A stretch of DNA of 32,000 nt from Planctomycetota bacterium (GTDB lineage: Bacteria > Planctomycetota > Brocadiia > Brocadiales > Brocadiaceae): the NCBI GenBank assembly GCA_016188675.1, contig JACPHJ010000152.1:39372-71371 (forward strand), in the 5' to 3' direction. How positions within the stretch are numbered: position 1 is the stretch's first letter; the number at the start of each line of letters is the position of its first letter. The notes under the pieces were generated by a model. The model was not told the origin of the DNA and searched no databases. It worked only from the letters and a program-made list of their open reading frames with translations. The translations under genes and the position numbers were made by a program. This document shows, one piece after another, positions 1 to 32,000 of the stretch.

Positions 1-233
1 ATAATTATATTTTCGATTTCTTTTGCAGTAAGTTAAAATTAGTGATTGAAATTGATGGTATAAGCCATAACAACAAGTCCACGAGCGATCAAATTAGGCA
101 GCAGAAATTAGAGTCATTGGGTTTATCAATATTACGATTTTACGATCTGGATGTCAAAAAAGATATGCATGCGGTAGTGCAGGTGATTGAAAACTGGATA
201 GACAAATTTGAAAAGGTAAACACAACCCCCTAA
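1..233 (+). CDS. DUF559 (Vsr-like endonuclease domain) protein, C-terminal part; the ORF runs off the left edge
   Basis: The frame stays open upstream of the GTG at 42 back to nt 3 (NYIFDFFCSKLKLVIEIDG...). The motifs ...FDFFC..LKLVIEIDG..H and LGLSILRF..DV are typical of DUF559. Confidence 0.7.
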   Translation, partial: NYIFDFFCSKLKLVIEIDGISHNNKSTSDQIRQQKLESLGLSILRFYDLDVKKDMHAVVQVIENWIDKFEKVNTTP

Positions 234-259
234 ATCCCCCTTAGAAAACCAGGGGGATT
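233..259 (+). terminator. Stem-loop AATCCCCC / GGGGGATT (perfect 8 bp, 11-nt loop) starting at the DUF559 stop codon
   Basis: Inverted repeat read directly (233-240 vs 252-259). There is no U-tract. A related C-run/G-run motif recurs at 25601-25650. Confidence 0.4.
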
Positions 260-334
260 GACTAAGTTTAATACCCGCGCAACCAAGACGGTTACGCTAA
301 TGAGAAGGCTGCCAAATGCAGCCTGATTTAATAT

Positions 335-1117
335 ATGCGAAGTATTGCACTAACAAATCAAAAAGGCGGCGTTGCCAAAACAACGACCACCGTAAACCTG
401 GGCGCCTGTCTTGCACAGATGGGCAAGAAGGTGCTCCTGGTTGATTTAGACCCCCAGGGGAATCTGAGCTCATGGCTGGGTCTGGATATCCATAATCTCG
501 AACGCTCCATGTACAATGTGTTTTTGGAGGAAGTCTATTTTGAAGAGATTTTGACAAAGACATGCGTTGAGAATATGACCCTGGCCCCATCTAATGTCGC
601 ATTGGCTGGAGTGGAAAGAATCCTGGCCCATGAAAAGGGACGAGACCTCATCCTGCGAAAGCGCATGTCTGCCGTAGTAAACAACTACGACTATATTATG
701 CTGGATTGTCCGCCTTCATTGGGGCTGATTACCATTAACGCTTTAACCTTTGTCAAGGAGGTCTTCATTCCTTTGGAAACAAAGGTATTGGCATTAAATG
801 GTCTTGTAACCCTGATGAATACCGTACAGGTGGTAAAAGAGAGGTTGAACCACAGCCTGGAAGTAACCGGTATTGTTGCCTGCCGGTTCGACGGCCGGAC
901 AAATCTCAGCAACGAGGTATTTAACCAGATCAAAGAGCGTTTTAAAGACAAGGTCTTTGATACGATTATCAAGGAAAATACACGCCTGGCGGAATGTCCT
1001 ATTTCCGGAAAGCCTATTACCCTGTATGCCCCCGACAGTTCTGGCGCCGTAGATTATACGAATCTGGCCAAAGAGGTAATAGAAAGAGAAGATAGAATGA
1101 AAGAGACAAGAAAATAG
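335..1117 (+). CDS. parA: ParA/Soj/MinD-family P-loop ATPase; orphan, with no parB adjacent
   Basis: Deviant Walker A NQKGGVAKTTTTVNL, VLLVDLDPQGN and MLDCPPSLG motifs; 260 aa. Confidence 0.9.
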   Translation: MRSIALTNQKGGVAKTTTTVNLGACLAQMGKKVLLVDLDPQGNLSSWLGLDIHNLERSMYNVFLEEVYFEEILTKTCVENMTLAPSNVALAGVERILAHEKGRDLILRKRMSAVVNNYDYIMLDCPPSLGLITINALTFVKEVFIPLETKVLALNGLVTLMNTVQVVKERLNHSLEVTGIVACRFDGRTNLSNEVFNQIKERFKDKVFDTIIKENTRLAECPISGKPITLYAPDSSGAVDYTNLAKEVIEREDRMKETRK

Positions 1118-1126
1118 AATAGTAAC

Positions 1127-3349
1127 ATGAAATTTTGGAAGAGCATATCCTTCTTATCCATAAGTTTTTCACTAATCTTTTTTACCCTTACAACCTTTGC
1201 TGAAGACACAGGCGCATCTTCGCCTTCGATCGGGGAACCGCCGCTTCAAACCGATACCTCTTCAAATAATAATGAGAAAAACACCTCCGATATGAACGCT
1301 GCCGTCATAAAGGGAATCTCGACTGAAGCAGTATGGTTTGGCGTTGACGAGGAAGTAACCATAGCGACACGGCATGAAATACAGATCAGCAAGGCGCCAA
1401 GCATTGTTACCGTAATTACCGATGAAGAAATCAAGCATCTGGGTTACCGTACCTTTGCGGAAATATTAAGAACTGTGCCTGGATTCGAGATTTTAAAAAC
1501 GGGGGCATTGGGAGACACAATCCCGGCCGTACGGGGCTTTGCAGGTGACAACAAGGTGCGGGTAATGCTCAACGGACACCTGGTAAATAACCCGTTAAGG
1601 GGCGGGGCATTTGTTAACTTCGATGATTTTCCCGTGGAAGGTATAAAAAGGATAGAAATTATCCGTGGTCCGGGTTCCGCCATGTACGGCGAAAATGCGT
1701 TTTTGGGAGTTATCAATATCATTACCAAAGACGCAAAGGATATTGACGGTGTAAGGGTAAGCAGTGGTTATGGAAGTTTTGACACATACGAAGAAAATAT
1801 CATATTTGGAGAGACGCATGGGGAGGTAGGCGTCTCCGGGATGGTGCGTTACAGGCAGACCAATGGTTTTGCCGGTGTTGTTGAGAGTGACAGTCAAACC
1901 ATAGTTGATAATTCTCTTTCTTCGCTTGGGTATTCTAAAGCTTCACAAGCGCCCGGCAAGGTGCATGACGGCAGACAAGAGTTCGACCTGAACCTTAAAG
2001 GCACTTACAAGGATTTCTATATCGAGGGGCTATATATTAATAAAAATGCCGGCCCTTTTATTGGTCCACAATACGCCTTAAATGACGAATCTGATGTGGA
2101 AAATAACTACGTTTTTGGTGAAGCGGGATATAAAAAGACCTTTGAAGAAAGGTTTACCTTAAAACCGAGGATTTATTATGACCAATTCGATAGAAACATT
2201 TATGCAGAATCGTTACCGGAGGGTGCAACTGTATCTTCCGATACTGATGGAGATGGTGTAGCAGATACTTATTATACTTATCCAGACGGACATATCGTAA
2301 ATAGTAAGCTAATTGAAAGGGTTCTCGGTACAGAAATTCCATTTGATTATGAACTGTTTGACGGAAATACATTAACCCTCGGCTTAGAATATCGTTATAT
2401 AAAACAAACCAACGTTCACTTTCTCTGCAACGTCGATCCCCTTACGTTGGAACCGCTGGACTCTATTCAGGACTTCTCTGACTCTTATCCACAGATAGGC
2501 AAAGCCACAAGAAATATTTGGTCGGCTTACCTGCAGGATACATGGGATATTACCGACACCTTAAATCTTACTCTTGGGGTAAGGCATGATCAGTATAGTG
2601 ATTTTGGCGGCACAACTAATCCACGGTCGGGCCTAACATGGGCATTTATGAAGAATGCATCGCTAAAGTTCCTTTATGGCGAAGCCTTCCGTGCGCCTAG
2701 TTTCGCAGAAATGCATGCTATTTACCAAAGGAATTCCATTATTCGCGGAAATGAGGATTTAGATCCGGAAACTGTCAGGTCATATGAAGCGGGGTTAAGT
2801 TACCGGTTTAATAAATACGTTACAAGCAGCGTAAATTATTTCTTTAATGATATAAAAGACCTTATTGTCTTACGAAGTACATTTGAAGATACAAAGAGGA
2901 TTTTAAGTTATGAAAACTTTGGAGATGCCCATGTTCAGGGTGTAGAGATGGAGACTAAGATAGACATAGCAAAAGGTAATTACGTTTTTATGAACTACAC
3001 CTTCCAGAACACGGAAGACGACGATGGGGATGACCTGCCATTTGTGTCGAATCACAAGGGTAATTTTGGGGTGAACGTACACTATTGGAAATACATTAAC
3101 ACAAATCTGAACACCTTTGTAAGCGGGAAGCGGTTCCGGGAAGAGGGCGATACAAGAGGCAACCTGCCCGCATATGCATTGTTAAACCTTTCGGTCATTG
3201 GAAAGGAATTCTTCAAAACCATGGAGGTGCAGGGAACGGTATATAATCTGCTGGACAAGGACTACAGTGATCCGGGGCCGACTTCCATACCGGAAGACCT
3301 TCCCAGGCCGGGAAGGACGTTTTTTATTGGACTAAGCTACCAGTTTTAG
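1127..3349 (+). CDS. TonB-dependent outer-membrane receptor
   Basis: Signal peptide, TonB-box-like DEEVTIATR, plug-domain motifs (IVTVIT..EI...G.RT.AEILR.VPG; IEIIRGPGSAMYG) and a C-terminal barrel ending GRTFFIGLSYQF. Confidence 0.9.
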   Translation: MKFWKSISFLSISFSLIFFTLTTFAEDTGASSPSIGEPPLQTDTSSNNNEKNTSDMNAAVIKGISTEAVWFGVDEEVTIATRHEIQISKAPSIVTVITDEEIKHLGYRTFAEILRTVPGFEILKTGALGDTIPAVRGFAGDNKVRVMLNGHLVNNPLRGGAFVNFDDFPVEGIKRIEIIRGPGSAMYGENAFLGVINIITKDAKDIDGVRVSSGYGSFDTYEENIIFGETHGEVGVSGMVRYRQTNGFAGVVESDSQTIVDNSLSSLGYSKASQAPGKVHDGRQEFDLNLKGTYKDFYIEGLYINKNAGPFIGPQYALNDESDVENNYVFGEAGYKKTFEERFTLKPRIYYDQFDRNIYAESLPEGATVSSDTDGDGVADTYYTYPDGHIVNSKLIERVLGTEIPFDYELFDGNTLTLGLEYRYIKQTNVHFLCNVDPLTLEPLDSIQDFSDSYPQIGKATRNIWSAYLQDTWDITDTLNLTLGVRHDQYSDFGGTTNPRSGLTWAFMKNASLKFLYGEAFRAPSFAEMHAIYQRNSIIRGNEDLDPETVRSYEAGLSYRFNKYVTSSVNYFFNDIKDLIVLRSTFEDTKRILSYENFGDAHVQGVEMETKIDIAKGNYVFMNYTFQNTEDDDGDDLPFVSNHKGNFGVNVHYWKYINTNLNTFVSGKRFREEGDTRGNLPAYALLNLSVIGKEFFKTMEVQGTVYNLLDKDYSDPGPTSIPEDLPRPGRTFFIGLSYQF

Positions 3350-3352
3350 CGA

Positions 3353-4372
3353 ATGACAAATATCTGTGTAATAACAATAATCTGTGCATATCCCCATACA
3401 CCTCTCAGTAATCTTTTTAAGGCCGTAGTATTTTGTTTTATCCTCACCTTTGTTTTCCAGGCCTCATTTCCTGATGCTTCCGTGTTTGCCGGGGGCCATA
3501 CAGCCATTGTTATACAAAGTCAGACAATTGCCGCTTATAGCGAAGCAATTAAGGGGTTTGAAGAAGGATGCAGGGATAAAGGCATCTCTATAAAGGCAAT
3601 CTATGACATGAAAGGAGACATAGACGAAGGTAAAAGTGTCATAAAAAATATTAAGGACAACAAACTCAGACCAGACCTTATCTTCTCCGTCGGTGTACTC
3701 GCCACAGCCCTCATAAAAGAGCAATTTCCGGATGTCCCTATCCTCTTTTGTATGGTTATAAATTACAAGCGTTTTAATTTAGCAGGCGCTAATATGACGG
3801 GTATTTCTTCAGAGGTGTCGGCTGAGGATCAATTTACTATTCTCAAGGAATTTCTTGGTGAAAAAAAGAGAATTGGAGTTATTTATGATCCAATGGAAAC
3901 CGGAAGTATTGTCTCAGAAGCAGTCCCCATTGGGCAAAAATCCGATTTCAATCTCCTCAAGGCAGAGGTTGCATCGGAAGGTGAGGTTGCGTCTGCGCTG
4001 AATAGCATGATTGGCAAAATTGATGCATTTTGGATAATACCTGACGGCACGGTAGTTACAAAAGAATCCCTGGAAATTATCCTGAAGATGAGTCTGAAAC
4101 ACCGCCTGCCGGTATTTTGTACTTCAAGCGCCATAGTGAAGGCAGGGGCGCTGGTTTCCATATCGCCGGATTACAGGCAGACGGGCCTTCAGGCGGCACA
4201 GATGGCACAGACGCTGTTAAGCAGTCCTACGGTTATTTCATTAGGCGTCAAACAGCCTGACAAATTGAAGATAACAGTAAACACCCAGACGGCAGGAATA
4301 ATTAAGGTAGATATGTCACCCCTTCGGTCAAGGCCTGACGTAGTGTTATATCCGGTAGCGCAACCAAAGTGA
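3353..4372 (+). CDS. Periplasmic ABC-type substrate-binding protein, PF04392-like (BMP/ABC_sub_bind family)
   Basis: N-terminal hydrophobic signal. Family-like blocks PDLIFSVGVLATA, VPILFCMV, NMTGISSEV, KRIGVIYDP, DAFWIIPD, LPVF and GALVSISPDY. Starts 4 nt after the receptor stop. Confidence 0.75.
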   Translation: MTNICVITIICAYPHTPLSNLFKAVVFCFILTFVFQASFPDASVFAGGHTAIVIQSQTIAAYSEAIKGFEEGCRDKGISIKAIYDMKGDIDEGKSVIKNIKDNKLRPDLIFSVGVLATALIKEQFPDVPILFCMVINYKRFNLAGANMTGISSEVSAEDQFTILKEFLGEKKRIGVIYDPMETGSIVSEAVPIGQKSDFNLLKAEVASEGEVASALNSMIGKIDAFWIIPDGTVVTKESLEIILKMSLKHRLPVFCTSSAIVKAGALVSISPDYRQTGLQAAQMAQTLLSSPTVISLGVKQPDKLKITVNTQTAGIIKVDMSPLRSRPDVVLYPVAQPK

Positions 4373-4392
4373 GTAAAAGCGACGAGTGGCAA

Positions 4393-4432
4393 GTGGCGGG
4401 TGACGTTTTCCGCGTCACCTGTCACCCGTCAC
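4393..4432. repeat. GTGAC-rich REP-like hairpin (GTGGCGGGTGAC / GTCACCCGTCAC, 12-bp stem with one G-U pair) and an alternative inner hairpin GGTGACG/CGTCACC
   Basis: Read directly in the 120-nt gap between the binding-protein gene and the kinase gene. Confidence 0.5.
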
Positions 4433-4492
4433 TTAAAAAACTTGCTAAAAGAAGTTTTACAATGTAAGACATTAAATGCATTTTGAAATTAT

Positions 4493-7400
4493 ATGATTAG
4501 TATTCGCACAAGGCTTATTGTTTTGATTTGTCTGTTGATAACCGTTATCGACATACTTAGTTGTCTATTCTTTTTCATCCATACGGAAAATGCACAGGAG
4601 ACAGTATTCAAGAAATTAGGCACATCCCTTGTTATATTACTTGCCCAGGACAATGAGGTCGAGCTTGCCCTTGATCATGCACAGCCGGCATTTTTAGGAA
4701 CTCCTGTTAAAAGGGTGCAGGCATTTGACAGAGACAAGGAAATAGGGTACTGGCGAATAGCAAACACTCAAGCGGTTATGGTTGAAGAGAAGGCAGCGTG
4801 GTGCGGCATTCAATTGAATGAGATTCCTGCCAGAAAAGACTCCGAAAGTTCGGATACGCCACGTATCAATCGCATAATTTCATCTTCAGGAGAAGTATTT
4901 TATGACTTTTCGGCGCCGGTCTTTGAGAAGCAGGCATTCTCAGAGGAGGCATTTGCCACCCAGATTTTAGCTGAGGACAAGATTCTTGCAGAAACAAAGC
5001 ACAGGGTACTGGGGTCTGTGCAAATTGGCTTGTCCACACACAAATTAAACGAAAAGATACACGAGGTCATATTATACGGCATTATCCCGCTGGGCTTTGG
5101 CATCATTGTTGGTGGGGTAGTCATTACCTTCTTTCTTACCAGACATATTGTTTCACCTATCAAGCAGTTGGCAAGTATTACTCTGGATATTGCCAGGGGA
5201 AATCTCAGCCGTACGGTAGACATTCGTTCTCAGGACGAGATTGGGCAGTTATCCATGAATTTCAATCAGATGACGAAGTCGCTGGAGAAGTCGTATGCAG
5301 ATTTGAAGCAGGAAATTGTCGGGCATAAGCATACGGAGGAATTATTACAGTATCGGCTTAAGATAGAAGAGTTGATAGCGACCATATCATCGAATTTCAT
5401 TAATCTTGCGCCCTATGAAGTTGATGCGGGGATAAGTCGTGCCCTGAAGATAATCGGGGAGTTTGCCGTAGTTGATCGCAGTTATGTGTTTCAGTACTCA
5501 GACGCTGAAAGAAAGAAGATGGATAATACGCATGAGTGGTGTGCGGAAGGGATTGTACCGCAGATTGATAAGCTTAAAGGGCTATCGGTAGATCGTTTCC
5601 AGTGGGGAATTGAGAGACTGGAGCGATTCGAAAGCATTCATGTCCCGCGGGTGGCGGATATGCCTGAGAGTGCAAGGGCGGAAAAAGAACTCCAAGTGTC
5701 TCAGTCCGTGCAGTCGTTTGTAATCGTTCCGATGGTATATGGCGGGTCGCTTGTCGGATTTTTGGGATTCGATTCGGTACGAACCGAAAATAAATGGACA
5801 GAAGAAGACATGGCGCTCCTTAAAATGGTAGGGGAAATATTTGTGAATGCCTTAGAGCATAAACGGGCGTGGGAGATGTTGCAAAAGGCGCACGACAAGC
5901 TGGAAATACGTGTTATGGACCGGACGCTCGAACTTTTGAAAGCCAATGAGCTTCTGAAAGAAGAGATCGCTGAACATAAAAAGGCGAAGGCTGAATTAAA
6001 GAAATATGAAATACTAATTTCAGAAATAACCGATCTTCCGTATATTTGCGATATAGAAGGAAATATATTATTTGTAAATAATATGTTTGATAAACTTACA
6101 GGCCGCAAGAGGGAAGAATTCATTGGAAAATCTTTTGCTCCTCTTTTCGATGAAGAAAATCTGAAAATAGCAACTGATGCATACTCAAAAACATTAAAAG
6201 GCGAAAGTCCTCTTTACGAACTTTATTTCAAGGATACAGGGGTATTATGCGAATATAAAAATCTTCCCTTAAGGGACGAGGCTGGAAACATCATTGGCGT
6301 TATTGGCACGGCAAGAGATATCACAGAAAGAAAACGAATGGAAGAGATGTTGCGAAAAACGAATCAGACCCTTCGTGCTATGATTCTCGCTTCTCCATTA
6401 GCCATAACTGTTTTCGATCCATACGGGAACGTAAAGATGTGGAATCCTTCTGCCGAGCATATTTTTGGCTGGGCTGAAGAAGAGGTACTCGGAAAATTTC
6501 TTCCTATTATACCCGAAGGCGAACAGGATGAGTTTCGCGCATTGCTTGATCGTGTGCTTAGAGGTGAGTCATTTATGGATAGGGAGGTATTGGGAAAGAA
6601 GCGAGACAGTTCATCAATAGATATAAGTATTTCAACGGCTCCACTGTGCGATACCAAAGGTGAGGTTGTTGGTGTCGTCGGTATAATAGCGGATATTACA
6701 GAACACAAGCGAATGACCGATGCCTTGCGTCAGGCAAAGGAGTATGCTGAAAATCTTATTGAAACAGCGAATGTGATAGTTATGGGACTGGATATTAATG
6801 GAAATATTCGGGTATTTAACAAAACGGCTGAAGACATTACGGGATACAAGAAGGCAGAGATATTAGGGAAAAATTGGTTTGATATCATTACACCGAAGGA
6901 CATATTCCCGTATGTTTGGCAAACTTTTCATAGATGGCAGAATGGTGAACAATTGCAAACTACATACGAAAATCCCATTATTACAAAGTCTGGTAAAAGG
7001 AGATACATCTCCTGGCAGAACACCGAAGTGCGGGATCAAGGGAGAATTATTGGAATAATTTCCTTTGGAAACGATATTACAGAACAAAAGCGAAAAAAAG
7101 CACTGGTAGAACGATTACGTTTAATGTCGTTTGTAAAAGACATAGGTATTGCTATCAACGAAGGGAACACTACGCATGAAATCCTCCGACAATGCACTGA
7201 GGCCATTGTCCATAATCTTGATGCTGCGTTTGCACGTATCTGGACGCTCAATGAAAAAGAGAACGTACTGGAACTTCAAGCCAGCGCTGGAATGTATACC
7301 CATATCGACGGTTCACATAGCCGTATACCTGTTGGCAAATTTAAAATCGGCATTATTGCTCAGGAGCGCATACCTCGCCTGACGAATAATCTCGTCAGTG

Positions 7401-8704
7401 ATCCAGACGTTAGTGACAAGGACTGGGCGAAACGGGAAGGTATAATTGCCTTCGCCGGCTATCCATTGATTATCAAAGAACATTTAGTGGGAGTTGTTGC
7501 CATGTTTTCACGCAAACCGCTCACTGAGTTCGTCCAGAGGGCATTGGCTTCCTCAGCAGACATAATTGCGCTTGGAATTGACCGCAAGTGCGCAGAAGAG
7601 GCGCTACGCGTGAGCGAAAACAGATACAGAAGGCTACTGGAAAATCTCCCACAGAGAATATTTCATAAGGACAGGGACTCAATGTATGTGTCCTGTAATG
7701 AAAATTATGCAAGGGATTTAAAAATCAAACCAGAAGAAATCCTCGGAAAAACCGATTATGACTTTTATCCGAAAATATTAGCCAATAAATATAGGTCCGA
7801 TGACAAGAGAATCATGGAGTCAGGAAAAACGGAAGACTTTGAAGAGAAATATATTCAAGATGGCAGAGAATTTATGGTACAAACCATTAAAACACCTTTG
7901 AAAGACGAGAATGGTAATATAATTGGCATATTGGGTATTTTCTGGGACATTACGGAAAAAATTGCCATGCAGGTTGAGGCCGTGCGGAGCAGACACCTCG
8001 TATCATTGGGTGAAATGGCGGCTGGCGTAGCGCATGAAATCAATAATCCCATTACCGGAATTATCAACTACTCGCAGATAATAGCCAACAAGAGCATCAA
8101 AGGGAGCAGAGAAAACGACCTTGCCAAAAGAATTATAAGAGAAGGGGAAAGAATCGCCGTCATAGTCAGAAGCTTGCTTTCTTTTGCCCGGGCGGATGAT
8201 CGGAAAGACAAAAAAAGTCCCGTTTATATTCATGAAATACTTTCCGACACACTTACTCTGACAGAGGCACAGATGCGTAAAGACGGTATCATACTAAAAT
8301 TGAATGCCCCGCCTAAACTGCCAAAGATAATTGCAAATCCTCATCAGATTCAACAGGTATTTTTGAATATTGTGAGCAACGCACGGTACGCCTTGAATCA
8401 AAAATACCTGGAAGCACATGATGACAAGATCCTTGAAATTCTTGGCGAAAAAATAGTAATTGATAATTGTCTCTACGTGAGGGTTATATTTTATGATCGT
8501 GGGATAGGTATACCTGCTGATATAATGAATAGAATAATGAACCCATTTTTTACAACAAAACCCGTCGGGAAGGGAACAGGTCTGGGTTTGAGTATCAGTC
8601 ACGGCATTATTAGCGATCATGGCGGTAAACTTATTATTGATAGTACTGAGGGGAAGTTTACTAAAGTTGCGGTTATTTTGCCTGCTATGTCAAAACCCCA
8701 ATAG
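4493..8704 (+). CDS. Multi-domain membrane sensor histidine kinase (2 TM, periplasmic domain, HAMP, GAF, 3 PAS, GAF, PAS, HisKA, HATPase_c)
   Basis: TM helices near aa 7-29 and 194-216. HAMP (PIKQLA...DEIGQL..FNQM). Repeated PAS ends DITERK/DITEHK/DITEQK/DITEK. H-box AHEINNPITG. G-boxes DRGIGIP and GTGLGLSISHGII. Confidence 0.92.
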   Translation: MISIRTRLIVLICLLITVIDILSCLFFFIHTENAQETVFKKLGTSLVILLAQDNEVELALDHAQPAFLGTPVKRVQAFDRDKEIGYWRIANTQAVMVEEKAAWCGIQLNEIPARKDSESSDTPRINRIISSSGEVFYDFSAPVFEKQAFSEEAFATQILAEDKILAETKHRVLGSVQIGLSTHKLNEKIHEVILYGIIPLGFGIIVGGVVITFFLTRHIVSPIKQLASITLDIARGNLSRTVDIRSQDEIGQLSMNFNQMTKSLEKSYADLKQEIVGHKHTEELLQYRLKIEELIATISSNFINLAPYEVDAGISRALKIIGEFAVVDRSYVFQYSDAERKKMDNTHEWCAEGIVPQIDKLKGLSVDRFQWGIERLERFESIHVPRVADMPESARAEKELQVSQSVQSFVIVPMVYGGSLVGFLGFDSVRTENKWTEEDMALLKMVGEIFVNALEHKRAWEMLQKAHDKLEIRVMDRTLELLKANELLKEEIAEHKKAKAELKKYEILISEITDLPYICDIEGNILFVNNMFDKLTGRKREEFIGKSFAPLFDEENLKIATDAYSKTLKGESPLYELYFKDTGVLCEYKNLPLRDEAGNIIGVIGTARDITERKRMEEMLRKTNQTLRAMILASPLAITVFDPYGNVKMWNPSAEHIFGWAEEEVLGKFLPIIPEGEQDEFRALLDRVLRGESFMDREVLGKKRDSSSIDISISTAPLCDTKGEVVGVVGIIADITEHKRMTDALRQAKEYAENLIETANVIVMGLDINGNIRVFNKTAEDITGYKKAEILGKNWFDIITPKDIFPYVWQTFHRWQNGEQLQTTYENPIITKSGKRRYISWQNTEVRDQGRIIGIISFGNDITEQKRKKALVERLRLMSFVKDIGIAINEGNTTHEILRQCTEAIVHNLDAAFARIWTLNEKENVLELQASAGMYTHIDGSHSRIPVGKFKIGIIAQERIPRLTNNLVSDPDVSDKDWAKREGIIAFAGYPLIIKEHLVGVVAMFSRKPLTEFVQRALASSADIIALGIDRKCAEEALRVSENRYRRLLENLPQRIFHKDRDSMYVSCNENYARDLKIKPEEILGKTDYDFYPKILANKYRSDDKRIMESGKTEDFEEKYIQDGREFMVQTIKTPLKDENGNIIGILGIFWDITEKIAMQVEAVRSRHLVSLGEMAAGVAHEINNPITGIINYSQIIANKSIKGSRENDLAKRIIREGERIAVIVRSLLSFARADDRKDKKSPVYIHEILSDTLTLTEAQMRKDGIILKLNAPPKLPKIIANPHQIQQVFLNIVSNARYALNQKYLEAHDDKILEILGEKIVIDNCLYVRVIFYDRGIGIPADIMNRIMNPFFTTKPVGKGTGLGLSISHGIISDHGGKLIIDSTEGKFTKVAVILPAMSKPQ

Positions 8705-8789
8705 AATAATAAAACACAAAACTCATACACACTAAAAATTGCGTTTAGCTTTAAAAGGATTATCTGATAAAATTATTTGGTATAAAATT

Positions 8790-8798
8790 TGATATAAT
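8790..8798 (+). promoter_or_regulatory. Candidate extended -10 promoter element (TGATATAAT) upstream of the response-regulator gene
   Basis: Exact TGnTATAAT match, 64 nt upstream of the ATG at 8862. No good -35 element. Confidence 0.3.
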
Positions 8799-8861
8799 TT
8801 AACATAGATTTTAATAACGTATTTTCGGAAGACCTTAAATATTTGATTATTGGGTAGAAAT

Positions 8862-10628
8862 ATGGAATCAAAAATTCTTGTAATTGACGATGAAGAAAGT
8901 ATCAGGTATACCTTCGAAAGCTTTCTTTTAGACGAAGGGTATGAGGTATTAACTGCAAGGGATTACCAGGAAGCCTTGTCTGCAATTGGCGCGACGGAAC
9001 TCGATTTGATATTTGCAGATATTCTCTTAGAGGGAAAGACAGGAATTGATGTTTTAAGAAAAACTAAAGAAAGAAATCTCCGATGTCCCGTTGTTATGAT
9101 TACGGGAGACCCTAATATAGATTCTGCTTCGGAAGCGCTTCGGTTAGGCGCCTTTGATTACATTCCCAAACCTATAAAGCAGGATACGCTTTTGCGTATT
9201 ACTAAGATAGCCTTACAACATAAGGCGCTGGTTGACGAGAAGGAGCGGTATCGCTCTAACCTTGAGGCTATTTTCAGGAGTGTAAAAGATGCAATCATCG
9301 CGGTGGATAAAGAATTATGCCTGCTTGAGATTAATGATGCGGCCAAAACCATTTGTAATTTGTCTCATGATTCTATTGGAAAGGCATTTAATTCCACTGC
9401 TAAATATTGCAATGGAAAATGTCTTGATGTACTTGAAGAAACTATTAATAAAAAACAGCCTGTTGAGGTATATCGTCTTGAATGCCAGCACAAACAGCGT
9501 CCACAACAGGTTGTAAATATCACTTCACATCCGTTATTGAGTAAAATATCTAAACCAGCAAATTCCTTTTCTGCTAAAAACGAACAATGTGAAATTTATC
9601 AGGACAGTAAAAATACATTCTCAGGCGTTATCCTCGTGGTAAGAGATGAAACGCGTTTAGCAAATCTCGAACAAGATCTGAGGGAACGCCAGCAATTCCA
9701 TAATATCATTGGGAAAAGTGAAAAAATGCAGGCTATTTATTCTCTCATTGATAATTTAGCCGACGTTGAGACCACGGTCCTGATTACTGGCGAAACCGGC
9801 ACAGGTAAAGAATTGATTGCGGAGGCATTGCATTCCAAAGGGGGACGATGCCATAAACCTCTCGTTAAAGTAAATTGCTCGGCGTTATCGGAAAATCTGC
9901 TTGAAAGTGAACTCTTTGGACATGTTAAAGGCGCTTTTTCAGGCGCTATTCAGGATAGAATCGGCAGATTTCAAAGGGCAAATGGAGGAACTATATTTTT
10001 GGATGAAATTGGCGATATATCTCCAAGGACGCAACTACAATTGTTGAGGGTGGTACAGGAAAAAGAATTTGAAAGGGTGGGAGATTCGACTCCTATCAAA
10101 GTTGACGTTAGAATTGTTGCTGCTACAAATCAGAGTCTTCGGGAGAAGGTAAGGCGCGGCGATTTTCGTGAAGACCTTTACTATCGCCTGAAGGTTGTCG
10201 AACTAATCATGCCGCCGCTAAGAGAAAGAAAAGAAGATATTCCTTTATTATTAAATCATTTTCTGAATAAGTTTAACAAAAAGTTAAATAAGGAAATTGT
10301 TGCTGTCTCTACTGATGTACAAAAAATATTTATGGATTGTTCCTGGCCTGGCAATGTTCGGGAACTCGAACATACCCTGGAACACGCCTTTATCCTTTGC
10401 CGGCAAAATACCATTACCATTGATTGTTTGCCGCTTGCTTTTAAAGATCTTACAGGAACTAAAATTCCTGCTTTAGGAGAACCGGGAGTTGACGAACTTC
10501 ATGCGATCCTTCATGCACTGGAAAAGACATCGTGGAACAAAGCCAGGGCAGCCCGCCTATTAGGTATGAGCAGGCGAACAATATATCGAAAAATTAAAGA
10601 ATTCAAAATCAAGATGCAGAGTACATAA
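8862..10628 (+). CDS. Sigma54-dependent response regulator (REC, PAS-like, AAA+ sigma54-interaction domain, Fis-type HTH), NtrC family
   Basis: REC (ILVIDDEE...FADILL). Walker A GETGTGKE. GAFSGA (GAFTGA variant). ESELFGH. C-terminal HTH ARLLGMSRRTIYRKIKE. The ATG at 8862 is preferred over the TTG at 8850. Confidence 0.9.
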   Translation: MESKILVIDDEESIRYTFESFLLDEGYEVLTARDYQEALSAIGATELDLIFADILLEGKTGIDVLRKTKERNLRCPVVMITGDPNIDSASEALRLGAFDYIPKPIKQDTLLRITKIALQHKALVDEKERYRSNLEAIFRSVKDAIIAVDKELCLLEINDAAKTICNLSHDSIGKAFNSTAKYCNGKCLDVLEETINKKQPVEVYRLECQHKQRPQQVVNITSHPLLSKISKPANSFSAKNEQCEIYQDSKNTFSGVILVVRDETRLANLEQDLRERQQFHNIIGKSEKMQAIYSLIDNLADVETTVLITGETGTGKELIAEALHSKGGRCHKPLVKVNCSALSENLLESELFGHVKGAFSGAIQDRIGRFQRANGGTIFLDEIGDISPRTQLQLLRVVQEKEFERVGDSTPIKVDVRIVAATNQSLREKVRRGDFREDLYYRLKVVELIMPPLRERKEDIPLLLNHFLNKFNKKLNKEIVAVSTDVQKIFMDCSWPGNVRELEHTLEHAFILCRQNTITIDCLPLAFKDLTGTKIPALGEPGVDELHAILHALEKTSWNKARAARLLGMSRRTIYRKIKEFKIKMQST

Positions 10629-10690
10629 TACACGGTAATCCTTTCCCGCCATATCATATATCACCCGTTTTTTATACATTCCTTTCCATC

Positions 10691-10736
10691 ACACAATGTG
10701 TCATGTCACACTTTTGCGCTGACACATATATGTGTC
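10691..10736. promoter_or_regulatory. Cluster of ACAC/GTGT palindromes: ACACAATGTGT (10691-10701), TGTCA-N11-TGACA, and a perfect 16-bp palindrome GACACATATATGTGTC (10721-10736)
   Basis: Read directly, 60-110 nt downstream of the regulator stop, at the start of a roughly 600-nt AT-rich non-coding gap. Confidence 0.4.
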
Positions 10737-10750
10737 GTTGTTACATGTTT

Positions 10751-10780
10751 TTCATTTCTCTTGTGTAGTTCATTTCTCTT
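10751..10780 (+). repeat. Direct repeat TTCATTTCTCTT x2 separated by 6 nt
   Basis: Read directly (10751-10762 and 10769-10780). Confidence 0.6.
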
Positions 10781-11227
10781 TCTCATAGCCAACATTGTCT
10801 TTCATATATCATTTATCGCTTCGGCTCATTCAAAGCATCAAGTACCAACGCTCAATTGTTAATATTTTAAACAAAAAAAGATCAATATCGATAGTCTTCA
10901 CTGTATTATTCATGCTGCTTATGCGTTATTAAGTTCACAATGGTTATTAATAATAAACAAATTATTTGCAGTATCATGGCATATATTTTGATAACTGTAC
11001 TGTAAGGATGTTTATTGTAATAGAACCATTGCTTGTCCAAATTAAATTGTAAAAGGAAGGAATGTATGAGTTTTATCTTACTGTTCAGCGCTTTGATTTC
11101 TTTGTTTTTAATAGTGGTGTTATAAATAAAAAAAAGAAATATTCCTGGTTGTTCTCGATAGTTATTGAAACTTAATGAGATTTGGAGGACTATTGAATTG
11201 GAAATATCAAAAGTTGTATATAAATTA

Positions 11228-12355
11228 ATGGAAGACGAAATGATGAGATTATTATTATCTGACGTTACAGATCTCACATACATTTATGATACGAATGGAA
11301 ATATTTTGTTTGTAAATAAGATATTTGAAAAATTTACCGTGCAAAGGCCTGAGGAATTTTACGGGAAACCGTTTATATCTCTTTTCAACGAAGAAGATCA
11401 AAAGAAAGTAACGGATGCTTATGCAAAGACATTGAACGGAGAGAGTACTCAATATGAACTTTGTTTTAAAAATACTGGAGTGTTATGTGAATACAAAAAT
11501 TTTCCGTTGAGAAATGAGAAGGGACAGATAATTGGAATTACTGGTATAGCTCGGGACATTACTGCCCGCAAACAATCTGAAGAAGGGTTGCGGGTACTTA
11601 ACAAATCTCTAGAAAAACGTGTGGTTGAACATACGGCTAAGTTAGTGGAGGTGAACGAAGAACTAATGGAAGAAATTAACAATCGCATGCGACAGGAAGA
11701 GGAGTTTAAACAAAGTATTAAGAAGTTGCAAAAATCATTGAGTGGAATCGTTCAAACTTTAGCATTGTCTATTGAGTCAAAAGACTCTTACGCGATAGGG
11801 CACCAGAAACGGGTAGCCAGGCTTGCTCGCTGTATAGCCGAGGAGATGGGTCTATCAAAGGATAGGATCGAAGGCGTCAGTATAGCTGCTATTCTTCACG
11901 ACATTGGCAATATTTCTGTGCCCACTGAGCTTCTAAATAAATCAGAGCGGCTTTCTGAGGATGAAGTTAATATAATCAAGACTCATCCACGTGTTGGTTA
12001 TGATATATTAAACGAAATGGAATTCCCGCATCCTGTTGCTCAAATCGTACTTCAACATCATGAAAGGGTCGATGGGTCTGGGTATCCTTTGGGCTTATCA
12101 GGAAAGGATATTCTCCTGGAAGCAAAAATTCTGGGCGTGGCCGACGTTATTGACGCGATGTTGTCTCCTCATCCATATAGGCCCGCACTTGGTTTGGATA
12201 AGGCATTAGATGAAGTTTCACGAAACAGAGGCATCCTTTATGATTTTAATGTAGTGTATGCCTGCCTGGTTGTTTTTAATGAAAAAGGATTTAAATATAA
12301 TGATTGGTCACGTACTAATTTAAGAATATTCGAGGACGTTCTACTGAGTGTTTAA
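11228..12355 (+). CDS. PAS-domain HD-GYP c-di-GMP phosphodiesterase
   Basis: HD (AILHDIGNISVP) and HHERVDGSGYP motifs. N-terminal PAS ending DITARK. The ORF is open from a TTG at 11165. The ATG at 11228 is the first ATG, so the start is uncertain. Confidence 0.85.
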   Translation: MEDEMMRLLLSDVTDLTYIYDTNGNILFVNKIFEKFTVQRPEEFYGKPFISLFNEEDQKKVTDAYAKTLNGESTQYELCFKNTGVLCEYKNFPLRNEKGQIIGITGIARDITARKQSEEGLRVLNKSLEKRVVEHTAKLVEVNEELMEEINNRMRQEEEFKQSIKKLQKSLSGIVQTLALSIESKDSYAIGHQKRVARLARCIAEEMGLSKDRIEGVSIAAILHDIGNISVPTELLNKSERLSEDEVNIIKTHPRVGYDILNEMEFPHPVAQIVLQHHERVDGSGYPLGLSGKDILLEAKILGVADVIDAMLSPHPYRPALGLDKALDEVSRNRGILYDFNVVYACLVVFNEKGFKYNDWSRTNLRIFEDVLLSV

Positions 12356-12363
12356 ATTAACTG

Positions 12364-12687
12364 ATGAATTGTAAAATGTCGGTAATAATTGTCGGGGGTG
12401 ATCATCTTGGGTGTATTCCAAAGGAACTTGACAGAATTGGTATCTCGAAAATTCAGCACTTAACCGGCAGGAGCGGACAAAAGATTCGCGGAAGAATGCC
12501 TGATAAGGCGGATTTTATTATTCTCCTTTACGATTTTGTAAATCATAATCTGGCGTACAAAATAAAAAAATTTGCAAGTAACAGAGGAATACCCATAATC
12601 TATGCAAAGAGGTCCTGGCCTTCTATATATCTTGGTATACAGGAACATCATCAGCAATTTAAAAAAGCAGGGTTAAATTTTTTATAA
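12364..12687 (+). CDS. DUF2325-like small protein
   Basis: Pattern VIIVGGD...H.TGR......(D)FIILLYDFVNHNL..KIK..A....IPIIYAKRS matches my recollection of DUF2325. Starts 9 nt after the HD-GYP stop. An alternative ATG lies at 12376. Confidence 0.55.
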   Translation: MNCKMSVIIVGGDHLGCIPKELDRIGISKIQHLTGRSGQKIRGRMPDKADFIILLYDFVNHNLAYKIKKFASNRGIPIIYAKRSWPSIYLGIQEHHQQFKKAGLNFL

Positions 12688-12703
12688 TTGAGAAAGGCAG
12701 ATT

Positions 12704-12952
12704 ATGATCGGAAACACATTCCTGGCATGTCCAAACTGCGGTGAAATTAAAAAATTCAGAATATTTACGAGTAACTTCCAAATTGTTGAACAATCTCCTG
12801 AAGTGGGGATCCGCACATATGAAAGCGGGATCCTGCCTAGTTTACGGGAAAACGATAACTACATCGAGTGCCAGTCATGTTTTAAAAAATCAGAGTATGA
12901 TGTTGCAGCAGATACCGGTAAAAAATTCATTCAGGATAACAAAAAATTATAA
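12704..12952 (+). CDS. Small zinc-ribbon protein (CPNC ... CQSC), function unknown
   Basis: Two CxxC pairs 44 residues apart. GAGAAAGG lies upstream of the ATG. The overlapping +72-aa alternative frame has no such features. Confidence 0.5.
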   Translation: MIGNTFLACPNCGEIKKFRIFTSNFQIVEQSPEVGIRTYESGILPSLRENDNYIECQSCFKKSEYDVAADTGKKFIQDNKKL

Positions 12953-12994
12953 AAGATGAGATTGCAACTCTGAGCTGGGTGTTTCATCTCTTCC

Positions 12995-13015
12995 GGAGGT
13001 GGGACACCCTCCTCC
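12995..13015 (+). terminator. GC-rich stem-loop GGAGGTGGG-aca-CCCTCCTCC (8/9 bp) after the zinc-ribbon gene
   Basis: Read directly. No U-tract, so terminator function is uncertain. Confidence 0.3.
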
Positions 13016-13184
13016 CCCATATAATAGAAATGCCTTTGTAACCTCGAAAATCTCCAATTACTTATCCTTCCTCTGTGCAATTTAACTTTTGCGGTAGTCT
13101 TGTTGTTATATATAGTGTCTGAATAAAAACTCATATTTTGCCAGTTTAAATCGTTTATTCGCCTTATGCTATTGTAAATTGTCA

Positions 13185-13213
13185 TTGACATTATTTTTGC
13201 AAATTTGTAGAAT
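13185..13213 (+). promoter_or_regulatory. Near-consensus sigma70-type promoter TTGACA-17 nt-TAGAAT upstream of acpS
   Basis: -35 at 13185-13190, 17-nt spacer, -10 at 13208-13213. Lies 72 nt upstream of the acpS ATG. Confidence 0.5.
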
Positions 13214-13285
13214 GCCAACTATCGTTGTGACAGATACTTGCATTATAAGTATTTAATATGGTCATGAAAGCGAAACAAAATAGTT

Positions 13286-13672
13286 ATGTACGTTGGAATC
13301 GATATTATAGAAATAAAACGTATTGAGAGATTGTTTTCTGTCAATGAGGGTTTCCTGCGAAAAATTTACACTGAAAAAGAGGTTGCTTACTGTAACCCCA
13401 AAAAGAACAAATACCAGCATTTTGCAGCTCGTTTCGCCACAAAAGAGGCCATGTTCAAGGCATTAGGGACTGGTTGGGTTGGGAAAATGAAATGGACGGA
13501 TATCGAACTGTTAAACGACGAAATGGGCAGGCCATATGTTAACCTTTATGGAAGTGTGAAAGAATTGGCAGACAAGAAACAGATTGACGATATCGCCGTA
13601 TCATTATCACACTGTCAGGATTACGCAATTGCACAGGTACTATTGGTACCAAAAAAAGAGGAACGTTCATGA
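13286..13672 (+). CDS. acpS: Holo-[acyl-carrier-protein] synthase (AcpS-type 4'-phosphopantetheinyl transferase)
   Basis: GIDIIEIKRI, FAARFATKEAMFKALG, WTDIEL..D..GRP and SLSHC.DYAIAQVLL; 128 aa. Confidence 0.9.
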   Translation: MYVGIDIIEIKRIERLFSVNEGFLRKIYTEKEVAYCNPKKNKYQHFAARFATKEAMFKALGTGWVGKMKWTDIELLNDEMGRPYVNLYGSVKELADKKQIDDIAVSLSHCQDYAIAQVLLVPKKEERS

Positions 13673-15147
13673 AAAAGCTTGTACTAATTAATCCGCATCC
13701 GATTGGAAATGTTGGTGAAGAAAATGTCTCTGTATTAAATCAAATGCCCGTGAATCTTGGGTATTTAAAGGTATTAACACCAAAGAATTGGCATGTTGAT
13801 ATCATAGACGAAACACAGGAACTTGCGATTGACGATACCGGAAATATTACTTTTGGTGAAGCTGACCTGGTTGGCATTACATCGGTAAGTTATCAGGCAC
13901 ATCGTGCATATCAAATAGCTACTGTCTGCAAAAAACGGGGTATACCCGTGATTATGGGCGGCATTCATGCCACCAGTTATCCGGAAGAGGCGGCAAACTA
14001 TGTGGATTGCGTTGTGACTAGAGAAGCCGTGACTACATGGGAAAAAATTATTAGCGATTTTGAAAAGGGATGTCTCCAAAAAAGATACGAAGGTGTTCTG
14101 ACACCCATGGAGTTGTATCAGGGACTGAGGCCTGATAGAAAATATTTAAAGGATAAATACAAATACCGCTACTCGGGTATCATAACAACTGCGGGTTGTC
14201 CTTTCAGTTGCGAGTTCTGCTCCGTGCCTCAGTTCCAGGGCAGGAAATATCGTGAAAGACCCGTTGAAGACGTCCTCGATGAATTCGAATCCATTAAAGG
14301 TCAATATCGCGGTTTAATATTAACGGACGAAAACTTTTATGGGCACAGCAAAAAGTCCAATGAACGTGTTCTTGAACTTTTCAAGGGAATGGTGGAGAGA
14401 GGCATTTATCAGAATTGGTTCGGGTTTACCTCACTCAACATTTACAAAGACGATGAAACCCTTGAATACATGAAAAAGAGCGGGTGCGTCGGGGTATTGA
14501 TTGGAATAGAATCCATCAATGAAGAAGCCCTGAAAACGATGAATAAGAATGTAAACCTGCGCATCTCGATTGAGAATTATTTCGAAGCCATTGCCAATAT
14601 CCGTAAACACGGTCTTGCAGTCTGGGGGACAATGGTATTTGGTAACGATGCCGATACGCCTGAAACCTTTAAACAGGTTGCTGATTTTGTTATGGATTCC
14701 CATGTTGATATCATGACCTGCGGTATTTTGTGTCCATTCATCAATACACCGCTGTATCACAGATTGAAAGGCGATGGCAGGCTGTTCAGGACAAACTTCC
14801 CCGAGGATTGGAAGTATTACACGTCTCATCACCTTACCTATATTCTCAAAAATATGTCTCTCCAGGAACTTATTGACGGCTTCCAATACTTGTATGACAA
14901 GATTTACGCCACAGAAGTATTGCGTCAAAGGTTCCAGAACGCAAAAGAGGTACTCAAAGATAACATGAATGCCGCCATGTTTGCATTCAGGGTAAATCTC
15001 GACTGGCAGAGTGTCTATCAACACCTGATACAAAATTTAAAAGAATTGCAAACATCGGGGTTTTACGAAGAGACATTGAAAAGCTATAATCTTGCGGGAA
15101 AACAGGGTAGAAAGCCGGAATTGACTGCCGTTGAGGCTCAGTCATAA
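13669..15147 (+). CDS. B12-binding-domain radical SAM enzyme (class B type)
   Basis: N-terminal cobalamin-binding-like Rossmann segment (DLVGITSVSYQAHRAY..A..CKKRGIPVIMGGIHAT). CPFSCEFC (CxxxCxxC, Cys codons at 14197, 14209 and 14218). The start overlaps the acpS stop (ATGA). Confidence 0.88.
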   Translation: MKKLVLINPHPIGNVGEENVSVLNQMPVNLGYLKVLTPKNWHVDIIDETQELAIDDTGNITFGEADLVGITSVSYQAHRAYQIATVCKKRGIPVIMGGIHATSYPEEAANYVDCVVTREAVTTWEKIISDFEKGCLQKRYEGVLTPMELYQGLRPDRKYLKDKYKYRYSGIITTAGCPFSCEFCSVPQFQGRKYRERPVEDVLDEFESIKGQYRGLILTDENFYGHSKKSNERVLELFKGMVERGIYQNWFGFTSLNIYKDDETLEYMKKSGCVGVLIGIESINEEALKTMNKNVNLRISIENYFEAIANIRKHGLAVWGTMVFGNDADTPETFKQVADFVMDSHVDIMTCGILCPFINTPLYHRLKGDGRLFRTNFPEDWKYYTSHHLTYILKNMSLQELIDGFQYLYDKIYATEVLRQRFQNAKEVLKDNMNAAMFAFRVNLDWQSVYQHLIQNLKELQTSGFYEETLKSYNLAGKQGRKPELTAVEAQS

Positions 15148-15160
15148 GATACCGCAATTT

Positions 15161-15190
15161 GAGATTTATGATTTGGAATCATAAGTTCTC
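15161..15190 (+). terminator. Hairpin TTATGATT-tgg-AATCATAA (perfect 8 bp, extendable), 14 nt after the radical SAM stop; related to the gatttacgatt/aatcgtaaatc repeat family
   Basis: Read directly. Confidence 0.4.
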
Positions 15191-15235
15191 TGTGGTTTAT
15201 TCGATTTCAGCAGTTGAATTTTATTGGTTATTATA

Positions 15236-15272
15236 GGTCAACTTATTCGCATTGAAAGGTGAATAGTTGACC
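15236..15272 (+). promoter_or_regulatory. Hairpin GGTCAACT(T)ATTC / GAATAGTTGACC (12 bp, one bulge, 12-nt loop), 29 nt upstream of the KS start
   Basis: Read directly. Function unknown (RNA structure or operator). Confidence 0.35.
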
Positions 15273-15300
15273 TCTATTATTTTACAGAATAAAAATAGAT

Positions 15301-16512
15301 ATGCCAAAGGTCGTAATTACAGGATTGGGATTAGTCACGCCCGTTGGAACAGGGATCAAAAAAAGCTGGGAATCGTTCATCCTGGGCAGAAACGGAGCGA
15401 ATGAGATGAAGTCATTCGATACATCCAAATACAAGGTGCACCGTTCCTGTGAGGTAAAAGATTTTCACTTAGACGTTGAGCTTGAAAACCAGATAAAGGA
15501 AAATACCATCCACAAATATGTCTACTACGCAGCCAGAGAGGCGTTACAGGAAAGCGGTTTATTGGATGATAAAAATTTCAACAGAGAACGGTTTGGTATT
15601 GCCATTGGTACATTAGCAGCCGAATTAACGCCTTTTGAGAGACTTCTCAGGTTAGACACTTCAAAAAAAGACAACGGTTTCGACAAGATTGTTGCAGCAG
15701 TTTATCCCCCCAATTCTATAACAAATATCCTGTCTGAAAATTTTGATTTCGAAGGCCCAACCATGATTTCATTGAATGCCTGCTCATCCGGCAATCATGC
15801 AATTGCCTGGGCCTGCGACCTTCTTTTAGAAAACAAGGTTGATGTGGTAATGGTCGGAGGGGGCGACATGATTCCTCAAACGGAATTCACCCATTTCCAT
15901 AACCTCAAGGCATTAGCGCCCGAACGCTGTCAGCCATTCGATAAAAACCGTCAGGGTCTCATGATTGGAGAAGGGGCTGGGATACTTATTATGGAACGCT
16001 ACGAATTTGCTAAAAAACGAGGCGCAGCGATTATCGCTGAAATGGCTGGTTACGGGCTGAGCTGTGATGGATTTCACATGACGGCGCCACATCCAGAAGG
16101 CGACGGCGCTGTAAAATGCATGAGCGATGCGCTAAAAATGGCAAATCTTTCTCAGGCAGACATCGGTTACATTAATGCACACGGCACTGGGACACCCCAT
16201 AACGACAAAACAGAAACAATTGCCATAAAACGTGTATTCACGGAATACGCCCATAAAATTCCCTGCAGTTCCACGAAATCTATGATTGGTCACCTTATGG
16301 GCGCGGCCAGTGCTGTAGAATCGGTCATTTGTTGTCTGGTACTACGGCATGGAATCGTACCGCCAACGATTAATTACGAAACGCCTGATCCGGAGTGTGA
16401 CCTCGATTATATACCCAATACGGCACGCGAATTAAATGTAAAGCATGTCTTGAATAATTCATTTGCCTTCGGCGGAAATAACGCCACGACAATTTTTAGT
16501 AAGATGGGTTAA
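15301..16512 (+). CDS. fabF: Beta-ketoacyl-ACP synthase II-type ketosynthase, catalytically complete
   Basis: NACSSGNHAI (Cys161, codon 15781-15783), FHMTAPHP, NAHGTGTPHND, KSMIGHLMGAAS and NSFAFGGNNAT. Confidence 0.9.
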   Translation: MPKVVITGLGLVTPVGTGIKKSWESFILGRNGANEMKSFDTSKYKVHRSCEVKDFHLDVELENQIKENTIHKYVYYAAREALQESGLLDDKNFNRERFGIAIGTLAAELTPFERLLRLDTSKKDNGFDKIVAAVYPPNSITNILSENFDFEGPTMISLNACSSGNHAIAWACDLLLENKVDVVMVGGGDMIPQTEFTHFHNLKALAPERCQPFDKNRQGLMIGEGAGILIMERYEFAKKRGAAIIAEMAGYGLSCDGFHMTAPHPEGDGAVKCMSDALKMANLSQADIGYINAHGTGTPHNDKTETIAIKRVFTEYAHKIPCSSTKSMIGHLMGAASAVESVICCLVLRHGIVPPTINYETPDPECDLDYIPNTARELNVKHVLNNSFAFGGNNATTIFSKMG

Positions 16513-16566
16513 GCAAAGCGAATCATCATTTAAGTCTATCCGTGTTGATCCGTAGTAAAAAACATT

Positions 16567-17802
16567 ATGAAAAAAAGAGTCGTTATTACAGGCTTAGGTG
16601 TTGTATCTCCTCTAGGATGTGGCAAAGAAGCCTTCTGGAATAACCTTATAGAGGGAAAGTCAGGTATTGCACCAATGACCTCTCTTGACCTCTCTCCCTA
16701 TAAATGCAAGCTCGGAGGCGAGGTTAGAGACCTGCATCCTGAGATACACCTGGGAAGCAAGGGACTAAAATACTTAAACAAAGGCACACGTTTTTTAGGC
16801 TCTGCCTCTAAGATGGCCATTGACGATGCAAAGATACCGCAGGACGGTTCCTTATCGAATCGTATGGGTATTGTCATAGGCTCATCTCTCGGAAATTTTT
16901 CTGAAACGACAGATTACTTCTACGAAATAATCCGTAATAATCCATCCGAGTTGTCACCCATGCTCAGTTATGACGTTGCTTTAAATTCTTCCATTAACTA
17001 TGTCTCGGTCATCTTTAAAATAAAGGGACTCGCGCGCACCATTTCTGCGGGTTTTACGTCTAGTACAGACGCAATAGGTGATGCCTATAAAATGATTCAG
17101 AGAGATATGGCAAAGGTAATTGTGGCTGGCGGTGTCGAGCAGATTTCCATTGATTTATATCTCATATTCTATTTACGGGGCTTGCTGTCCGGCCTTGATA
17201 GTACAAAAGAGGCAAGCACACCATTTGATAAGGACAGAAATGGCTTTGTCATGGCTGAAGGCAGTTACGTAGTTATTCTCGAAGAGCTCCAGCATGCCAT
17301 TGACCGGGGAGCGCATATCTATGCAGAGATAAAGGGATTTGGAAATACCTTTGTAGGAGGCAAAAACCATCCGGCAGATGAAAGAATTCGTCGGGCCGAA
17401 AAGGCTATGCACGGCGCTTTAGAAGACGCGGAAGTTAAAAAAGAAGACGTTGATTTCATCAGTGCAAATGCGAACGGATGCAAGATACAGGATGCAGTCG
17501 AGGCAAAGGCAATCCAATCATTATTCGGCGCAGGCAGCAATCGTATTCCAGTATCTGCAATAAAATCAAACATCGGCGAATCGTACGGGTCCGCAGGCGC
17601 AGCACAACTCATTTCATCGCTCATGTCAATAAACACAGGTCAAATACCGCACATCATCAATCACAACAACAAAGATCCAGAAATCAGTCTGAATCTTATC
17701 ATAGAAAAACCCCTCAAAAAAGAAATCCAAAACGCAATAATAAATAACATGGATTATGATGGAAATAATTCATGTCTGGTAATAAGCAAGTGTAGCAAAT
17801 AA
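16567..17802 (+). CDS. Ketosynthase-fold paralog lacking the Cys-His-His triad (chain-length-factor-like / KS-beta-like)
   Basis: Thiolase/KS fold motifs are retained (VVITGLGVVSPLG, DKDRNGFVMAEGS). The active-site positions read SAGFTSSTDAI (no Cys), GNTFVGGKNHP (no HxTAP), SANANGC (His to Asn) and KSNIGESYG (His to Glu). Confidence 0.85.
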   Translation: MKKRVVITGLGVVSPLGCGKEAFWNNLIEGKSGIAPMTSLDLSPYKCKLGGEVRDLHPEIHLGSKGLKYLNKGTRFLGSASKMAIDDAKIPQDGSLSNRMGIVIGSSLGNFSETTDYFYEIIRNNPSELSPMLSYDVALNSSINYVSVIFKIKGLARTISAGFTSSTDAIGDAYKMIQRDMAKVIVAGGVEQISIDLYLIFYLRGLLSGLDSTKEASTPFDKDRNGFVMAEGSYVVILEELQHAIDRGAHIYAEIKGFGNTFVGGKNHPADERIRRAEKAMHGALEDAEVKKEDVDFISANANGCKIQDAVEAKAIQSLFGAGSNRIPVSAIKSNIGESYGSAGAAQLISSLMSINTGQIPHIINHNNKDPEISLNLIIEKPLKKEIQNAIINNMDYDGNNSCLVISKCSK

Positions 17803-17871
17803 ATAATGTAATGCTTATTGATTGTGTTGTTTTATTATATTAACCGTCTTAAATAAGTTGACATTGAATGC

Positions 17872-17937
17872 TTGTCATTCCGAGCGGAGCGAGGAATCTT
17901 AAGATTTCTCAGTCGCTCTGCTCCTTCGAAATGACAA
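17872..17937. repeat. REP-like imperfect inverted repeat (TTGTCATTCCGAGCGGAGCGAGGAATC ... CGAAATGACAA)
   Basis: Perfect 8-bp outer arms TTGTCATT/AATGACAA with partially complementary GAGCGGAGCGA / TCGCTCTGCTC inside. Lies 70 nt after the KS-like stop. Confidence 0.6.
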
Positions 17938-18206
17938 CTTTCTTTTGTCGTTCGTTATAGATAAGATGAAATAGATAAAGGATTCGATGCCAGTGTAACT
18001 ACGACAGAAAATGCAAAATAACAAAATCAAACAATTATCATGATCCGTATAATATTCAAATTTTATCGTTACATAGAAATTATCAAATGCTTTTCAACAC
18101 GATTCTGATAGTTCCACATGAAATTGAAATATCATAAATAAGTCATTGGTAATTCATAGAATAAAGATAAATGTTATACGGACAAAAAATTTCAAAACCA
18201 TAAAAA

Positions 18207-18971
18207 ATGTTTGACACTCACTCAGTACACAAGAAGCCAGCAAATTCACGTCAAAAAATGTGGCGTTATATGACATACGAAAAACTCATGCAGACAATTG
18301 AAGAGGAGGTGATGTACTTTTCAAATATCACCCAAATGGGAGATAATTGGGAAGGGCTGCTGACGAAAAAGACGAGAGAAATGTTTTGGAGGTCTGAGCT
18401 TGCGAAATACAATGGAAATATGGAAGCAGCAGAAGGTTCAGTCAGACGGTACGAAGAATTTAGGAAGGATTTTTACATAAACTGTTGGCACATGAATGAT
18501 CATGAGTCTTACCTGATGTGGAAGGTTTACGCGAACAAAGGTTGTGCCATTCAAACTAACTATGAACGGCTCTCGGCTTCTTTCGAGGCTACGCCAGCTA
18601 AAATTGAAGGTTGTGTTGTCGAATATATCGATTATGAAAGAGACTATTTCAGTATAGGAAACACGTATACTCAAGTTGGTTACAAGGACATTCCGTACCG
18701 AGATGAGCGTGAGTACAGACTTCTATTTTGGAAGTCCGGTCTAGAAAACCAAAAGCTCAATGCAGGAGACAAAGGCATAAAAATACAAGTAGACCTAAGA
18801 ATGCTTATTGATAATATTTACCTCAACCCCAATCATCTACCCGATTACAGTGAATTGGAGAGTTTGATAAAGAAAAAGAGGTTAGACTGTGATATCAAAA
18901 ACACGAAAATCATGGAAAATAATGTACGCCCGTCCAAAGTGGTAAATTATCACATCTTAAAAGTTAAATAA
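18207..18971 (+). CDS. DUF2971-like protein, function unknown
   Basis: N-terminal MWRYMTYEKLMQTIEEEVMYFSNITQMGDNWEG matches the DUF2971 pattern (W/Y-R-Y-M..ekf..ll....l.F......D..EG). Isolated in AT-rich DNA. An alternative start lies at 18258. Confidence 0.6.
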   Translation: MFDTHSVHKKPANSRQKMWRYMTYEKLMQTIEEEVMYFSNITQMGDNWEGLLTKKTREMFWRSELAKYNGNMEAAEGSVRRYEEFRKDFYINCWHMNDHESYLMWKVYANKGCAIQTNYERLSASFEATPAKIEGCVVEYIDYERDYFSIGNTYTQVGYKDIPYRDEREYRLLFWKSGLENQKLNAGDKGIKIQVDLRMLIDNIYLNPNHLPDYSELESLIKKKRLDCDIKNTKIMENNVRPSKVVNYHILKVK

Positions 18972-19008
18972 TCGCATAATTCCCGTGATTTAACATTTGA
19001 GATGTGAC

Positions 19009-19043
19009 CCTCCACGCTTCCCTCCACACTTCCTCCACGCTTC
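19009..19043 (+). repeat. Tandem repeat CCTCCACGCTTC / CCTCCACACTTC / CTCCACGCTTC (3 units of about 12 nt)
   Basis: Read directly, 38 nt after the DUF2971 stop. Confidence 0.7.
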
Positions 19044-19133
19044 TTCAGTGGGTAGCCATTCCGGCGGAAAGAGTAAAAGTACTTTCATACAGGGTTCGTT
19101 AGTACTTTAATGTACAAGAATTTTCCAATCGAC

Positions 19134-19163
19134 TGTAGTGGCAAGGCGCGCCTTGCCACTACA
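19134..19163. repeat. Perfect 30-bp palindrome TGTAGTGGCAAGGCG|CGCCTTGCCACTACA
   Basis: Each half is the exact reverse complement of the other, with no loop. Confidence 0.8.
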
Positions 19164-19581
19164 ATGTTGTTAGTTGCCGAAGACCTTAATTATAAAGGGA
19201 AATTTCTTTGAATTAGTAACGAACGCTTACGCAACAAAAAAAAGAATACCACCATGCCGGATAATAAAGCAAGAAATTTTCCAGGTGGTAGTTTATATTT
19301 ATGACAAGACTTTTAAGATAGAATTTAACGTGGCAATTTACCACGCTGCCTCAAGAGATAAATACATATTCAGCCATTATCAGCTATTATGAAAGTGGGA
19401 AAAATATTCCTACTGCATATATAATCGCGACTTTTTACCTAGAAAATCACGGTTGTGGCACGCTAATCATACTTTTGGCATAATATTTGAGCTGTTTTTC
19501 TTTACTCGCATTTTGACCACACCTGAGATTTTGCTTTCATTTAACGTTTGTTCAGCAGTCTTAAAATCAAAGGAGAGAAAT

Positions 19582-20973
19582 ATGGCGCAGTCCGATGATA
19601 CAGACAAATACCTTTCAGTCAAGGTCTCTGACGACCTTATGAAGGTCTATTTAACGGTAAAACCCTTTGCAAAAGGGGGCGTTGATATCAACGTAAATGA
19701 CGTAATTCAAACCCTGCAGTCGAAAAATATTTCCTATGGAATAAAGGAAGAGGTTATCATGGCTACCCTGGATAAAGCCAGATTAAAAGACAGTGCCGTG
19801 GAGGATGTACTTATAGCAGAAGGAGACCAAACGATTTTTGGTGAAGACGGCAGGCTTGAATTTTTGTTTGACGTAGACAAGAAAATCAAGCCTCAAGAGG
19901 GCGCTCATGGTAAGATTGATTTTCACGAAGTGAGTATTATTGAGAATGTTGAAAAGGATCAACCCCTGGTAAAATTAATAGATCCAACTACCGGGAAGCC
20001 TGGGAAAAACGTATTTGGGAAAATGCTTAGCCCTGTACATGGGAAACCATGTGTACTCCCAATCGGTGAAAATACCAGGGTATCTGAGAAGGACTCGAAA
20101 TTGTTGGTATCCTGTGTCAGTGGAAATGTACGATATGCCGGTGGTGTTGTCTCTGTAAAGTCTTGCTGTACGGTCGAAAAGGACGTTGATTTTGGCGTGG
20201 GTAATATCACAAGCAAAGGAACTGTCGTTGTCAAAGGAAACGTAAGAAGCGGGTTTATTGTAGATGCGGTAGGAGATGTGGAGATTTGGGGTACGGTAGA
20301 AGATTCAATAATAAAGTCAAAGGGCAACGTCCTGATAAAAGGCGGTTTTATTGGTTCTGGTAAGGGAAAACTTGAGGCGGAGGGAGATGTAACCATTGGC
20401 TTTGCCAGGAATCAGACAATTGTGGCAACTAATGTAATAATATTACGAGAGGCAGTTGATTGTACAATCTATGCTAAAAATACCGTGAAGGTGACCGGGG
20501 ATAAGATATCCATCGAAGGTGGAATAACAACCTCAGGCGCAGTAATTGAAGTCGAATCATTGGGAAGTAAAAATGAGGTTCACACAGACATAGAAGTCGG
20601 CACTAACTACGCTGCACAGCAAAGTCAAATGAATACAAGGAGAGAGGTGAGTGGCTTAAAAGCTATTCTGAAAACGGTTGAAAAAGAACTCAACACATTG
20701 CATGCAATGAAGAAAGTGAAGGGGGAACTTCCGGCACAGTACATAAACACATTTGATCACCTCCTTTCCCGCAGGGAAGAGATAGTGAAAAAATTAAAAG
20801 ACCTTGCGAGCGAAGAAATAGTAGCTGTTAACAACGAAGCCAAAGTAGTGGTCAATAAGGTCGTTCATCCGGGAGTAGAGATTACGATTGGGGAATCAAC
20901 AATGACCATTCTTGAGGAATATAAAAAGACAACGTTCTATTTATCAGGAGATGAGATAAAAATCAAAAAATGA
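19582..20973 (+). CDS. FapA-family (DUF342) protein
   Basis: DKYLSVKVSDDLMKVYLTV, ISYGIKEE, GKPGKNVFGK, beta-helix-like repeats (G.V...G.V), a coiled coil, and C-terminal VVNKVVHPGVEITIGE. The ATG at 19582 has an AGGAGA SD. The ORF-track start at 19453 adds an implausible leader. Confidence 0.75.
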   Translation: MAQSDDTDKYLSVKVSDDLMKVYLTVKPFAKGGVDINVNDVIQTLQSKNISYGIKEEVIMATLDKARLKDSAVEDVLIAEGDQTIFGEDGRLEFLFDVDKKIKPQEGAHGKIDFHEVSIIENVEKDQPLVKLIDPTTGKPGKNVFGKMLSPVHGKPCVLPIGENTRVSEKDSKLLVSCVSGNVRYAGGVVSVKSCCTVEKDVDFGVGNITSKGTVVVKGNVRSGFIVDAVGDVEIWGTVEDSIIKSKGNVLIKGGFIGSGKGKLEAEGDVTIGFARNQTIVATNVIILREAVDCTIYAKNTVKVTGDKISIEGGITTSGAVIEVESLGSKNEVHTDIEVGTNYAAQQSQMNTRREVSGLKAILKTVEKELNTLHAMKKVKGELPAQYINTFDHLLSRREEIVKKLKDLASEEIVAVNNEAKVVVNKVVHPGVEITIGESTMTILEEYKKTTFYLSGDEIKIKK

Positions 20974-21167
20974 GCTTGTTATAGAAAATAGCCACAAAGT
21001 CACCGGATCAGCCAGAGCACGGTGCTCCATGCCCTCCTTTGCCGGTTCACCAATCCTTTATTATTGAATCACTATATCCCGCAATCTTTTTTTACAACAG
21101 AGCCGATTGAGTCGATACTGGAGTCACTTCCAAAAAAAGACGCTGTTTGTTTGTTTTCAGGATAAAC

Positions 21168-21196
21168 TTGACAAAAATTGTTGAGGTTCTTATAAT
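21168..21196 (+). promoter_or_regulatory. Perfect consensus sigma70-type promoter TTGACA-17 nt-TATAAT
   Basis: -35 at 21168-21173, -10 at 21191-21196. A second extended -10 (TGGTATAAT) lies at 21213-21221. Both point at the reductase gene about 220 nt downstream. Confidence 0.55.
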
Positions 21197-21419
21197 TCCA
21201 ACATGCCTGAAATGGTATAATTGCAGGCAGGATGCTGAAATGATGCCAAAAACAAGTTATATTGAATCTGCTAAACATTTTTTGAAAAACACATAGAATT
21301 TTGTACAATCCACATCAACTTACTCTTTTATCCTTGCGGAAAACATCCGTTATTGGCGTAGCAACGATTAAAGGGTCAACCTTTATAAACACCATCAAAA
21401 GATAATTTATAGAAAAAGC

Positions 21420-23444
21420 ATGAGCAAACTATTTGACAAAATACATATCGGCCAAATGACATTGAAAAACAGGATAATCATGTCCGCCATGGACCTGGGT
21501 TTTACTTCAGATGGCGCCATTAACGACCAGATTATCAACTTTTATATTGAGCGGGCAAAAGGGGGGGTAGGTCTTATTGTTGTTGGGGGTTGTTATCCCG
21601 AAATGAATGGCAAGGTCTGGAAGAGCATCATTGGGCTGGACAAGGACGAACTTATCCCCGGATTAAAAAGATTGACCGATGCAATTCGCCAGTATGACGT
21701 TCGTGTGGCCGCACAACTCCTTCATGCCGGTCGAAGCGCTTCATCCTTTTTCACAAAAATGCAGCCTGTTGCGCCGTCTGCCGTGGCATATAGAAGCATC
21801 AAAGAAGAGCCTCATGCCCTGACAATCCCTGAGATCAAAACGGTTATAAATAATTATGCAGGCGCCGCACTCAGGGCAAAAAAGGCCGGTTTTGATGCCG
21901 TGGAACTTCACGGTGGAATGGGTTATCTCATCAATCAGTTTCTTTCAAAGGCTACCAATAAACGCAACGACGAATATGGTGGAAGCCTTGAAAACAGAGT
22001 TCGTTTTGCGAAGGAAATGATTCTCGCGATAAAAGAAACTGTTGGAAAGGATTATCCCATCATCTTTCGAATGTCGGGAGACGACCTTGTAGAAGAAGGA
22101 CTAAAGATTGACGAAAGCGTTGAAATTGCCAAAATCCTTGAACAGGCAGGCGCCGACGCCTTTAACGTCTCTCCAGGCTGGCACGAAAGCAAGACCCCCA
22201 TTATGTTGATGTCTATTCCCAGGATGGCTTATGCATATCTTTCCGCGAAAGTTAAATCTCAGGTTACGGTTCCCGTGATTGCCTCGGTGCGGATAAACGA
22301 CCTCGAATTGGCAGAAGAAATATTGGATAATGAACAGGCGGATTTCGTGTCAATCGGTAGACCACTGATTGTTGATCCGGAACTGCCAAATAAATATAAA
22401 AATGGACAGTTTAATGATATCAGAACGTGTATTGCCTGTAATCAGGGGTGCTTTGATTCTTTGTTAAACTTTAAACACGTTTCCTGCACATATAATGCGA
22501 TGGTGGGACACGAAGGTGAATATAAAATAACCAAAACGGATAAACCAAAAAAGGTTGCAGTGGTGGGCGGTGGACCCGGTGGTATGGAGGCAGCCCGTGT
22601 CCTGGCATTGAGGGGACACCGTGTGACGCTGTACGAGAAAAATAATCAACTGGGCGGTCAATTGCGATATGCCTATATTCCTCCAGGACGAGAAGAAATA
22701 CAGAATATCATCACATATCTGGAAAGACAAATTTCAAAGCTCAAAGTAAACATAAAAATGGGAAGAGAGGCAGATTTGCAGACATTAGAGGAAGAACACC
22801 CTGACGCAGTAATCGTAGCTACAGGCGGACGCCCAATAATGCTCAATCTACCCGGAATAAAAGGAGAAAACGTTTATATTGCCGGCAGTGTGTTGGAAGG
22901 GAAAGTAACAACAGGGAAGGACGTCGTCATCATTGGCGGCGGAACGGTTGGATGTGAGGTGGCTTTGTATGTGGCCAAACAGGGAGCAATGAGGCCGGAT
23001 GTCGCCTGTTTTCTCCTTAAACATAAGGTGCTTGACGCCAAAGATATTGTTGAATTTACTTCGAAGGGAAACAGAAATATTACGCTCCTGGAAATGAAAA
23101 AAAAGGTGGGTGGTGGATTTGGTTTCTCCACACGATGGGTTATCCTCAATGAGCTGAAAGATGCAGGGATAAAAGAAATAACAGAGGTAAAGGTAAAAGA
23201 AATTATAAATAACCACGATGAAAATGGTCATAAAAATAGGGGAGTTGTGTACGAAAAGGACGGTCAGGAACATTTCATCAAGGCAGATACCGTAGTCATT
23301 GCCGTGGGATACGGGTCTAATAACGAACTCCAGAAACAGGTGGAAGGAAAATTTCCAGAAACTTACTTTATCGGAGACTGTGTCAAGGTGCGCACCGCAT
23401 TAGAAGCTATTCACGAAGGTTTTAAAGCAGCATTAAAAATATAG
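21420..23444 (+). CDS. 2,4-dienoyl-CoA reductase-like (FadH-type) OYE-family FMN/4Fe-4S oxidoreductase with a C-terminal FAD/NAD(P)-binding domain
   Basis: OYE N-terminus (IGQMTLKNRIIMSAM; QLLHAGR; ELHGGMGYLINQFLS..TN.R.DEYGGS). Cys cluster CIACNQGCFD...C. Dinucleotide fold VAVVGGGPGGMEAA. Confidence 0.88.
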   Translation: MSKLFDKIHIGQMTLKNRIIMSAMDLGFTSDGAINDQIINFYIERAKGGVGLIVVGGCYPEMNGKVWKSIIGLDKDELIPGLKRLTDAIRQYDVRVAAQLLHAGRSASSFFTKMQPVAPSAVAYRSIKEEPHALTIPEIKTVINNYAGAALRAKKAGFDAVELHGGMGYLINQFLSKATNKRNDEYGGSLENRVRFAKEMILAIKETVGKDYPIIFRMSGDDLVEEGLKIDESVEIAKILEQAGADAFNVSPGWHESKTPIMLMSIPRMAYAYLSAKVKSQVTVPVIASVRINDLELAEEILDNEQADFVSIGRPLIVDPELPNKYKNGQFNDIRTCIACNQGCFDSLLNFKHVSCTYNAMVGHEGEYKITKTDKPKKVAVVGGGPGGMEAARVLALRGHRVTLYEKNNQLGGQLRYAYIPPGREEIQNIITYLERQISKLKVNIKMGREADLQTLEEEHPDAVIVATGGRPIMLNLPGIKGENVYIAGSVLEGKVTTGKDVVIIGGGTVGCEVALYVAKQGAMRPDVACFLLKHKVLDAKDIVEFTSKGNRNITLLEMKKKVGGGFGFSTRWVILNELKDAGIKEITEVKVKEIINNHDENGHKNRGVVYEKDGQEHFIKADTVVIAVGYGSNNELQKQVEGKFPETYFIGDCVKVRTALEAIHEGFKAALKI

Positions 23445-23486
23445 AAATATGGCAAACATAAGCAAGTATTCTGAGGTTTTCTTGCA

Positions 23487-24293
23487 ATGAAAGATATTCG
23501 CATGAATCGTGGTGATAACTCCGGTTATAACAACATCGAGTTTGAAGAAATTTCTGGAGATAATGGCAAGGCTGTTGGCATTATCTACATGAAGAAACCA
23601 CCGCGAAACTCCATTGGATCATGGCTTCTCGACGCCATCTACAATAAAATGGATCAATACGAGGGCGATGATAAAATCGGAGCTATCGTTATTGCAAGCA
23701 AACTCAGAGGTGTCTTCAGCGACGGCGCAGACCGTGACGAACTCTTTGGCTCATGGATATCAGGACTTGTTGCAGAAAAGAACTATGAACGATTCCACCG
23801 CGCCCATGAGATGTTCGTGGAAATTGAAAATTGCAAAAAGCCCGTTGTTGCCGCTATTAACGGCGTTACTATCGGCGCAGGCCTGGAACTCGCCATGTTG
23901 TGTGACCTGCGTATTGCATCAGAACTTTCCTTCTTTAGCCTTCCGGAAGCAAAACCGGAACTCAGCATTATTCCCGGCCTGGGTGGTACTCAGCGTTTGC
24001 CTCGTTATATTGGCGCTGCACGCGCCAAGGAAATGCTGTTCCTGGGCAAGATGATCCGTGCCGAGACGGCATTGGAGTGGGGTCTCATTAACCAGATTGC
24101 GCCGCATAAAGAAGTGTTAGACCAAACCATAGAGATTGCAAAAATTCTCTTAGAACGTGATGCACGTGCGTTAAAGGAAATGAAAAAGTGTATTAACTTT
24201 GCCGTAGAGAATGATATCCTGAAGGGCATCGAATATGAGGTAGGTCTCTTTGCTGAGATGATGCGATTGAAGCTTTTACATAAAAGTAAATAA
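23487..24293 (+). CDS. Enoyl-CoA hydratase/isomerase (crotonase superfamily)
   Basis: AAINGVTIGAGLELAMLCDLRIA and LPEAKPELSIIPGLGGTQRLPR. Both catalytic Glu positions are present. Confidence 0.88.
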   Translation: MKDIRMNRGDNSGYNNIEFEEISGDNGKAVGIIYMKKPPRNSIGSWLLDAIYNKMDQYEGDDKIGAIVIASKLRGVFSDGADRDELFGSWISGLVAEKNYERFHRAHEMFVEIENCKKPVVAAINGVTIGAGLELAMLCDLRIASELSFFSLPEAKPELSIIPGLGGTQRLPRYIGAARAKEMLFLGKMIRAETALEWGLINQIAPHKEVLDQTIEIAKILLERDARALKEMKKCINFAVENDILKGIEYEVGLFAEMMRLKLLHKSK

Positions 24294-24560
24294 GGCGTTG
24301 AAATTATTTTTAAAAGAAAACAAAAAGAGTACCAACAATTGCCCAGAATTGACCAAAGATAAAAATAAACATCCATTTAGTAATCCCAGACCTGACTTTA
24401 CCAATTTCTTCAGCAACCTTCTTTCGAATTTTTCCTCTACGAGGACAATTATATCTTCTTTACTTTTTTCTTCAGATTTATTGATAATCTCTACCAAGGC
24501 ATCTGCGCCTTCATCGGTGAGTTTTTCACGCAAAACTTTAGGTATTGTAATTACTGCCAT
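24276..24560 (-). CDS. Small coiled-coil/membrane-anchored protein (DUF1640-like / MAVITIP..REKL family); possibly frameshifted
   Basis: Strong SD (AAAAGGAG) 7 nt upstream of the ATG. N-terminus MAVITIPKVLREKLTDEGADALVEIINK...VEEKFERR. The family-like TM tail is in the -1 frame (see findings). Its 3' end overlaps the crotonase gene by 18 nt. Confidence 0.55.
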   Translation of the reverse strand: MAVITIPKVLREKLTDEGADALVEIINKSEEKSKEDIIVLVEEKFERRLLKKLVKSGLGLLNGCLFLSLVNSGQLLVLFLFSFKNNFNALFTFM

Positions 24561-24657
24561 AAGTGCTCCTTTTTGATGAGATTTATTGTAGTGAGCCTAT
24601 CACGTTCTCTCTATACTGTCAAGATGTATTGCTTGGCCTCAGGCCACATTTTTTGCC

Positions 24658-24686
24658 TTGCATTTCAAAATCCATTTCTTTACTAT
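24658..24686 (+). promoter_or_regulatory. Candidate sigma70-type promoter TTGCAT-17 nt-TACTAT for fabG; a 13-bp palindrome TGGCCTCAGGCCA lies at 24634-24646 just upstream
   Basis: Read directly in the 186-nt divergent intergenic region. Confidence 0.3.
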
Positions 24687-24746
24687 ACCACATCAAAACA
24701 ATTGATAAATTGAAACAGGAAACTTACTTATTAAGGAGGATATTGC

Positions 24747-25490
24747 GTGGAATTTAAGGATAAGGTGGCAATCGTCACAGGTGGCACAAGAGGGATAGGA
24801 CGGGCAATCGCACTGGAACTGGCAAAGAACGGCTGCAACATCGCTTTTAATTATAGTAAAAGCGCTGATGCAGCAACTGCATTGGTAAAGGAAATCGAAA
24901 CCCTGGGCGTGAAAGCCTTTTCTTTACAGGTTGATGCCGCCAGTTTAGAGGGTGCAAAAAATATGATAAAAGAGGTCAAGGAAAAGTTTGGGAAAATTGA
25001 CTTTCTGGTAAACAATGCAGGAATTACCCGAGATAAACTCCTGGCCTTGATGGCAGAGAGTGACTGGGATGACGTCATCAATACCAATCTCAAGAGCGTG
25101 TATAATTTTTCAAAGGCGGTTATTACCCAGATGATCAAGCAAAAGGCAGGCAGTATCCTTAATATAACCTCTGTAAGCGGAATAATCGGGATGGCAGGCC
25201 AGGTTAACTATTCTTCCTCAAAGGCAGGCATGATCGGTTTTACGAAGGCGCTTGCAAAGGAGGTTGGAAAGGTAAATGTCACCGTAAATGCCATTGCCTG
25301 CGGTTTTATTGAAACCGATATGACAGCTGTGCTGCCCCAGGAATACAAAGATAAGGTAATCGAAATGATCCCCGTGAGAAGATTCGGCAAGGCCGAAGAG
25401 GTTGCAAAAACAGCGGTATTTTTGTTGTCTGACAATGCGAGATATATTACCGGCCATGTTATTAGTGTAGACGGCGGTTTGGCGATATAA
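24747..25490 (+). CDS. fabG: 3-oxoacyl-[ACP] reductase (SDR family)
   Basis: VTGGTRGIGRAIA, NNAGITRD, YSSSKAG and VNAIACGFIETDM. GTG start preceded by AAGGAGG. Confidence 0.9.
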   Translation: MEFKDKVAIVTGGTRGIGRAIALELAKNGCNIAFNYSKSADAATALVKEIETLGVKAFSLQVDAASLEGAKNMIKEVKEKFGKIDFLVNNAGITRDKLLALMAESDWDDVINTNLKSVYNFSKAVITQMIKQKAGSILNITSVSGIIGMAGQVNYSSSKAGMIGFTKALAKEVGKVNVTVNAIACGFIETDMTAVLPQEYKDKVIEMIPVRRFGKAEEVAKTAVFLLSDNARYITGHVISVDGGLAI

Positions 25491-25506
25491 GAATATTGAT
25501 ATAAAC

Positions 25507-25709
25507 TCACCGCAAAGGCGCAAAGAACGCAAAGAAAGTTGTTAGTTGTAAGATTTAAGTTAAACCCGCAATTGCTAAGTTGATGTATAGGAATTTCAAA
25601 CACCCCCATAATCCCCCCGTAAACGGAGGGAAACAGGGGGGTAGCTGAAGGCCTAACTTACAACTTTGAACTGTTTTAAAACTTTGCGTCCTTCGTGCCT
25701 TTGCGGTGA
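25507..25709. repeat. Composite 203-bp inverted-repeat element: 28-bp terminal arms built from (CGCAAAG)x3 (25/28 complementary) around a C6/G6 core motif; REP/MITE-like
   Basis: Left arm TCACCGCAAAGGCGCAAAGAACGCAAAG (25507-25534). Right arm CTTTGCGTCCTTCGTGCCTTTGCGGTGA (25682-25709). The core at 25601-25650 resembles the motif at 226-268. No convincing target-site duplication. Confidence 0.6.
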
Positions 25710-25742
25710 AAAGGACTTTTAAAAACGAAAGGGTAGAAAGCT

Positions 25743-26054
25743 ATGTTATTTCTTTTAAAGGTTGAGGTAAAACAGATGCCCCAGATGCCTGTAAAGGACT
25801 TTCTGGGATACGTAATACGGGAGTGGGAGTATTTTTCACGATTTCAGCGGCGCGGCAAGATATTGGCAGGCGGAAAGCTGTCCGGCAGGCGCGGAGCTGC
25901 CGCTATTATTGACGCTGAGTCCAACGAAGAAATGGAAGAGATCGTCTCTAAATTGCCCCTTTTCCCATTTTTTACCGATATCGAAATTACACCCCTCGTG
26001 CCGATGGAAAAGGCACTGCTGGATACCAAGAGAATTCATTCTCTCATGAAGTAA
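25743..26054 (+). CDS. Muconolactone delta-isomerase-fold small protein (CatC-like family)
   Basis: MLFLLKVEVK...(Q)RRGK...AAAIIDAESNEEMEEIVSKLPLFPFFTDIEITPL parallels CatC (MLFHVKM...REG...SVFDV.S.E.LH..L..LPLFPYMDIEV.L); 103 aa. Confidence 0.65.
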   Translation: MLFLLKVEVKQMPQMPVKDFLGYVIREWEYFSRFQRRGKILAGGKLSGRRGAAAIIDAESNEEMEEIVSKLPLFPFFTDIEITPLVPMEKALLDTKRIHSLMK

Positions 26055-26093
26055 AATTAACACTAATTAAGATTATTGATATCCTTTTAAAGA

Positions 26094-27533
26094 ATGAAAA
26101 AACTACTAAAAACAATTTCAATTATTATCGTACTGTTTCTTTCTGCCCAATGCATATATGCCCAGGAAATAACTGAAGCAGAATATCTCCAGCTAAAAAA
26201 CAGGCTCAAGTCAGACTTCATGCAAAAGTTAAAAGAAGAAATTAAAAATGAACTCACCGAGGAATTACAAGAGAAAATTAAAAAAGAGTTCATCGAGGAA
26301 TTGAAGGCCGAGTACACGATAGAACCAAAACAAAAGCTGGTAACTGCAAAACCAGAAACCACAATTGAGATAAATAATCCACAGAAAGAATCAAAAGAGG
26401 TTTATACACAGAAAGGAGAGACTATCAAAAATACAGAATACCCGAAAGAGGTTGGGGAAATAGAATTGGATAAGGCAAGATATAAACTGGGTGAGGGGCT
26501 TACCTTCGGCGAACAACTCCTGGTCATCCGGGGCTTTGGAAATGTTAATGCGCGGTACAGGGATAATAACCCCAGCGAAAGATTCGAAAGCGGCGATAAC
26601 TTCTTTTCACTCGGTGAATTTGATCTGTTTATGACGTCAAAACTCAGTAACCGCATATCCTTCCTTAATGAAACTGTGTTTGAGTTTGACCGAGGAGAAA
26701 ATACTGAAGAACGCACAGAGCCGATTGAAATAGACATAGAGCGATTATTAATTCATTACGACATTAATAACCTTCTGAAAATCGATGTAGGAAAATTCTT
26801 CCTCCCGCTTGGATACTGGATACCAACTTACAATCACGGGGTCTGGTTTCAGACAACCATGGATAGACCAGATATAGTCAATTTTCAGGATAAAGGCGGT
26901 CCTATGCCAACGCATGATACAGGCATAAAAATATACGGTAGTGCCTTGCTGGAAGGTTTTGACCTGAATTACGCATGCGCAATTAGTAACGGAAGGGGAG
27001 TCAATACAACTCAAAGACAGAATTTTAGAGATATAAATGATAAAAAGGCTATAAGTTTACAACTGGATATACAGCCCCATATACTTGAAGGTGTACGGCT
27101 GGGTCCGAGTGTCTATTACGATGTAATACCTGAAGATAAAACCGAACCAAACAGGGAAAATGAACTCAGGGAAATTATTTATGGCGGGCATATTGTTTAT
27201 ACCTTTAGGAATATCGATCTGTTAACGGAGGTATTTGAAATAAATCACGATGAATTTTCAGGCGGTGTATTTAATACGATCGGTGGATATGCACAATTTG
27301 CATATACTATTAACAAATTTAAACCGTACTACAGATATGATTATATTGACTACAGCAATGATGACCCATTCTATCGAGAAAGCGAACTTGATTTCCTTGA
27401 TACGAGTAAACATACCATAGGGTTACGATATGAACTCTCACACTTTAACGCATTAAAATTTGAATATTCACACGGTGTATTTGATGATAAAGATGTAAAC
27501 GTTATAGGACTGCAGACGACATTTTCATTTTAA
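26094..27533 (+). CDS. Outer-membrane beta-barrel porin-like protein with an N-terminal coiled coil (OprO/P-like?)
   Basis: Signal peptide ending AQE, a charged heptad region, alternating beta-strand patterns, and a C-terminus GLQTTFSF with terminal Phe. Confidence 0.6.
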   Translation: MKKLLKTISIIIVLFLSAQCIYAQEITEAEYLQLKNRLKSDFMQKLKEEIKNELTEELQEKIKKEFIEELKAEYTIEPKQKLVTAKPETTIEINNPQKESKEVYTQKGETIKNTEYPKEVGEIELDKARYKLGEGLTFGEQLLVIRGFGNVNARYRDNNPSERFESGDNFFSLGEFDLFMTSKLSNRISFLNETVFEFDRGENTEERTEPIEIDIERLLIHYDINNLLKIDVGKFFLPLGYWIPTYNHGVWFQTTMDRPDIVNFQDKGGPMPTHDTGIKIYGSALLEGFDLNYACAISNGRGVNTTQRQNFRDINDKKAISLQLDIQPHILEGVRLGPSVYYDVIPEDKTEPNRENELREIIYGGHIVYTFRNIDLLTEVFEINHDEFSGGVFNTIGGYAQFAYTINKFKPYYRYDYIDYSNDDPFYRESELDFLDTSKHTIGLRYELSHFNALKFEYSHGVFDDKDVNVIGLQTTFSF

Positions 27534-27541
27534 CAAAATCA

Positions 27542-28006
27542 ATGAGACTGGTATCAATCACAGTGCTTGTATTTACGGTTATCTTTGTAACAAATACCTG
27601 TGCAGACATTGCCGTTATCGTTAACAAATCAAATCCTGTATCAGATATTTCTTACAATGAACTAAAACAAATTCTGGAGGCAAGGAAACAATACTGGAAT
27701 AATGGCGAGAAAATTACCCTTATTTTTAAGGCAATCACATCTTCTGAAACGCGTTTGTTGATAGATAAGATATATAAAATAAAGTATGAGGATTTTGACA
27801 AATACTGGTTTTTAAAGGCATATGACAATAAAATAATGGAATTCCCAAAGATATTAGGCTCTGCCGGGACAATAAACATACTTGTTTCGGAAATTCCCGG
27901 AGCAATAGCCTTTATTGGCATAAATGATGTATCCAGACGTGGAAATGTTAAGACACTCATGATTGATGGAAAATTGCCTGATGAAGATGGCTATCCGTTG
28001 AAATAA
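27542..28006 (+). CDS. Small periplasmic PstS/PBP-like substrate-binding domain protein
   Basis: Signal peptide, IAVIVNKSNPVSDISYNELKQI and GAIAFIG blocks typical of short PBP_like_2 proteins. Starts 8 nt after the porin stop. Confidence 0.6.
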   Translation: MRLVSITVLVFTVIFVTNTCADIAVIVNKSNPVSDISYNELKQILEARKQYWNNGEKITLIFKAITSSETRLLIDKIYKIKYEDFDKYWFLKAYDNKIMEFPKILGSAGTINILVSEIPGAIAFIGINDVSRRGNVKTLMIDGKLPDEDGYPLK

Positions 28007-28040
28007 GAATGTCGAATCATCTACTATGGAGAAGTAAGAC

Positions 28041-29327
28041 ATGCGTATTGGACAACGACTGGGAATTGGTTTTGGTATAATCCTGTTATTGATGATAGGA
28101 ATGACTATTTTTGTATCCTTTTCTTTGAATAAGATTGAGAAAATACAAAAAACAGTCGCTTCCCATGCCACCAACGTAAAGATCATCAATACGTTAAAGA
28201 AAAGTATTGATCGGTGGCTTATGACCGTGGAATATATTTTGGAGAAAAGGGACTTATCGCAATTGGATTACCACGAGATACTCGAAGCAACTATTGAAGG
28301 AGAATTAGATGAAATTGATTGGGACATTTATGGAGTAACAGCATTAAAACTTCGCGATGAAATTACACAAACCTTTAATAATATTGAGAAATTAGATAAT
28401 ACCGTACAGATGTCCCTTAGGTTGGGGAACAAGTCACCTGAGACAATAAATATGGATGACGCTATTAATTCATTCGAAGCAGATGCATCCCACATTACAA
28501 GGGTATTCGCAAGCCTTAATGAAATTGCCAATAAAACATATGAACAAGTGCTTGTCTATTCAAAAAAAACAGAAAAGAGAAGCTGGCTATCTATTTATGT
28601 CATTGTACCCATAGCAATAGGTTTCAGTATTTTCAATGGATTTGCTACAACGAGAAGTATAACAAATCCATTGAAACTGTTGTATACAGCAACAATAAAA
28701 ATTATCAATGGATCATTCGATGTAAAATTGAGCATAAAATCACCAACCGAAATAGAGGAACTTTTAAATACTTTTAATATTATGTCAGTGAAATTGAACG
28801 AGTCATATAAAAGACTTGAAACGTTATCTATAATAGACAAACTGACGGGTTTGTATAATAGAAGATATTTTGACGAGGCTTTAGAAAGAGAGGTATTAAG
28901 GGCAAAACGGTTTAATCAAGCCCTCGGTCTGCTCTTTATAGATATAGATAAATTCAAACATATCAATGACACTTATGGACATGATGAGGGCGACAAGGTA
29001 TTGCAGCGCCTGGGACAGTTAATAATTGGAAATATGAGAAACGGAATTGACGTAGCATGCCGATACGGGGGTGAAGAATTTACCATAATATTACCAGAAA
29101 CTCAAAGCTATGCTGCATTCAACATTGCCAATCGAATACTCAACAATTTCAGGAACATGAAATTTCACATCCCAACAAAGGACGTAATTGTTCAAAAGAC
29201 AATAAGTATCGGTATTGCAGAACTTGGACAATCGTTAGATGCAAAGACAATGCTTGTTAACGCAGACAAGGCAATGTATGAGGCAAAAAAACTGGGTGGA
29301 AATAGGATTTGTGAATATCGAGTGTAA
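28041..29327 (+). CDS. Membrane-bound diguanylate cyclase (2 TM, periplasmic helical sensor, HAMP, GGDEF)
   Basis: DKLTGLYNRRYF, FIDIDKFKHINDTYGH..GD and RYGGEEF. The I-site position reads RNGID (RxxxD), so it is not the canonical RxxD. Confidence 0.9.
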   Translation: MRIGQRLGIGFGIILLLMIGMTIFVSFSLNKIEKIQKTVASHATNVKIINTLKKSIDRWLMTVEYILEKRDLSQLDYHEILEATIEGELDEIDWDIYGVTALKLRDEITQTFNNIEKLDNTVQMSLRLGNKSPETINMDDAINSFEADASHITRVFASLNEIANKTYEQVLVYSKKTEKRSWLSIYVIVPIAIGFSIFNGFATTRSITNPLKLLYTATIKIINGSFDVKLSIKSPTEIEELLNTFNIMSVKLNESYKRLETLSIIDKLTGLYNRRYFDEALEREVLRAKRFNQALGLLFIDIDKFKHINDTYGHDEGDKVLQRLGQLIIGNMRNGIDVACRYGGEEFTIILPETQSYAAFNIANRILNNFRNMKFHIPTKDVIVQKTISIGIAELGQSLDAKTMLVNADKAMYEAKKLGGNRICEYRV

Positions 29328-29357
29328 GGCGGGTTTATGTGAAATATAACGGTTTAC

Positions 29358-29381
29358 CGCAAAGACGCAAAGGGTGCAAAG
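29358..29381 (+). repeat. CGCAAAG-family repeat (CGCAAAG-a-CGCAAAG-gg-TGCAAAG), with the same 8/9-nt phasing as 25511-25534
   Basis: Read directly. Confidence 0.65.
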
Positions 29382-29420
29382 GAAAACATAGGTGATATAA
29401 GGAGATTTACGATTTTAGAG

Positions 29421-29462
29421 TTACGATTTGGGATTTTAAAAATTGTAAATCCCAAATCGTAA
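29421..29462. terminator. Perfect 16-bp stem hairpin TTACGATTTGGGATTT / AAATCCCAAATCGTAA (10-nt loop) between the convergent GGDEF and hemA genes; probable bidirectional terminator / REP
   Basis: Read directly. Sits between two convergent stop codons (29327 and 29471). Confidence 0.55.
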
Positions 29463-29470
29463 TTCGTAAA

Positions 29471-30763
29471 TTAATGCTGCGGATGATCTGTGTGATGAAA
29501 AATGCCAAATAATTTCTTTATGGTCTCCACGTACCGGTATCCACCGCCGTTCTTTGCCTCCTGCTTGGCCACCTTTGCGGGATGGTGGAGAAGTTTGTTT
29601 ATGGCGCGTTCCATCGTATAAACGACCTGTTCCCAGTCTTCATTATCGAGGTTCTTTAATTTGGGCTTCAGGCGGTCCAGCTCTTCCTTGCCGATGGTAT
29701 GGAAATGATTACGTAAGTGGGTTATCGCCGGTTCTATTTTCATTTCCTCGAGCTTTGCCATGAAGTGCTCTACCTCTTCTTCAATAAGGACACGGCATTT
29801 TTCCACCTCTTTGTTTCGTTCGTCTATATTCTGGCTGACAACGGATTGAAGGTCGTCAATATTGTAAAGATACACGTTGTCAATATTGGCAACCTCCGGT
29901 TCAATATCCCTTGGAACGGCAATATCGATGAGGAACATCGGGTTTCCCCTGCGATGTCTGATGGCTTCTTTCACCTGGTCGGCATGGATTACATAATGGG
30001 GGGCAGACGTGGAGCTAATGACAATATCGGCCTTTTCAAGATGCTCTCCAAGCAGTTCGTATTTAATAGCCTGACCATGATATTCACTGGCAAGTTCCTG
30101 TGCACGCTCGAAGGTGCGGTTCGCAACAACAAAGGTGCGCGACCCTTCCTCGTAAAGATGTTTTAACAAAAGTTCGCACATTTCACCGGCGCCCACGACA
30201 AGTACAATCTTGCCGGTAAAATCCTGGAATATTTTTTCGGCAAATTCCACGGCAACGGAGCTTATGGAAACCTTCCGCTTGCCGATAGACGTCCTGGTAT
30301 GCACAATCTTGGCGGCATTAAGCGCCTGCTGAAATAGCTGGTTTAAAATTTTTCCCGTAGCCTCTTCCATGGCTGCCGTCGTGTATGCCTCTTTGACCTG
30401 TGAGAGGATTTGCGACTCACCAAGCACCATAGAATCAAGGCTTGCCGTAACAAAGAAAAGATGGTTTACTGCACGGTCATCGTTATAGTGATACATATAC
30501 GGAGAAAATGTATTTACATCAATCTTGTGGAAATCTGCAAGAAATGAAAGGACATCTTCTACCTTGACAGCGCCATCCCGCGATGAAATATATAGTTCGA
30601 CGCGATTACAGGTCGACAAAATAACGATCTCCGCATCTTGGTCCTGATATTTTTGTGAAAATAGAGACAAGGCGGTATTGATACTATTGGGATTAAACGC
30701 CAGTTTTTCCCTGACCTCTATGGGCGCTGACTTATGGTTCAATCCTACAACAAGGATACTCAT
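29471..30763 (-). CDS. hemA: Glutamyl-tRNA reductase
   Basis: MSILVVGLNHKSAPIEVREKLAF, LSTCNRVELY, GESQILSQVK and VVGAGEM; 430 aa. Confidence 0.95.
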   Translation of the reverse strand: MSILVVGLNHKSAPIEVREKLAFNPNSINTALSLFSQKYQDQDAEIVILSTCNRVELYISSRDGAVKVEDVLSFLADFHKIDVNTFSPYMYHYNDDRAVNHLFFVTASLDSMVLGESQILSQVKEAYTTAAMEEATGKILNQLFQQALNAAKIVHTRTSIGKRKVSISSVAVEFAEKIFQDFTGKIVLVVGAGEMCELLLKHLYEEGSRTFVVANRTFERAQELASEYHGQAIKYELLGEHLEKADIVISSTSAPHYVIHADQVKEAIRHRRGNPMFLIDIAVPRDIEPEVANIDNVYLYNIDDLQSVVSQNIDERNKEVEKCRVLIEEEVEHFMAKLEEMKIEPAITHLRNHFHTIGKEELDRLKPKLKNLDNEDWEQVVYTMERAINKLLHHPAKVAKQEAKNGGGYRYVETIKKLFGIFHHTDHPQH

Positions 30764-30801
30764 AATCCAATCCTCAGTTCAAGCAAGCCGAAACAGAAAC
30801 A

Positions 30802-30870
30802 TTTTAGATTTACAAATTACGATTTATGATTTAAATCCCGAATCGTAAATCTAAAATCGTAATTCGTAAT
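30802..30870. repeat. REP-like hairpin TTTTAGATTTAC ... GTAAATCTAAAA (perfect 12-bp outer stem) followed by ATCGTAATTCGTAA; same family and orientation as 29401-29470
   Basis: Both copies share AAATCCC(A/G)AATCGTAA and ATCGTAATTCGTAA. Confidence 0.6.
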
Positions 30871-30914
30871 TTTCAACTAAGAATTACAACAATTTAACTT
30901 ATCTTGTAAAATTG

Positions 30915-31784
30915 TCACTGCACATTCAAAACCTCTGTGTGCGTTTGTTCACTCACCTTCTGAAATGCGTGTTTTGATCCCATAAAGAAGGTTCCGATAA
31001 ACGTAAAAAGCACCAGGCAAAAACCTGCAATGGTCAGGCAAGCGATTTTGGTGCCATGAAATGATGCAATAAGCCGCATATGCAGCAATGCCGCATATAT
31101 CAACCAGGTTGCCAATCCCAAAATGACCTTATAATCAAGGTACCACATATCACCCAAAACATTTTGAGTCTTTACCCAAAAAGTACCAAATACAAGTCCA
31201 AGCGTAAGGAGTGGAAAACCAAACGAAATCGTCTTCCACATGAGCTTGTCAATTCCCTCCAGAGAGGGCAATTTATTAAAAAGAGAGCCAAATAATTTGT
31301 GCTTCAACTGCCTCTGTTGCGTTAAATACATGATACTCAGACTGAAAGATATGGTGAAAGCTGCGTATCCGACAAATATAGGGATGATGTGCGCTATGAG
31401 CCAGAAATTCTGAAGGCTTACGGTAATTAACAGATTTGCCCCGTCAAATGTAAGAGCCCATATTGAAAGCGCTGTAACGACAGGGATTAGAAATGTATCC
31501 AAAGACGGCAGCTTGTAAAGGTAGTCCAGATTTATGTAAACAAAGAGAACACACCATAGCAATGATACGAAGGATTCATACACATTTGTTATAGGGATGT
31601 TGCCTGATTCGAGTCCGAGGAATACTATAAAACCGCTGTGGACGAAAAAGCCCATCATCATCGTCCATTTGGCCACCTTTTTATCAAAAACACCGGGTTT
31701 TACGATGTATCCGATTGACCAAACGGAAGATATAAAATACAAAATTATGGTGATTATAAAGGGAATATGAGGTAACTGTATCAT
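30915..31784 (-). CDS. Cytochrome c assembly family (CcsA/HemX/YpjD-like) integral membrane protein
   Basis: About 8 TM segments. Position upstream of hemA. Degenerate Trp-rich motif GTFWVKTQNVLGDMWYLDYK. Confidence 0.7.
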   Translation of the reverse strand: MIQLPHIPFIITIILYFISSVWSIGYIVKPGVFDKKVAKWTMMMGFFVHSGFIVFLGLESGNIPITNVYESFVSLLWCVLFVYINLDYLYKLPSLDTFLIPVVTALSIWALTFDGANLLITVSLQNFWLIAHIIPIFVGYAAFTISFSLSIMYLTQQRQLKHKLFGSLFNKLPSLEGIDKLMWKTISFGFPLLTLGLVFGTFWVKTQNVLGDMWYLDYKVILGLATWLIYAALLHMRLIASFHGTKIACLTIAGFCLVLFTFIGTFFMGSKHAFQKVSEQTHTEVLNVQ

Positions 31785-31863
31785 AGTAAATACTGTAAGA
31801 AATAACTATTCATTAATCAATAAAATTTTAAAACATCGTTCTTTGCGTTTTTAGTTTTTTTAA

Positions 31864-31892
31864 TTGACAAAAGCTCTATTGTCCGATACCCT
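31864..31892 (+). promoter_or_regulatory. Candidate promoter TTGACA-17 nt-TACCCT for the right-edge gene
   Basis: Read directly. The -10 element is weak. Confidence 0.25.
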
Positions 31893-31942
31893 ACATTTTA
31901 ACAATTCCATACTCATTGGATTTAAATAGGAGATGTTTGTTT

Positions 31943-32000
31943 ATGACAGAAGAAATAAAAATAACAAAAAAAACCAGTATCGGAGACGTAATAAAACAAT
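31943..32000 (+). CDS. 5' end of an ORF running off the right edge (MTEEIKITKKTSIGDVIKQ...), possibly DUF1858-like
   Basis: TAGGAGA SD about 9 nt upstream of the ATG. The N-terminus resembles the ITKDMTIGEVL start of DUF1858 proteins. Only 19 codons are visible. Confidence 0.3.
   Translation, partial: MTEEIKITKKTSIGDVIKQ

Follow-up and report, generated by a model that had tools for sequence, protein, structure and literature searches.

A Brocadiaceae ortholog of kuste2802-2805 as probable half of an ACP-dependent pathway for an unusual lipid

Introduction

Which product could be made by a set of genes in which a holo-ACP synthase, a radical SAM enzyme with a cobalamin-binding domain, an intact ketosynthase and an inactive ketosynthase follow each other on one strand? 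The question was raised by the window, the 32,000-nucleotide stretch of DNA from a Planctomycetota bacterium (GCA_016188675.1 JACPHJ010000152.1:39372-71371) analysed here. It bears on the ladderane lipids, the synthesis of which is unsolved more than 20 years after their discovery, with no enzyme tied to it, and anammox bacteria are not genetically manipulable.

The initial annotation had pointed to a ladderane candidate locus of Rattray et al. (2009), and this was correct. The unit is the Brocadiaceae ortholog of kuste2802-2805 of K. stuttgartiensis, with the same four genes, the same order and the same substitutions in the dead ketosynthase (Phe/Asn/Asn/Cys/Lys/Glu/Gln); since that locus was flagged by Rattray et al., it is already known, and finding it again adds little. 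Kuste2802 was given there as acpS and Kuste2803 as a SAM radical enzyme with a B12 domain, which was singled out as a candidate cyclisation enzyme (PMC2649909). Kuste2804 was listed as the FabF of this cluster by Javidpour et al. (2016, PMC4790861), and Kuste2805 is a non-canonical ketosynthase with Phe163, Asn298, Asn300, Cys302, Lys328, Glu333 and Gln342 (Rattray Table 2, PMC2649909). At these positions the second ketosynthase of the window (KS2) has F/N/N/C/K/E/Q, as Kuste2805, and the Phe392 position is Tyr. The K. hertensis ortholog is 87% identical in the first ketosynthase (KS1) and 82% in the radical SAM enzyme, but the host genus differs, and in the window acpS overlaps the radical SAM gene. 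When kuste2802-2805 were expressed in E. coli, most of the protein was insoluble and no new fatty acid appeared (Javidpour et al. 2016, PMC4790861). The earlier remark that biochemical reconstitution is lacking still holds.

Organization and conservation of the locus

Four open reading frames were verified on the + strand, acpS, the radical SAM gene, KS1 and KS2. A sigma-70-type promoter, TTGACA-17-TAGAAT (13185..13213, + strand), was the top promoter-like site in a scan of the region, with 11 of 12 positions. The motif TTGAC[AT]-17-TA[ACG]AAT was kept upstream of acpS at about 100 nt (83-139) in 20 of 23 related Brocadiaceae loci, where it is constant while the flanking sequence diverges, and the near-consensus promoter followed by four same-strand genes was thus borne out as first described. 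Loci of Kuenenia and Jettenia are among these 20.

The first gene, acpS (13286..13672, + strand), is the ortholog of Kuste2802 and was identified as a holo-ACP synthase by TIGR00516 (95.7 bits, cutoff 59.8) and PF01648 (69.3 bits, cutoff 25). Its overlap with the radical SAM gene is the four bases ATGA, and the ORF coordinates agree with the initial annotation in this point. The annotation had also treated acpS as a dedicated part of the module, which is unsupported because K. stuttgartiensis has a single acpS in its genome (Rattray Table 1, PMC2649909). Between 13185 and 17802 no ACP, FabD, FabH, FabZ or FabI genes were found, confirming that the unit itself stands without acpP, fabD, fabH, fabZ and fabI, and no homologs of ACP, FabZ, FabH or PDH were found in the entire window.

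The gene order was conserved in about 100 Brocadiia loci. Followed step by step through the evaluable non-redundant loci, acpS precedes the radical SAM gene in 90 of 95, KS1 comes after the radical SAM gene in 93 of 93, and KS2 follows KS1 in 78 of 81. These loci span Brocadia, Jettenia, Kuenenia, Loosdrechtia, Wunengus, Scalindua, Anammoxibacter and Subterrananammoxibius, and also include deeper-branching Brocadiia of about 50% GC. Within Brocadiia the unit is present in every anammox family sampled, with strongly conserved sequence. A comparison of synteny and phyletic distribution had been proposed in the initial annotation, and its anammox side shows the four-gene order kept across the families sampled.

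The nearest relatives of the window proteins all belong to Brocadiaceae MAGs, and the host is a groundwater Brocadiaceae with 95% nucleotide identity to MAG nzgw514 and close to Ca. Wunengus. Exact-sequence look-ups for the radical SAM protein of the window and for P0121 gave no record. No hydrazine synthase gene was found within the window. A search of the leader and the remaining sequence for a riboswitch or other RNA yielded neither a tRNA nor any Rfam match at gathering score.

The ketosynthase pair

KS1 (15301..16512, + strand), the ortholog of Kuste2804, is an intact ketosynthase with Cys163, His303, His340, Lys335 and Phe400 (E. coli FabF numbering). It reached 413.8 bits on TIGR03150, the canonical FabF equivalog, which is below the cutoff of 493.75, and passed the broader FabF subfamily model NF005589 (408.8 bits, cutoff 387). 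KS2 (16567..17802, + strand), the ortholog of Kuste2805, has Phe in place of the catalytic Cys, and Asn and Glu in place of the two His; it fails both models (330.7 bits on TIGR03150). Its pattern Phe163/Asn303/Asn305/Lys335/Glu340/Gln349 was kept in all nine anammox lineages aligned, which span the families sampled. The residue alignment therefore agrees with the first description of an active ketosynthase beside a catalytically dead paralog. The dead ketosynthases all fall in one clade with 100% bootstrap in neighbour-joining trees with a single canonical FabF outgroup. In many lineages the KS1 stop and the KS2 start overlap or lie at most 4 nt apart, which suggests that the two genes may be translationally coupled.

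The best solved relative of KS1 is chain B of 9S5H (410 bits, against about 305 bits for canonical FabFs), and that of KS2 is chain C (295 bits), so that the top solved match of each subunit is the matching chain of one structure. From length, catalytic residues and annotation, we infer that these chains are the B. fulgida amxFabF2/amxFabFmut heterodimer (bioRxiv 10.64898/2026.05.19.726425). AmxFabF2 and amxFabFmut co-purify, their crystal structure was solved, and malonyl-ACP was decarboxylated only when both were co-expressed (bioRxiv 10.64898/2026.05.19.726425). By analogy, KS1 and KS2 are predicted to be a second ketosynthase/chain-length-factor (KS/CLF) pair, KS1 being the paralog of amxFabF2 and KS2, the chain-length-factor-like member, that of amxFabFmut.

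A comparable layout is found in type II polyketide synthases, in which the genes of an active and an inactive ketosynthase (KS-alpha and KS-beta, actinorhodin 1TQY) are likewise adjacent, often with coupled translation, and the inactive partner, the chain length factor, is proposed to determine how large the acyl pocket is. However, the actinorhodin proteins are less similar to the window ketosynthases (E ~1e-45) than FabF is (E ~1e-75), and unlike in type II polyketide synthases, polyketide cyclase or aromatase genes are absent here. An active-site Gln is typical of polyketide chain length factors, whereas KS2 has Phe at the active-site Cys position in all orthologs.

The radical SAM enzyme

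The radical SAM gene (13669..15147, + strand; PF02310, PF04055, DUF4070) is the ortholog of Kuste2803. Its product has an N-terminal B12-binding domain (PF02310, 36.2 bits, cutoff 32.1) and a radical SAM domain (PF04055, 76.8 bits) with CPFSCEFC at residue 177 as the CxxxCxxC motif. An AlphaFold2 model (pLDDT 91) gave a class B fold, which matches AprD4 most closely, and also TsrM, TokK and OxsB, with MgmA and CysS likewise near, at only 13-20% identity to the solved structures. To our knowledge AprD4, the closest fold, does not bind cobalamin, and for this reason the B12 domain is by itself no proof of cobalamin use. The N-terminal B12 domain, the CxxxCxxC barrel and a helical C-terminal domain are common to the window enzyme, the characterised class B enzymes (BchE, HpnJ, HpnR, TokK, CysS) and TIGR04072. 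Unlike the characterised families, the window enzyme reaches no NCBIfam family cutoff and stays far below each of them, with 85 bits against 360 for TIGR04072 'rSAM_ladder_B12', 86 against 578 for HpnJ, 84 against 481 for BchE, 71 against 650 for HpnR and 97 against 600 for PhpK. Outside its own superclade, the nearest radical SAM proteins in a library of 50% cluster representatives are 38-42% identical and belong to no named family; the nearest relatives at 37-42% reach no named subfamily cutoff either.

Two clades, 2803-type and 3608-type, were resolved in the neighbour-joining radical SAM tree with 100% support each, and the window enzyme is the sister paralog of the enzyme of Cluster I (kuste3603-3608). 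Among named matches the radical SAM protein was 88% identical to Ca. Wujingus, 76% to Scalindua and 54% to Brocadia, against 89% to Brocadia for KS2, and horizontal replacement of the gene was suspected. This was rejected as an artefact, for the 54% Brocadia match is a paralog that groups beside the Cluster I enzyme, and the true Brocadia ortholog, in the same neighbourhood, is 92% identical. Wujingus itself belongs to Brocadiaceae. A solo radical SAM paralog adjoins Mla genes in Brocadiia JP1 (L086).

The enzyme might instead be a class B C-methyltransferase, and the module would then yield fatty acids with methyl branches, of which anammox bacteria have 10-methylhexadecanoic acid as an example, and not cyclobutane rings. 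Most characterised cobalamin (class B) radical SAM enzymes are methylases, MgmA, TsrM, TokK and CysS are among the nearest folds, the methylases PhpK and HpnR are among the best partial NCBIfam matches, and relatives occur in non-anammox bacteria without known ladderane production. However, no methylase family cutoff was reached, the non-methylases HpnJ, BchE and AprD4 score about equally, and the NCBIfam and PDB entries for AprD4 name a radical SAM diol dehydratase rather than a methylase. The two to three paralogous radical SAM genes, each beside a KS/CLF pair, are more readily explained by action while the chain is built than by a single late methylation, and anammox studies examined class I SAM methyltransferases interacting with ACPs (PMC9821293). 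Methyl branching is thus considered unlikely.

Downstream partners

Four further genes, which begin 3.6 kb past KS2 and are likewise on the + strand, could supply the processing steps of an elongation cycle. The first encodes a FadH-like flavoprotein (21420..23444, + strand) with OYE and pyridine-nucleotide-disulfide oxidoreductase domains (PF00724, PF07992), the best solved relative of which, over the full length, is E. coli 2,4-dienoyl-CoA reductase (1PS9, E 1e-114); it comes after KS2 in 42 of 69 evaluable loci. A crotonase-family enoyl-thioester hydratase/isomerase (23487..24293, + strand; PF00378) was found in 25 of 33 evaluable anammox loci and shares 42-44% identity with the crotonase that adjoins the KS pair of the non-anammox clusters L085, L091 and L146. 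The FabG-type 3-oxoacyl-ACP reductase (24747..25490, + strand; TIGR01830 318.8 bits, cutoff 297.75) is present in 21 of 29 evaluable loci, with 52% identity to the reductase of L085 and 65% to that of L146. Last is a small muconolactone-isomerase-like (MIase-like) protein (25743..26054, + strand; PF02426), the gene of which occurs in 11 of 19 evaluable loci; the protein is 49% identical to that of L085 and 61% to that of L146. The MIase-like genes of L085 and L146 each adjoin a KS pair.

In most non-Brocadia anammox lineages these four genes lie directly 3' of KS2, and the module cannot be called stand-alone, as it first was, since they are conserved operon partners. In Brocadia and Kuenenia they no longer adjoin KS2, and in the Kuenenia loci examined they were not found within about 3 kb downstream of it. 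Two inserted genes separate KS2 from the FadH-like to MIase-like block (21420-26054) in the window, and a terminator-like hairpin lies at 19134-19163; co-transcription of all eight genes is unlikely here because the halves are kept apart in this way. Taken jointly with the ladderane pathway set out below, it seems fairly probable that acpS, the radical SAM gene, KS1 and KS2 make up the first half of an ancestral operon of eight genes, which runs from acpS through the MIase-like gene.

Cluster I and relatives outside anammox bacteria

Cluster I has the same core as the window unit, namely an active KS, a dead KS and a B12 radical SAM enzyme. Identity to the Cluster I counterparts is 45% for KS1 (Kuste3605), 38% for KS2 (Kuste3606) and 51% for the radical SAM enzyme (Kuste3608), and PDB 9S5H and 9S5I are probably the solved structures of the Cluster I heterodimer. 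A preference for non-canonical substrates or for the special amxACP was shown for the Cluster I pair. KS2 and the dead subunit of Cluster I share Asn at His303, Lys335, Glu at His340 and Gln at Glu349, but the catalytic Cys is replaced by Val or Thr in amxFabFmut and by Phe in KS2. Unlike Cluster I, the window unit has no ACP, FabZ or phytoene-desaturase-like gene, whereas the acpS, FabG, crotonase, FadH-like and MIase-like genes belong to the window unit and not to Cluster I.

Homologous modules were found on rare contigs of 50-70% GC, which are labelled Myxococcales or Blastocatellia or are unassigned. Contig L091 has ACP, FabZ, KS, CLF, PDH, three radical SAM genes, KS, CLF and crotonase contiguously on one strand, so that Cluster I and a window-type module are joined in a single cluster. 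A similar arrangement, plus ACPS, FabH and a second ACP, was found in the Myxococcales-labelled MAG locus L085. Compared to place L091 taxonomically, its TonB-receptor-like gene has only 28% identity to the Blastocatellia one. The contig L045, labelled Thermodesulfobacteriota, was rejected as a non-anammox case; with 77% identity to the window protein, a GC content of 40.6% and all of its genes Scalindua-like, it was probably mis-binned.

In the initial annotation, wide occurrence of the unit in bacteria with ordinary lipids was held to speak against a ladderane role. This objection applies in part, as homologous modules of a KS, a dead KS and a B12 radical SAM enzyme exist in a few non-anammox bacteria. 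That Cluster I and a window-type locus are fused in these bacteria argues for the two belonging to one pathway. A further step, that each is half of a single ancient pathway comprising some 15 genes and still contiguous in rare non-anammox bacteria, is put forward tentatively and is rather doubtful at present.

The module and Cluster I might also make another specialised acyl product, such as a polyene, a polyunsaturated or an otherwise cyclised chain, with a coincidental or indirect link to ladderanes. The contiguous superclusters of the 50-70% GC bacteria hold ApeI/ApeP-like dehydratases, a phytoene-desaturase-like enzyme and a MacB-type exporter, a FadH-like dienoyl reductase with a crotonase would suit conjugated enoyl intermediates, and the third cluster of Rattray et al. 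is common to Desulfotalea, which has no ladderanes (PMC2649909). Against this, the unit is universal among the anammox families sampled within Brocadiia and strongly conserved, polyunsaturated or cyclopropyl fatty acids were undetected in anammox bacteria (PMC10139942), and the anammox proteins form their own clades (99-100% support), separate from the non-anammox ones. Such a product therefore appears improbable.

A housekeeping role, in which the unit would be a variant system for type II fatty acid synthesis kept beside an essential acpS without any special product, agrees with acpS being the only holo-ACP synthase gene of K. stuttgartiensis and with KS1 and the reductase passing NF005589 and the FabG model, but is very improbable, as KS1 misses the FabF equivalog cutoff and KS2 fails both models, a canonical fabH/fabD/acpP/fabF cluster exists elsewhere in K. 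stuttgartiensis (kustd1386-1389, PMC2649909), and ordinary synthesis can do without a B12 radical SAM enzyme and without a dead ketosynthase kept by purifying selection.

Proposed pathway

Judged from sequence, the locus would be one half of an ACP-dependent pathway that makes an unusual lipid, probably ladderane. What was observed in its favour are the orthology, the synteny, the active-site states, the paralogy with a solved heterodimer and the fusion with Cluster I elsewhere. AcpS, the sole holo-ACP synthase in Kuenenia, would phosphopantetheinylate carrier proteins, including amxACP encoded in Cluster I. KS1 and KS2 would act as a ketosynthase/chain-length-factor heterodimer like their paralogs amxFabF2/amxFabFmut, in which KS1 would carry out decarboxylative Claisen condensation with malonyl-ACP, and KS2 would shape the acyl tunnel, its conserved Phe filling the former active site. 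The beta-keto product could be processed by FabG, by the crotonase with the MIase-like isomerase and by the FadH-like reductase, which together with the KS pair would give a complete non-canonical elongation cycle. The cobalamin radical SAM enzyme may then abstract hydrogen from an unactivated carbon of the ACP-bound chain and form a C-C bond, by ring closure or methyl addition. In all this the module would work with its paralogous partner, Cluster I.

Ladderane is most likely the product in anammox bacteria. We know of no report of ladderanes from the 50-70% GC non-anammox organisms that bear homologous modules. According to the authors of PMC10139942 and bioRxiv 10.64898/2026.05.19.726425, no experiment ties any gene of the window unit or of Cluster I to ladderanes. 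As a whole, the explanation that a kuste2802-2805 ortholog, in an eight-gene operon, works with Cluster I toward ladderane is regarded as the reading with a reasonable balance of probability on its side.

Significance

The predicted second KS/chain-length-factor pair would be approachable with the methods used for Cluster I. A reductase, a hydratase/isomerase and an enoyl-type reductase come with the locus itself, giving a concrete list of genes for reconstitution. The fused clusters outside anammox bacteria qualify the published claim that Cluster I is exclusive to ladderane producers (PMC10139942). If the single ancient pathway is true, the fused clusters would define the minimal set of genes and be easier starting points for reconstitution, and ladderane-type or related radical-cyclised fatty acids would not be confined to anammox bacteria.

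The four-gene unit and its host

All four genes proposed in the initial annotation were present in the window exactly as stated there, on the + strand. The first gene, acpS (13286-13672), encoded an AcpS-type phosphopantetheinyl transferase (PF01648; TIGR00516, 95.7 bits against a cutoff of 59.8), and its end was seen to overlap by ATGA, as had been claimed, with a radical SAM gene (13669-15147), which carried a B12-binding domain, a radical SAM domain and DUF4070, with CPFSCEFC at residue 177. Two ketosynthase genes followed, KS1 (15301-16512) and KS2 (16567-17802). KS1 kept Cys163, His303, His340, Lys335 and Phe400 (E. coli FabF numbering), and in KS2 the triad positions were Phe, Asn and Glu, with Asn305, Cys307, Gln349 and a retained Lys335 in the alignment, which bears out the pairing of an active with a dead ketosynthase.

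The near-consensus promoter described in front of the unit, TTGACA-17-TAGAAT (13185-13213, + strand), was the best site of the region in the scan. Of 23 related Brocadiaceae loci, 20 had the motif about 100 nt 5' of acpS with invariant spacing, those of Jettenia and Kuenenia among them, so this putative site has good comparative support as a real promoter. Terminator-like sites were not found on the + strand inside the four genes, nor were Rfam matches or tRNAs across the whole window.

A regulatory cassette was located 5' of acpS (4493-12952), made up of a PAS/GAF/HAMP histidine kinase of 1403 residues, a sigma-54-dependent response regulator (8850-10628), a PAS-HD protein (11165-12355), DUF2325 (12364-12687) and an 82-residue CxxC...CxxC protein (12704-12952). 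The genes of the last four were kept 5' of acpS in 13-16 Brocadia/Jettenia loci.

KS2 was 100% identical to a protein of a Planctomycetes MAG in NCBI and matched Brocadia proteins at about 89%; the radical SAM protein shared 99% identity with its counterpart in the groundwater MAG nzgw514 and 92% with that of Brocadia, and the neighbouring genes shared 94-98% with their counterparts in Ca. Wunengus sp. YC64 (Brocadiaceae). These identities point to a groundwater-type Brocadiaceae as the origin of the window.

The unit is almost certainly the ortholog of kuste2802-2805, in which Kuste2802 is acpS, Kuste2803 is a SAM radical enzyme with a B12 domain and Kuste2805 is a non-canonical 'FabB' with Phe163, Asn298, Asn300, Cys302, Lys328, Glu333 and Gln342 (Rattray et al. 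2009, PMC2649909), a residue pattern identical to that of KS2 in the window; kuste2804 is the FabF of the cluster (Javidpour et al. 2016, PMC4790861). The initial annotation had named the Rattray et al. locus correctly. Kuste2803 was listed as one of two genes with cyclisation potential (Rattray et al. 2009, PMC2649909), expression of kuste2802-2805 in E. coli gave mostly insoluble proteins and no new fatty acids (Javidpour et al. 2016, PMC4790861), and a 2022 review still gave Kuste2803 merely as a 'potential catalyst' (PMC9204698), so the unit is an already-known candidate locus of unproven function.

Conservation and the downstream operon

Species-representative genomes and metagenome contigs were scanned, followed by tblastn, and 106 non-redundant loci were kept whose radical SAM protein was at least 65% identical to that of the window. 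Gene order was conserved, with acpS just 5' of the radical SAM gene in 90/95 evaluable loci, KS1 after it in 93/93 and KS2 in 78/81. The loci spanned Brocadia, Jettenia, Kuenenia, Loosdrechtia, Wunengus, Scalindua, Anammoxibacter, Subterrananammoxibius and deeper-branching Brocadiia with a GC content near 50%. In all nine anammox lineages aligned, the KS2 residues read Phe/Asn/Asn/x/Lys/Glu/Gln without exception, which argues for purifying selection on the inactive protein. In many lineages the stop of KS1 overlapped the start of KS2 or lay no more than 4 nt from it, which is typical of partners produced in equal amounts.

The unit had been regarded as a stand-alone module, which is inaccurate, since four further genes of the window are its operon partners in other anammox lineages. 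They encode a FadH-like flavoprotein (21420-23444, + strand), whose top solved relative was E. coli 2,4-dienoyl-CoA reductase (1PS9, E 1e-114), a crotonase (23487-24293, + strand), a FabG above the TIGR01830 cutoff (24747-25490, + strand) and a muconolactone-isomerase-like (MIase-like) protein (25743-26054, + strand). The FadH-like gene lay directly 3' of KS2, with the other partners next, in Scalindua, Jettenia, Subterrananammoxibius, Anammoxibacter and the 50% GC lineages; among evaluable loci it followed KS2 in 42/69, and crotonase was present in 25/33, FabG in 21/29 and the MIase-like gene in 11/19. In Brocadia proper and Kuenenia all four had become separated from KS2. Besides the radical SAM enzyme, the ancestral operon would have supplied a condensing enzyme, a ketoreductase, a hydratase/isomerase and an enoyl-type reductase, a set that could form a complete, though non-canonical, elongation cycle.

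Between KS2 and the FadH-like gene lay a FapA-like gene (19453-20973; PF03961/PF20250), found in this position only in the window and nzgw514, and a stretch of about 1.4 kb (17802-19393) with a 254-residue ORF (18207-18971), for which no family match was found, and a terminator-like hairpin (19134-19163). This stretch was missing from the otherwise 95%-identical nzgw514, and nucleotide identity between the two fell to 88% over KS1-KS2 (15194-17801), which suggests recombination or an indel hotspot. Beyond the MIase-like gene, positions 26094-29327 held a 479-residue ORF that matched no family, a PBP-like fragment and a HAMP-GGDEF protein; at other loci none of them was seen next to the operon. 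Genes for glutamyl-tRNA reductase and for a cytochrome c assembly protein lay on the - strand (29471-31784).

The ketosynthase pair and Cluster I

In the first search, the top Kuenenia match to the radical SAM protein of the window (52%) was Kuste3608, the enzyme of Cluster I (kuste3603-3608), whose gene setting is ACP, FabZ, KS, KS, phytoene-desaturase-like gene (PDH) and radical SAM. Among solved structures, KS1 matched 9S5H chain B best (410 bits, canonical FabFs about 305 bits), and KS2 matched 9S5H chain C best (295 bits, runner-up 256). From sequence and annotation, we infer that these chains are the B. fulgida amxFabF2/amxFabFmut heterodimer, the active and dead ketosynthases of Cluster I. 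According to a 2026 preprint, whose text does not mention kuste2804/2805, the two proteins co-purify, malonyl-ACP is decarboxylated only if they are co-expressed, and the dead subunit amxFabFmut has a chain-length-factor-like role (10.64898/2026.05.19.726425). KS1 and KS2 are therefore likely to form a second heterodimer of a ketosynthase with a chain-length-factor-like subunit.

In neighbour-joining trees with bootstrap, all dead ketosynthases fell in a single clade (100%), and the radical SAM proteins formed a clade like Kuste2803 (2803-type, 100%) and a clade like Kuste3608 (3608-type, 100%), united in a superclade (96%). From these topologies, the three-part core of ketosynthase, dead ketosynthase and B12 radical SAM enzyme appears to have been duplicated as a set.

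The radical SAM enzyme and the possible products

No curated NCBIfam cutoff was reached by the radical SAM protein; TIGR04072 'rSAM_ladder_B12' gave 85 bits against a cutoff of 360, and the HpnJ, BchE, HpnR and PhpK models were similarly short. In a library of 50% cluster representatives, the nearest proteins beyond its own superclade were 38-42% identical, and no named family was found for them. A class B architecture was predicted by a confident structure model (pLDDT 91), whose nearest solved folds, 13-20% identical, were AprD4, MgmA, TsrM, TokK, CysS and OxsB. Ca. Brocadiia bacterium JP1 (L086, 10001-11425) had a third B12 radical SAM paralog that stood alone, with 55% identity to the protein of the window, adjoining MlaD/MlaE/ABC lipid-transport genes and away from any ketosynthase.

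The proposed interpretation is borne out in part: the unit probably acts on ACP-bound chains, and its ladderane role is still an inferred one. We somewhat favour a joint action of the operon and Cluster I on an unusual lipid, with ladderane as the most likely one. The family scores and the predicted structure would fit a cyclase and a methylase alike; a class B methylase that yields branched chains is considered unlikely, and another specialised acyl product is given the same low probability. The acpS of the unit is the general acpS of the genome, and housekeeping fatty acid synthesis as the role of the operon is very improbable.

Relatives outside anammox bacteria

Such clusters were rare outside the anammox bacteria, with seven contigs found against about 100 anammox loci, and in the KS and radical SAM trees every non-anammox protein was sister to the corresponding anammox clade. 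In a MAG labelled Myxococcales (GCA_037446155.1, 64.6% GC), a contig of 506 kb (L085) carried on one strand (3954-21449) ACP, ApeI-like dehydratase, KS, truncated dead KS, three B12 radical SAM genes, KS, dead KS, MIase-like, crotonase, SDR, ACP, FabH, ACPS, KS and MacB-type transporter; of its five KS-family genes, two were dead. The module was present in minimal form in a MAG labelled with an acidobacterial class (Blastocatellia, GCA_035652355.1) and in soil metagenome 3300005529 (L089/L090/L096; 5133-11467 in L089), where KS, dead KS (Phe in place of Cys), 2803-type radical SAM, DUF374 on the opposite strand and 3608-type radical SAM followed each other, and neither ACP nor AcpS was found nearby; the soil contig matched that of the MAG (L089/L090, 50% GC).

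A Logan contig (L091, SRR13254584, 55% GC), whose organism fell outside the anammox grouping in protein trees, carried on one strand (1670-14797) SCP2, ACP, FabZ-like, KS, dead KS, PDH, three B12 radical SAM genes, KS, dead KS and crotonase. Its full Cluster I set was 50% (ACP), 52% (FabZ), 65% (KS), 55% (dead KS), 50% (PDH) and 61% (radical SAM) identical to that of Kuenenia; directly after came another radical SAM gene, a 2803-type one (57%), a KS1-type (57%) and a KS2-type (45%) ketosynthase and the crotonase, which amounts to Cluster I fused with the kuste2803-2805 module. In JGI contig Ga0209172 (L146, 9995-16100, 52% GC), a 3608-type radical SAM gene preceded KS1-type, KS2-type, crotonase, SDR (65%) and MIase-like (61%) genes, so a given radical SAM type is not tied to one type of ketosynthase pair. 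Further examples were L147 (70% GC), with dead KS, PDH, two radical SAM genes, KS, dead KS and SDR in order, L093 and L150. A bin labelled Thermodesulfobacteriota (L045, 40.6% GC) also had acpS, radical SAM and KS1 genes, at Scalindua-level identity (77%); judging from this identity and GC content, it is most likely a mis-binned Scalindua contig.

'Ladderane-type' clusters in other phyla have already been called by genome-mining tools (PMC9902471), and the non-anammox clusters qualify the published claim that the candidate cluster is exclusive to ladderane producers (PMC10139942). They make crotonase, SDR and MIase-like genes partners beyond the anammox bacteria too, and they argue for Cluster I and the kuste2802-2805-type operon acting in one pathway.

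Follow-up and report, generated by a model that had tools for sequence, protein, structure and literature searches.

The closest described relatives of the locus reported here come from anammox bacteria. The genes of the Kuenenia stuttgartiensis cluster kuste2802–2805 were listed by Javidpour et al. (2016; PMC4790861), who expressed kuste2804 and kuste2805 from separate operons and found the proteins almost wholly insoluble, with no product. Rattray et al. (2009; PMC2649909) had earlier assigned Kuste2802 as AcpS (their Table 1) and Kuste2805 as a 'non-canonical FabB' whose substitutions they tabulated (their Table 2; Phe163/Asn298/Asn300/Cys302/Lys328/Glu333/Gln342). They counted seven FabB/F paralogues in anammox genomes, and proposed that divergent paralogues bring a ladderane moiety, made separately, into the synthesis of fatty acids. 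A second pair, amxFabF2/amxFabFmut (kuste3605/3606), forms the heterodimer amxFabFhet, for which Brocadia fulgida structures are available (PDB 9s5h and 9s5i; Granatino et al., 2026 preprint, 10.64898/2026.05.19.726425). It is active only when the two subunits are co-expressed, and residues F135 and V139 of amxFabFmut tuned its chain-length preference. The same principle, adjacent genes with a disabled homologue shaping the acyl cavity, is seen in the ketosynthase/chain-length factor (KS/CLF) pairs of type II polyketide synthases (PKS), such as those for actinorhodin (1tqy) and ishigamide (Iga11/Iga12; 6kxd).

The window analyzed here is a 32,000 nt stretch of a Planctomycetota contig (JACPHJ010000152.1, assembly GCA_016188675.1), and it contains two adjacent FabF-like ketosynthase genes, KS1 and KS2 (Table 1). 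Judged by their sequences, the AcpS, B12-radical-SAM, KS1 and KS2 genes are the orthologues of kuste2802–2805, and the host is a Brocadiaceae anammox bacterium. KS2 and Kuste2805 share the four-gene order and the anammox host group, and the aligned F, N, N, C, K, E and Q residues are identical. They differ in species, the window being from a Brocadiaceae metagenome-assembled genome (MAG), and at the gate position, which is Tyr in KS2 whereas Phe392 is reported for Kuste2805; the functions of both are predictions. The substitution pattern of KS2 has thus been known since 2009, and its observation in this sequence adds nothing to that description.

Table 1. Features of the KS1–KS2 region, numbered from the first nucleotide of the window
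Feature	Position	Strand	Description
AcpS-type 4'-phosphopantetheinyl transferase	13286..13672	+	kuste2802 orthologue; Pfam PF01648, E 3.5e-19
B12-binding radical SAM enzyme with DUF4070	13669..15147	+	kuste2803 orthologue; Pfam PF02310, PF04055, PF13282
Inverted repeat AGGTCAACTTATTC-N12-GAATAGTTGACCT	15235..15273	.	Conserved; ~30 nt upstream of KS1
KS1	15301..16512	+	Active FabF-like ketosynthase, Cys-His-His intact; kuste2804 orthologue; predicted catalytic subunit
KS2	16567..17802	+	411 aa, FabF-like without the triad; Kuste2805 orthologue; predicted non-catalytic, chain-length-factor-like subunit
KS2 helix-loop-helix, residues 105–140	16879..16986	+	Equivalent to the amxFabFmut segment lining the partner's acyl tunnel
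KS2 Phe163 codon	17053..17055	+	Replaces nucleophile Cys163; 121/121 sequences
KS2 Asn301 codon	17467..17469	+	Replaces first catalytic His (E. coli FabF His303); 119/121 sequences
KS2 Glu338 codon	17578..17580	+	Replaces second catalytic His (E. coli FabF His340); 120/121 sequences
OYE/FadH-like flavoprotein reductase	21420..23444	+	NCBIfam hit; tentative associate
Enoyl-CoA hydratase (ECH)	23487..24293	+	NCBIfam hit; tentative associate

KS2 is by sequence a full-length FabF-like ketosynthase that is well conserved and predicted to be catalytically dead. Both Pfam ketoacyl-synthase domains span it fully (PF00109, E 1.5e-32; PF02801, E 2.9e-25), an AlphaFold2 model of the monomer has the FabF fold (pLDDT 89, pTM 0.90), and in a Foldseek search of a PDB library predating 9s5h the best match was Bacillus subtilis FabF (TM 0.88). 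Residues were placed with a MAFFT alignment of KS2, KS1, the E. coli and B. subtilis FabFs and the 9s5h chains, with which a HMMER alignment of KS2 to 4ls5 is concordant. In E. coli FabF numbering the changes are Cys163Phe, His303Asn, His340Glu, His268Lys, Thr305Asn, Thr307Cys and Glu349Gln; the last four correspond to KS2 Lys266 (the YHMT His), Asn303, Cys305 and Gln347, and Lys335 is kept as KS2 Lys333. Glu at the His340 site is common to all of the dead ketosynthases examined, including amxFabFmut. No Cys-His-His triad is placed in KS2 by the alignment, and KS2 is not a canonical FabF or FabB, scoring 330.7 against TIGR03150 fabF (cutoff 493.75) and 214 against PRK07967 FabB (cutoff 630). 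The motif pairs given in a preliminary description of this DNA are all borne out, with coordinates correct to within 3 nt, although two details need adjusting: Cys163, said there to align to Phe/Thr, aligns to Phe and not to Thr, and while all of the His residues listed are indeed lost, the triad contains only two (those of NAHGT and GH), the FHMTAP His being a third conserved His outside it. KS1 has every canonical catalytic residue and retains the amxFabF2 tunnel residues A110, A164, F203, M337 and F394.

KS2 is under purifying selection; it is neither a chance product nor decaying. Among 121 sequences (the window KS2 and 120 database hits of 76–100% identity) the substitutions are fixed, with counts of 119–121 of 121 at Phe163, Asn301 and Glu338, and Lys333 and Gln347 are invariant. 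The orthologues extend across Brocadiaceae lineages, Brocadia and Jettenia among them; one protein of a 'Planctomycetes bacterium' MAG is 100% identical, and those named Ca. Brocadia, Brocadiaceae or Jettenia are 79–91% identical. All 120 hits are free of stops and X residues, and 108 have lengths of 409–416 aa. The dN/dS ratio is 0.057–0.066 for KS2 and 0.027–0.030 for KS1. The loss of the whole triad would be in keeping with a decaying duplicate, a functionless pseudogene in the making, but this reading is refuted and we give it essentially no weight: dN/dS is ~0.06, the gene is intact and full length in 120 database clusters and in the JAIQZO anammox family as well, the SYDVALN segment (residues 134–140) is invariant, and the fold is confidently predicted. 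The preliminary description was therefore correct in regarding KS2 as a conserved folded partner, and the orthologues keep its substitutions.

The best-conserved part of KS2 is the helix-loop-helix, of which SYDVALN is the core. Across the 121 sequences its mean identity is 0.979, compared with 0.847 for the whole protein, 0.961 for the interacting helix and ~0.84–0.85 for the dead His sites. In a paired comparison of eight loci, the KS1 His sites have values of 0.87–0.94 (0.75 overall), whereas those of KS2 have 0.61–0.75 (0.68 overall) and its helix-loop-helix 0.80. These identities indicate that constraint in KS2 has left the catalytic sites and now falls on the interface and tunnel elements. 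Residues 109–139 are also the sole low-confidence part of the monomer model; in amxFabFmut crystals the corresponding segment is disordered when the protein is a homodimer, but ordered when it is part of the heterodimer (10.64898/2026.05.19.726425). The KS2 equivalents of the tunnel-gating F135/T138/V139 of amxFabFmut are Ser/Val/Ala, a tentative hint of a wider tunnel and kept only as such because an invariant Tyr135 adjoins the Ser and the region is modeled with low confidence. Electrostatic asymmetry has been reported as the driver of amxFabF heterodimerization (10.64898/2026.05.19.726425); the sequence-level net charges of the helix-loop-helix and the interacting helix show no asymmetry in KS1/KS2, nor in the reference B. 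fulgida pair.

The strong conservation of the replacement residues Phe163, Asn301, Cys305, Glu338 and Gln347 could also reflect a newly gained role in ligand binding or catalysis, in which Cys305, Glu338, Lys333 and Asn301/Asn303 bind or process a substrate other than malonyl. Their near-invariance across the 121 sequences is in accord with this, as are the recruiting role proposed by Rattray et al. (PMC2649909) and the observation that the dead subunit in 9s5h keeps a tunnel of its own, with PEG bound (10.64898/2026.05.19.726425). However, KS2 lacks a nucleophile at the canonical position as well as the two decarboxylation His residues, and the surroundings of its dead His sites are conserved no better than the protein average, unlike those of KS1. 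The Lys335/Glu340/Gln349 pattern resembles what may be a charge-compensating structural swap, and amxFabFmut is inactive alone, the authors of the preprint arguing that this paralogue is not catalytic (10.64898/2026.05.19.726425). We consider such a gain of function unlikely.

The relatives of KS1 and KS2 point to a partner role for KS2. The best PDB match of KS1 is 9s5h_B (amxFabF2; E 7.2e-122, 410 bits) and that of KS2 is 9s5h_C (amxFabFmut; E 6.1e-87, 295.4 bits), so that an active FabF-like ketosynthase beside a triad-less FabF-like protein is found in both systems, with each member matching its counterpart best and both in a fatty acid synthase rather than a PKS context. KS2 and amxFabFmut share the derived Asn at His303, Glu at His340 and Gln at Glu349, and both keep Lys335. 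There are also differences. The Cys site is Phe in KS2 but Val or Thr in amxFabFmut, and KS2 has 295 bits to 9s5h_C compared with 905 to its own family. The neighbors differ as well, being AcpS and a different B12-radical-SAM family for KS1/KS2, and amxACP, FabZ, a phytoene-desaturase-like protein and the kuste3608 radical-SAM enzyme (Cluster I) for amxFabFhet. The ladderane family TIGR04072 (rSAM_ladder_B12) was considered for the window's radical-SAM enzyme and rejected, as the score of 85 bits falls below the cutoff of 360. Because of this score, the Phe at the Cys site and the absence of ACP, FabZ and amine-oxidase family matches among the Pfam-scanned proteins of the window, KS2 is a paralogue of amxFabFmut and not its orthologue. 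In a neighbor-joining tree (200 bootstraps; no CLF included) the active partners, KS1 and amxFabF2 among them, form one clade at 100% and the dead partners another at 68%; the two together split from canonical FabF at 68%, and the active and dead branching orders are mirrored at loci where both partners were sampled.

A chain-length-factor-like reading of KS2 is well supported by homology, since the protein is conserved and under purifying selection, its helix-loop-helix is the best-kept part, and the subunits of 9s5h are its closest solved relatives and those of KS1. The CLF-like reading suggested by the preliminary description is supported by this kinship to a demonstrated KS/CLF-like heterodimer, and its placing of KS2 outside type II PKS systems is borne out. 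We rejected KS2 as a type II PKS CLF (KS-beta): it has Phe where aromatic CLFs have Gln, and it scores 162.5 bits against the actinorhodin CLF (1tqy_B), below B. subtilis FabF (255.6) and amxFabFmut (295.4). It has also lost both His residues, so that CLF-type decarboxylase activity would not be possible, and cyclase, aromatase and PKS ACP genes are absent nearby. The tree groups KS2 with FabF-derived dead ketosynthases, and the dead subunit appears to have an origin separate from that of the type II PKS CLFs. The suggestion that a Phe-type dead ketosynthase is a different solution, made in the preliminary description, does not stand as a novelty given the 2009 table, and such proteins beside a FabF-like ketosynthase recur in many lineages.

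We favor, and think it probable, that KS2, as the Kuste2805 orthologue, is the non-catalytic half of a 1:1 heterodimer with KS1 and shapes the tunnel of KS1 in a candidate ladderane pathway. We infer physical association, tunnel control, pathway and product, with heterodimerization and chain-length control argued from the amxFabFhet paralogue. KS1 would provide the sole Cys-His-His site, for malonyl-ACP decarboxylation and Claisen condensation, and KS2 would do no chemistry but complete the dimer, its helix-loop-helix walling part of the KS1 acyl tunnel and thereby setting the chain length or shape accepted. The two pairs, KS1/KS2 and amxFabF2/amxFabFmut, are paralogous and, in this view, descend from one ancestral active/dead pair. 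KS1/KS2 and the B12-radical-SAM enzyme probably work together in an anammox-specific pathway, on a lipid intermediate bound to ACP. A probable second KS/CLF-like heterodimer bears on the 2016 result, in which the two proteins were made from separate operons and were almost wholly insoluble, the sister pair being active only on co-expression.

Alternatively, KS2 could act independently of KS1, as a homodimeric scaffold, an acyl-ACP binder or a partner of canonical FabF or amxFabF2. One locus (L004, a contig of a Brocadiaceae MAG) has a KS2 orthologue but lacks KS1 in the 8 kb to either side of it, amxFabFmut of S. brodae is able to crystallize as a homodimer (10.64898/2026.05.19.726425), and the seven FabB/F paralogues per anammox genome (PMC2649909) offer other partners. 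We nevertheless regard independence as improbable, since an active ketosynthase of the KS1 clade lies directly upstream of KS2 in the window and in eight sampled loci, the KS1-type and KS2-type trees mirror one another, and the helix-loop-helix is the most conserved segment yet is predicted to be disordered in isolation. We note that the L004 arrangement, the homodimer crystal and the strongly conserved replacement residues are the points that count against the KS1:KS2 heterodimer.

A scan of a genome collection with degenerate KS2 patterns returned mostly canonical FabF, together with five useful Brocadiaceae loci. The window and loci L001, L003, L005, L081, L082/L089, L083, L087 and L088 all have an active ketosynthase directly upstream of a dead one; they come from several Brocadiaceae MAGs, from a second anammox family and from non-anammox contigs. 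The order AcpS, B12-radical SAM, FabF, dead ketosynthase is shared by the window, L001 and L087, and L088 differs only in that no AcpS gene is called. The AcpS gene (TIGR00516 acpS, 95.7 bits, cutoff 59.8) shares 4 nt at its stop with the start of the radical-SAM gene, and its L001 counterpart is 90% identical and in the same position. The radical-SAM enzyme has homologues in L081 (71% identity), L082 (57%) and L083, the Blastocatellia locus (59%), each of them next to a KS/dead-KS pair. The present analysis adds two occurrences outside known anammox bacteria. One is the module of ketosynthase, dead ketosynthase and 2803-type radical SAM in a Blastocatellia MAG (GCA_035652355.1; 50% GC). The second is an Antarctic geothermal-soil contig (SRR13254584_18761; 56% GC), in which the module is in a single array with an amxFabF2/amxFabFmut-like pair, FabZ and a phytoene-desaturase-like gene. 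These would imply either that ladderane-like chemistry extends beyond the Brocadiales, or that the product of the module is another radical-SAM-tailored fatty acid and the module is not specific to ladderanes; the non-anammox carriers and the conserved linkage to this B12-radical-SAM family thus bear on the ladderane-specificity of the cluster. A tentative extension, which we hold to be possible but doubtful, is that the 2804/2805-type pair is a second, functionally distinct fatty acid synthase-type KS/CLF heterodimer that co-evolves with the 2803-type enzyme as a three-gene module and acts on chains that are radical-SAM-modified or bulkier than those of amxFabFhet, which prefers C6–C8.

Other genes near KS2 are less constant. 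An OYE homologue follows the dead ketosynthase directly in L081, as does ECH in L082/L089, and OYE/ECH/SDR genes adjoin it in the window, L002, L081 and L082. L001, L003, L005, L087 and L088 lack this linkage, and cluster membership of OYE and ECH is therefore only tentative. The Pfam-scanned proteins of the window include no ACP, FabZ or phytoene-desaturase-like (amine-oxidase family) protein, which makes the pathway assignment indirect.

The inverted repeat upstream of KS1 may serve the KS1–KS2 unit as an operator or an RNA hairpin. It is present in one copy in the window, within a 153-nt spacer with a z value of -3.7, and a promoter-like site (15252–15280) coincides in part with its right arm. 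An Rfam scan of its surroundings (12900–18300) gave zero matches. The palindrome, with paired changes, is also found upstream of KS1 in L001, L003 and L088.

KS2, a FabF-like protein, and its upstream neighbour KS1, an active ketosynthase, are 29% identical, and N- and C-terminal ketoacyl-synthase Pfam domains span the full length of each. The KS2 residues were assigned from two concordant alignments, one to B. subtilis FabF with HMMER and one with MAFFT that included E. coli FabF, B. subtilis FabF, KS1 and the chains of PDB entry 9s5h. In E. coli FabF numbering, Cys163 corresponds to KS2 Phe163, His268 of the YHMT motif to Lys266, His303 to Asn301, Thr305 to Asn303, Thr307 to Cys305, His340 to Glu338, Glu349 to Gln347 and the gate residue Phe400 to Tyr397; Lys335 is kept (Lys333). 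KS1 is canonical at all nine positions. The KS1/KS2 motif pairs in the preliminary description are all correct in these alignments, neither of which places a triad in KS2, and the loss of its Cys and His residues is confirmed. However, the residue at the nucleophile position is Phe and not the 'Phe/Thr' replacement described, and since just two His belong to the triad, the lost FHMTAP His is an additional loss outside it.

Features of the window and of compared loci
Feature	Sequence	Position	Strand	Remark
ParA/MinD-like ATPase, TonB-dependent receptor, ABC substrate-binding protein, 1403-aa multi-PAS/GAF histidine kinase, sigma-54 response regulator, PAS-HD(-GYP-like) protein, DUF2325 protein	window	335-12952		in this order
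AcpS-type phosphopantetheinyl transferase	window	13286-13672	+	first of four consecutive genes
B12-binding radical SAM enzyme with DUF4070	window	13669-15147	+	4-nt overlap with AcpS
Spacer 5' of KS1	window	15148-15300
Inverted repeat	window	15235-15273		~30 nt 5' of KS1
Promoter-like site	window	15252-15280
KS1	window	15301-16512	+	403 aa
KS2	window	16567-17802	+	411 aa
254-aa ORF	window	18207-18971
OYE/FadH-like flavoprotein reductase (674 aa), enoyl-CoA hydratase, SDR	window	21420-25490		3.6 kb 3' of KS2
KS2 orthologue	L004, Brocadiaceae MAG ERP124720_co1_183	8001-9236		80% identical
KS/dead-KS module	L083/L084	6799-13133
Array	L089, Logan SRR13254584_18761	1-12202		Antarctic geothermal-soil contig

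Together the four genes are orthologous to kuste2802-2805 of Kuenenia stuttgartiensis, in which Kuste2802 is AcpS and Kuste2803 a SAM-radical/B12 enzyme (Rattray et al. 2009, PMC2649909); the window radical SAM does not belong to the NCBIfam family rSAM_ladder_B12 (85 bits versus a cutoff of 360). KS2 is the orthologue of Kuste2805, for which Phe163, Asn298, Asn300, Cys302, Lys328, Glu333 and Gln342 were listed (Rattray et al. 2009 Table 2, PMC2649909). This is the KS2 active-site pattern, so the sequence observation, although real, was already in the literature, and the proposal that it is a new solution does not hold. Kuste2805 was later termed a 'non-canonical FabB' and kuste2802-2805 'a complete cluster', and on expression in E. 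coli from separate operons (2803+2804 and 2802+2805) nearly all of the protein was insoluble and no fatty acid beyond the usual ones appeared (Javidpour et al. 2016, PMC4790861). Among 5.8 billion proteins searched, one in a 'Planctomycetes bacterium' MAG is 100% identical to KS2, and 119 more clusters lie at 76-91%, the named ones being Candidatus Brocadia, Brocadiaceae or Jettenia; the host of the window is accordingly a Brocadiaceae anammox bacterium.

Among all PDB sequences, KS2 matches 9s5h_C best (E 6.1e-87, 295.4 bits), then B. subtilis FabF (255.6 bits), with the actinorhodin chain length factor (CLF) far below (162.5 bits); KS1 matches 9s5h_B best (E 7.2e-122, 410 bits; next FabF, 305 bits). 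We infer that these chains are the Brocadia fulgida amxFabF2/amxFabFmut complex of a May 2026 preprint (10.64898/2026.05.19.726425), because the residue numbering of the reconstructed chains fits the paper and the entry pairs active and dead (triad-less) FabF homologues. The two proteins co-purify, malonyl-ACP decarboxylation and acetoacetyl-ACP formation occur only on co-expression, mutating amxFabFmut Phe135 or Val139 alters chain-length preference, and the authors claim amxFabFmut as the first CLF in a fatty acid pathway (10.64898/2026.05.19.726425). The preprint nowhere mentions 2804/2805, and the heterodimer interpretation is established for the sister pair only, KS2 being a paralogue of amxFabFmut; the prediction that 2804/2805 are a second FAS-type KS/CLF pair is added here. 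KS2 is probably CLF-like but outside type II PKS, as first described: unlike PKS CLFs it has no Gln, has lost both His and scores closer to FabF. Neither is it a canonical FabF/FabB, having no triad and scores under the curated cutoffs.

In a neighbour-joining tree (200 bootstraps; distance-based, with moderately supported deep nodes), amxFabF2, KS1 and the KSs adjoining dead KSs in loci L081-L083 form one clade (100% bootstrap), the dead partners another (68%) with KS2-type proteins as a subclade (75%), and the two clades jointly split from canonical FabFs (68%). Lys335 and Glu at His340 are common to all dead KSs examined, with Gln at Glu349 in most. The simplest reading is that one ancient duplication would have produced an active/dead pair that was itself then duplicated, the partners co-evolving. 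Where both partners of a locus were sampled, the active and dead clades branch in mirrored order, and only one sampled locus (L004) has the pair unlinked; that KS2 acts independently of KS1 is improbable.

The substitutions are not random among orthologues but fixed or nearly so in 121 KS2 sequences, 120 of them database matches: Phe163 occurs in 121/121, Glu338 in 120/121 and Asn301 in 119/121, and Lys333 and Gln347 never vary. Stops and X are absent from all 120 matches, whose lengths cluster at 409-413 aa. KS2 is under purifying selection, with dN/dS of 0.057-0.066 against three Brocadiaceae loci (KS1, 0.027-0.030). An AlphaFold2 monomer (pLDDT 89.2, pTM 0.90) is confident apart from residues 109-139, and the matching amxFabFmut segment, disordered in the homodimer crystal, is ordered when in the heterodimer (10.64898/2026.05.19.726425); the best Foldseek match is B. 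subtilis FabF (TM 0.88), as the preprint reports for amxFabFmut. A decaying gene is thereby refuted, and the early view of KS2 as a structural partner is probably right.

Averaged per site across all 121 sequences, identity is 0.847 for the whole protein, 0.979 in the helix-loop-helix (105-140), 0.961 in the interacting helix (194-206) and 0.84-0.85 around the dead His sites. In a matching control with paired KS1/KS2 comparisons at eight loci, KS1 conservation peaks at the His sites (0.87-0.94 versus 0.75 overall; helix-loop-helix average, 0.745), whereas KS2 shows the opposite (0.61-0.75 versus 0.68 overall; helix-loop-helix 0.80). Judged from these alignments, selection on KS2 falls on the interface, a bias that adds to the published descriptions. 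A neofunctionalised binding or catalytic protein is unlikely, if marginally less so than independent action. KS1 and KS2 probably form a heterodimer with its sole active site in KS1, in which the KS2 helix-loop-helix would close and shape the KS1 acyl tunnel; the pair probably cooperates with the radical SAM enzyme in making anammox-specific lipids. KS1 retains the amxFabF2 tunnel residues A110, A164, F203, M337 and F394. SYDVALN (134-140), invariant in the 121 KS2 sequences, aligns with FPNTVLN, the amxFabFmut segment that lines the tunnel. Its Ser/Val/Ala stand in for Phe135/Thr138/Val139, which gate the tunnel in amxFabFmut, a hint of another chain preference that stays tentative because the adjacent Tyr135 is invariant and model confidence is low.

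The order AcpS, radical SAM, KS, dead KS recurs in three Brocadiaceae MAGs (L001, L087 and L088; AcpS not called in L088), and a JAIQZO MAG of a novel anammox family (L081) has radical SAM, KS, dead KS and an OYE-type reductase. The module is also present outside known anammox genomes, a further addition. One example is a Blastocatellia MAG (L083; GCA_035652355.1, Acidobacteriota-labelled) and a nearly identical soil contig (L084; JGI 3300005529), with KS, Phe-type dead KS, B12-radical-SAM, DUF374 and B12-radical-SAM genes at the GC of their flanks (50%). The dead KS is 41% identical to KS2 and the radical SAM 59% to that of the window; close relatives of this dead KS are few, and the next-closest homologues are anammox proteins. 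A second example is L089 (56% GC versus 37-47% in sampled anammox loci), an array in which a FabZ-like gene, an amxFabF2-like KS (64% identical) and an amxFabFmut-like dead KS (57%), whose Cys position holds Glu, precede a phytoene-desaturase-like gene, three B12-radical-SAM genes of the 2803 type, a KS and a dead KS that share 57% and 45% identity with KS1 and KS2, respectively, and an enoyl-CoA hydratase (ECH). Both anammox 'ladderane' clusters appear fused here as one array, which argues that both pairs serve one pathway. The L004 orthologue has neither KS1 nor radical SAM nor AcpS for 8 kb in both directions, which could reflect rearrangement or an artefact of assembly. Many proteins of ~750-870 aa among the closest representatives of 50% clusters (P0123, P0125, P0127, P0129 and others) match KS2 twice; they look like fused KS-KS didomains and might be KS/dead-KS pairs joined covalently.

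The spacer before KS1 contains a nearly perfect inverted repeat, AGGTCAACTTATTC-N12-GAATAGTTGACCT, its right arm overlapping the promoter-like site. The repeat is single-copy within the window, has no Rfam match, and is kept with paired base changes 5' of KS1 orthologues in Brocadia loci L001, L003 and L088, though not found in L087 or L081; it could be an operator or RNA hairpin governing KS1-KS2. Synteny 3' of KS2 is mostly broken by transposases and unrelated genes. The gene directly 3' of the dead KS is an OYE in L081 and an ECH in L082 and L089; such linkage was not found in several Brocadiaceae loci. The 254-aa ORF, in the variable stretch just 3' of KS2 where other genomes have transposases, matches PDC-S31, a candidate defence family in PADLOC (E 1.5e-12), and nothing in Pfam or NCBIfam. 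Brocadia L088 has the kinase-regulator-HD-DUF2325 block in synteny, immediately 5' of the lipid cluster.

Follow-up and report, generated by a model that had tools for sequence, protein, structure and literature searches.

Two lipid gene clusters of anammox bacteria have been described that are close to the locus studied here. The kuste2802-2805 cluster of Kuenenia stuttgartiensis consists of four genes (Rattray et al., 2009, PMC2649909) and its expression in E. coli has been reported (Javidpour et al., 2016, PMC4790861); enzymes of the dienoyl reductase, hydratase or muconolactone isomerase type are mentioned in neither paper. Cluster I (kuste3603-3608) encodes amxACP, amxFabZ, amxFabF2/amxFabFmut, a desaturase-like protein and a B12-rSAM (preprint 10.64898/2026.05.19.726425). 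The window, i.e., the whole stretch of 32,000 nt that we analyzed, comes from a Brocadiaceae anammox MAG (201 contigs, 99.4% complete). Its segment 13286-17802 (+) is the counterpart of kuste2802-2805 by Pfam/NCBIfam matches and synteny with relatives, and both encode AcpS (13286-13672), a B12-binding radical SAM protein (rSAM, 13669-15147), an active FabF-like ketosynthase (KS, 15301-16512) and a non-canonical, CLF-like dead KS (16567-17802), all on the forward strand in the window. The published cluster ends after these four genes, whereas the window holds four more, which continue the same ancestral operon and are not included in the published ladderane work. Judging from sequence comparison, these four genes probably form the 3', largely reductive half of an eight-gene operon that is ancestral in anammox bacteria and in which acyl chains would be built or tailored on a carrier protein. 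We infer the substrates, the use of ACP rather than CoA as carrier, the transcription units and any ladderane link from the same kind of comparison.

The features that the sequence-only reading had placed in the second half (a consensus promoter, a FadH-type enzyme, a crotonase that retains its two catalytic Glu residues, a divergent ORF, FabG and a muconolactone isomerase (MIase) fold) were all recovered at their positions. Downstream of the promoter, the FadH-type flavoenzyme (674 aa) and the crotonase come first; the small antisense ORF follows, then FabG and the MIase-fold protein. The catalytic motifs of the four enzymes are all intact. Whether the four belong with the AcpS/rSAM/KS module, as had been proposed, was examined by synteny and co-occurrence across genomes, and the orthologues do co-occur with it. 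Families f2, f3, f4 and f5 are anammox families other than Brocadiaceae, g7 and g10 are Brocadiaceae genera, and hydrazine synthase alpha is present in every tested family of the order. The FadH-like gene follows the dead KS gene on the same strand after 0-482 nt in f3 (every same-contig case), 25-184 nt in f2, 232 nt in f4 (G027) and 910 nt in f5, and it lies directly 3' of the dead KS gene in g7 and g10. All eight genes are contiguous in, e.g., G013 and G039. The adjacency in the other families and in g7 and g10 therefore indicates an ancestral unit of acpS, B12-rSAM, KS, dead KS, FadH-like gene, crotonase, fabG and MIase-like gene. In the window this unit is split by a lineage-specific insertion (17803-21149, +) that carries an orphan gene of 254 aa (18207-18971) and a member of the FapA family (19453-20973). 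FapA occupies this place in 4/4 assessable same-genus genomes (G005, G006, G002, and G001), the 254-aa gene was found in the source genome only, and the spacer with both is absent in adjacent-type genomes (G013, G016, and families f2 and f3). The FapA insertion would thus have split the operon in this genus, parting the FadH-like gene from the dead KS gene, with the 254-aa gene added in the source genome.

A conserved promoter block (21150-21213, +) precedes the second half. It comprises GGATAAAC, a -35 TTGACA (21168-21173), a 17-nt spacer and a -10 TATAAT (21191-21196); the start of the transcribed region, tCCAACATGCCTGAAAT, is conserved as well and belongs to the block. This perfect match (12/12) is the sole one within 17.5-29.5 kb, and the ATG of the FadH-like gene at 21420 is located 223 nt past it. 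Genome-wide, 15 perfect sites with a 17-nt spacer were counted vs. 1.3 expected from base composition; perfect promoter sites are therefore enriched in the source genome. Of the 30 split Brocadiaceae genomes (those with the FadH-like gene separated from the dead KS gene), 27 keep the promoter and its flanks 5' of the FadH-like gene, covering nine genera, and the 12/12 site was not found in adjacent-type genomes or in the dead KS-FadH spacers of f3 and f5. The 223-nt leader (21197-21419, +) is poorly conserved past its first ∼35 nt and showed no significant fold (z-score 0.37) and no Rfam match. The start of the first operon half is marked by a near-consensus promoter (TTGACA-17-TAGAAT, 11/12; 13185-13213, +) 72 nt 5' of acpS, and G013 has the same site at the identical distance. 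We infer that the second half has a consensus sigma-70 promoter to itself, conserved across Brocadiaceae. That this promoter "drives four genes" had been stated earlier. The perfect site is present, but a single promoter for all four genes does not follow, given that the FadH-crotonase pair and the FabG-MIase pair can occur apart in other genomes and are here 453 nt from each other, with a terminator-like hairpin and the antisense ORF in between; the phrase is an interpretation, not an observation.

The FadH-like reductase (21420-23444, +, 674 aa) matches Oxidored_FMN and Pyr_redox_2 and has an OYE/FMN barrel, a 4Fe-4S cluster and FAD/NAD(P)H domains. It aligned end-to-end with E. coli 2,4-dienoyl-CoA reductase FadH (PDB 1PS9; residues 3-674 vs. 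4-671, E 1e-114), sharing the FMN barrel, the CxxCxxxCx11C 4Fe-4S motif and the FAD/NADPH domains. The equivalents of Tyr166 and His252 are retained, whereas Met stands at the Glu164 position and His at the Met161 position (HGGMGY motif). The protein scored under every curated NCBIfam cutoff for named subfamilies, and its nearest structural relatives, E. coli FadH and naphthoyl-CoA reductase NCR, are CoA-ester enzymes. An orthologue was found in 85/92 genomes of the anammox order and in 0/378 other Planctomycetota at E ≤ 1e-140. In a library clustered at 50% identity, identity is 67% within the anammox clade and 45-47% to the next relative outside. Of the non-anammox relatives that could be placed, P0124 is the closest (46% identical), and its gene sits among classical beta-oxidation genes (thiolase, 3HCDH, ECH, ACAD, FadH, thiolase). 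By contrast, acyl-CoA dehydrogenase, thiolase and ligase genes are absent near the four genes of the window, in agreement with the earlier view that this is not a standard fad operon, and no beta-oxidation gene adjoins the FadH-crotonase pair in ∼20 anammox loci inspected. Unlike that of E. coli FadH, the gene context is biosynthetic rather than beta-oxidative. The source genome also has an ACAD/3HCDH/crotonase (ECH) cluster on contig C75 and therefore some CoA-level acyl metabolism.

The crotonase-family enzyme (23487-24293, +; ECH_1, 162 bits) has a catalytic Glu pair, E134 and E154, that is invariant among orthologues, an anammox-specific N-terminal extension and a 2-residue insert past the second Glu. 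It occurs in 43/46 f1, 27/28 f3 and 2/2 f4 genomes, and in 0/14 f2 and 0/1 f5 genomes. Its best matches are ordinary short-chain enoyl-CoA hydratases, and the match to the polyketide-synthase ECH model PRK07110 is weak (100.6 bits, under the NCBIfam cutoff of 215). Crotonase-fold enzymes that work on ACP thioesters include FabM of streptococci and the ECH domains of polyketide beta-branching. These offer a precedent for a "CoA-type" crotonase acting on carrier-protein-bound enoyl or hydroxyacyl chains during fatty-acid or polyketide synthesis; the likeness to the window enzyme would be one of precedent rather than of sequence-level membership. The antisense ORF (24276-24560, -, 94 aa) shares 18 nt with the 3' end of the crotonase gene, matches NCBIfam LA_3696_Nterm with its N-terminus (56 bits, cutoff 32) and is not in the functional unit. 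The crotonase-to-FabG gap is 453 nt here vs. 75 nt in G013 and 190 nt in a second copy on contig C148, and it contains the terminator-like hairpin with a T-run (24631-24655, +; a consensus match only) 92 nt 5' of the FabG start.

FabG (24747-25490, +; TIGR01830, 318.8 vs. cutoff 297.75) starts with GTG preceded by AAGGAGG and has the motifs TGxxxGIG, NNAG, Ser142 and Tyr155-x3-Lys159. It is the sole protein above the TIGR01830 cutoff in the source genome, the one other match being the copy on C148. It would therefore have to serve every fatty-acid system of the cell, including Cluster I, whose genes encode neither a ketoreductase nor an enoyl reductase. FabI was found in 25/28 f3 and 2/2 f4 genomes, 1/46 f1 genomes (a partial match) and 0/14 f2 genomes; free-standing FabK was limited to f4 and one f1 genome, and FabV was found in 0/92 anammox genomes by a search without positive control. 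However, Kustd2023 was listed as FabI in Kuenenia (Rattray et al., 2009, PMC2649909). The closed genome G012 encodes three SDR proteins, and FabI is not among them. Since Brocadiaceae are without a clear FabI, free-standing FabK or FabV and the FadH-like gene is present in nearly all anammox genomes, its product is a candidate enoyl-ACP reductase that may replace FabI. We know of no OYE-type enoyl-ACP reductase, and the step could instead fall to an atypical SDR or an MDR-type reductase. FabI and the FadH-like gene occur together in f3 and f4, so the FadH-like role exceeds FabI replacement.

The MIase-fold protein (25743-26054, +, 103 aa; Pfam 55.7 bits, cutoff 26.7) is separated from FabG by 252 nt, vs. 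82 nt in G013 and almost nil on C148; the gap contains an inverted-repeat element (25507-25709, seen in the sequence without strand assignment). The gene is present in 82/92 anammox genomes (58/59 high-quality ones). In fold comparisons ClcF and muconolactone isomerase (PDB 1MLI, 3ZNJ, and 4FPI) matched best, and the protein shares with them a small alpha+beta fold and Glu27; the ClcF E27A mutant was solved with substrate (PDB 3ZO7). Identity to these enzymes is only ∼24-27%. The anammox proteins have an invariant Glu27-Trp28 and their own signature, RGKxLAGGKLxGRRGAAAI, and unlike the muconolactone isomerase and ClcF genes theirs are without a cat/pca context, the neighbors being fabG or, outside anammox bacteria, fabH. 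The nearest non-anammox relatives adjoin fabH (sometimes with a ferredoxin gene) and are near fabG, and at least one bacterium without a full hydrazine-synthase match has the family beside fabH or fabG. A Planctomycetota genome without a full hydrazine-synthase alpha match carries a module of rSAM, KS, short CLF and FabG together with fabH-ferredoxin-MIase.

In the reductive half-operon that we favor, FabG would reduce 3-oxoacyl-ACP and the FadH-like flavoenzyme would reduce an enoyl or dienoyl thioester, probably taking the enoyl-ACP reductase step in Brocadiaceae. The crotonase, dispensable in two anammox families, would (de)hydrate or isomerize 3-hydroxy or enoyl thioesters, and the MIase-like protein would shift a proton via Glu27 (double-bond isomerization). 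The sole FabG and the position of the MIase-like family beside fabH/fabG outside anammox bacteria are at least as good an indication of general acyl-ACP synthesis as of a polyene/ladderane pathway. A ladderane-dedicated locus, with the FadH-like enzyme and the crotonase processing conjugated or polyunsaturated acyl intermediates (e.g., products of the phytoene-desaturase-like protein of Cluster I) that feed radical cyclization, appears rather unlikely. Indeed, in the samples searched only anammox bacteria have the eight-gene unit or orthologues of the FadH-like and MIase-like proteins, the FadH-type active site with its Fe-S cluster suits dienoyl reduction, Cluster I of the source genome holds a desaturase-like gene and a second B12-rSAM, and the joint presence of FabI and the FadH-like gene in f3 and f4 suggests a special role. 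However, a FabG that is the only one in the genome cannot be pathway-specific, the crotonase is missing from all f2 and f5 genomes searched, a related module exists in the Planctomycetota genome mentioned above, and the preprint (10.64898/2026.05.19.726425) contains no experimental tie of these genes to ladderanes.

Anammox bacteria typically contain methyl-branched acids. An operon for such acids, or for some other specialized lipid that is neither ladderane nor bulk fatty acid, would have the B12-rSAM as C-methyltransferase and the second half as a private reduction cycle. The rSAM is indeed closest to B12-dependent methyltransferase families and far under the "rSAM_ladder_B12" cutoff (85 vs. 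360 bits), the KS and CLF-like pair suggests chain-length control and a related cluster is known outside anammox bacteria; the sole FabG argues against a private cycle, and we regard this explanation as quite improbable. Ordinary auxiliary beta-oxidation of unsaturated CoA esters (e.g., in lipid turnover), with the biosynthetic neighbors an accident of history, would fit E. coli FadH as the best structural match, the context of P0124, the two hydratase Glu residues and the C75 cluster. It is very improbable in view of the beta-oxidation-free surroundings of the pair, its ancestral place within the acpS-rSAM-KS operon (same strand, gaps of 0-200 nt) and the well-separated anammox clade (at most 47% identity outside); nor would a conserved consensus promoter usually be seen before an auxiliary catabolic gene of an autotroph.

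Compared with the known clusters, the eight-gene arrangement is dispersed in the Kuenenia-like genus g12. The FadH-crotonase pair is away from the dead KS gene in 3/4 genomes (316 kb in G018, 71 kb in G066, and in G068 the dead KS orthologue was not found) and 3.4 kb downstream of it in G067; the FabG-MIase pair of G018 is at yet another place. Cluster I of the source genome, on contig C28, encodes an ACP, FabZ, a KS, a dead KS, a desaturase-like protein and an rSAM, and no KR, ER or phosphopantetheinyl transferase. As a sister system, it shares the core of KS, dead KS and B12-rSAM with the window (47, 37, and 54% identical, respectively). The two are complementary: Cluster I has the ACP and the dehydratase, and the window operon, without ACP or FabZ, has AcpS, FabG and the FadH-like reductase.

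The genome that carries the window (3.6 Mb in 201 contigs, 99.4% complete, 5.1% contamination) is that of a Brocadiaceae anammox bacterium, since hydrazine synthase alpha was found in every tested family of its order; close orthologues of the window's proteins are named Candidatus Wunengus, Brocadia and Jettenia. We compared every window protein against the 40 kb around the FadH-like orthologue from ten relatives, and located the dead KS, FadH-like, crotonase and MIase-like genes across all 92 genomes of the order. The features listed by the sequence-only reading were all real: the promoter (21168–21196), the FadH-like reductase (21420–23444), the crotonase (23487–24293), the antisense ORF, FabG (24747–25490) and the muconolactone isomerase (MIase)-fold protein (25743–26054). 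The same reading called these genes the second half of a lipid locus, which is well supported by the same-strand adjacency of dead KS and FadH-like genes across families.

The order acpS, rSAM, KS, dead KS, FadH-like, crotonase, fabG, MIase-like is ancestral and was found without interruption in two genomes (G013 and G039); these eight contiguous genes are the ancestral unit. The window holds all eight in that order on the + strand, as an extended kuste2802–2805 operon interrupted by insertions at 17803–21149, 24294–24746 and 25491–25742. The same-strand gap from dead KS to FadH-like gene was 0–482 nt in every same-contig case of the Scalindua-like family f3, 25–184 nt in family f2, 232 nt in family f4 (genome G027), 910 nt in family f5, and 0–63 nt in the Brocadiaceae genera g7 and g10. 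In the remaining Brocadiaceae the operon has been opened at this single junction. The separation there was 0.7 kb in g9, 2.2–5 kb in the window's own genus, 2.6 kb in g11, 3.4 kb in one Kuenenia-like genome (G067), and 9–19 kb in g8, g2 and one Brocadia-like genome; in most Brocadia-like and most Kuenenia-like genomes the two genes lie hundreds of kb apart or on separate contigs. The four-gene extension of the operon is new relative to the literature.

Within the dead KS/FadH-like spacer, a FapA gene was present in all four assessable genomes of the window's genus, and a 254-aa gene is peculiar to the window genome. Two further small insertions are specific to the window copy: the crotonase-fabG spacer measures 453 nt and contains an antisense ORF (94 aa, N-terminus of the LA_3696 type) vs. 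75 nt in G013, and an inverted-repeat element lies between fabG and the MIase-like gene, a gap of 82 nt in G013. Further downstream (26094–29327), porin-like, PBP-like and GGDEF genes separate the MIase-like gene from hemA; in three relatives (G013, G014 and G010) hemA directly follows the MIase-like gene and these genes are absent there. This stretch is another local insertion.

Other ways of breaking the eight-gene unit were also observed. In G050 (C1:2357738–2360732) the crotonase remains beside the dead KS, with the FadH-like gene 1.4 Mb distant; in G027 a single contig carries crotonase and FabG side by side (C4:41403–42942), and another carries the MIase-like gene. The FadH-like match in a closed Jettenia-like genome (G023:C1:344703–346720) falls into two overlapping pieces (residues 1–117 and 111–674), which suggests a frameshift or sequencing error. 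Outside the window, the same genome as the window's has a further copy of the four genes in compact form (C148:1–3088); it consists of a partial FadH-like gene and the crotonase, FabG and MIase-like genes, and is 85–97% identical to the window's genes. We rejected a true paralogue in view of this identity, the missing insertions and the 5% contamination of the bin; a second strain binned into the MAG is more likely.

The promoter upstream of the FadH-like gene matches TTGACA-17-TATAAT at 12/12 positions and lies 223 nt before the ATG. Perfect sites with the 17-nt spacer occur 15 times in the genome (1.3 expected from composition), and perfect sites with any of the 16- to 18-nt spacers number 40; this anammox bacterium thus seems to employ full-strength promoters of the E. 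coli sigma-70 consensus type. Of the 30 Brocadiaceae genomes with a detached FadH-like gene, 27 have a 12/12 site with conserved flanks upstream of it, and on this ground a chance match was rejected. The 27 genomes span nine genera, with FadH-like protein identity down to 72%. The conserved block reads GGATAAAC, the −35 element, AA, then cT preceding the −10 element, then tCCAACATGCCTGAaATTGAAGAATTAGAAC. Beyond it the leader is variable (89–465 nt among Brocadiaceae), and conservation is limited to its first ∼35 nt. No such promoter was found before the FadH-like gene in genomes with the adjacent arrangement (best 9/12) or in the f3 and f5 spacers (8–10/12). A dedicated promoter of maximal consensus thus goes with the split, being present in split genomes and absent where the FadH-like gene adjoins the dead KS. 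Where the operon is unsplit, all of it is presumably served by a conserved 11/12 promoter lying 72 nt upstream of acpS. The promoter upstream of the FadH-like gene is new relative to the literature, and its conservation across genera provides a defined regulatory element for organisms beyond present genetic manipulation.

Such a promoter speaks for high expression of the FadH-crotonase pair at least. It may also serve fabG and the MIase-like gene, but this is less certain: a terminator-like hairpin (24631–24655) lies upstream of the window fabG, and the FadH-crotonase and fabG-MIase pairs occur separately in other genomes. A riboswitch or structured leader was rejected, since the whole window gave no Rfam match and shuffled sequences fold as well as the 223-nt leader does (z 0.37). 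A weaker promoter-like site (TTGAAA-16-TACAAT, 10/12) at 21282–21309, 110 nt before the ATG, is common only to the closest relative, G005. The block is not a dispersed repeat either, as only one other locus of the genome has a 42-nt stretch in common with it. At that locus (C124:∼6776–6838, − strand), a second perfect TTGACA-17-TATAAT stands upstream of a pepA-like aminopeptidase gene and uvrA; the stretch is 88% identical to the −10/early-leader region (cTTATAAT-CCgAACATaCCTGAAATTGAAGgATTgGAACA) upstream of the FadH-like gene in other genera and may be a shared operator or leader element.

FabG scored 318.8 bits against TIGR01830 (cutoff 297.75) and contains the motifs TGGTRGIG, NNAG, S142 and Y155xxxK159; its top PDB matches are FabG proteins. 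A search of the genome for SDRs (TIGR01830, PF13561, and tblastn with five other anammox SDR types) returned only this FabG, the C148 copy and one generic 228-aa SDR. By these searches the window FabG is the sole FabG of the genome, and it would therefore have to serve all acyl-ACP synthesis, including Cluster I, the kuste3603–3608-type ladderane candidate. Cluster I on contig C28 encodes an ACP, FabZ, KS, dead KS, a desaturase-like protein and rSAM; no ketoreductase or enoyl reductase was found in it. The neighboring crotonase (ECH_1, 162 bits) has invariant E134 and E154, the equivalents of rat Glu144 and Glu164, with a 2-residue insert after E154; it is predicted to be hydratase-competent and is dispensable in f2 and f5.

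FabI was sought across the order with the bona fide FabI of a Scalindua-like genome as query. Homologues were detected in 25/28 genomes of f3 and 2/2 of f4, in 1/46 Brocadiaceae (a partial hit), 0/14 of f2 and 0/1 of f5. Free-standing FabK was limited to f4 and one Brocadiaceae genome, and FabV was found in no anammox genome; none of the control genomes supplied a positive control for that search, which makes this weak evidence. In the closed Brocadia-like genome G012 three SDRs were identified, namely FabG, a paralogue of it and a gluconate-dehydrogenase-like protein. Two SDRs were considered as FabI and rejected: that of G012 at 2.0 Mb is gluconate-5-dehydrogenase-like with a patchy distribution, and that of G018 at 1.93 Mb is PRK09134-like. 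Across the order the gluconate-5-dehydrogenase-like SDR shows a pattern roughly opposite to that of FabI, though patchy. Giant ORFs (2,500–2,900 aa) with an NMO/FabK-like domain occur in eight genomes (G022, G057, G060, G052, G054, G010, G039 and G080), which suggests PKS- or PUFA-synthase-like megaenzymes. The pattern of a sole FabG and missing FabI is new relative to the literature.

The MIase-like protein (103 aa) is the best conserved of the four, at 91–100% identity within Brocadiaceae. Its MIase fold and Pfam family membership hold, and Glu27 is aligned to the position replaced in the E27A structure of ClcF. It scored 44 bits against the CatC equivalog TIGR03221 (cutoff 130.6), with no cat or pca genes nearby, and a Protein Atlas look-up returned generic MIase clusters only. 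The nearest non-anammox relatives (50–56% identical) are found in fabH-(ferredoxin)-MIase arrangements, which ties the family to fatty-acid synthesis rather than to aromatic catabolism; these fabH-linked relatives are new relative to the literature. One Planctomycetota genome (GCA_008501825.1, QQUA01000023.1), in which no full hydrazine synthase alpha match was found, has fabH-ferredoxin-MIase-like genes and, ∼6 kb away, B12-rSAM (45% identical), KS (37%), a short dead KS and FabG (49%). The operon thus has a rare relative in a genome that is not of the anammox group, and the module is not strictly tied to anammox bacteria.

Ladderane biosynthesis is a long-standing open question, and experiments have so far tied no gene to the pathway (preprint 10.64898/2026.05.19.726425). 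Expression of 34 genes in E. coli, a set drawn from Kuenenia, gave no new fatty acid (Javidpour et al., 2016; PMC4790861). Of this operon, that work and Rattray et al. (2009; PMC2649909) list kuste2802–2805 only and never mention the four genes. The published lists stop there because in the Kuenenia-like arrangement the four genes are mostly scattered away, and for the same reason they were never in the reconstitution set. Rattray et al. (2009) also name Kustd2023 of Kuenenia as FabI. Membership of the four genes in the ladderane pathway has as its evidence a phyletic correlation with anammox bacteria only. They belong to an ancestral operon and include the sole FabG of the cell and the best candidate for the missing enoyl reductase, and these results make concrete, cheap experiments possible.

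The FadH-like protein is our best candidate for an enoyl- or dienoyl-thioester reductase because its gene is present in 85 of the 92 genomes and is encoded with the KS pair and FabG. Since Brocadiaceae and f2 are without FabI, free-standing FabK and FabV, apart from the isolated Brocadiaceae hits, we tentatively propose that it is their enoyl-ACP reductase, a previously unrecognised enzyme class, and that together with FabG and the MIase-like protein it supplies the steps missing from Cluster I; we hold this to be possible but rather doubtful. If true, it would add a further class of bacterial enoyl-ACP reductase and provide the reductive and isomerising steps that Cluster I lacks, and the failure of heterologous reconstitution to yield a product could then be due to the omission of these genes. 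However, solved FadH-like relatives act on CoA esters, the nearest placeable non-anammox relative sits in a beta-oxidation cluster, and Kustd2023 may be a FabI, as its published name implies. The two closest non-anammox relatives (P0122 and P0123) are on contigs too short to show context. Gene context disfavors a FadH proper, degrading 2,4-dienoyl-CoA: the surroundings contain no fad genes, and ancestrally the gene belongs inside the acpS-rSAM-KS operon. A literature search on dienoyl-CoA reductase in anammox bacteria returned nothing relevant.

Other members of the enzyme family were rejected on NCBIfam curated cutoffs: BaiCD (533 vs. 825 bits), the mycofactocin OYE_2 (516 vs. 793 bits) and bilirubin reductase (510 vs. 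750 bits). The public annotation of one Brocadia orthologue as a mycofactocin system FadH/OYE is thus unsupported. The 674-aa protein combines an N-terminal OYE FMN barrel (Pfam Oxidored_FMN, 248 bits) with FAD/NAD(P)H domains (Pyr_redox_2, 115 bits), and its alignment to E. coli FadH (1PS9; E 1e-114) spans the full length, residues 3–674. The four cysteines of its 4Fe-4S motif CxxCxxxCx11C (C337, C340, C344 and C356), invariant in our alignment of FadH-like orthologues, align with those of E. coli FadH. The motifs GYLINQF and GWHES, nearly invariant in the same alignment, correspond to GYLINEF and GWHEA of the E. coli enzyme and keep the equivalents of its Tyr166 and His252, which we take to be the proton donors.
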